A stretch of 32,000 nt of DNA from Erysipelotrichaceae bacterium (GCA_963676105.1 OY781039.1:900001-932000), one strand, 5' to 3'; shown: positions 1-32,000, numbered from the stretch's first letter. Notes: a model not told the origin generated them from the letters alone. Numbers and translations are program-made.

Positions 1-283
1 ATGGAATAGCCATTAATAACTGTGGAAATGAAGAGTACTCATCTACAAGTATTGTTCGATAAATATATTGAAGCACAGCTTGTGGTTCACTCTGAATCCG
101 ATTATTAACATCAATAGCACGTCGCCAAAAACCAGCAAAATCCCAGTAAGTAATAAATGATTCTTGACTTAAAAACCATATTGAAAATGAAACATAAAAG
201 ACAAACGACACGAATGAAAAAAGCAGAAAGACTTTCCACTGTTTTTTAATAGTGTTCTTCCATGTCTCATGTTTGAAAATCAT
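1..283 (-). CDS. N-terminal 94 codons of a membrane protein gene that runs off the left edge; possibly a GT-C/PMT-like glycosyltransferase
   Basis: Hand translation of the minus strand from ATG at 283 (alternative ATG at 301) stays open to position 1: MIFKHETWKNTIKKQWKVFLLFSFVSFVFYVSFSIWFLSQESFITYWDFAGFWRRAIDVNNRIQSEPQAVLQYIYRTILVDEYSSFPQLLMAIP. It has a basic tail, a hydrophobic helix, then a loop with a DE motif. It is absent from the ORF track because no stop codon lies in the window. No clear SD. Confidence 0.45.
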   Translation of the reverse strand, partial: MIFKHETWKNTIKKQWKVFLLFSFVSFVFYVSFSIWFLSQESFITYWDFAGFWRRAIDVNNRIQSEPQAVLQYIYRTILVDEYSSFPQLLMAIP

Positions 284-482
284 ATAACTTATGAAACACA
301 TTAGTATTGGATATATGGAATAGATTAATATTTGCACAACAACCTCTTTAATCAACGCACATATTTTATCATTGAAGGAAGTAAAAATACTGACATTTAT
401 ACAGTATTTTTAAGAACCGTCATAGTTTTTTCATATTTTTATGTTAAGAATATGTTAAATTTTAAAGGGGTCATATTAGACT

Positions 483-2342
483 ATGAAGAAATTTAAATTA
501 AAATCACTTTATCAAAAACTATTGCTTGTCACTTTATTCACCATTATTGCTTATATATCATATGGTGAATATCATATAGAATCTGACTATGCATCTTATA
601 TTAATTATGCTTATTTAGCAATCGCATTATCATTATCATTCGTATTACCAAAATGGTTCGATGTAGTCTATCTAAATTTTTGGATGATTTTATTAAATGT
701 CGGTTTATGGATGCAAACAGTCTATTTTAGAGCTTTTTTACAATATGGAAGAATTAGTGTTCTTATTAGTCAAAAAACAGAAGCCATTCAATCTTGGGAT
801 AGTATAAAAGAATTTATATCGATAAAAGACTTGCAGTATTTAATATATATAATTTTATTTTTAACCACATCAATATTAATAACAAAGTTTAGTAACAAAG
901 CAAAGAATAAGCTTTATTTAATTTACGGATTAATTTCAGTAAGTTTTATTGGAATAGCCAGTTTTAATATTTATGAATTTTATCAAAAATTAGAAGAAAG
1001 TCGTCATGAAGAGTCTGTGTTTACATATTACAAAACTGACCACTATGAATACTCAATTAGATTATCAACCGCACCATTTGTTCAAAAATTTGGTCTAACA
1101 GGGTTATTCCATAAAGATATTGTAGATTTTTATATAACACCATTTTTCAGCAATGCTACTGAAGAGAATTCAGAAATCACTAATATTCTAAGTAATAAAA
1201 TTTATTCTGAAAATACTGATTACACTGGTCTTTTGGCAGGTAAAAGTTTATTACTCATTGAGGCTGAATCATTGATGCATCTTGCAATTGACCCAGAATT
1301 AACACCAACACTATATAAATTGAGATTAGAAGGTTTAAATTTTTCTTCCTATAATTCACCACTATTAACTGGTTCTACTAGTGACACTGAATTTATGGTG
1401 AATACAAGTTTATTACCAGCTAATGAAGGCTTTAACACTTTTATGAGTTATGCTGAGAACACATATCCTGTCACTATTGCTGACTATTTTAATAATAGTG
1501 GTTATTCAGTTTTGGCTGCTCACAATAATTATGCAGAGTTTTATAACCGAAATAATATGTTACCAGCACTTGGATATAAATTTTGGGATGCAATTGATAT
1601 GGGATTTCAAAATCAAATGGTGCCTGATTCAGAATTTCTTGTACCTATAAAATGGATATCATATGAAAAAGAGAAGTTCTTCTCATTTTGGATTACGTTT
1701 AACGGACATCAACCATATTCATTAGACGAAATGAATTCATTATTCTATCCTTATTATGAACAAGTAAGTACAAAGTATCCTGACTTGCCAGAAGCTGAGA
1801 AAGTCTATCTTGCTAAAACTATGGATTTTGATAAAGGTTTAGCTTCTTTAATTCAAGATTACACATATTCAGGAAAAATTGATGATTTAGTTATTGCAAT
1901 CTATGGTGATCATTTTGTTAAAGGTGCATTTTCTGATCCAAGTATTGTTGATATGGTTTGTACTGATACTGTTGATAAATGCACTTATACACCATTTATC
2001 ATTTGGTCTAATTCTATCGAACATGAGAATATTGATAAAGTAAGCAATCCTTTAGATATATTACCTACAATACTTGATTTATATGGAATTGATTATAACC
2101 AGAATTTTACATTAGGTCATAGTATCTTTGATGATACATATGAAGGGTTTTACTTTAATGCTTGGGGTGGTATTACAGTTGGTGATGAAGTATATGATAC
2201 TAGTGTAGAAAATCCAAGTATACCAAGTGATAAAATACTTGAAGCTATGAACTTATTAGATGTAGGTCCAAAAATCGTTGAAAACGATTATTTTGCGTCA
2301 GAAGAATGTACTGCATCTTTTGGAGAGGCTTGTATTAAATAA
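483..2342 (+). CDS. LtaS-family (lipoteichoic acid synthase / phosphoglycerol transferase-like) membrane-anchored sulfatase-fold enzyme
   Basis: 619-aa ORF with about five N-terminal hydrophobic helices followed by an alkaline-phosphatase/sulfatase-type ectodomain. LtaS-like motifs are LLLIEAESLM, TGSTSDTEFMVNTSLLP (catalytic Thr context) and IYGDHF. ATG 483 is the first possible start, after an in-frame TAG at 477-479. Confidence 0.8.
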   Translation: MKKFKLKSLYQKLLLVTLFTIIAYISYGEYHIESDYASYINYAYLAIALSLSFVLPKWFDVVYLNFWMILLNVGLWMQTVYFRAFLQYGRISVLISQKTEAIQSWDSIKEFISIKDLQYLIYIILFLTTSILITKFSNKAKNKLYLIYGLISVSFIGIASFNIYEFYQKLEESRHEESVFTYYKTDHYEYSIRLSTAPFVQKFGLTGLFHKDIVDFYITPFFSNATEENSEITNILSNKIYSENTDYTGLLAGKSLLLIEAESLMHLAIDPELTPTLYKLRLEGLNFSSYNSPLLTGSTSDTEFMVNTSLLPANEGFNTFMSYAENTYPVTIADYFNNSGYSVLAAHNNYAEFYNRNNMLPALGYKFWDAIDMGFQNQMVPDSEFLVPIKWISYEKEKFFSFWITFNGHQPYSLDEMNSLFYPYYEQVSTKYPDLPEAEKVYLAKTMDFDKGLASLIQDYTYSGKIDDLVIAIYGDHFVKGAFSDPSIVDMVCTDTVDKCTYTPFIIWSNSIEHENIDKVSNPLDILPTILDLYGIDYNQNFTLGHSIFDDTYEGFYFNAWGGITVGDEVYDTSVENPSIPSDKILEAMNLLDVGPKIVENDYFASEECTASFGEACIK

Positions 2343-2382
2343 GAGTGAAAAAATAGTCATATTTTATGCTAGGATGTAAGTA

Positions 2383-3318
2383 ATGAAAACTGAGTTAACA
2401 GTCGTTGTCCCTTGTTATAACGAAGAAGAATCACTACATCCTTTTTTTAATGTATTAATCCCTGAATTAAAGAAATTGAAAGTTACATATGAAATCATAT
2501 GTGTTAATGATGGTTCAAAAGATCAAACATTAAATGTTTTAACTGAATTACGAAAATCTATCAAGGAATTAAATATCATTGATTTTAGCCGAAACTTCGG
2601 AAAAGAAGCTGGTATTTTAGCTGGCTTAAGAGAAAGTAAAGGCGAGGTTGTTGTTTTAATGGATGCTGATTTACAAGATCCACCAAGTTTATTAGAAAAA
2701 ATGTATACCAAACTTCAAAACGACACTATAGATAGTGTCGCAACTTACCGTGTCAACCGTGTTGGAGAACCAAAAATTCGAAGTTATTTCGCTCGTAAAT
2801 TTTACCAACTCATTAATAAAATGAGTGATGTTGAAATTGTAGATGGTGCTCGTGATTACCGCATGATGACACGTACAATGGTGGATGCAATATTATCGCT
2901 ATCTGAATATCATCGTTTTTCTAAAGGAATATTTGTTTGGGTTGGTTTTAATACAGAGTATTTACCTTATAAAAATATTGAACGAGTAGCTGGTGAGACT
3001 AAATGGAGTTTCTGGTCTTTATTTAGATATGCAATTGAAGGTATTGTTGCCTTTACGACAGTGCCATTAAGACTTTCAATGATGTCAGGTATTGTAATTT
3101 CACTAATTACTTTTGTTTATATGATTTTTATCTTTATAAAAGCGCTACTTTATGGGGATCCTGTAGATGGATGGCCAACCATGATGGTTATTATATTATT
3201 CTTAGGTGGTATTCAATTATTATCAATAGGGATTATTGGCGAATACTTATCAAAAACATATATGGAAGTTAAAAAACGTCCAAACTATGTTATTCGAAAG
3301 AAATATCCGAATTCATAA
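2383..3318 (+). CDS. GT2 polyprenyl-phosphate glycosyltransferase (GtrB/CsbB/GtlA type)
   Basis: GT-A motifs VVVPCYNEEESL, VNDGSKDQT and DADLQDPP, plus two C-terminal TM helices (LRLSMMSGIVISLITFVYMIFIF; MMVIILFLGGIQLLSIGIIGEYL). This is the GtrB/DPM1-like architecture. Confidence 0.88.
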   Translation: MKTELTVVVPCYNEEESLHPFFNVLIPELKKLKVTYEIICVNDGSKDQTLNVLTELRKSIKELNIIDFSRNFGKEAGILAGLRESKGEVVVLMDADLQDPPSLLEKMYTKLQNDTIDSVATYRVNRVGEPKIRSYFARKFYQLINKMSDVEIVDGARDYRMMTRTMVDAILSLSEYHRFSKGIFVWVGFNTEYLPYKNIERVAGETKWSFWSLFRYAIEGIVAFTTVPLRLSMMSGIVISLITFVYMIFIFIKALLYGDPVDGWPTMMVIILFLGGIQLLSIGIIGEYLSKTYMEVKKRPNYVIRKKYPNS

Positions 3319-3326
3319 GGAAAACA

Positions 3327-5867
3327 ATGGTGGGAAAAATATTAAATCACAAATGGTTCCCTTATCATATCTATGCACTTATTTTAGGAATCATTTCACT
3401 TTACTTCATTATTTCAAATCAGGGCATCCTGATTTTTTATGGTGATTCTTTTGAACAACAATATGCTTTTTATTTAGGTGCTTGGGAAAAATTCCATCAA
3501 TTGGATTTTTCTTTATGGAATTGGTCTTTAGGTTTAGGATCTAATTACTTTTCTTACAGTTTTTATTTTGCGACCAGTCCGTTTCTATTTTTAGTACTGC
3601 TTTTTCCTAAAGCTTGGTTACCCTATCTATTTTTACCATTAAATATCATTAAGTTAGCTTTATTACTCGCCTTCTCTTATCAATGGTTTAGAAAATTAAA
3701 TCCCAATAAGATTAATGCCTTTATAGGTAGTTTAATGATTACTTTCTCTGGATGGGTTTTATTCTTTTTTCACTACAACCATTTCTTGGATGCTTTTTGG
3801 TTATATCCTTTAATACTTTTTCAAATTGAATCAGATTTATTTATTAAACGAAATAGAATTTGGCTATTTTCAATTGGTGCATTAGGTATTATCAACTATT
3901 ATTTCCTATACATGTTTATTCCTTTTTTGGGAATTTATGTCATCTTTAGATTATTTTCTGTTTATCAAAAAGCGAATAAACAATTATTTTCTGAGCTAAT
4001 AAAAGGGATCGGTTGGTTATTATTAGGAATTGGATTATCAGCTATTGTATTACTTCCCTCTTTATCGATTGCTTTGTTAACACCTCGATTAGGAACAGCT
4101 ATTGAATGGACTCATATCAATTTAAAAGATGCTTTTAGATTTATATCAACCTTATTTTCATTTGTTATGTATCGCTTTGATCCCAGTTATTTCATTAGTA
4201 CTGATATCTTTGGAGGTATTGGTTGGGGCGGCGGCGTTTCTTTATATGCAAGTATTCTATCACTTATATTAATTCCCTTCGGATTTATGAAGTCCGATAA
4301 AAAATATGTAAACATCATACTTTATAGTTTATTAGCAATATTATTTTCATTTTTACCATTCTATAAATTACTACAAGGATCACTTGATGTTCGATGGTAT
4401 TTCATGATTACCTTTTTCAATGTGACATTTGCGATAAAAGGTCTTGATAATATTGAAAAATACCCAGAACTTAGAAAATACCTAAAATTTGTTTTGGGAT
4501 CATGGATTTTAATCATTGTAGCTTTCTTCAGCATAAGTTATTTAAAAGATTGGAACGGTAGTCATGGTAAGGAATTAGCGATGCTTGTTACAGCAGTTGT
4601 TGCATTATTGATACTTTACGGTTTTTTATTAAACAAAACAGAAAAATTTAAAACTGCCATTGTTACTTTACTTGTATTAGAGGTTTTACTTAGTTTTTAT
4701 TTACCTGTTGCATATGATAAACCAATGACACTTTCTGAGTTAGAAGTTACCAATATATCAGAAAGTACTGTGGTTGATTATATTAAACAAAATGAAACAG
4801 ATGAATTCTATCGAATCTTCTTTGATTCTGGTCGATATACTAGTTCAAATGATCCATTCGCAAAAAACTATGCTGGCTTATCTTTTTACTTATCTGTTTA
4901 TAATTACGAACAAGAAGAATATTTAAACCGAATGAAGGGTACATGGTCGATGCCTTTTACATTTGGACGTACTTATACCTATCAGTTATTATCAGTAAAA
5001 TATTATATTACACACGATCGACTTCATGAAGCACCTTTTGGTTTTGATTATCTTGAATCATTTGGTGAATACGAAATTTATCAAAACCGCTATTTTTATT
5101 CTCTTGGTTATTCAACTACACAAACAGTTAGTGAAGATGACTTTAAATCATTATCCTATTTAAACCAAGATCGTTTACTCATGGATCATGTAGTGACAGG
5201 TAAAAGTACAAATACTGAATACAAGTATTTTAATGAACTGACTAAACTTTATGAATGGGTACAACCAACTAATATTGAACTTGATTTAGAATCACTTGGT
5301 GATTCTGCGATTATTTATGCTGAAACATTTGATATTCCTATTGTGACTATTAGATCATATGCTGATAATTTCTTCTTTTATGAGCACTATATTAACAAAT
5401 CATATACATGGCAATATAATTACACATCTACCTATATTCCTCGTGTGAGCGCTTTAAATGGCTTAGAAGTGATACCAGATAATTTATATAATTCACCAAC
5501 GACCATCAATTTATATGTTGAAAACGACTTTAGTGCTTATGATTTATGGCGTAAAAACCTAAATACATTTACAAATACACAAGTTCTTAATGATGTGGTT
5601 AATGCAAGCATTGCAATCAAAAGCGATGAAGAATGGATTTTTACATCAATTCCTTATGATAAAGGATGGCATGTCTATGTTAATGATGAAGAAATTGAGT
5701 TTTCTAAAGTTGATTTAGGTTTTATTGGTTTTAAATTATCAAAAGGATCTTATGACATCCAATTTATTTATAAAACACCATATCTAAAAATTGGGATGGT
5801 TATTACATTAGTAAGCTTATTGTTTGTTTCATTTATTAAATTCTTTACACTGAGAAAGAAAGACTAA
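3327..5867 (+). CDS. YfhO-family polytopic membrane glycosyltransferase (GT-C), paralog 1
   Basis: 846 aa with many TM helices. An acidic loop follows TM1 (FYGDSFEQQY). The C-terminal ectodomain ends IPYDKGWHVYVNDEEIEFSKVDLGFIGFKLSKGSYDIQFIY plus a terminal TM, the typical YfhO layout. SD AAGGA lies 4 nt upstream of the ATG. Confidence 0.85.
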   Translation: MVGKILNHKWFPYHIYALILGIISLYFIISNQGILIFYGDSFEQQYAFYLGAWEKFHQLDFSLWNWSLGLGSNYFSYSFYFATSPFLFLVLLFPKAWLPYLFLPLNIIKLALLLAFSYQWFRKLNPNKINAFIGSLMITFSGWVLFFFHYNHFLDAFWLYPLILFQIESDLFIKRNRIWLFSIGALGIINYYFLYMFIPFLGIYVIFRLFSVYQKANKQLFSELIKGIGWLLLGIGLSAIVLLPSLSIALLTPRLGTAIEWTHINLKDAFRFISTLFSFVMYRFDPSYFISTDIFGGIGWGGGVSLYASILSLILIPFGFMKSDKKYVNIILYSLLAILFSFLPFYKLLQGSLDVRWYFMITFFNVTFAIKGLDNIEKYPELRKYLKFVLGSWILIIVAFFSISYLKDWNGSHGKELAMLVTAVVALLILYGFLLNKTEKFKTAIVTLLVLEVLLSFYLPVAYDKPMTLSELEVTNISESTVVDYIKQNETDEFYRIFFDSGRYTSSNDPFAKNYAGLSFYLSVYNYEQEEYLNRMKGTWSMPFTFGRTYTYQLLSVKYYITHDRLHEAPFGFDYLESFGEYEIYQNRYFYSLGYSTTQTVSEDDFKSLSYLNQDRLLMDHVVTGKSTNTEYKYFNELTKLYEWVQPTNIELDLESLGDSAIIYAETFDIPIVTIRSYADNFFFYEHYINKSYTWQYNYTSTYIPRVSALNGLEVIPDNLYNSPTTINLYVENDFSAYDLWRKNLNTFTNTQVLNDVVNASIAIKSDEEWIFTSIPYDKGWHVYVNDEEIEFSKVDLGFIGFKLSKGSYDIQFIYKTPYLKIGMVITLVSLLFVSFIKFFTLRKKD

Positions 5868-5881
5868 TTTATAATATTCTT

Positions 5882-8179
5882 ATGACTAAAAACAAATCCC
5901 GTTTACTTTTAATCACTCTATTAACCTTAATGGTGATAGGTGTATATATGCCATATTTTTTAACCAATACACCTTTTGAATATGGAGGTGATTTAAAACC
6001 TCAATGGTATCCATTTTTTATCGAATTTAAAGATCAAATTAACTTATCAAATTTACTAAGTGGTATATTACCATTTTATTCTTGGGATTTGTTTTTGGGT
6101 ACAAACTATTGGGCTTCCATGAGCTTTTATGGTTTGTCTGATATCTTTAGTTATATCAGTTTATTATTTACGACTCACTTTTACACAACTTATATGATTG
6201 TTACGGGCTTTAAAGTTGTTTTAGCTGGCATATTCTTTTTTGAATTAAGTCATCAATTTAGTGAAAATAACATTGCAAAAGTAATTGTTAGTGTTGCATA
6301 TGCTTTCTCTGCATGGATAATTTATTTTTATGGTCAAGGAACATTTATTTCTTTTTATTTATATGTTCCGTTATTTTTACTTACCGTTGAAAATGCATTA
6401 TCAAAAAATAAATTCATATTCTTCACTTTGATGACTGCAGTCATTTTAATGGCAAACTACGTACTATTCTTCTCATTAACTCTATTTTTACCAATTTATG
6501 TCATCTATCGTTATTATCTAATCAACAATGGCTTTAATGGTATTTTAAAAAAGGTGTTAACTCTTATTGCTCATTACATTTTAGGTGTAGGCATTTCTGC
6601 AGTTATCATTTTCCCTACTTTTATTTATATGATGAGTAACGATCGAGTAGGGTATACAATTTTAAATTTAACTTTTGATGATTTGAGAGTTTATTATCAT
6701 TTACTTGTCGGTATGTTGGTTCCTTCGCATGTATTTATTTATGTAAATAATGTATTTGAAACAAATTATCATATTTCCCGTGAAATACTATTATTCTCTG
6801 GATCATGGGTTGTCTTGCTGTTAACACAGATATTCACTGAAAAAGATAAAACATTTAAGTATGCCACATTAATCGTTTATGGATTGTTATTTGTATTACT
6901 GTTTATTCCAGCAGGATCTTCACTCATGAATGGTTTAAGTGAATATTCATTTAGATGGACATATATTATCATTATCTTTAATTTATTAATCAGTCTTAGA
7001 TATTTAAGTCATATCCAAGATTTAAATAAGAAAACATTGATATTCAGTTTAATAGTTCTTATTGGATTAATCTTAAGTATCATTCCAATTACACTACAAT
7101 CACAAGATCAATTGTCACTTATCAATGATTTTAAGCCACAGATTCTGTTGTTTATTTATATTGTTATTCTGATGTCAATTTATACTTTACTCTTTGTATT
7201 TAAGCCAAAACACACCTTATTAATAGTATTATCAGTATTTGTATTAGAATCATTTGGATTTGCTTTTTATAATATTGGATACTTTAGACGTTTACCTTTA
7301 GATAATTGGGATCAGATACATCGAGCAACTCATGTATTAGAAGATAGTGAACAAGAATTAAATACTTATTTAAATAATCTTGAAGAAGGTAATGATACCT
7401 CTTATTTTAGAGTGTATATTCCGCGTGAAAGTCTTTATTGGAACTACAGTCATAATATGAATTTAATCTATGATTTAAAGGGTGTAATGACATATCAATC
7501 CACTTATCAAACAAGTTTAAATGAATTAAAGTATATTTCACCAAGTATTATGGATTTTAGAAGCAGTTGGATATTTAATATTAAAGAACCACAAATATTA
7601 AACTTTGTGAATGTAAAGTACGCTATTGTGACATCTATTGATGAATTACCTGTAGGAAATTATAAATTAATTGATGATAACTTTAGATGGGGATTTAAAG
7701 TTTATAAAAACATGGATTATAGAGAACTCATCACAACCTATTCAAATATTGAAGATATTCAACCATTATTTGATGTTCATACAATTGAAAATGCTGATTT
7801 AAATTCAATTGTATATGCACATAGTGAAGATATAAATGACATAAAAACTTATTTAAATGAAGGATCAACATCAACATTAAATTCAGTCTATTATTACAAT
7901 AATGAACTTCATGCTTCATTAAGTACTTCTACTTCATCATTTGCGATCATCACAATCCCCTATGATGAAGGTTGGAAAGTGATAGTAAATAATCAAGAAG
8001 TTAAAACCTTTAAGGTCAATGGTGGTTTTATTGGTATTCCAGTCGAAGCAAATCAAAATAGTATTGATATGTATTTTGTCCCAGTTGGCTTTAAAACAGG
8101 ACTGATCACATCAGTTTTTTCTACAATTATAATAATCATCTTAGGTTTAATAGAATTTAAAAAGGCTAGGTCTATTTAA
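5882..8179 (+). CDS. YfhO-family polytopic membrane glycosyltransferase (GT-C), paralog 2
   Basis: 765 aa with an N-terminal EYGGDLKPQWY loop after TM1 and many TM helices. The C-terminus IPYDEGWKVIVNNQEVKTFKVNGGFIGIPVEANQNSIDMYF plus a terminal TM parallels paralogs 1 and 3. No obvious SD at 5882. Confidence 0.82.
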   Translation: MTKNKSRLLLITLLTLMVIGVYMPYFLTNTPFEYGGDLKPQWYPFFIEFKDQINLSNLLSGILPFYSWDLFLGTNYWASMSFYGLSDIFSYISLLFTTHFYTTYMIVTGFKVVLAGIFFFELSHQFSENNIAKVIVSVAYAFSAWIIYFYGQGTFISFYLYVPLFLLTVENALSKNKFIFFTLMTAVILMANYVLFFSLTLFLPIYVIYRYYLINNGFNGILKKVLTLIAHYILGVGISAVIIFPTFIYMMSNDRVGYTILNLTFDDLRVYYHLLVGMLVPSHVFIYVNNVFETNYHISREILLFSGSWVVLLLTQIFTEKDKTFKYATLIVYGLLFVLLFIPAGSSLMNGLSEYSFRWTYIIIIFNLLISLRYLSHIQDLNKKTLIFSLIVLIGLILSIIPITLQSQDQLSLINDFKPQILLFIYIVILMSIYTLLFVFKPKHTLLIVLSVFVLESFGFAFYNIGYFRRLPLDNWDQIHRATHVLEDSEQELNTYLNNLEEGNDTSYFRVYIPRESLYWNYSHNMNLIYDLKGVMTYQSTYQTSLNELKYISPSIMDFRSSWIFNIKEPQILNFVNVKYAIVTSIDELPVGNYKLIDDNFRWGFKVYKNMDYRELITTYSNIEDIQPLFDVHTIENADLNSIVYAHSEDINDIKTYLNEGSTSTLNSVYYYNNELHASLSTSTSSFAIITIPYDEGWKVIVNNQEVKTFKVNGGFIGIPVEANQNSIDMYFVPVGFKTGLITSVFSTIIIIILGLIEFKKARSI

Positions 8180-8188
8180 GACTTAGCC
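8164..8188. terminator. Bidirectional hairpin shared by convergent YfhO-2 and glf
   Basis: GGCTAGGTCT (8164-8173) pairs with AGACTTAGCC (8179-8188) as a 10-bp stem with one G.U pair and loop ATTTA. A T-run follows on the minus strand (TTTTTAAATT) and a T-rich tract on the plus strand (TCATTTATTTTC). Both stop codons (TAA 8177-8179 on plus; TAA from 8176-8178 on minus) lie largely within the loop. Confidence 0.5.
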
Positions 8189-9348
8189 TCATTTATTTTC
8201 TTATATAAATCAAGTGCTCTAAAGATAATCGCATCCATGTTGTAGTATTTATATTCAGCTAATCTTCCTGCAAAATAAATTGATTTAAAATCTTTAAAAG
8301 CATCAACATATTTATTATAAAGATTTTGATTTTCTTCAGTAAATACAGGGTAATAAGGAATATTGCCTTTTTCTGCATTTCTATCATAAGCGTATGGATA
8401 CTCAACAGCACAAGTACTTCCTTGAGGTTGGTGTTCCATTAAATGCTTATATTCAGTAATACGTGTAAAAGCATGTTTCTCTACTGGTGTTGGGTAGTTA
8501 ACAGTACCAACAGCATATTGTGTAGAATCATAAGATTTTAAATCAAATTCAAGTGAACGATAAGGAAGCGCTCCAAATCTATAATCTGCAAACTCATCCA
8601 TGGCACCTGTATAGATTAATACTCCATTAAATGCGTCATTTTTAAATTTAACTAAATGCTTATCCCAATCTAAATCAATAAGTTCTTTAGCCTCTGTATT
8701 GAGCTTAATGGTGATATTTGGGTGATTCAACATGTTTTCAAATAATTTTGTATACCCTTCTTTTGGCATTTGTTGATAGGTATCTTGAAAGTATCGATCA
8801 TCATAAGATATATGGACTGGAACACGACTCGTTACATTTGGATCTAATTCTTCAACCGTTAGTCCCCATTGTTTCATGGTGTAGTATTTAAAGACATGTT
8901 CAAAGATAAAATCAGCTAAAACTTTGATATCTTCATCCTCATTTTCTCTAAGTTTTAATATTGGAACTTTCTTTTCCATTCCATATAAACTGACTAATTT
9001 ATCAATCATACGAGATGCGACATCTTCACTAAAACAAGTTTTAATAGATGTGAGATTAAAAGGTACTGGAACGAACTGTTCTTGTACAGATCCTAAAACT
9101 CTATGTTCATATGGATACCACTGAGTAAAACGTGATAAATATTCAATGACTGCTTTATGAGTTGTATGCAAAATATGAGGTCCATATTTATGAACTCGAA
9201 CCCCTTTTTCATCGATATAGTCATACATATTACCAGCTATTTGAGCACGTTTATCAATCACTAATACTGTTTTATTATCTTCAGCAAATTGGCGCGCAAG
9301 TACAGAACCTGCAAAGCCTGCACCTACTATTATTACATCATATTTCAT
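8176..9348 (-). CDS. glf: UDP-galactopyranose mutase
   Basis: 390 aa. It has an N-terminal FAD Rossmann motif YDVIIVGAGFAGSVLA, then NMYDYIDEKGVRVHKYGPHILHT, and C-terminal FAGRLAEYKYYNMD. SD GAGGT lies upstream of ATG 9348. Confidence 0.9.
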   Translation of the reverse strand: MKYDVIIVGAGFAGSVLARQFAEDNKTVLVIDKRAQIAGNMYDYIDEKGVRVHKYGPHILHTTHKAVIEYLSRFTQWYPYEHRVLGSVQEQFVPVPFNLTSIKTCFSEDVASRMIDKLVSLYGMEKKVPILKLRENEDEDIKVLADFIFEHVFKYYTMKQWGLTVEELDPNVTSRVPVHISYDDRYFQDTYQQMPKEGYTKLFENMLNHPNITIKLNTEAKELIDLDWDKHLVKFKNDAFNGVLIYTGAMDEFADYRFGALPYRSLEFDLKSYDSTQYAVGTVNYPTPVEKHAFTRITEYKHLMEHQPQGSTCAVEYPYAYDRNAEKGNIPYYPVFTEENQNLYNKYVDAFKDFKSIYFAGRLAEYKYYNMDAIIFRALDLYKKINEAKS

Positions 9349-9374
9349 TTGTTAACCTCGACCACTATTAGTCT

Positions 9375-9406
9375 ATCATATCTTAACTTTTTGAATAAGA
9401 TATGAT
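9375..9406. promoter_or_regulatory. Perfect 11-bp inverted repeat (candidate operator) in the glf/ugd divergent spacer
   Basis: ATCATATCTTA (9375-9385) and TAAGATATGAT (9396-9406) are exact reverse complements separated by 10 nt (ACTTTTTGAA). The right arm abuts the extended -10 element of ugd. Confidence 0.45.
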
Positions 9407-9414
9407 GTTATAAT
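9406..9414 (+). promoter_or_regulatory. Extended -10 promoter element (TGTTATAAT) for ugd
   Basis: TG at 9406-9407 and TATAAT at 9409-9414. SD AAGGAG is at 9424-9429 and the ATG at 9439. No good -35. The core ATAATTAT is itself palindromic. Confidence 0.5.
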
Positions 9415-9438
9415 TATGGCGATAAGGAGTCTTTTTTT

Positions 9439-10728
9439 ATGAGTAAAAATATTGTAGTTGCAGGCACAGGTTATGTTGGACTAGTAACAGCTGTTTGTTT
9501 ATCTGAAGTGGGACATAGTGTTACTTGTGTTGATTCCAATGAAGACAAAGTTAAAACTTTAAAACAAAACATTTGTCCAATTTATGAACCACAACTTGAA
9601 GACTTAATGATTAAAAATAAAGATCGTTTAAACTATACAACTGACTATCAATCAGCTTATAAAAATGCAGATGTGATATTTGTTGCGGTTGGTACACCTG
9701 AACAAGAAGATGGTTCAGCCAATTTATCCTATGTTCATGCTGTCGCAAGACAAATCGCTGTAACAGTTGAAAACGATTGCGTCGTTGTCGTTAAGTCCAC
9801 TGTTCCAATTGGAACAAACGATGATATTGAACAAGTTCTCATTAACAACTTAAAAAATAATGTCAAAGTTACAGTCGCATCTAATCCTGAGTTTTTAGCC
9901 CAAGGTAGTGCTGTTAAAGATACCTTACATGCTAAGCGTATCGTTATCGGTACAGAAGACAGTGAAACAGAAAAAATAATGGTAGAAGTTTATACCCCAT
10001 TTAACATTCCTTTTGTGCTTACTAATCGACGTAGTGCAGAAATGATTAAATATGCAGCAAACGATTTTTTAGCACTTAAAATCTCTTATATTAATGAAAT
10101 AGCCAATTTCTGTGAAATGATTGGTGCCAATATTGATGATGTGGTTAAAGGTATGAGTTATGATCCTCGCATTGGAGATAAATTTTTACAAGCTGGGATT
10201 GGCTATGGTGGTTCATGTTTTCCTAAAGATACAAAAGCTTTATATCATTTAGCATCAAAAGAATATGGATATGAATTATCAACTGTAAAAGCTGCCATTG
10301 ATGTGAATACACGTCAAAAAACAAAATTGTTCTTTGAAGCTAAAAAACACTTTACATCCTTTGTGGGGATTGAAGTTGCTGTATTAGGATTAACCTTTAA
10401 ACCTAATACAGATGATCTTAGAGAATCACCTTCGCTTGAAAACGTAAAAATGTTATTAAAGAGTGGTGCAAAAGTTACGGTTTACGACCCTGTAGGCATG
10501 GATAACTTTAAAAAGGTATTTCCTGATATTACATATGTAAATACTCCTCAGGAAGCTTTAAATGGCAAGGATTGTGCATTTGTCTTAACTGAGTGGGATG
10601 AAATTAAAAAATTAACACCAAATGACTTTAAATCATTAAAAAATCCTATCGTATTTGATGGACGAAATTGTTATGATCCAAAGGTTATGTCAAATGCTGA
10701 TATCTTATATATTTCAATAGGCAGATAA
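9439..10728 (+). CDS. ugd: UDP-glucose 6-dehydrogenase
   Basis: 429 aa with NAD-binding VAGTGYVGLV and active-site GIGYGGSCFPKDT. Length and layout are typical of Ugd/TuaD. Confidence 0.9.
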   Translation: MSKNIVVAGTGYVGLVTAVCLSEVGHSVTCVDSNEDKVKTLKQNICPIYEPQLEDLMIKNKDRLNYTTDYQSAYKNADVIFVAVGTPEQEDGSANLSYVHAVARQIAVTVENDCVVVVKSTVPIGTNDDIEQVLINNLKNNVKVTVASNPEFLAQGSAVKDTLHAKRIVIGTEDSETEKIMVEVYTPFNIPFVLTNRRSAEMIKYAANDFLALKISYINEIANFCEMIGANIDDVVKGMSYDPRIGDKFLQAGIGYGGSCFPKDTKALYHLASKEYGYELSTVKAAIDVNTRQKTKLFFEAKKHFTSFVGIEVAVLGLTFKPNTDDLRESPSLENVKMLLKSGAKVTVYDPVGMDNFKKVFPDITYVNTPQEALNGKDCAFVLTEWDEIKKLTPNDFKSLKNPIVFDGRNCYDPKVMSNADILYISIGR

Positions 10729-10730
10729 AA

Positions 10731-10753
10731 ACCCAGAAATTTTTCTGGGTTTT
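10731..10753. terminator. Bidirectional rho-independent terminator between ugd and the LCP gene
   Basis: The stem CCCAGAA (10732-10738) / TTCTGGG (10743-10749) has a 4-nt loop and can extend through flanking A/T pairs. T-runs follow it on both strands (TTTT on plus; TTTTTAT on minus). Confidence 0.7.
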
Positions 10754-13424
10754 AGTTAGGTTCTTCGTCGACACCACCAGTTCCTGCATCAGCAGTTTCT
10801 GCATCAGCAGTTATATTGATGGTTACTGTTGCGATATTTGATTCAGCAGTGCCATCGTTAGCTACAAAGGTAAAGCTGTCAGTTCCGGTATAACCGGCTG
10901 TTACAGTATATGTAAATAATCCATTAGGATTTAATACTAATGTCCCATGGGTAGGTTGTGTTTTAGCTGAATAAGTTAAAGTTTGACTTGCATCCACGTC
11001 CGTTGCGCTAACTTGACCTGTAAGAGTGATATCAGTATCTAACATTTCAACAGTTTTAGCACTCGCAACTGGAGCAGTATTTACAAATGGACCAATAGAT
11101 AAGACGACTCTGAGTGTTTCATTCGCAAACATAGTAGTGTTTTGTGTAACTAATTTATCGTTATAGTAAATTGATACAATTTCATCTTTTACATGTGTAG
11201 TTGAATAACTAGTTTCATACTCATAACTTACACTATTATATAAATGTTCTTTAACCCATGTTTCAAAGTCAGTTTTTAGCCAAGTATCTTCACTATTAAA
11301 TATAAGTTCATATGGAATTTCTTCATATGGATAATCCGCTGTATAAATCGTAAGAGAACTTACACCAACCTGTGATAATTTTGTATAGGCAGATTCTTTT
11401 TGAGAACCAATTTTACCAATATTTGAAGTACTGTAACCTGCATCACCCTCTCTAAGATAGACAATATTGATAGGGAAATTATTTGCGCTTGACCATGAAT
11501 TAGCTTGAGCTATAGTCATGCCTGTAAAGTCAGGAACAATGTATGCACATTGAGGATCACTTCTGTTTTCTACAATAGCACAATCGAGTTCATGTTTAAT
11601 AACACCCACTGTTAATGATGAGAAGTTTTCAGTTTTAATTCCATAACGAACACTTTGGGAAATGATTCGATTATAAAGATAATTTTCACTATAACCATCT
11701 TCACCTGGCCAAATCTCGTCATAAGTCACATTAATCCATGAACGACTTGCTGCCCAAGATTGAACATCACTTAAGGTCCAAATGTTTGTACTACTTGTCA
11801 TGCTAGGCATAAAATCAGGTAGTTTTTCATGAACTTGAGGTTCATCGTACCATTCAATAATGTAGTCAGGTGTCGCGTATGGCGATTCAATATTAAAACT
11901 AAATATCTTTTGATCATTGATTTGATAATCAATCATTAAGTTTTGATAAATAAGATTCTTATTAAATTCAATTGAGCCTTCCCAAGCTTTATAGATAGAC
12001 AAAGGTAGTTGGAAAGTATCTGAATACATCCAGGAAAAATAACCAGTCACACGAGAACTCTTCATTTGGAGTAAATATTGTGAGTCAATAGTTGTGCTAC
12101 TCATTTGCTTTATTAAAAATTGTCCTAATTGGGTTAAATCATTCAAAGAAATATTTGTTTTAATATTACTTCCGGCTGCATCAACAACATTTAATAATGT
12201 TGTAATATCTTTTGTTTCCATAATTTTGGCAATTATTGCTTCAATAACTTGTTGTTGATGTTCTTGACGATCTAAATCACCATTTGGCATGGCATGTCTT
12301 TCACGGGCAAATGCTAAAGTTTGAAGTCCATCCATAACTTGCCAACCTTCATCAACCCAAACAGTAAAATGTCCACGCTCACTACTTGCGTCTTGACCCA
12401 CAAATTCAACAGGTGAATAAAGATATAAACCACCTAAGGCATCAACGATATCAACAATAGCTTGGAAGTTAACTTCAGCAAAATAATCTATATCAACATC
12501 TAAGAAATTAGAAACAGTGTCAATGGTACATTGGCGCGAAACAGACCTAGCATGGGTGATTTTATCCGAAGCTTGATCAGTATAACATGCGATAGGTGCA
12601 TAAGTATCACGCGCAATACTTGTCATCGTAGCTGTCATAGTACGTGGATTAAAGGTTGCGAGAATCAAAGTGTCACTTAAACCATCCGCATTACCAATTA
12701 ATAAAACAGTAAATGGTTCTGAAGTGATATTTTTATCGGACGCAACTTGACCTTCAATCGCAACTTCAGTTGTAAAACTATAAAAAGCTGTTGTTAAATC
12801 TAAGTATTCTTCATAGCCTTCATTCCCAATAAACATTGAATAATAAGCTTCAGGTAAAGAAGCAACATCAATTTCATTATTAAATAAGGCTAACAACATA
12901 TCATTATAAGTTGGATATTCTACATAATTCACATTAATATTTTGATCAGTTAATAGTTGAGTTGGTAGTACATTCCCTTCTTGGAATTCTGTACTATTAA
13001 TAATCCCAACATTCTTATTTTCAATATCACTTAATGAAGTATATGCATCAGTATCATAGGCAACAAAACTAGTTGTTATATCTTCATATTGTGTTTTCGT
13101 TGTATCAACAATCGCACCACTGATTGATGAATGAAGGCGTATAACATAATAATTCGCAAAGCCTACAAATAATAGCAATAATGCTGCGAATATAATACTT
13201 GGGTAACGCAGTTTATTATGATCTTTTGAGGCTAAATCTAAAAATGCAGAAAGAGCATTTAAAAGAATGAGTATTACTATACCTATGCTAAATAAAACAA
13301 CACTTAGTCCAATATAGCTATATATATTAAATAATAGAAAAATAGATAATGCGATTGTTGCTATAGATACCCAAGTATTGATGTTAAAAAGACTTGGATG
13401 GAAATTAAATTTTTGTTTTTTCAT
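10752..13424 (-). CDS. Large multidomain LytR-CpsA-Psr (LCP) family glycopolymer-to-peptidoglycan ligase
   Basis: 890 aa with three N-terminal TM helices. The LCP core motifs are LLIGNADGLSDTLILATF, SIARDTY, DKITHA, NFQAIVDIVDALGG, LAFARERH and GDLDRQEHQQQV. Later come a PASTA-like segment (VPDFTGMTIAQANSW...GKIGSQ...LTIYTA, about nt 11335-11540) and a C-terminal Ig/cadherin-like segment (VSATDVDASQTLTYSAKTQPTHGTLVLNPNGLFTYTVTAGYTGTDSFTFVANDG). SD AGGAG lies upstream of ATG 13424. Confidence 0.85.
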   Translation of the reverse strand: MKKQKFNFHPSLFNINTWVSIATIALSIFLLFNIYSYIGLSVVLFSIGIVILILLNALSAFLDLASKDHNKLRYPSIIFAALLLLFVGFANYYVIRLHSSISGAIVDTTKTQYEDITTSFVAYDTDAYTSLSDIENKNVGIINSTEFQEGNVLPTQLLTDQNINVNYVEYPTYNDMLLALFNNEIDVASLPEAYYSMFIGNEGYEEYLDLTTAFYSFTTEVAIEGQVASDKNITSEPFTVLLIGNADGLSDTLILATFNPRTMTATMTSIARDTYAPIACYTDQASDKITHARSVSRQCTIDTVSNFLDVDIDYFAEVNFQAIVDIVDALGGLYLYSPVEFVGQDASSERGHFTVWVDEGWQVMDGLQTLAFARERHAMPNGDLDRQEHQQQVIEAIIAKIMETKDITTLLNVVDAAGSNIKTNISLNDLTQLGQFLIKQMSSTTIDSQYLLQMKSSRVTGYFSWMYSDTFQLPLSIYKAWEGSIEFNKNLIYQNLMIDYQINDQKIFSFNIESPYATPDYIIEWYDEPQVHEKLPDFMPSMTSSTNIWTLSDVQSWAASRSWINVTYDEIWPGEDGYSENYLYNRIISQSVRYGIKTENFSSLTVGVIKHELDCAIVENRSDPQCAYIVPDFTGMTIAQANSWSSANNFPINIVYLREGDAGYSTSNIGKIGSQKESAYTKLSQVGVSSLTIYTADYPYEEIPYELIFNSEDTWLKTDFETWVKEHLYNSVSYEYETSYSTTHVKDEIVSIYYNDKLVTQNTTMFANETLRVVLSIGPFVNTAPVASAKTVEMLDTDITLTGQVSATDVDASQTLTYSAKTQPTHGTLVLNPNGLFTYTVTAGYTGTDSFTFVANDGTAESNIATVTINITADAETADAGTGGVDEEPN

Positions 13425-13434
13425 CCTAACACTC

Positions 13435-14070
13435 CTACTCTAAGTAATATCGATATATTTCATATCGACCATCTCTATTTATTACACTAAAATATCCTTG
13501 TGTTTGATACTCAGAGTTATCAAATTCATCATTTGGTAAATATGTCCATTTTGCAGCAACATAATAACTCATGTACTCAACACCATCTATTTCATATTTT
13601 TTTTCGAAATCAACATATTTTATAGTTACTGAATCAACCTGTAATAGATTCTCAGATCCGTAAGTGTCTTGATAGTAACTTAAATCTTTATAAAAGAAAG
13701 CTTTTGCCTCAGTTTGAATATAAAGTGTATTCGGTGCATACACATATTGAAGCCCACCCACATCATAACTACCTAGCTTATTGGTCCATGTATAAAAACT
13801 CGCAATGAAATTTTCTACAACAATGGCTGCTTTCTCAGATCCAGTTGCCTCTGCGCTGTTTAAAGTTTCTGATAATTCGGCAAATAATTCTTTTTGATAA
13901 TCAGTAGCGTTTTTGGGTTGAGTATAAATACCCCCTCCATCAATCACAATGGTTTCCACAGAATCTGAAACTGTTGCGAAATAATAAAAAACACCACTAA
14001 AAGTCACCAAAAGTGCTAGTGTGATATAAATTGTTATCATTTCGTATTTTCTATATATAATATGCCACAT
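13435..14070 (-). CDS. Hypothetical membrane-anchored extracytoplasmic protein
   Basis: 211 aa with a single N-terminal hydrophobic helix (ITIYITLALLVTFSGVFYYF) followed by a soluble Tyr-rich domain. SD AAAGGA lies 7 nt upstream of ATG 14070. I recognise no family motif. Confidence 0.6.
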   Translation of the reverse strand: MWHIIYRKYEMITIYITLALLVTFSGVFYYFATVSDSVETIVIDGGGIYTQPKNATDYQKELFAELSETLNSAEATGSEKAAIVVENFIASFYTWTNKLGSYDVGGLQYVYAPNTLYIQTEAKAFFYKDLSYYQDTYGSENLLQVDSVTIKYVDFEKKYEIDGVEYMSYYVAAKWTYLPNDEFDNSEYQTQGYFSVINRDGRYEIYRYYLE

Positions 14071-14151
14071 AAAGTAGTCCTTTCATATAATACCAATAAC
14101 TAATAACAAAGAAAAGTGACAAAAGTATGAACCTCACTGATAATATGCTTT

Positions 14152-16248
14152 TTACCAATAAAATTGATAAATCATATAAGATTCATTTTCATATATCTGT
14201 GTCGCACAATCTCTAACTTTAAAATATACCGGAATAACTTCCCCTTTTTCATCCACAAAGTACTGTTCTTTACTTACTACAACAAAATCAATCTTTTCTG
14301 AAATTAGATAATCACATGTCTGACTATAGTTAATTTTTGAATCAAAGATTTCTTGTTCTATATAGTCTTTATTTAAAAATATTTTAAATAATTCAAGGAT
14401 GTTACCACTAAGTTTATCTGAATCATCAATATTATTGATAGTATATTTATTAATTGATCGAATGCTATTATTTGAAATAGGAGTAACAACATAAGGAACA
14501 TAAACCCTTACAGATTCAATTTGAGATATCACTTTTGCTTCTTGATAGTTTTCTAATATTATTTTAGATTTTAAAATCTTTAAAGTTTCAATTTCATCCG
14601 GATATAAGCGAAGTATTGAATCATAATTTTCACTTGGTATAAAAGAAGTATGATAATAATTTTGACTATATGAAATCGCACCAGGTATCATCCAGGCAAT
14701 AATAGAAAATAGTATTCCATTTCTAAACCAAACATAGCTGATTTGATTAATCATGAAACTAAAAAACAAAATAATTGTAAATGGATTAAAAATGATTTCA
14801 AAACTTCGATAATAAACAACACTAAATAAATATTTTTCGACTAACATGCTTGAAATTGGGTTAATAAATAAAATAATTATAATTAGTAACAATAGAATAA
14901 AAGCTGATTTATTTCTTAATAAAAATGTAATAAGTGAAATGAATAATATAAAATTAATCAAGATATATGTACTATTAGAATAATTAAAATAATACCATAC
15001 CATGTCGTAAGCTCGATGGTCATATAAGAAATCATGTGTCAATTGATACCCACTAAAAAATAAGTAAAAAGCAATTACTATAACTATGCCTGGAATCATT
15101 ATTTTCATAATATGTGCAATATTATGAATAAATTTTTCTCTTTGTGTAAATTTCTTATAATACATAAATAATAGAAAACTATAAAAGATTAATAATCCTA
15201 TCAAAATCATTAGAAAAAGTAGTCTATTATTTGAGCCTTGATAGAATAATACAAAAAGAGAGCTCGGAATCGTCAACCAAATTATAGTTTCAAGAATAAC
15301 ATCTGAATTTTTTATTAAGTGAAATATTAATATAAAAGCAGATGTAATAATAATAATTCCTAAAGGAAATCCAGAAGAGCTAACTGAAATCAAAGCAGAA
15401 GATGTAAACATCATTAAGACTAAATTACCAATCTCATGTTTTTCATTAACAAAATATTGATACCACTCAAACATTAATAATGCGACTATGAATGGTCGAT
15501 AAGTATTTCCAAAAAACGCAAAGACACTGTTAAAGTAAATAAACGGAAAATAAGCTAATAATAGAATAAACAAAAAGACTTTTACACCATGATTCTTGAT
15601 TTTTAAACTAAATACAAGCCCAAGTACTGTAGTAATTTCTAATAAATAAAATAATGCACTAGTAATCCAGAAATATGCTTGCGTAAATAATCCATATGTA
15701 GAATCAGAAAAGAAGCCCATTAATTTATCAAAAACTAAAATTAGTAGAGCTGAAAATGAATAAAAAGACTGATAGTCATAAGTTCTCATTATTGTGTCAA
15801 TAGATAATCCTGTTCCATAATCCACATATGAAAAAGTTTGAGAATAAGCTAATTGCAAAGCCATTGACAAATAGTGATAGGTATCAAAACTGTTCTGCCC
15901 TAAAGTTCTATTTGATGATACTACAACTAATAAAAAAACATACATCAAAGATATACTTAAACCAATTATCATTTTCAGTTTTAATAATGATTTTATGCTT
16001 CCAATTATATGTAAAGAGCTTAAAACGATAAAAATGAGGCCAATAAGTATGAAATAAATACCGCTTGGCACTTGAAAATACACTGTAAAATAATAGATAA
16101 ATTGTATTAAACCTAAATAGACAATGATCCCAACAGGTATATATAAAAATGTATTTAATTTTAATTTTAATCTTTTATTAAAACCAAAGCCAATGGAGTA
16201 AAAGCCAATGAAACTAGTTAAAGTGAGAATTATTAAAATCAAAATCAT
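14152..16248 (-). CDS. Unassigned 698-aa polytopic membrane protein with a C-terminal soluble domain; GT-C-like topology (function unknown)
   Basis: Roughly 14 or more hydrophobic helices span aa 1-530, followed by a hydrophilic tail of about 160 aa. The start overlaps the YfhO-3 stop in an ATGA (16245-16248). It lacks the YfhO C-terminal signature and I recognise no catalytic motif. Confidence 0.7.
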   Translation of the reverse strand: MILILIILTLTSFIGFYSIGFGFNKRLKLKLNTFLYIPVGIIVYLGLIQFIYYFTVYFQVPSGIYFILIGLIFIVLSSLHIIGSIKSLLKLKMIIGLSISLMYVFLLVVVSSNRTLGQNSFDTYHYLSMALQLAYSQTFSYVDYGTGLSIDTIMRTYDYQSFYSFSALLILVFDKLMGFFSDSTYGLFTQAYFWITSALFYLLEITTVLGLVFSLKIKNHGVKVFLFILLLAYFPFIYFNSVFAFFGNTYRPFIVALLMFEWYQYFVNEKHEIGNLVLMMFTSSALISVSSSGFPLGIIIITSAFILIFHLIKNSDVILETIIWLTIPSSLFVLFYQGSNNRLLFLMILIGLLIFYSFLLFMYYKKFTQREKFIHNIAHIMKIMIPGIVIVIAFYLFFSGYQLTHDFLYDHRAYDMVWYYFNYSNSTYILINFILFISLITFLLRNKSAFILLLLIIIILFINPISSMLVEKYLFSVVYYRSFEIIFNPFTIILFFSFMINQISYVWFRNGILFSIIAWMIPGAISYSQNYYHTSFIPSENYDSILRLYPDEIETLKILKSKIILENYQEAKVISQIESVRVYVPYVVTPISNNSIRSINKYTINNIDDSDKLSGNILELFKIFLNKDYIEQEIFDSKINYSQTCDYLISEKIDFVVVSKEQYFVDEKGEVIPVYFKVRDCATQIYENESYMIYQFYW

Positions 16249-18737
16249 GTCTGCTTCCTCTTAATAAAGTAGTAAATACATGTAATCATAAAACTAATAA
16301 CGGAAATAATAATCCCTTCCTTTAAGAAAGGCGGTACATAAGTAAAACTAATAGTATGCTTTCCTTTATCTAGATAAAAACCTAAGAAACCTTCATTTAC
16401 CACAACTGTTTCAATTGATTCGCCATTATCCTTAATATTCCAGCCTAAATCGTAAGGAATATTTGTAAAAACTATTTCTTTAGAGTTACTTATTTGAATA
16501 TCAGCAGTAATTTTATCATTTTCATTTATGATATTCTCAAATTGATTAAAATTATGTACTTGGTTATTTAAAGAATCGATATACGAATTTTTAACATAAT
16601 AGACTGTAATAGGTGTATAGGCATAGCTAGTATATTGATTGTTACAGTAGAAATAGATCTTATCTGTATTTAAGTAAACAGGTGCTTTGGCGTAGCCATA
16701 TTCTGTAAATTCAATTTGTTGAAAGATTTCATTATTTTCATAATAGTCAAGTAAACAATGTGTATATGGATCAGTATGACTATATTCAATTATTAAATAA
16801 CCTGGTTCATCAAAACTTAAATTAACCCCTGCATTAATTAGATTAGCTCCAATTACTTCAGGATATGATATCTCAAAGCTTGATGTTCCGTTCTCTGTAA
16901 ACACACCTTGATACATCGCAAAATCCATTTCAAAGGAATTAATCGAATTAATATAAGAATTATTAAATTCAACATCAGTGGCAAACCCTAATTCAATTGT
17001 ATTTGGATTAATATACCCAGTAGTGCTTTCAATAAAACCATACGGAAGATTAGCTTCGCTTCCAAGGTAATATTTAGCACCTAATAAGTTTTTCGCAAGC
17101 TCTTTCGAATATGTATACTCTAGTTTTCTAAATGGCATAAAGCGATTTGTATAATAACTTTGTATTTGTGCACTGTAGGAACTGGAGTACATTAAAAATC
17201 CTGGGTAATTTTTCGCAACTGGTTCAGTTGTTATGCCATCTTCTACATCAATTCGATAAAAGCTATAATCAGATTCTAAAATTGTTTGAACATCCACGCC
17301 ATCAAACATCGATGGTAAAAACACTACATTTTCTGAAGATATAAAATTTGGACTACCATTATGATAAAACCTCATGTTAAATGCGTAATAGCCTTCAGAT
17401 ATTAAAAGCAAGCTCAAAACAATTAGTGAAAATTTATTCTGTTTTTGACTAAACAACAAATGATAGGCAATCACCCATAAGATAAAAAACACAACATGAT
17501 ATAAAACTCTCTGTGATAAATCTTGAGTATAGTAGTTTTTAGTATAAGTAATACCGGCAATCACAATAATCGTAAAAATCCAAAATATTGCATTAATTAT
17601 CCAATCTTTATTACTTAATTGAAATCGATTACTTAAACCATATACAGCCACTAATGCATTAACAAATACAATCATAAATGGCCAACGAGCATCATAGTTC
17701 CCATTAAACAAAGTATAAAAAAATGGAATAAACAACATTGAATACATTAATAAGGAAAAGATTAATAAACTTTTCTTATATTGATATTTTGATTTCACAG
17801 CTGGATACAAAGCTACAATAAAAATCACAAAGGAATAAATATAGGGTTTTATTAAATTTAAACCTGGTGCATAGTAACTGTAGAACAAATTATAATCATA
17901 ATCACTTGATACCACTGAGACAAAAGATGTTAGTATCGCAAAAATCGAACGAACATTTAATTGAGGCATAAAATTAAATAAGTCGACATTTTCAATTCTT
18001 GGATTAGTTGCCAAAATATAAATACTAGGCAATAAAATGAAAGCAGATAAACCAATACCAAGTAAATAAAGTAATGCAACAGGTAATGATTCATGGATGA
18101 ATTTTTTAAGTGTTTGAATTTTATTGAGTTGGATTAATCGGTATAAACTATAGAACACCAAAAACCAACTAAACATATAGAAATAATATGGATTTAGCGC
18201 TACTAAAAAGACAACTGAAAAACTAAAAAATAAATGTTTCCGATTTTCAAATACTTCTTCTACTAAATAAAGTAGTAATACAAACCCCATAAACGGATCG
18301 ATAAATGGAGCATAATGAATCCAGAGCATTATATAACCTGAAAAAGTAATGATAAAGCTGCCAATAATCAAAGAAACTTCATCATCAGTATGATGTTTTA
18401 ACCAGAGATATGAAAATACTGCAATAAAGATAAATCTTAAAGCATCAAACAATAAATTAATCTGCCCTAAATTTTCAACTGGGAATAAAGCCGCTAACCA
18501 AGTGAATGGGGATCCCAAGGAAATAAATAAACCTGCAAAAACATTGCTTCCTAATCCTAAAGCTTGATTCCAAAGTGGTATATGACCTGATTGAATCCAC
18601 ACGACAAATTGATGTAAATGTGGCCATAATTGCTCTAGTTCATCACCCCAAAAAACCAGTAAACCCTGGTTGTTTAATAAAATAGGAAAATAAGCTAGTA
18701 CTAATACAGTAACAATTATTAATAATAATTTTTTCAT
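16245..18737 (-). CDS. YfhO-family polytopic membrane glycosyltransferase (GT-C), paralog 3
   Basis: 830 aa with an N-terminal VFWGDELEQLWP loop after TM1 and many TMs. The C-terminus is IPYDLGWNIKDNGESIETVVVNEGFLGFYLDKGKHTISFTYVPP plus a terminal TM. The start directly abuts the stop of the upstream GT2 (TAAATG). Confidence 0.85.
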   Translation of the reverse strand: MKKLLLIIVTVLVLAYFPILLNNQGLLVFWGDELEQLWPHLHQFVVWIQSGHIPLWNQALGLGSNVFAGLFISLGSPFTWLAALFPVENLGQINLLFDALRFIFIAVFSYLWLKHHTDDEVSLIIGSFIITFSGYIMLWIHYAPFIDPFMGFVLLLYLVEEVFENRKHLFFSFSVVFLVALNPYYFYMFSWFLVFYSLYRLIQLNKIQTLKKFIHESLPVALLYLLGIGLSAFILLPSIYILATNPRIENVDLFNFMPQLNVRSIFAILTSFVSVVSSDYDYNLFYSYYAPGLNLIKPYIYSFVIFIVALYPAVKSKYQYKKSLLIFSLLMYSMLFIPFFYTLFNGNYDARWPFMIVFVNALVAVYGLSNRFQLSNKDWIINAIFWIFTIIVIAGITYTKNYYTQDLSQRVLYHVVFFILWVIAYHLLFSQKQNKFSLIVLSLLLISEGYYAFNMRFYHNGSPNFISSENVVFLPSMFDGVDVQTILESDYSFYRIDVEDGITTEPVAKNYPGFLMYSSSYSAQIQSYYTNRFMPFRKLEYTYSKELAKNLLGAKYYLGSEANLPYGFIESTTGYINPNTIELGFATDVEFNNSYINSINSFEMDFAMYQGVFTENGTSSFEISYPEVIGANLINAGVNLSFDEPGYLIIEYSHTDPYTHCLLDYYENNEIFQQIEFTEYGYAKAPVYLNTDKIYFYCNNQYTSYAYTPITVYYVKNSYIDSLNNQVHNFNQFENIINENDKITADIQISNSKEIVFTNIPYDLGWNIKDNGESIETVVVNEGFLGFYLDKGKHTISFTYVPPFLKEGIIISVISFMITCIYYFIKRKQT

Positions 18738-19670
18738 TTAAAAGTTAATACGTTTTTCTTCAACAACTAAAGGTCTTTTTAATAACCTTGCATTGATGTT
18801 TAAAACATATTCCCCCAACATTCCAATAAAAAACAATTGGATTGATCCTAGTACAAATACACCTACTACAATTGCGGCTGTTCCAACAGGATAAGTATCC
18901 CAATTAAGTAGTTTCATGACTACTGTATAAGCACCAATTAAAAAGCTAACAAATGATAGAAAGAAGCCTAAAAGTGTCGCAATACGCATGGTTGATTTTG
19001 AATATGAAGTAATACCTAACATCGCTAAGTCATAAAGTTTAAAGAAATTAAACTTTGTTTCACCAAACTCGCGTTTAGCTTGTTCATAATATACATCAAC
19101 ACGTTTAAAACCTAATTCAGCCACCATACCTCTTAGATAAGGTTGCGGATCTTGAATGTGTTTTATCACATCAATGAATTCTCTTGAATATAAGGCAAAT
19201 CCATTAAAATGTTCTATTTGATTGACTTCAGATAAATGATGAATAATTTTATAGTATAGTTTACGGACTAAAAACATTAAGACGTTTTCTTTGCTTTTTT
19301 TAACAATACCGGTAACAACTTTTGCACCATTTTCCCATTCACTGATTAAATCTGGAATTCGTTGTGGTGGATCTTGCAAATCCGCAGCCATTAATATAAC
19401 CGCTTCACCTGGCGTTTGAGTTAAACCATAAAATTGTGACTTCACAAAACCAAAGTTCATCGCATTAAAAATAGCCAAGACATTCTTATCTTTTTTTGTT
19501 ATATCTTCAATGATGTTACGTGTGCCATCTGTAGAATCATTATCAATAAATAATATTTGTGTCTTATATTGGTTTTGATAATCTAAAAGCACTTCATTAA
19601 CTTGTGTGTATACATTGTAAATATTCTCTTCTTCATTGAAACAAGGAATACAAACACTTATTTGTTTCAT
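18738..19670 (-). CDS. GT2 polyprenyl-phosphate glycosyltransferase (GtrB/CsbB type)
   Basis: Motifs SVCIPCFNEEENI, IDNDSTDGT and AADLQDPP, plus a C-terminal TM pair (IATLLGFFLSFVSFLIGAY; AAIVVGVFVLGSIQLFFIGMLGEYV). It overlaps the epimerase gene in an ATGA at 19667-19670. Confidence 0.88.
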   Translation of the reverse strand: MKQISVCIPCFNEEENIYNVYTQVNEVLLDYQNQYKTQILFIDNDSTDGTRNIIEDITKKDKNVLAIFNAMNFGFVKSQFYGLTQTPGEAVILMAADLQDPPQRIPDLISEWENGAKVVTGIVKKSKENVLMFLVRKLYYKIIHHLSEVNQIEHFNGFALYSREFIDVIKHIQDPQPYLRGMVAELGFKRVDVYYEQAKREFGETKFNFFKLYDLAMLGITSYSKSTMRIATLLGFFLSFVSFLIGAYTVVMKLLNWDTYPVGTAAIVVGVFVLGSIQLFFIGMLGEYVLNINARLLKRPLVVEEKRINF

Positions 19671-20227
19671 GATTGTACCTTCTTTTTAAAATCAGAAAAA
19701 GTTTGTAAGTTCTTATCTTTTTCAGAGAGGATAATGTCTTCAACTAAATTTACAGGCCAATCAACGTTGATATCTTTATCATTCCATAAAATACCATCGT
19801 CATCTTCACCCACAAACACCTCATTACATTTATAAGAAACAATGGAATCCTCTAACACTAAATATCCATGACCAAAATGCTCAGGAATCAATAATTGATG
19901 ATTGTTTTCTGAGCTTAGTTCAAACGAGATATATTCACCAAATGTTTTTGACTCAGGTCTTAGATCAACTACGACATCAAATACTTTACCATTTACACAT
20001 CGAACTAGTTTAGCTTGTTCATGGGGAGTTTGAAAATGAATCGCACGAACGACACCTTTCTTAGAAATGGTATAAAAGACTTCTTTTAAATCATGATTTA
20101 TCCCATTTTGTTTAAATGTATCCACATTATAATCTTTTATAAAAGAACCTCTATCATCATCTGAAATAAAAGGTTTTATTAAAACAACACCTTCAAATCT
20201 TGTTTTTTCAAAACTAAACTTTTGCAT
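19667..20227 (-). CDS. RmlC-fold cupin sugar-nucleotide 3,5- (or 5-) epimerase, probably acting on a CDP-4-keto-6-deoxyhexose
   Basis: Cupin epimerase motifs RGSFIKDY, RAIHFQ, KLVRCVNGKVFDVVVDLR, LLIPEHFGHGY and YKC. The ORF track starts at a TTG (20230). I prefer ATG 20227, which has SD GGGGAGA about 6 nt upstream. Confidence 0.8.
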   Translation of the reverse strand: MQKFSFEKTRFEGVVLIKPFISDDDRGSFIKDYNVDTFKQNGINHDLKEVFYTISKKGVVRAIHFQTPHEQAKLVRCVNGKVFDVVVDLRPESKTFGEYISFELSSENNHQLLIPEHFGHGYLVLEDSIVSYKCNEVFVGEDDDGILWNDKDINVDWPVNLVEDIILSEKDKNLQTFSDFKKKVQS

Positions 20228-21137
20228 CAATGTTCTCCCCTATCCATCTATATGTTTTTAAAATACCTTCTTCAAATGAAACTAAAGGATTAAATCCTGT
20301 ATCATTTTTAAGCGTTTCGATACTAAAAAATCCTTGATCCAAATTAACACCTTTATACGGTATATCTCCAAAATGTGGTATAACATCAGTTTTTACAGTC
20401 GTAAAAATTGTCTCTAAATAATTCCTTAATGCCATCGCTTTACCACTACCAATTAAGTACGTCGTATTATTATGACCTTTTTCAGCTATCAATCTAAATG
20501 CTTCCGCAACATCATCAATATATATAAAGTCATAAATTTGAGTGCCTGCTGTAAAAGCACAATATTCATTTAGATAAATCTTTCTTAGAGTAGAGTTAAT
20601 CAAACGAGGTGAAAATTCGTAAGGGCCATAAGCATTTGTGATTTTTACCCAAACATGTTCAATATTTAACTCATTAGCTTTACTTTTACTAAATAGTTTT
20701 GCGCTTAGTTTTGCAGTTCCATAACTGTAGTTTTTGGGTAATGCTTTATTTTCTTTAGATAGTTCAAAACTTTCATCTTCCATAATACTCCCTACACCAA
20801 TAAATTTAGTACAACCAAGAGACTTAGCGACTTCTACTGCATCAATCGTACTTAAAATATTTGATAGTTGTATTTCCGTATTTAAACGTTTTTCTCCACT
20901 AATACCTTCCCAAGCAAAATGAAATAAAACGTCATATTGCTCTTCTATTGTTGAAGTCAAAGATTTGATATCCTTCACATCGCTATATAAAACTTTTATC
21001 TTTTCAATGGGTAATCTTGATATATCTGAATTTTCATTTCTTAAAACTACGGTTACTTCATAACCGTGATTTATTAAATTACTAACTACAGCAGACCCAA
21101 CAAAACCATTAGCACCTGTAATAATCGCTTTAGTCAT
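20214..21137 (-). CDS. NAD(P)-dependent SDR, probable nucleotide-sugar 4-ketoreductase (paratose/abequose-synthase or AscF-like)
   Basis: 307 aa with Rossmann motif ITGANGFVGS and catalytic YGTAKL (YxxxK). It overlaps rfbG by 8 nt and sits between the dehydratase and the epimerase. Confidence 0.75.
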   Translation of the reverse strand: MTKAIITGANGFVGSAVVSNLINHGYEVTVVLRNENSDISRLPIEKIKVLYSDVKDIKSLTSTIEEQYDVLFHFAWEGISGEKRLNTEIQLSNILSTIDAVEVAKSLGCTKFIGVGSIMEDESFELSKENKALPKNYSYGTAKLSAKLFSKSKANELNIEHVWVKITNAYGPYEFSPRLINSTLRKIYLNEYCAFTAGTQIYDFIYIDDVAEAFRLIAEKGHNNTTYLIGSGKAMALRNYLETIFTTVKTDVIPHFGDIPYKGVNLDQGFFSIETLKNDTGFNPLVSFEEGILKTYRWIGENIDAKV

Positions 21138-22182
21138 TAAAATACTCCTGAATCTGCTTGATTGTCATTTCTTTCATATTTCCTTTATTGTAAAAGGCTT
21201 TATACCATACAACACTTTGGTTGACTGCATCTTTAGCATCCCATATTGGTTCCCAACCTAAAGTAGATGTTATTTTGTCATGGTTAAGTTGTAATAAATT
21301 TGCTTCATGTACTGATTCTTTAGATACATTCTTCCAAGAAGCATCTTCACCCCAAAACTCACAAAACAGATCAACTAATTTACCTGTTTGTAAATTATCT
21401 GAATCATTTGGCCCAATATTATAAGCACTCGCAAGTGTATGATCATCATACTGTTTCATGGCTAAAATCAAGTAAGCTCTCAATGTTTCCAAAACATGTT
21501 GATAGGGTCTTGTTGAATGTGGATTACGAACAATTATAGTTTCTTTCATTGAAGATGCTTTTGCACAGTCTGGAATAATTCGATTTTTAGAAAAATCACC
21601 GCCTCCAATAACGTTTCCACTACGTGCAGTTGAAACAGGAATATCTAATTCATTTAAAAATGATTTGATATATGAACTTGTAACTAACTCACTACAGGAT
21701 TTACTGTTCGAATATGGATCATATCCATCTAATCGATCATCCTCTACATATGCTTGTTTTTGCTCGGTATTAAAATACACTTTATCCGTTGTTATATTGA
21801 CTACCGATTTAACAGACCTACAGTGTCTAACACATTCTAAAACATTAACGGTTCCCATCACATTGGTTTCATAAGTATAAACAGGTTTCTCATAACTATC
21901 CCTTACCAATGCTTGTGCCGCTAAATGAAACACAATTTCTGGTTGATGTGTATCAAAAACTTTTTGTAAATGTTCTAAATCACGCACGTCACCAATAATT
22001 GAAACCATTTGTTTTTCATTTTGTGATAACGCGAAAAAAGACGGTACATTACTAGCTTCCAAGGCATATCCAATGACAAGAGCACCTTGTTCAATCAAAA
22101 TACGTGATAACCACACCCCTTTAAACCCAGTATGTCCTGTAATAAGGACTTTTTTACCTTTATAAAAACTTAAATCTAACAT
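21130..22182 (-). CDS. rfbG: CDP-glucose 4,6-dehydratase
   Basis: 350 aa with LITGHTGFKGVWLS and YSNSKS (YxxxK). Length and N-terminus are typical of RfbG/DdhB. The start abuts the rfbF stop. Confidence 0.88.
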   Translation of the reverse strand: MLDLSFYKGKKVLITGHTGFKGVWLSRILIEQGALVIGYALEASNVPSFFALSQNEKQMVSIIGDVRDLEHLQKVFDTHQPEIVFHLAAQALVRDSYEKPVYTYETNVMGTVNVLECVRHCRSVKSVVNITTDKVYFNTEQKQAYVEDDRLDGYDPYSNSKSCSELVTSSYIKSFLNELDIPVSTARSGNVIGGGDFSKNRIIPDCAKASSMKETIIVRNPHSTRPYQHVLETLRAYLILAMKQYDDHTLASAYNIGPNDSDNLQTGKLVDLFCEFWGEDASWKNVSKESVHEANLLQLNHDKITSTLGWEPIWDAKDAVNQSVVWYKAFYNKGNMKEMTIKQIQEYFND

Positions 22183-22956
22183 TTACCAAACTTTCCAAGG
22201 AGCCTTTTTATTCTCCCATAAATCATCTAAATAATTTTTATCACGCATAGTGTCCATACATTGCCAGAAGTCTGGATGCTGGTATGTAAATAATTTTCCT
22301 TTTTGTACAACTTGATCAAAAGGTTCTTTTTCTAAAATGGTTTTATCACCTTCTATTAATTCGAAGAATTCAGGTTCAATCACCATGAAACCACCATTAA
22401 TCCATCCACTATCACTCGCTTCTTTTTGTCTGAAACTTAAAACTTGATCATTTTCATTTGTATCAACAACACCAAAACGACCAGCCGGTTGGATAGTAGT
22501 AATGGTAACTAAGCTTTCTTTTTCATTATGAAATTTAATCAATTGATTTAAATCAACATTTGAAACGCCGTCACCATAAGTCAGCATAAATGGTTCATTG
22601 CCAATATAATCTTTAATACGTTTAACACGACCACCTGTCATTGTATCTAATCCAGTATCAACTAAAGTAACTTTCCAAGGCTCAGAAAAGTTATTATGAA
22701 TGGTCATTTTATTTTGAGATGAGAAATCAAAAGTCACATCACTTTGATGAAGATAGTAATTCGCAAAATACTCTTTTATCACAAAACCCTTATAACCTAA
22801 ACAAATCACAAAATCATTAAATCCATACTTCGAATAGTATTTCATAATATGCCATAAAATAGGTTTGTCCCCTATTTCAATCATGGGTTTTGGTTTTAAA
22901 TGACTTTCTTCAGATATACGCGTTCCATATCCACCAGCTAAAATAACGACTTTCAT
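22183..22956 (-). CDS. rfbF: Glucose-1-phosphate cytidylyltransferase
   Basis: MKVVILAGGYGTRISEESHLKPKPMIEIGDKPILWHIM is typical of RfbF/DdhA. The ORF track starts at 22971. I prefer ATG 22956 because the intervening sequence ATGAGGTGGACTGTT supplies SD GAGGTGG 6 nt upstream. Confidence 0.88.
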   Translation of the reverse strand: MKVVILAGGYGTRISEESHLKPKPMIEIGDKPILWHIMKYYSKYGFNDFVICLGYKGFVIKEYFANYYLHQSDVTFDFSSQNKMTIHNNFSEPWKVTLVDTGLDTMTGGRVKRIKDYIGNEPFMLTYGDGVSNVDLNQLIKFHNEKESLVTITTIQPAGRFGVVDTNENDQVLSFRQKEASDSGWINGGFMVIEPEFFELIEGDKTILEKEPFDQVVQKGKLFTYQHPDFWQCMDTMRDKNYLDDLWENKKAPWKVW

Positions 22957-22983
22957 AACAGTCCACCTCATCTATCTTCCCCT

Positions 22984-22989
22984 ATTATA
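22984..22989 (-). promoter_or_regulatory. Candidate -10 (TATAAT) for the rfbF operon
   Basis: The minus strand reads TGTTTAGTTTATAATAGGGG, with the TATAAT hexamer at 22989..22984. A weak -35-like TTTAAA lies 17 nt upstream. The SD and ATG (22956) follow. Confidence 0.35.
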
Positions 22990-23035
22990 AACTAAACATG
23001 ACGTTATTTAAAAAGGCTTTGTGATAAACTAAACA
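22987..23035 (+). repeat. 12-bp perfect direct repeat ATAAACTAAACA (two copies) in the divergent promoter spacer
   Basis: Copies lie at 22987-22998 and 23024-23035, 37 bp apart. Each is followed within 0-1 nt by an ATG. The first copy overlaps the minus-strand -10 and the second abuts the GT4 start. Confidence 0.6.
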
Positions 23036-23036
23036 C

Positions 23037-24221
23037 ATGAAAATATTGATTGTTTCTCAACATTTTTATCCTGAACCATTTCGTATCAATGATATTGCTT
23101 TTTCACTCGCAAAAATGGGACATGACATTACCGTTTTAACTGGTTTACCTAACTATCCAAGTGGTGTTATTGAAAAGGAATATAAATCTAAGAAAAAAAG
23201 AAAAGAAACGATTAATATCGTTCAAATTATTAGAACGCCTATTATCGCAAGAGGGTCTAGTTTATTAACAATGGGTCTTAATTATTTTTCCTTTGCGATT
23301 AACGCAAGTTTTAAAGCTTATTTCATAAAAAAGAAGTTTGATAACATCTTTGTTTTTCAAACAAGTCCCGTATCAATGGTCCTTCCTGGTATTGTTGTTA
23401 AGAATAAACAAAATATTCCTCTTTTTGTTTATTGTTTAGATCAATGGCCAATCAGTGTTACAACTGGTCCCATACCTGAAGGAAGTTTAATTTATAAACT
23501 ACTCTATTTTATAAGTACCTATCACTACAAAAAAGCAGATAAAATTCTATTGAGTTCAAAATCATTTGAAGACTACTTTCTAAAAGTTCTCAAACTACCT
23601 AAAGAAAAATACGGTTTAATTTATTGGCCATCTTATGCTGAAGATATTTACGGTGAAAGTATTTATCAAGAAAATGGAATATTTGATCTTGTGTTTGCAG
23701 GTAATGTTGGACCAGCACAATCTGTTGAAACTATTATAGAAGCTGCACATCTTCTAAAAGAGAAAACAGATATTCATTTTCATATCGTCGGCGATGGTTT
23801 AAGCTTAGAGAATTGTAAACAATTAGCTAATCAATATAATCTAAAAAACATTACATTCTATGGTCATCATCCTGTTGAAAAAATGAAGAAATATTATAAC
23901 TTAGCAGATGCTTTTTTAATCACTATGGTAGATAATCCAGTTGTCAACTCAACTCTACCAGCCAAGATTCAATCATATATGCGTGCAGGTAAACCCGTTT
24001 TCGGAGCAATTAATGGTGAAGTTATGCGTGTTGTAAACGAAGCGGATTGTGGCTGGGTATCACCATCTCTAGACGCACAAAAATTAAGTGAAAACATAGT
24101 TAATGCATTTAAAAATAAAGATTTATCCATTCAAAAGGGACAAAATGGACTAAACTATTACCATAAGCATTTTGATAAAAATAAACGTTTAAATCAACTG
24201 ATAGAAATTCTAGAAAGGTAA
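23037..24221 (+). CDS. GT4 glycosyltransferase, WbuB/WcaI-like (WbuB-type enzymes transfer L-FucNAc)
   Basis: The N-terminus is MKILIVSQHFYPEPFRINDIAFSLAKMGHDITVLTGLPNYPSG. C-terminal GT-B motifs are ADAFLITMV and LPAKIQSYMRAGKPVFG. It lies in the same strand block as fnlABC. Confidence 0.75.
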   Translation: MKILIVSQHFYPEPFRINDIAFSLAKMGHDITVLTGLPNYPSGVIEKEYKSKKKRKETINIVQIIRTPIIARGSSLLTMGLNYFSFAINASFKAYFIKKKFDNIFVFQTSPVSMVLPGIVVKNKQNIPLFVYCLDQWPISVTTGPIPEGSLIYKLLYFISTYHYKKADKILLSSKSFEDYFLKVLKLPKEKYGLIYWPSYAEDIYGESIYQENGIFDLVFAGNVGPAQSVETIIEAAHLLKEKTDIHFHIVGDGLSLENCKQLANQYNLKNITFYGHHPVEKMKKYYNLADAFLITMVDNPVVNSTLPAKIQSYMRAGKPVFGAINGEVMRVVNEADCGWVSPSLDAQKLSENIVNAFKNKDLSIQKGQNGLNYYHKHFDKNKRLNQLIEILER

Positions 24222-24229
24222 ATTTTAAA

Positions 24230-24565
24230 ATGCCAATAAAACTACAAATTGAAATTATCGGTTTTAGTCTTATCATGATTGCTGTAATTGTTAATCTTGT
24301 TCGAAACAATCGGATCACCATTAAATACTCTTTAATATGGATGTTTGCGATTCTTGGCATACTAGCTAGTGCGCTTATTCCAGGGGTGCTCCCATGGATT
24401 GCTACCCTTTTAGGATTTGAAACATTACCAAACTTTATCTTTACACTTATGATTGGAATTCTCATTGTTGTAAGTATGATGTTAACAATTATCGTTTCTG
24501 GTCAAAAGGATAAGATAAGAACTTTGACACAAGAGCTTTCACTCATGAAAGAAAAGATTAAATAA
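24230..24565 (+). CDS. DUF2304-type small membrane protein (GacJ-like partner of a short GT2)
   Basis: 111 aa with three to four hydrophobic helices and the motif LVRNNRITIKYSLIWMF after TM1, ending in a charged coiled tail. It sits immediately upstream of a TM-less GT2. Confidence 0.7.
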   Translation: MPIKLQIEIIGFSLIMIAVIVNLVRNNRITIKYSLIWMFAILGILASALIPGVLPWIATLLGFETLPNFIFTLMIGILIVVSMMLTIIVSGQKDKIRTLTQELSLMKEKIK

Positions 24566-24583
24566 ATCAGACAATTGGGGATT

Positions 24584-25291
24584 ATGAAAGACAAAATATT
24601 ATTTATTATTCCAGCGTACAACGAAGAAGAAAACATCCTTCAAACAGTACAATCCATCAACAACTACAATCCGAATTGGGATGTTTTAGTCATAAATGAT
24701 GGATCAAAAGATAATACATCTAGAGTGTGCAAAGAAAACAATATTAAAGTGATTGATTTAGTTATGAATCTAGGGATTGGTGGAGCTGTGCAAACAGGTT
24801 ATCTATATGCCTATCGAAATAACTATGATATTGCTATCCAGTTTGATGGAGATGGTCAACATGGCATCTCATCAGCTGAATCACTCATAAAGCCTATCAT
24901 CAATAATAAAGCTGACTTTGTAATTGGTTCAAGATTCATTGATAAAAGAAGAGATAATTTTCAATCATCTTTCTTAAGACGAATTGGAATAAGACTTATC
25001 TCTGCAACGATATGGTTATTATCAGGAAGACCAGTACTCGATCCTACATCAGGTTATAGAGCTGCTAATAAAAAAGTAATTGAATTCTTAGCTTATAATT
25101 ATCCAACAGAATTCCCTGAACCTGAATCAAATTTAATGTTGAATAAAATGAAATTTAGAATAAAAGAAGTTTTTGCGCAAATGCATGAAAGACAAGGTGG
25201 AACATCATCTATTCATACTTGGATTTCTGCCTATTATATGGTCAATGTTTTGTTTTCTTTATTCATTACGAGTTTAAGAAAATACGATTAA
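24584..25291 (+). CDS. Short GT2 (DPM1/GacI-like) polyprenyl-phosphate sugar synthase lacking C-terminal TM helices
   Basis: Motifs ILFIIPAYNEEENI, INDGSKDNT and QFDGDGQH (DXD-like) in about 235 aa. The ORF track begins at TTG 24575. I prefer ATG 24584, which is preceded by GGGG. Confidence 0.78.
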   Translation: MKDKILFIIPAYNEEENILQTVQSINNYNPNWDVLVINDGSKDNTSRVCKENNIKVIDLVMNLGIGGAVQTGYLYAYRNNYDIAIQFDGDGQHGISSAESLIKPIINNKADFVIGSRFIDKRRDNFQSSFLRRIGIRLISATIWLLSGRPVLDPTSGYRAANKKVIEFLAYNYPTEFPEPESNLMLNKMKFRIKEVFAQMHERQGGTSSIHTWISAYYMVNVLFSLFITSLRKYD

Positions 25292-25303
25292 AAAATATGT
25301 GAA

Positions 25304-25312
25304 TGTTATAAT
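25304..25312 (+). promoter_or_regulatory. Extended -10 promoter element (TGTTATAAT) upstream of fnlA
   Basis: TG at 25304-25305 and TATAAT at 25307-25312. The 13-mer ATGTTATAATTAT (25303-25315) is identical to 9405-9417, and both are followed by GCGATA or CGATA. Confidence 0.45.
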
Positions 25313-25338
25313 TATTTGCGATAGAAAATGAGGGCAAT

Positions 25339-26352
25339 ATGTTTAAAGGAAAAACTTTATTAATAACTGGTGGTACTGGATCATTTGGAAATGCAGTAAC
25401 CACTCGTTTCTTAAAAACTGATATCAAAGAAATACGAATTTTTTCTCGAGATGAGAAGAAACAGGATGATATGCGTAAACTCTATAATGATGAACGTTTA
25501 AAGTTTTATATCGGGGATGTTAGAGATATCGCAAGTGTTAAAAATGCGATGAATGGCGTTGATTATATCTTTCATGCAGCAGCTCTTAAACAAGTTCCCT
25601 CTTGTGAGTTTTTCCCAATGGAAGCTGTTAAAACGAATGTCATTGGTACCGACAATGTATTAACTGTAGCGATTGAAGCTAATGTTAAAAAAGTTATTTG
25701 TTTATCGACCGATAAAGCGGTTTATCCTATAAACGCTATGGGTATATCCAAAGCTATGATGGAAAAAGTTTTTGTCGCAAAAGCTAAAACTGTTTCAGAT
25801 GGCGGAACTGTAATATGTGGAACTCGCTACGGAAATGTTATGGCATCACGTGGTAGTGTTATTCCTCTTTTTGTCGATCAATTAAAACAAGGTAAACCAT
25901 TAACCATTACAAACCCAGATATGACTCGTTTCCTTATGTCCTTGGAAGAAGCTGTAGAACTTGTCCTTTTTGCTTTTAAACATGGAAATGCTGGCGATAT
26001 CATGGTTCAAAAAAGCCCTGCTTCTACTATTAAAGATTTAGCACAAGCTATTAAAGAACTTTTTAATTCAAATGTTGATGTCAAAATTATTGGAACACGT
26101 CATGGTGAAAAACTATATGAGACACTCTTAACAAAAGAAGAGTACTTAGTAGCTGAAGACTTAGGTGATTATTACCGTATTCCAGCTGATAAACGTGATT
26201 TAAACTACAATAAATATTTTGTTGAAGGTGATCAAGAATTATCACAAGAAGAAGATTATAATTCACACAATACAACACGACTAGATGTAGAAGGTGTTAA
26301 AAAAGCCTTACTAACTCTTCCCTATATTCAAAAGGAATTAATTAAAGAATGA
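25339..26352 (+). CDS. fnlA: UDP-N-acetylglucosamine 4,6-dehydratase/5-epimerase (CapE/FnlA/WbjB type)
   Basis: 337 aa with LLITGGTGSFGNAV, FHAAALKQVP, MEAVKTNVIGT and RYGNVMASRGSVIPLF. The CapF- and CapG-type genes follow. Confidence 0.88.
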   Translation: MFKGKTLLITGGTGSFGNAVTTRFLKTDIKEIRIFSRDEKKQDDMRKLYNDERLKFYIGDVRDIASVKNAMNGVDYIFHAAALKQVPSCEFFPMEAVKTNVIGTDNVLTVAIEANVKKVICLSTDKAVYPINAMGISKAMMEKVFVAKAKTVSDGGTVICGTRYGNVMASRGSVIPLFVDQLKQGKPLTITNPDMTRFLMSLEEAVELVLFAFKHGNAGDIMVQKSPASTIKDLAQAIKELFNSNVDVKIIGTRHGEKLYETLLTKEEYLVAEDLGDYYRIPADKRDLNYNKYFVEGDQELSQEEDYNSHNTTRLDVEGVKKALLTLPYIQKELIKE

Positions 26353-27461
26353 AAATTGTGGTTACTGGATCAAATGGTTTTATTGGCAAGAATCTTGTAA
26401 GTGAACTTAACAATCAAGGATATACAGACTTATTTCTATTTGATCGAGATACTACGCTAGATGAGTTAAATTCTGCACTTGAAAATGCAGATTTTGTTTT
26501 TCACCTAGCTGGTATTAATCGACCAAAAAACACCGAAGAATTTAAAACAGGTAATTCTGATTTAACTCAGATAATACTTGATATGATTATCAAGCATAAT
26601 AATTCCTGTTCATTTGTTATGACTTCTTCAATTCAAGCTAAATTAGAAAACCCTTATGGTCAAAGTAAGAAAGAAGCAGAAGATGCAGTATTTGAATTTC
26701 AAAAACAAACTGAAAATGATGTTTATGTTTATCGTTTACCTAATGTCTTTGGTAAATGGAGTCAACCTAACTACAATACAGTTGTCGCAACATTTTGTCA
26801 CAACATCGCAAATAACTTAGATATTCAAATCAATAATCCAGATACTGTATTAACCCTTGTATATATTGACGACATTATTTCTGAATGGATAAGACTACTA
26901 CAAACAAAACAAGCCTTAAAAGATGAACAATATTGTAAAGTCTTTCCTGAATATGAAATAACATTAAAAAACTTAGCTGAAACGATCTACTCTTTCAAAG
27001 AACAAAGGACAAATTTATTTGTTCCTGATTTTAATGATCTATTAAGCAAAAAACTATATAGTACATATTTAAGTTTTTTACCTGTTGATCAATTTAAATA
27101 TCCTTTAAAAACGAATGTTGATCAACGCGGATCTTTTACAGAATTTGTTAAAACAAAACATTTTGGTCAAGTATCTATAAATGTTGCTAAACCTGGAATA
27201 ACTAAAGGAAATCACTGGCATCATAGTAAAAATGAGAAATTTTTAGTCGTAAGTGGCAAAGCAAGTATCAAATTCAGAAAAATCGATGAAACTGAAATTA
27301 TTGAATATATTGTCAATTCAGATAAACTAGAAGTTGTTGATATTCCTTGCGGTTATACCCACAATATTACTAATATTGGATCAAGTGATTTAGTAACGGT
27401 CATGTGGGCTAACGAGTTACTTGATAAAGATTATCCCGATACATACTTTTTGGAGGTATAA
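26349..27461 (+). CDS. fnlB: Bifunctional SDR + cupin reductase/epimerase of the UDP-L-FucNAc pathway (CapF/FnlB type)
   Basis: 370 aa with an N-terminal SDR (VVTGSNGFIGKNL) and a C-terminal cupin (GITKGNHWHHSKNEKFLVVSG). It overlaps fnlA in an ATGA at 26349-26352. Confidence 0.85.
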   Translation: MKIVVTGSNGFIGKNLVSELNNQGYTDLFLFDRDTTLDELNSALENADFVFHLAGINRPKNTEEFKTGNSDLTQIILDMIIKHNNSCSFVMTSSIQAKLENPYGQSKKEAEDAVFEFQKQTENDVYVYRLPNVFGKWSQPNYNTVVATFCHNIANNLDIQINNPDTVLTLVYIDDIISEWIRLLQTKQALKDEQYCKVFPEYEITLKNLAETIYSFKEQRTNLFVPDFNDLLSKKLYSTYLSFLPVDQFKYPLKTNVDQRGSFTEFVKTKHFGQVSINVAKPGITKGNHWHHSKNEKFLVVSGKASIKFRKIDETEIIEYIVNSDKLEVVDIPCGYTHNITNIGSSDLVTVMWANELLDKDYPDTYFLEV

Positions 27462-27462
27462 A

Positions 27463-28560
27463 ATGTCACCTATTCATGTCATGACAATTTTAGGCACACG
27501 TCCTGAAATTATTAGATTATCTGAAGTAATCAAAACTCTGGATAAATCAGAAGCTATAAAACATACATTAGTTCATACAGGTCAAAACTATGACTATGAA
27601 CTCAATGAAATATTCTTTAAAGATTTAGGTTTAAGAGCACCTGACATCTTTTTAAACGCAGCTGGGGAAACAGCCATGGAAACCATTGGTTCTATGTTAG
27701 CTAAAGTTGATATTGTATTAGAACAACAAAAACCTGATTCAGTTCTAATTCTAGGTGACACTAATAGTGCACTTTGTGCAATAGCTGCAAAGAAAAGACA
27801 TATTCCAATTTTTCATATGGAAGCAGGTAATAGATCATTTGATGAACGTGTACCTGAAGAAACTAACCGTCGAATTGTTGATCATATTGCTGACTTTAAT
27901 CTACCTTATAGCGATATTGCAAGAGAATATCTACTTAGAGAAGGTATTCATCCAGCAAGCATTATTAAAACTGGTAGTCCAATGTATGAAGTATTGCACG
28001 CTCATCTTGATGATATTAATACTTCAGATATTCTAACTAAACTTAATTTAGAAAAAGACAAGTATTTTATCGTTTCCGCTCATCGCGCAGAAAATGTTAG
28101 TAATGAAGAAGGCTTTAATGACCTAATGGAAACTTTAGAAGCTTTAGCCATTAAATATAATTACCCAATTATTGTATCTACTCATCCTAGAACAAGAAAA
28201 TTGATTGAAGAAAAGAATGTACAACTAAATAAGCTTATTCGTTTTGAAAAACCTTTTGGTTTTATTGACTATAATAAGCTTCAGTGTGATGCTTTTTGTG
28301 TTTTAAGTGATTCTGGCACAATCAGCGAAGAAACTTCAATACTCGGACTTAAATCACTTAATATTCGTTATTCACATGAAAGACCTGAAGCAATGGAGGA
28401 AGGTACTGTCATGATGGTGGGACTTAAAAAAGATAAAATATTGAATGCATTAACAATCGTTTCCAATAAAAGTTTAAATATTGTTAAGGATTATAATGTC
28501 TCCAATGTGTCGTTGATTGTATCAAAAATTATTTTGTCATACACGACAAAACACAGTTAG
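27463..28560 (+). CDS. fnlC: Non-hydrolysing UDP-N-acetyl(hexos)amine 2-epimerase (CapG/FnlC/WecB type)
   Basis: Motifs MTILGTRPEIIRL, HTGQNYD, LGDTNS and HMEAGNRSFD. The ORF track starts at TTG 27421 inside fnlB. I prefer ATG 27463, which has SD GGAGG (27452-27456) 6 nt upstream and lies just after the fnlB stop. Confidence 0.88.
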   Translation: MSPIHVMTILGTRPEIIRLSEVIKTLDKSEAIKHTLVHTGQNYDYELNEIFFKDLGLRAPDIFLNAAGETAMETIGSMLAKVDIVLEQQKPDSVLILGDTNSALCAIAAKKRHIPIFHMEAGNRSFDERVPEETNRRIVDHIADFNLPYSDIAREYLLREGIHPASIIKTGSPMYEVLHAHLDDINTSDILTKLNLEKDKYFIVSAHRAENVSNEEGFNDLMETLEALAIKYNYPIIVSTHPRTRKLIEEKNVQLNKLIRFEKPFGFIDYNKLQCDAFCVLSDSGTISEETSILGLKSLNIRYSHERPEAMEEGTVMMVGLKKDKILNALTIVSNKSLNIVKDYNVSNVSLIVSKIILSYTTKHS

Positions 28561-29738
28561 AATATTTCTTTATATAGTTCAATATATTGTTTATAAACAT
28601 CGATATCACTGAATTTTTTTGCTGCTTCAATACAATGTTTTGTGTAATAATCTTTACCATTAGTTTGAATAATTTTTATGGCATTAATCAGTGATTCGGT
28701 TGTTTTATCTTTTGTGACAATTCCTGTTTTATCATTTATTGATTCAGGGCTACCACCAGTATTAAATGTTATAACAGGCGTTCCACAAGCAAGCGCTTCT
28801 AAATTAGTTGTAGGGAAATTATCTTCTAGGGTTGGATTAACAAAAACATCTGCGCTATTATATAAATCAACGAGTTCATCAATATTATTCGTGGCCATAA
28901 TTTTCGTTATATTTTTTGGCAATGTTAAATATTGATAATAGTTAAGTCCTACTAAAACAATTGCATAATCGTCGTTTAAGGCTTTGCTTAATTCAATAAA
29001 ATATTTTAAACCTTTTCTTGAAGTCCAAGGATTTGCAATACCTAAAATTGTAAATTTTTGATTAACTTTACTATTGAGAAATCTGAATTTATTTAAATCG
29101 ATTCCGTTATGTATGACTTTTTGATTATATTTATTTAAATAACTATCAGGTATAAAATTACCTAACCAAACTGATGGTGTAACTAAAGTTATATTTTTAA
29201 TTTGATTAATTAATTTCTCTTTTAACTGATATTGATACTTAGAATTGTCATAAAAGAAACTATAAGGATAAGTTGTCTTTAAAGGACATTTATAGCAACC
29301 ACTTTTCCACTTTTGACAAGAAATAAAGTCAAAATATGCACAATGCCCAGTCATTAACCATGCATCATGTAAAGTCCATATAACTTTTATATTTGAAGCA
29401 CTAATATATGATAGAAATAATGGAACATTTACATAATATCCATGCAAATTATGAATATGAATTATATCTGGTTTGAATTCATCAATTTGTCTAATCAGTT
29501 TCATTGTTGCCAACTTTGACCCAAAACCATTCCAGCCAAAAAAACTAAACATCATGTGAACTAAAACTGAATAAGAAGATCCAATTTTGACAACACTTCT
29601 TTTGTGTTCGACGTCTGTTTTTCTTCCATAGATAGACAAAATTTCGATATTGTTCTGTTTAGATATTTGATGAATACCTTTGGCAATTCTGCCAGTACTA
29701 CCAATTCCATAAACTGAATTTAATTGAATAATTTTCAC
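28557..29738 (-). CDS. GT4 (GT-B fold) glycosyltransferase
   Basis: 393 aa with the C-terminal motif ADVFVNPTLEDNFPTTNLEALACGTPVITFNTGGSPESI. The GTG start at 29738 has SD AAGAAGGT 5-6 nt upstream. The stop overlaps the fnlC stop within TTAG (28557-28560). Confidence 0.8.
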   Translation of the reverse strand: MKIIQLNSVYGIGSTGRIAKGIHQISKQNNIEILSIYGRKTDVEHKRSVVKIGSSYSVLVHMMFSFFGWNGFGSKLATMKLIRQIDEFKPDIIHIHNLHGYYVNVPLFLSYISASNIKVIWTLHDAWLMTGHCAYFDFISCQKWKSGCYKCPLKTTYPYSFFYDNSKYQYQLKEKLINQIKNITLVTPSVWLGNFIPDSYLNKYNQKVIHNGIDLNKFRFLNSKVNQKFTILGIANPWTSRKGLKYFIELSKALNDDYAIVLVGLNYYQYLTLPKNITKIMATNNIDELVDLYNSADVFVNPTLEDNFPTTNLEALACGTPVITFNTGGSPESINDKTGIVTKDKTTESLINAIKIIQTNGKDYYTKHCIEAAKKFSDIDVYKQYIELYKEIF

Positions 29739-29802
29739 TGTAACCTTCTTAAGTCAATTCTTAAAAGAATTTAAAATTCGATTAACATCTTTCTTTTTTA
29801 AA

Positions 29803-29811
29803 ATTATAACA
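29803..29811 (-). promoter_or_regulatory. Extended -10 promoter element (TGTTATAAT) for the GT4 gene
   Basis: The minus strand reads AGATGTTATAATTTT, and plus-strand ATTATAACA is at 29803-29811. It lies about 65 nt upstream of GTG 29738. This is the same ATGTTATAATT core seen upstream of ugd and fnlA. Confidence 0.45.
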
Positions 29812-30009
29812 TCTAAAAATTTTAAATTTTTTCTTTTACATATATGAATAAGAGAGCTAAACCTAAAAACATATATGAAATTACTGAAGCAACAGCTACT
29901 TTCATAATTCAAAAAGTTCTATACTGATACTCTAAGATTACTATATTAATTAGTTTTTTACTGTTTTAAAATTAAACAAAATTTAAAATTTCCCCTATTT
30001 ACAGTAATA

Positions 30010-31395
30010 TTATTGAATCTCTTTTTCTAAAAAACGATCCAATGCATCTTTCCAATTTGGAAGTTTATTTTTTTGACCTTTGGTAGATAATCTTGAATTT
30101 TTCGGTCTACTTGCCTTTGTTAAGTATTCTTTAGAAGGAATTGGTATTACTTTAACTTTGCTATCAATTTTATCAAAAATCTCATTACATAAATCATACC
30201 AACTACAGTATCCCTCACTGACACCATGATAAGTACCATAATCTGTTGTTTGTGCTAACTCAAGTACAAACTTAGCCAAATCTTTAGCACTAGTTGGACT
30301 ACCGAATTGATCATTCACAACTTTAATTTCATTCTTACTTTTAGCTAAACTGAGCATAGTTTTTACGAAATTTTTCCCGTTTTTTCCGTATAACCATGCT
30401 GTTCTAATTATGAAATATTTATCGATTGAATTTTTTACAATATTCTCACCTAGTGATTTTGTATATCCGTAGTAATTTATTGGCGATACTTCGTCATCAG
30501 TTTCGTACGGTGCGTTTTTGCTTCCATCGAATATATAATCTGTACTTATGTATATAATTGTTGCATTTATAAACTTAGAACATTCAGCAATAACACTCGT
30601 TCCTTCAACATTTACTGTATAACATAACTCTTTTTCAATCTCAGCTTGATCTACTTGAGTATACGCAGCACAATGAATGATAATATCAGGTCGTTCTAAT
30701 AATAAGTATTTTTTTATTTGTTCCTTATTTGTAAGATCAAACTCCTCCCTAGAAGGAGTTAATACATCAATATCTAATTTTGATTCATTTATTTTTGATA
30801 TAATTTCACTACCAAGTTGTCCATTCGCACCTGTGATTAAGTACTTCATTCTAAAATTTATGTCACTATCCTTCAAAAAAGGAGCATTAATATCTTTATC
30901 AGAAAGAAATGGGTGTTCAATATTCCAATTTATATTTAAATCAGGATCATTATATTTAATACTTCTATCATGTTCTGGTGAATAATATTCATCAACTTTA
31001 TATTGAATTTCCACATTATCAGTTAAAGTTAAAAATCCATGTGCAAATCCTTTGGGAATTAATAATTCTCTTTTATTGTTTTCAGAAAGTTCAATACTTA
31101 ACCATTTTTTATATGTAGGTGAACCTTTTCTTAAATCCACCACAATATCCAATACTTTTCCTTTAGTACACCTTATAAGTTTTGTCTGTGCTTTAGGTGT
31201 GTTTTGGAAATGTATTCCTCTCAAAGTACCACATTTTGAAGACATAGAGTGATTATCTTGGATAAAATCTACATTAATTCCAGAATTTACAAATTTAGAT
31301 TTTGAATAACTTTCAAAAAACCAACCTCGGCTATCTCCAAAAGATAATGGATCAATAATCAAGACTCCGTCTAACTTAGTTTTAGTAACTTTCAT
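30010..31395 (-). CDS. rmlCD: In-frame fusion of dTDP-4-dehydrorhamnose 3,5-epimerase (RmlC) and dTDP-4-dehydrorhamnose reductase (RmlD)
   Basis: The N-terminal half carries cupin motifs RGWFFESY, RGIHFQ, KLIRCTKGKVLDIVVDLR, LLIPKGFAHGF and YKV. It continues without a stop (DSDINF-R-MKYLITGANGQLGS) into an RmlD-type SDR (YGYTKS, FGSPTSAKDLA). The track start at 31476 is rejected in favour of ATG 31395 (MKVTKTKLDG), which is preceded by GGGGGG. Confidence 0.85.
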   Translation of the reverse strand: MKVTKTKLDGVLIIDPLSFGDSRGWFFESYSKSKFVNSGINVDFIQDNHSMSSKCGTLRGIHFQNTPKAQTKLIRCTKGKVLDIVVDLRKGSPTYKKWLSIELSENNKRELLIPKGFAHGFLTLTDNVEIQYKVDEYYSPEHDRSIKYNDPDLNINWNIEHPFLSDKDINAPFLKDSDINFRMKYLITGANGQLGSEIISKINESKLDIDVLTPSREEFDLTNKEQIKKYLLLERPDIIIHCAAYTQVDQAEIEKELCYTVNVEGTSVIAECSKFINATIIYISTDYIFDGSKNAPYETDDEVSPINYYGYTKSLGENIVKNSIDKYFIIRTAWLYGKNGKNFVKTMLSLAKSKNEIKVVNDQFGSPTSAKDLAKFVLELAQTTDYGTYHGVSEGYCSWYDLCNEIFDKIDSKVKVIPIPSKEYLTKASRPKNSRLSTKGQKNKLPNWKDALDRFLEKEIQ

Positions 31396-31494
31396 AACCC
31401 CCCATTTATCTCCACAATAAAGATTGATCTTTCTTATAAACAATCTAATTATATAATCATAATCTATATATAACAAACTTATCTAATAACGAAT

Positions 31495-32000
31495 TCAAAC
31501 AAATAAACGATTCTTTAGGTCGATGAATATTTGAAATAATACTTGTTCAAAAGTACCAATCCATATAAACAATTTAAAGATCATTTTCTTTACAAAGTTA
31601 ATGTTATTGTATCTAGTTTGAAAATAATACCTAGAGTCACTCAGGATTTTAAATCGTTTAATATAGGTTTTAATGTTTTTGGATATTGTTGTACCATGAA
31701 AATGGTGAAAATATATATCATTTATTAATACTTGTTTTAAATCTAGATTTTTAATTTCTCTTGCTAAAATTCTTTCTTCACCATAAAGAAACGTTTTCTC
31801 ATCTAAATATCCAATATCAGCAATAAACTTTGTATTTATTAAAAAACAAGATCCAGATAACACTTGTACTTCTACGATCTCAGAACTTTCAATATAGTCT
31901 TTGCTGTAGACTGTTCTATTACCAAAAATCTTTGTTAAAATAACAGAAGATAAAATCAAGTCATCTAAATATGTAGGGATTTTCCAAGCATTGATAATCT
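31495..32000 (-). CDS. GT2 glycosyltransferase, C-terminal part only (gene continues past the right edge); rhamnosyltransferase-like
   Basis: GSCFLINTKFIADIGYLDEKTFLYGEERILAREIK is the typical GT2 region downstream of the DXD motif. Hand translation upstream of the track's TTG (31959) stays open to 32000 (..IINAWKIPTYLDDLILSS..), so the 5' end lies outside the window. Confidence 0.7.
   Translation of the reverse strand, partial: IINAWKIPTYLDDLILSSVILTKIFGNRTVYSKDYIESSEIVEVQVLSGSCFLINTKFIADIGYLDEKTFLYGEERILAREIKNLDLKQVLINDIYFHHFHGTTISKNIKTYIKRFKILSDSRYYFQTRYNNINFVKKMIFKLFIWIGTFEQVLFQIFIDLKNRLFV

Follow-up and report, generated by a model that had tools for sequence, protein, structure and literature searches.

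Does the minus-strand gene cluster at 14152-22971 encode one system, in which a CDP-activated sugar is made and then exported on a lipid, or do two unrelated functions share an operon? The cluster lies within 32,000 nucleotides of DNA (the window, meaning the whole of the stretch analysed) from a gut-type Gram-positive bacterium. It comprises seven consecutive ORFs, and an ORF listing and direct reading of the junctions show that all six of these abut or overlap. Genes for a glucose-1-phosphate cytidylyltransferase (CT; 22183-22971) and a CDP-glucose 4,6-dehydratase (DH; 21130-22182) meet at 22182/22183, where TAA is followed directly by ATG (gap 0 nt). The dehydratase ORF overlaps that of an SDR protein (20214-21137) by 8 nt at 21130-21137, and the latter overlaps an RmlC-type ORF (19667-20230) by 14 nt at 20214-20227, or by 17 nt if translation of the RmlC-type protein starts at TTG at 20230. 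An ATGA overlap at 19667-19670 leads into a GT2 gene (18738-19670), TAA and ATG abut again at 18737/18738 before a YfhO gene (16245-18737), and a second ATGA at 16245-16248 connects YfhO to the gene for a 698-aa protein (14152-16248). Junctions of 0 nt or less thus account for 6/6 in the cluster, compared with about 2/11 of the other same-strand neighbour pairs in the window (Fisher p ~0.002, a rough figure). The ATGA overlap between the RmlC-type and GT2 genes is found again in the related loci L001, L002, L082 and L166.

A sequence-only reading of the DNA had described these seven coupled-looking genes and the same six junctions, all of which are confirmed. Pfam and NCBIfam profile searches uphold the gene order given there, the 698-aa protein having no match in either collection. 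The upper limit of 22989 is revised, as no ORF boundary lies there and the earliest start codon is at 22971. The best sigma-70-like promoter match (TTTAAA-17-TATAAT; 22984-23012, minus strand) is 5′ of the first gene, within the 65 nt that separate it from a divergently transcribed GT4 gene at 23037; it is a consensus match only, in an AT-rich region where promoter-like sites are no more numerous than in shuffled sequence. We consider it rather probable that the cluster is a single operon that makes a CDP-6-deoxyhexose and exports the sugar via a lipid intermediate.

The first two steps, converting Glc-1-P and CTP to CDP-glucose and thence to CDP-4-keto-6-deoxy-D-glucose, may be taken as secure by orthology. 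The cytidylyltransferase matches the TIGR02623 equivalog with 404 bits (cutoff 300) and is 54% identical over its full length to the biochemically characterised Campylobacter jejuni HS41.21. Its true start is likely to be the ATG at 22956, because it is preceded by GAGGTGG at a distance of 6 nt, the alignment to TIGR02623 starts with residue 6 and the homologues have 257 aa. The dehydratase matches the TIGR02622 equivalog with 435 bits (cutoff 278) and is 41% identical to the characterised HS41.20.

Family membership and pathway logic suggest that the RmlC-type enzyme would then epimerize C3 and/or C5 and the SDR would reduce C4, giving a CDP-6-deoxyhexose, probably of the L series. The RmlC-fold protein (PF00908, 196 bits; TIGR01221, 193 bits with a cutoff of 156) scores 171 bits against the solved RmlC 1EP0 and is 36% identical to the CDP-specific epimerase HS41.19. 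It also exceeds the threshold of a dTDP-specific equivalog, which counts against the assignment to a CDP-sugar. The putative C4-ketoreductase is an extended SDR (PF01370) with GxxGxxG and YxxxK motifs, for which the NCBIfam profile search reached no equivalog. Among solved structures it is closest to a UDP-Glc 4-epimerase, with 72 bits, followed by the Rmd reductase, with 52 bits. L001 and L004 have an orthologue (44-54% identity) at the corresponding place in the operon, where L082 and L166 have an SDR of ~305-309 aa.

To regard this sugar chemistry as uncharacterised would be out of date, and the four-enzyme route itself is not new here; a cytidylyltransferase, 4,6-dehydratase, 3,5-epimerase and C4-reductase were shown enzymatically in 2025 to generate a CDP-6-deoxyhexose in C. 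jejuni HS:41, in the CDP-D-fucose / CDP-6-deoxy-L-altrose pathway (HS41.21-HS41.17; Simons, Narindoshvili & Raushel 2025, PMC12369002). The logic is the same as that in the window and E1 and E3 are likewise absent. The reductases are not orthologous (26% identity between the window SDR and HS41.18), so the stereochemistry of the sugar may differ. A Glf-like mutase of C. jejuni converts the product to the ring-contracted furanose form, which serves to assemble the capsule in the cytoplasm (PMC12369002), whereas in the window the pathway genes are joined in an operon with a polyprenyl-phosphate glycosyltransferase and GT-C enzymes.

The pathways to CDP-3,6-dideoxyhexoses and yersiniose (DdhA-D, AscE/F, YerE/F) have the first two enzymes in common with the window, but as known they supply cytoplasmic O-antigen transferases and not a polyprenyl-phosphate glycosyltransferase. 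Sequence queries and Pfam scans revealed no E1-like (DegT) or TPP-enzyme homologue across the 32-kb window, and Pfam domain scans alone revealed no E3-type domain, bearing out what had been read from the sequence. The pathway might nevertheless run on to a 3,6-dideoxyhexose using E1 and E3 encoded elsewhere, given that the window is 32 kb of a ~1.96-Mb genome and that many relatives of the GT2 from other phyla have an E1-like gene. Where such genes occur, however, they sit inside the operon, and none is present in the operons of the four loci that combine RmlC, SDR and YfhO genes (the window and its close relatives L001, L082 and L166; 4/4). The DegT genes near the latter three encode 373-383 aa on the opposite strand in a different module. 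We therefore regard this continuation as very improbable. The absence of E1 from all four operons, together with the enzymatic precedent in C. jejuni, supports the earlier view that the pathway ends at a CDP-6-deoxyhexose.

The critical question is what the GT2 does with it. The protein (PF00535) has a GT-A domain followed by two C-terminal transmembrane helices, with full-length matches to GtrB sll0501 (151 bits) and ArnC (106 bits), and its best NCBIfam match is PgfS. It is thus of the GtrB/ArnC type, and like the synthases of three-component systems it is encoded beside a GT-C enzyme, here YfhO. These systems include GtrA/GtrB/Gtr* of Shigella and Salmonella, CsbB/GtcA/YfhO of B. subtilis, GtlA/GtlB of Listeria, GacI/J/K/L of S. 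pyogenes and PgfS/PgfM1/PgfM2 of S. mutans. Their known donors are UDP-Glc, UDP-Gal or UDP-GlcNAc, whereas the window GT2 is joined to a CDP-6-deoxyhexose pathway, and we predict that it is a CDP-6-deoxyhexose:undecaprenyl-phosphate transferase.

Two functions could, however, be combined in one operon, such that a cytoplasmic Leloir glycosyltransferase (for example the GT4 at 23037-24221 or at 28557-29738) uses the CDP-6-deoxyhexose for a repeat unit, while the GT2, YfhO and 698-aa protein add glucose or GlcNAc from a UDP-sugar to a polymer, as do CsbB/YfhO or GtlA/GtlB. Known CDP-dideoxyhexoses go to cytoplasmic transferases, in Salmonella and Yersinia O-antigens. Genes for cell-wall polysaccharides crowd the window, so gene adjacency by itself is weak evidence there, and in three loci (the window, L082 and L166) the cytidylyltransferase gene has a divergent GT4 gene as its neighbour. 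Furthermore, the characterised GtrB-type enzymes all act on UDP-sugars, or GDP-mannose in the case of DPMS (PMC11127046).

Comparative genomics argues for the coupled reading. Within its family the GT2 falls in a large branch, so far undescribed, whose members across many phyla of bacteria are encoded close to CDP-sugar genes, namely those for glucose-1-phosphate cytidylyltransferase and CDP-glucose dehydratase. A scan of genome contigs provided 66 loci with a GT2 of this ‘D-N-x-S’ clade (31-78% identity), which is monophyletic and spans at least 10 phyla (Bacillota, Bacteroidota, Deferribacterota, Cyanobacteria, Chloroflexota, Proteobacteria, Planctomycetota, Verrucomicrobiota, Spirochaetota and Patescibacteria). 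A glucose-1-phosphate cytidylyltransferase homologue lies within 10 kb of the GT2 in 41/66 loci, and in 30/40 of those with both flanks of at least 8 kb. Most clade loci that lack such a homologue still have sugar genes of the TPP, NeuB-like or methyltransferase kinds, in operons that may extend beyond the sampled flank. By contrast, the linkage was 0/12 for canonical ‘DDGS’ GT2 loci in the same scan, a small control (Fisher p = 8.5 × 10−4 for full-flank loci), and 0/80 for loci with relatives of the second GtrB-like GT2 encoded in the window, taken from a different collection of metagenome contigs, many of them short. In a neighbour-joining tree every CT-linked GT2 falls in one clade, with GtrB sll0501 and the second GT2 of the window outside.

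The clade GT2 is typically the final gene of the operon, abutting an SDR, NeuB-like, TPP, RmlC or GtrA gene, and its frequent neighbours are genes for GtrA flippases and for GT-C or large polytopic proteins. At several loci (e.g. L168) GtrA is embedded within the CDP-sugar operon, with GT-C genes after the GT2. Four further contexts, chosen via protein search outside the scan, have CT and DH beside the GT2 in 4/4. The gene order is CT-DH-E1-SDR-GT2 in Brachyspira pilosicoli, CT-DH-E1-GtrA-GT2 in a C. beijerinckii MAG and CT-DH-E1-GtrA-TPP-aldolase-HAD-MT-SDR-GT2 followed by three PMT_2 GT-C genes in a Goldbacteria MAG, while L166 reproduces the synteny of the window across all seven genes. In other phyla the same clade of GT2 stands behind E1-like, YerE-like TPP, aldolase-like and C-methyltransferase genes.

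A division of the operon between two functions leaves unexplained why this clade, and not canonical GtrB-like enzymes, ends CDP-sugar operons, and why GtrA genes are embedded in them. The adjacent GT4 (23037-24221) more plausibly uses UDP-L-FucNAc, because it heads an opposite-strand operon with FnlA/B/C-like genes. We regard the division as possible but rather unlikely. The coupling of GT2 and pathway proposed from the sequence is supported by comparative genomics. Among the papers searched, none that deals with CDP-glucose or a cytidylyltransferase also deals with GtrB or YfhO, in keeping with the earlier belief that a CDP-donor version of the three-component system was uncharacterised.

The active site of the clade is also remodelled, in that residues of nucleotide contact and catalysis are unlike those of the UDP-using GtrB and ArnC. 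N44 of the window GT2 aligns with ArnC D48, the side chain of which is hydrogen bonded to UDP (PMC12690121). This position is Asn in 67/67 clade members (the 66 loci and the window GT2) and in 120/120 of the closest database homologues, but Asp in 14/14 canonical sequences; UDP-sugar use by the GT2 would leave this invariant substitution unexplained. The clade also lacks the first Asp of the DXD (GtrB D94), the proposed general catalytic base of these enzymes (PMC12690121), and the equivalent of GtrB D157, for which D157N is inactive (PMC4728340). Given these two losses, the chemistry may differ from a simple GtrB-like transfer. The GT2 might take CDP-glucose or the 4-keto intermediate, with tailoring later on the lipid, or the clade might perform a different reaction on a lipid-linked substrate. 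Precedents for modification after transfer are Und-P-Ara4FN deformylation and the conversions of decaprenyl-P-ribose to arabinose and Und-P-Ribf to Xylf (PMC11127046). Yet the window GT2 retains the metal ligands D97 and Q99 and the lipid-phosphate arginine R200, the RmlC-type and SDR proteins act on NDP-sugars as soluble enzymes and lack membrane segments, and the GT2 follows the tailoring genes in almost all loci. We judge such alternatives to be unlikely.

On the preferred reading, then, the GT2 would use the completed CDP-sugar to load undecaprenyl phosphate on the inner face of the membrane, and a flippase would turn the lipid-linked sugar outward. The latter would be encoded outside the window, in which no GtrA homologue was found by sequence queries or Pfam scans; the locus differs from three-component systems in this respect. 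YfhO and the 698-aa protein could then each pass the sugar to a surface acceptor, which might be a wall polysaccharide, a protein or a teichoic acid, the last being just one option. The cluster would thus be a three-component glycosylation system for which a CDP-deoxyhexose is the predicted donor, and by which a rare CDP-activated 6-deoxy sugar would decorate the cell surface via a lipid carrier and two membrane enzymes.

There are precedents for parts of this scheme. In lipid A aminoarabinose modification ArnC is a GtrB-like enzyme within an operon that makes its own unusual donor, and the GT-C enzyme ArnT is the final transferase, although ArnC has a canonical DXD (100-DADLQN-105) and takes UDP-L-Ara4FN, and the sugar ends up on lipid A of Gram-negatives. 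That the lipid-linked donor of a three-component system need not come from a UDP-sugar is shown by the PRPP-dependent pentofuranose systems of this type (Kelly et al. 2024, PMC11127046) and by DPA synthesis in mycobacteria, but there the loading enzyme is an unrelated phosphoribosyltransferase, not a GT2, and the sugars are pentofuranoses.

YfhO (830 aa; PF09586, 217 bits over residues 10-812) belongs to a family of GT-C glycosyltransferases and is predicted to be an extracytoplasmic transferase that uses the lipid-linked sugar; its C-terminus resembles PgfM1/PgfM2 in the NCBIfam search, G31-D32 is invariant across five YfhO sequences, and the gene has the same position in L001, L082 and L166. 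The 698-aa polytopic protein has no detectable sequence relation to YfhO. It had been called an orphan, but 17 homologues were found among 5.8 billion clusters, so it is rare rather than orphan. In L081, L163, L164 and L166 the gene for a family member adjoins one for YfhO or for a GtrB-like GT2, or a DUF2304+GT2 pair. The AF2 model (pLDDT 82.8, pTM 0.87) is GT-C-like, with top Foldseek PDB matches to AglB oligosaccharyltransferase (prob 1.0, TM 0.38-0.42), ALG12 and AftD, and a second transferase for the lipid-linked sugar is its probable role. The pairing of one synthase with two GT-C genes resembles the Pgf system.

Downstream on the same strand are genes for a 211-aa protein with no assigned function (13435-14070) and an 890-aa LCP-family glycopolymer ligase (PF03816; 10752-13424) with a Big_9/cadherin-like C-terminus. 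The gaps are 81 and 10 nt with no terminator-like site between, and both genes (10752-14070) may be co-transcribed with the cluster; we treat them as context rather than as members of the system. L082 and L166 also have this pair close by, the smaller protein there being of 210 aa, and L001 has a homologue of the 211-aa protein. The only Glf homologue of the window (8176-9348) is 5 kb off and 38% identical to HS41.17, and may be an ordinary UDP-Galp mutase.

The CDP-sugar cluster consists of seven consecutive open reading frames on the minus strand of the window (32 kb, ~30% G+C), lying at 14152-22971 in the ORF listing and encoding a glucose-1-phosphate cytidylyltransferase (CT), a CDP-glucose 4,6-dehydratase (DH), an SDR, an RmlC-type epimerase, a GtrB-like GT2, YfhO and a 698-aa protein. 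All junctions were read directly, and the abutting or overlapping arrangement claimed in the sequence-only reading is found exactly. The CT stop is followed by the DH start with 0-nt spacing (TAA then ATG, 22182/22183), the DH and SDR genes overlap by 8 nt (21130-21137), and the SDR and epimerase genes by 14 nt (20214-20227), or 17 nt if a TTG at 20230 is used as start. The epimerase and GT2 genes share ATGA at 19667-19670, TAA is again followed by ATG between the GT2 and YfhO genes (18737/18738), and the YfhO and 698-aa genes share ATGA at 16245-16248. Junctions of 0 nt or less are thus found at 6 of 6 positions within the cluster, compared with roughly 2 of the 11 other same-strand neighbour pairs of the window. 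The ATGA between epimerase and GT2 genes is found again in relatives; the tight packing is real and conserved. No ORF boundary lies at 22989, where the cluster had been taken to end; the first possible start is 22971. The CT gene likely begins at the ATG at 22956, because this codon has a good Shine-Dalgarno sequence, the family-model match begins there and the homologues are 257 aa in length. The best promoter-like match on the minus strand is at 22984-23012, but in DNA of 30% G+C the counts of promoter and terminator sites are at or below shuffled expectation, so these scans are uninformative and an operon of seven genes is predicted from spacing only.

Profile searches were run on all seven ORFs, and the assigned identities of the CT, DH, SDR, epimerase, GT2 and YfhO were all matched. 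The CT scores 404 bits against TIGR02623 (equivalog cutoff 300) over residues 6-262 and has 54% identity to the characterised HS41.21 of Campylobacter jejuni HS:41. The DH scores 435 bits against TIGR02622 (equivalog cutoff 278) and has 41% identity to HS41.20. Given these identities to the HS:41 enzymes, the first two steps of the pathway are secure by orthology. The epimerase has an RmlC fold (PF00908, 196 bits; TIGR01221, 193 bits with a cutoff of 156; 171 bits to 1EP0) and 36% identity to the HS:41 epimerase. It may act at C3, C5 or both. By sequence it is about as similar to dTDP-specific as to CDP-specific members, so that it is the operon context alone that argues for CDP as its nucleotide. 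The SDR (307 aa) is an extended SDR that reaches no equivalog.

The C. jejuni HS:41 pathway proceeds by way of a CT, a DH, an epimerase and a C4-reductase, and these are the same kind of steps as in the window. The reductases differ, however. The window SDR has 26% identity to HS41.18 over 250 aa (E = 3e-6), which rules out orthology and places the two in different SDR lineages. We have therefore left the sugar unnamed; 6-deoxy-L-altrose, L-rhamnose, 6-deoxy-L-talose and 6-deoxy-D-gulose types are possible products. From family and precedent, the epimerase and SDR would carry out the same kind of chemistry as in HS:41. Domain scans across the window found no DegT-family or E1-like, ferredoxin-reductase or E3-type (E3 being judged from these scans), or TPP-enzyme ORF, and tblastn of the 32 kb with two E1-like queries gave chance matches only. 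The proposal that the pathway stops at a CDP-6-deoxyhexose therefore stands as regards the window, where the 3,6-dideoxyhexose enzymes E1 and E3 were not found, although this kind of pathway is not new (Simons, Narindoshvili and Raushel 2025, PMC12369002). HS:41 also has a CDP-fucopyranose mutase, HS41.17, but the seven-gene operon contains no CDP-pyranose/furanose mutase gene. A Glf homologue elsewhere in the window (8176-9348, minus strand) has 38% identity to HS41.17, yet a solved UDP-Galp mutase matches it with 325 bits, which makes its substrate ambiguous.

The GT2 (310 aa) has PgfS and ArnC as its best curated matches, both below cutoffs. Residues 3-302 align to residues 27-324 of GtrB (151 bits; ArnC 106 bits), and it can be aligned over its full length with GtrB and ArnC as a GT-A domain, a juxtamembrane region and two C-terminal TM helices. 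Its relatives were scanned in GTDB using one genome per species, giving 80 loci, each with flanks of up to 10 kb, and homologues of the window proteins were then sought in these flanks. At 31-78% identity the relatives come from Lachnospiraceae, Selenomonadales, Bacteroidota, Deferribacteraceae, Cyanobacteria, Chloroflexota, Acidobacteriota, Verrucomicrobiota, Planctomycetota, Spirochaetota, many Proteobacteria and Patescibacteria; the 78% match is the GT2 of L001, an uncultured Erysipelotrichaceae-like genome. A CT homologue (38-71% identity) lies very often near them, frequently together with a DH homologue; no CT homologue is near any of the twelve or so most distant GT2s (about 30% identity). 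In a neighbour-joining tree the CT-linked GT2s form a single clade, from which GtrB sll0501, the window GT2 at 2383 and the distant loci are excluded. Cultured carriers of the clade are Brachyspira pilosicoli, Lachnotalea glycerini DSM 28816, Anaerovibrio slackiae and Paraburkholderia nodosa. A CT homologue is present in the flanks of 41 of 66 clade loci, and of 30 of 40 where both flanks are at least 8 kb. For the canonical loci of that scan, whose GT2s have [DN]-D-G-S, the count is 0 of 12; among those with full flanks it is 0 of 6 (Fisher p = 8.5e-4). As a second control, the other GtrB-like GT2 of the window was put through the same procedure with metagenome contigs, and none of 80 loci (28 of at least 16 kb) had a CT homologue. 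Where a clade locus lacks a CT match, sugar genes of the TPP, NeuB-like or methyltransferase type are in most cases still there, and the operon may extend beyond the flank.

Another four contexts, taken from a protein search and not from the genome-contig scan, all agree with the linkage to CT. They are CT-DH-E1-SDR-GT2 in Brachyspira pilosicoli, CT-DH-E1-GtrA-GT2 in a Clostridium beijerinckii MAG, CT-DH-E1-GtrA-TPP-aldolase-HAD-methyltransferase-SDR-GT2 followed by three PMT_2 GT-C genes in a Goldbacteria MAG, and the exact seven-gene synteny of the window on a 364-kb metagenome contig (L166). Clustering of the flank ORFs reveals a recurrent operon that starts with a CT, a DH, an E1-like DegT protein of ~445 aa and an HMGL-like or NeuB-like enzyme, and continues with a YerE-like TPP enzyme of ~600 aa, an optional C-methyltransferase, FkbM or HAD protein, an SDR, sometimes GtrA, and the GT2, frequently followed by a gene for a large polytopic protein. 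The version with RmlC and SDR genes together with YfhO occurs in the uncultured Erysipelotrichaceae-like genomes L001, L082 and L166; two further cases of the RmlC and SDR version are L002, a short fragment, and L004, a MAG from the Deferribacteraceae. In L004 the E1, SDR, RmlC and Glf-like mutase genes directly precede the GT2. The mutase (8856-10001), located between the RmlC-type gene and the GT2, has 44% identity to HS41.17, which hints at a lipid-linked deoxy-hexofuranose in this organism.

It could be supposed that the CDP-sugar feeds a cytoplasmic glycosyltransferase while the GT2/YfhO pair uses a UDP-sugar. This would account for the gene content of the window, but it does not account for the association seen across phyla, and we consider it rather unlikely. 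Moreover, GtrA inside CDP-sugar operons and GT-C genes after the GT2 are otherwise hard to explain, which argues that the CDP-derived sugar travels on a lipid. No flippase gene (GtrA/GtcA, Wzx-like or EamA pair) was found in the 32-kb window; one lies within three genes of the GT2 in 17 of 60 other clade loci, and also in the clade loci L167 and L168. The flippase of the window system may be encoded elsewhere, and the gtcA gene of Bacillus subtilis lies elsewhere in its genome.

We also note that in most other phyla (loci L003-L068, L165, L167 and L168) the clade GT2 ends CDP-glucose operons that have an E1-like dehydrase or aminotransferase and combine YerE-like TPP enzymes, NeuB-, HMGL-like or HpcH-type aldolases and C-methyltransferases. 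Such a gene set would be expected to make C-branched, possibly chain-extended sugars resembling yersiniose or caryophyllose. The GT-C partners vary in these loci, being PMT_2, DUF7024-containing or unannotated polytopic proteins of 600-1000 aa.

Functional residues known from published GtrB and ArnC work were mapped onto the GT2 alignment; the GtrB papers and the ArnC preprint provide little on residues contacting uracil, and the UDP contacts are those of PMC12690121. The metal-binding Asp and Gln are kept (window D97 and Q99, corresponding to GtrB D96 and Q98), as is an Arg in contact with the phosphate of the nucleotide or lipid (window R200, GtrB R200, ArnC R205); these are conserved in 66-67 of 67 clade members. 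The first Asp of the DXD motif (GtrB D94, ArnC D100, DPMS D89) has been proposed as the catalytic base and called conserved family-wide (PMC12690121). It is present in 14 of 14 canonical enzymes and lost from the clade, being A95 in the window and A, V, C, P, F or Y across the clade. The clade thus challenges the recent proposal of this residue as a universal catalytic base. Substitution of GtrB D157 by Asn abolishes activity (PMC4728340); the corresponding position is G157 in the window, and Gly in 57 of 67 clade members and 113 of the 120 closest homologues. The side chain of ArnC D48 is hydrogen bonded to UDP (PMC12690121). At this position the window has N44, and Asn is found in 67 of 67 clade members and all 120 closest homologues, with Asp in 14 of 14 canonical enzymes. 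Every CT-linked GT2 accordingly has D-N-x-S where canonical enzymes have [DN]-D-G-S. Asn can donate a hydrogen bond to cytosine N3 and accept one from N4, while Asp suits the N3-H of uracil, so the change to Asn at N44 may suit recognition of cytosine. Additional residues R136, D174 and R180 are conserved specifically in the clade. The active-site signature is consistent with a different donor nucleotide and with a sugar pocket that is larger or otherwise altered. Since the clade departs from GtrB and ArnC at three of their defining residues, a GtrB-like mechanism should not simply be assumed. The D-N-x-S signature offers a simple annotation aid separating the clade from UDP-dependent GtrB, CsbB and ArnC homologues.

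The GT2 gene is directly followed by YfhO and the gene of the putatively GT-C-like 698-aa protein, so that a predicted Pren-P-sugar synthase and a GT-C transferase are encoded together, as in three-component extracytoplasmic glycosylation systems. YfhO matches PF09586 with 217 bits (gathering score 28.5) over residues 10-812 of 830. The 698-aa protein is polytopic, matched no family in profile searches, and has only 17 homologues among 5.8 billion clusters. A confident model made from the alignment of its homologues (pLDDT 82.8, pTM 0.87) has GT-C proteins as its sole specific matches among solved structures, i.e. the oligosaccharyltransferase AglB (probability 1.0), ALG12 and AftD, with modest TM-scores of 0.29-0.42. 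We have moderate confidence that it is a second GT-C-type transferase for a lipid-linked sugar. Profile-profile comparison of its family with YfhO gave nothing significant; for want of a detectable sequence relation, it is no longer taken for a divergent paralogue of YfhO.

Relatives of the 698-aa protein are always found in the same kind of neighbourhood. In one locus (L081, 8936-12037) the homologue directly follows, and overlaps, a DUF2304 and GT2 gene pair. This overlap suggests that the family can draw on different lipid-linked donors. The pair resembles GacJ/GacI of Streptococcus pyogenes, an Und-P-GlcNAc synthase pair. In L163 a relative is next to an LCP gene, with YfhO genes close by, and in L164 another has a YfhO gene on one side and genes for a flippase and a ligase on the other. 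An Arn-like module separates the YfhO and 698-aa genes of L082, so the latter is a looser partner than the six genes upstream. In L001, L082, L163 and L166 a gene on the opposite strand for a protein of ~595-599 aa with no Pfam family adjoins the 698-aa family gene (in L166 at 15506-17293, minus strand). A DegT gene and a GT2 gene come next in L082 and L166. The window does not have this block.

Taken together, CDP-glucose would be made, dehydrated, epimerised and reduced in the cytoplasm, and the D-N-x-S GT2 would transfer the 6-deoxyhexose so made to undecaprenyl phosphate. The lipid-linked sugar would then be moved outward by a flippase encoded elsewhere, and YfhO and the 698-aa protein would attach it to surface acceptors. 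The comparative evidence for the lipid-loading step is strong; the flippase, YfhO and 698-aa steps are assigned from family membership. Candidate acceptors are wall polysaccharide, teichoic acid or, on the model of the Pgf system of Streptococcus mutans, proteins.

More broadly, the D-N-x-S enzymes could be a large cross-phylum class of CDP-sugar:polyprenyl-phosphate glycosyltransferases, reading cytidine through the Asp-to-Asn switch and working without the first DXD Asp or an equivalent of D157. They would provide the general route for attaching rare CDP-derived sugars (6-deoxy, 3,6-dideoxy and C-branched) to surface polymers on the outer side of the membrane, the transfer being made by YfhO, PMT_2, DUF7024-containing or other GT-C enzymes, with the window operon as a Gram-positive 6-deoxyhexose/YfhO version. 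We give this reading about an even chance. Taken singly, three-component glycosylation, YfhO enzymes and the CDP-6-deoxyhexose pathway are all known, and the window operon belongs to a clade that is much larger and uncharacterised. According to a 2024 paper (PMC11127046), the donors of GtrB-type enzymes are UDP-sugars, with GDP-mannose for DPMS. In the literature we found no description of a GtrB-type enzyme, or of YfhO, GtrA or a GT-C enzyme, tied to CDP-sugars; a match in the Burkholderia pseudomallei literature proved to be a gene table only. Three-component systems are a common way in which bacteria diversify surface antigens after polymer synthesis. A CDP-dependent branch, if true, would add a class of rare deoxy and branched sugars that can be attached outside the membrane. 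It would also account for many CDP-sugar operons that lack an assignment in bacteria of the gut, the rumen and the environment, among them the pathogen Brachyspira pilosicoli, and would open a way to display such sugars in glyco-engineering.

The surroundings of the cluster form a large cell-wall glycopolymer locus that also includes Ugd, an LCP ligase, two GT4s and FnlA/B/C-like genes. On the plus strand, 483-8179 makes up a second, separate three-component-like set comprising an LtaS-like sulfatase-domain membrane protein (483-2342), a canonical GtrB-like GT2 with N-D-G-S and D-A-D motifs (2383-3318) and two tandem YfhO paralogues (3327-5867 and 5882-8179). At 24230-25291 on the same strand lies another pair arranged like GacJ/GacI, in which the gene for a small DUF2304 membrane protein precedes that for a short GT2 of 238 aa. 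At 10752-14070 on the minus strand a 211-aa protein without family is followed 10 nt on by the LCP ligase (890 aa), a protein with repeats of the Big_9/cadherin-like type and a weak match to PASTA. The pair of a 210-aa protein and LCP is conserved in L082 and L166, and L001 has a homologue of the 211-aa protein. A single ORF at 30010-31476 on the minus strand encodes a 488-aa fusion of RmlC (residues 32-203) and RmlD (210-485), whose TTG start at 31476 probably overextends the N-terminus. The organism thus has a separate dTDP-rhamnose-type epimerase/reductase beside the RmlC-type gene of the CDP operon.

In L163 (12466-16239) genes for a DegT aminotransferase, an acetyltransferase and an FdtA-type isomerase directly precede that for a 306-aa GtrB-like GT2, and YfhO genes lie on both sides of this module. 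The first three genes are typical of dTDP-3-acetamido-3,6-dideoxyhexose synthesis. The GT2 keeps D-D-G-S yet lacks the first DXD Asp (KTADLQE), and the locus is a candidate for another three-component system with a non-UDP donor.
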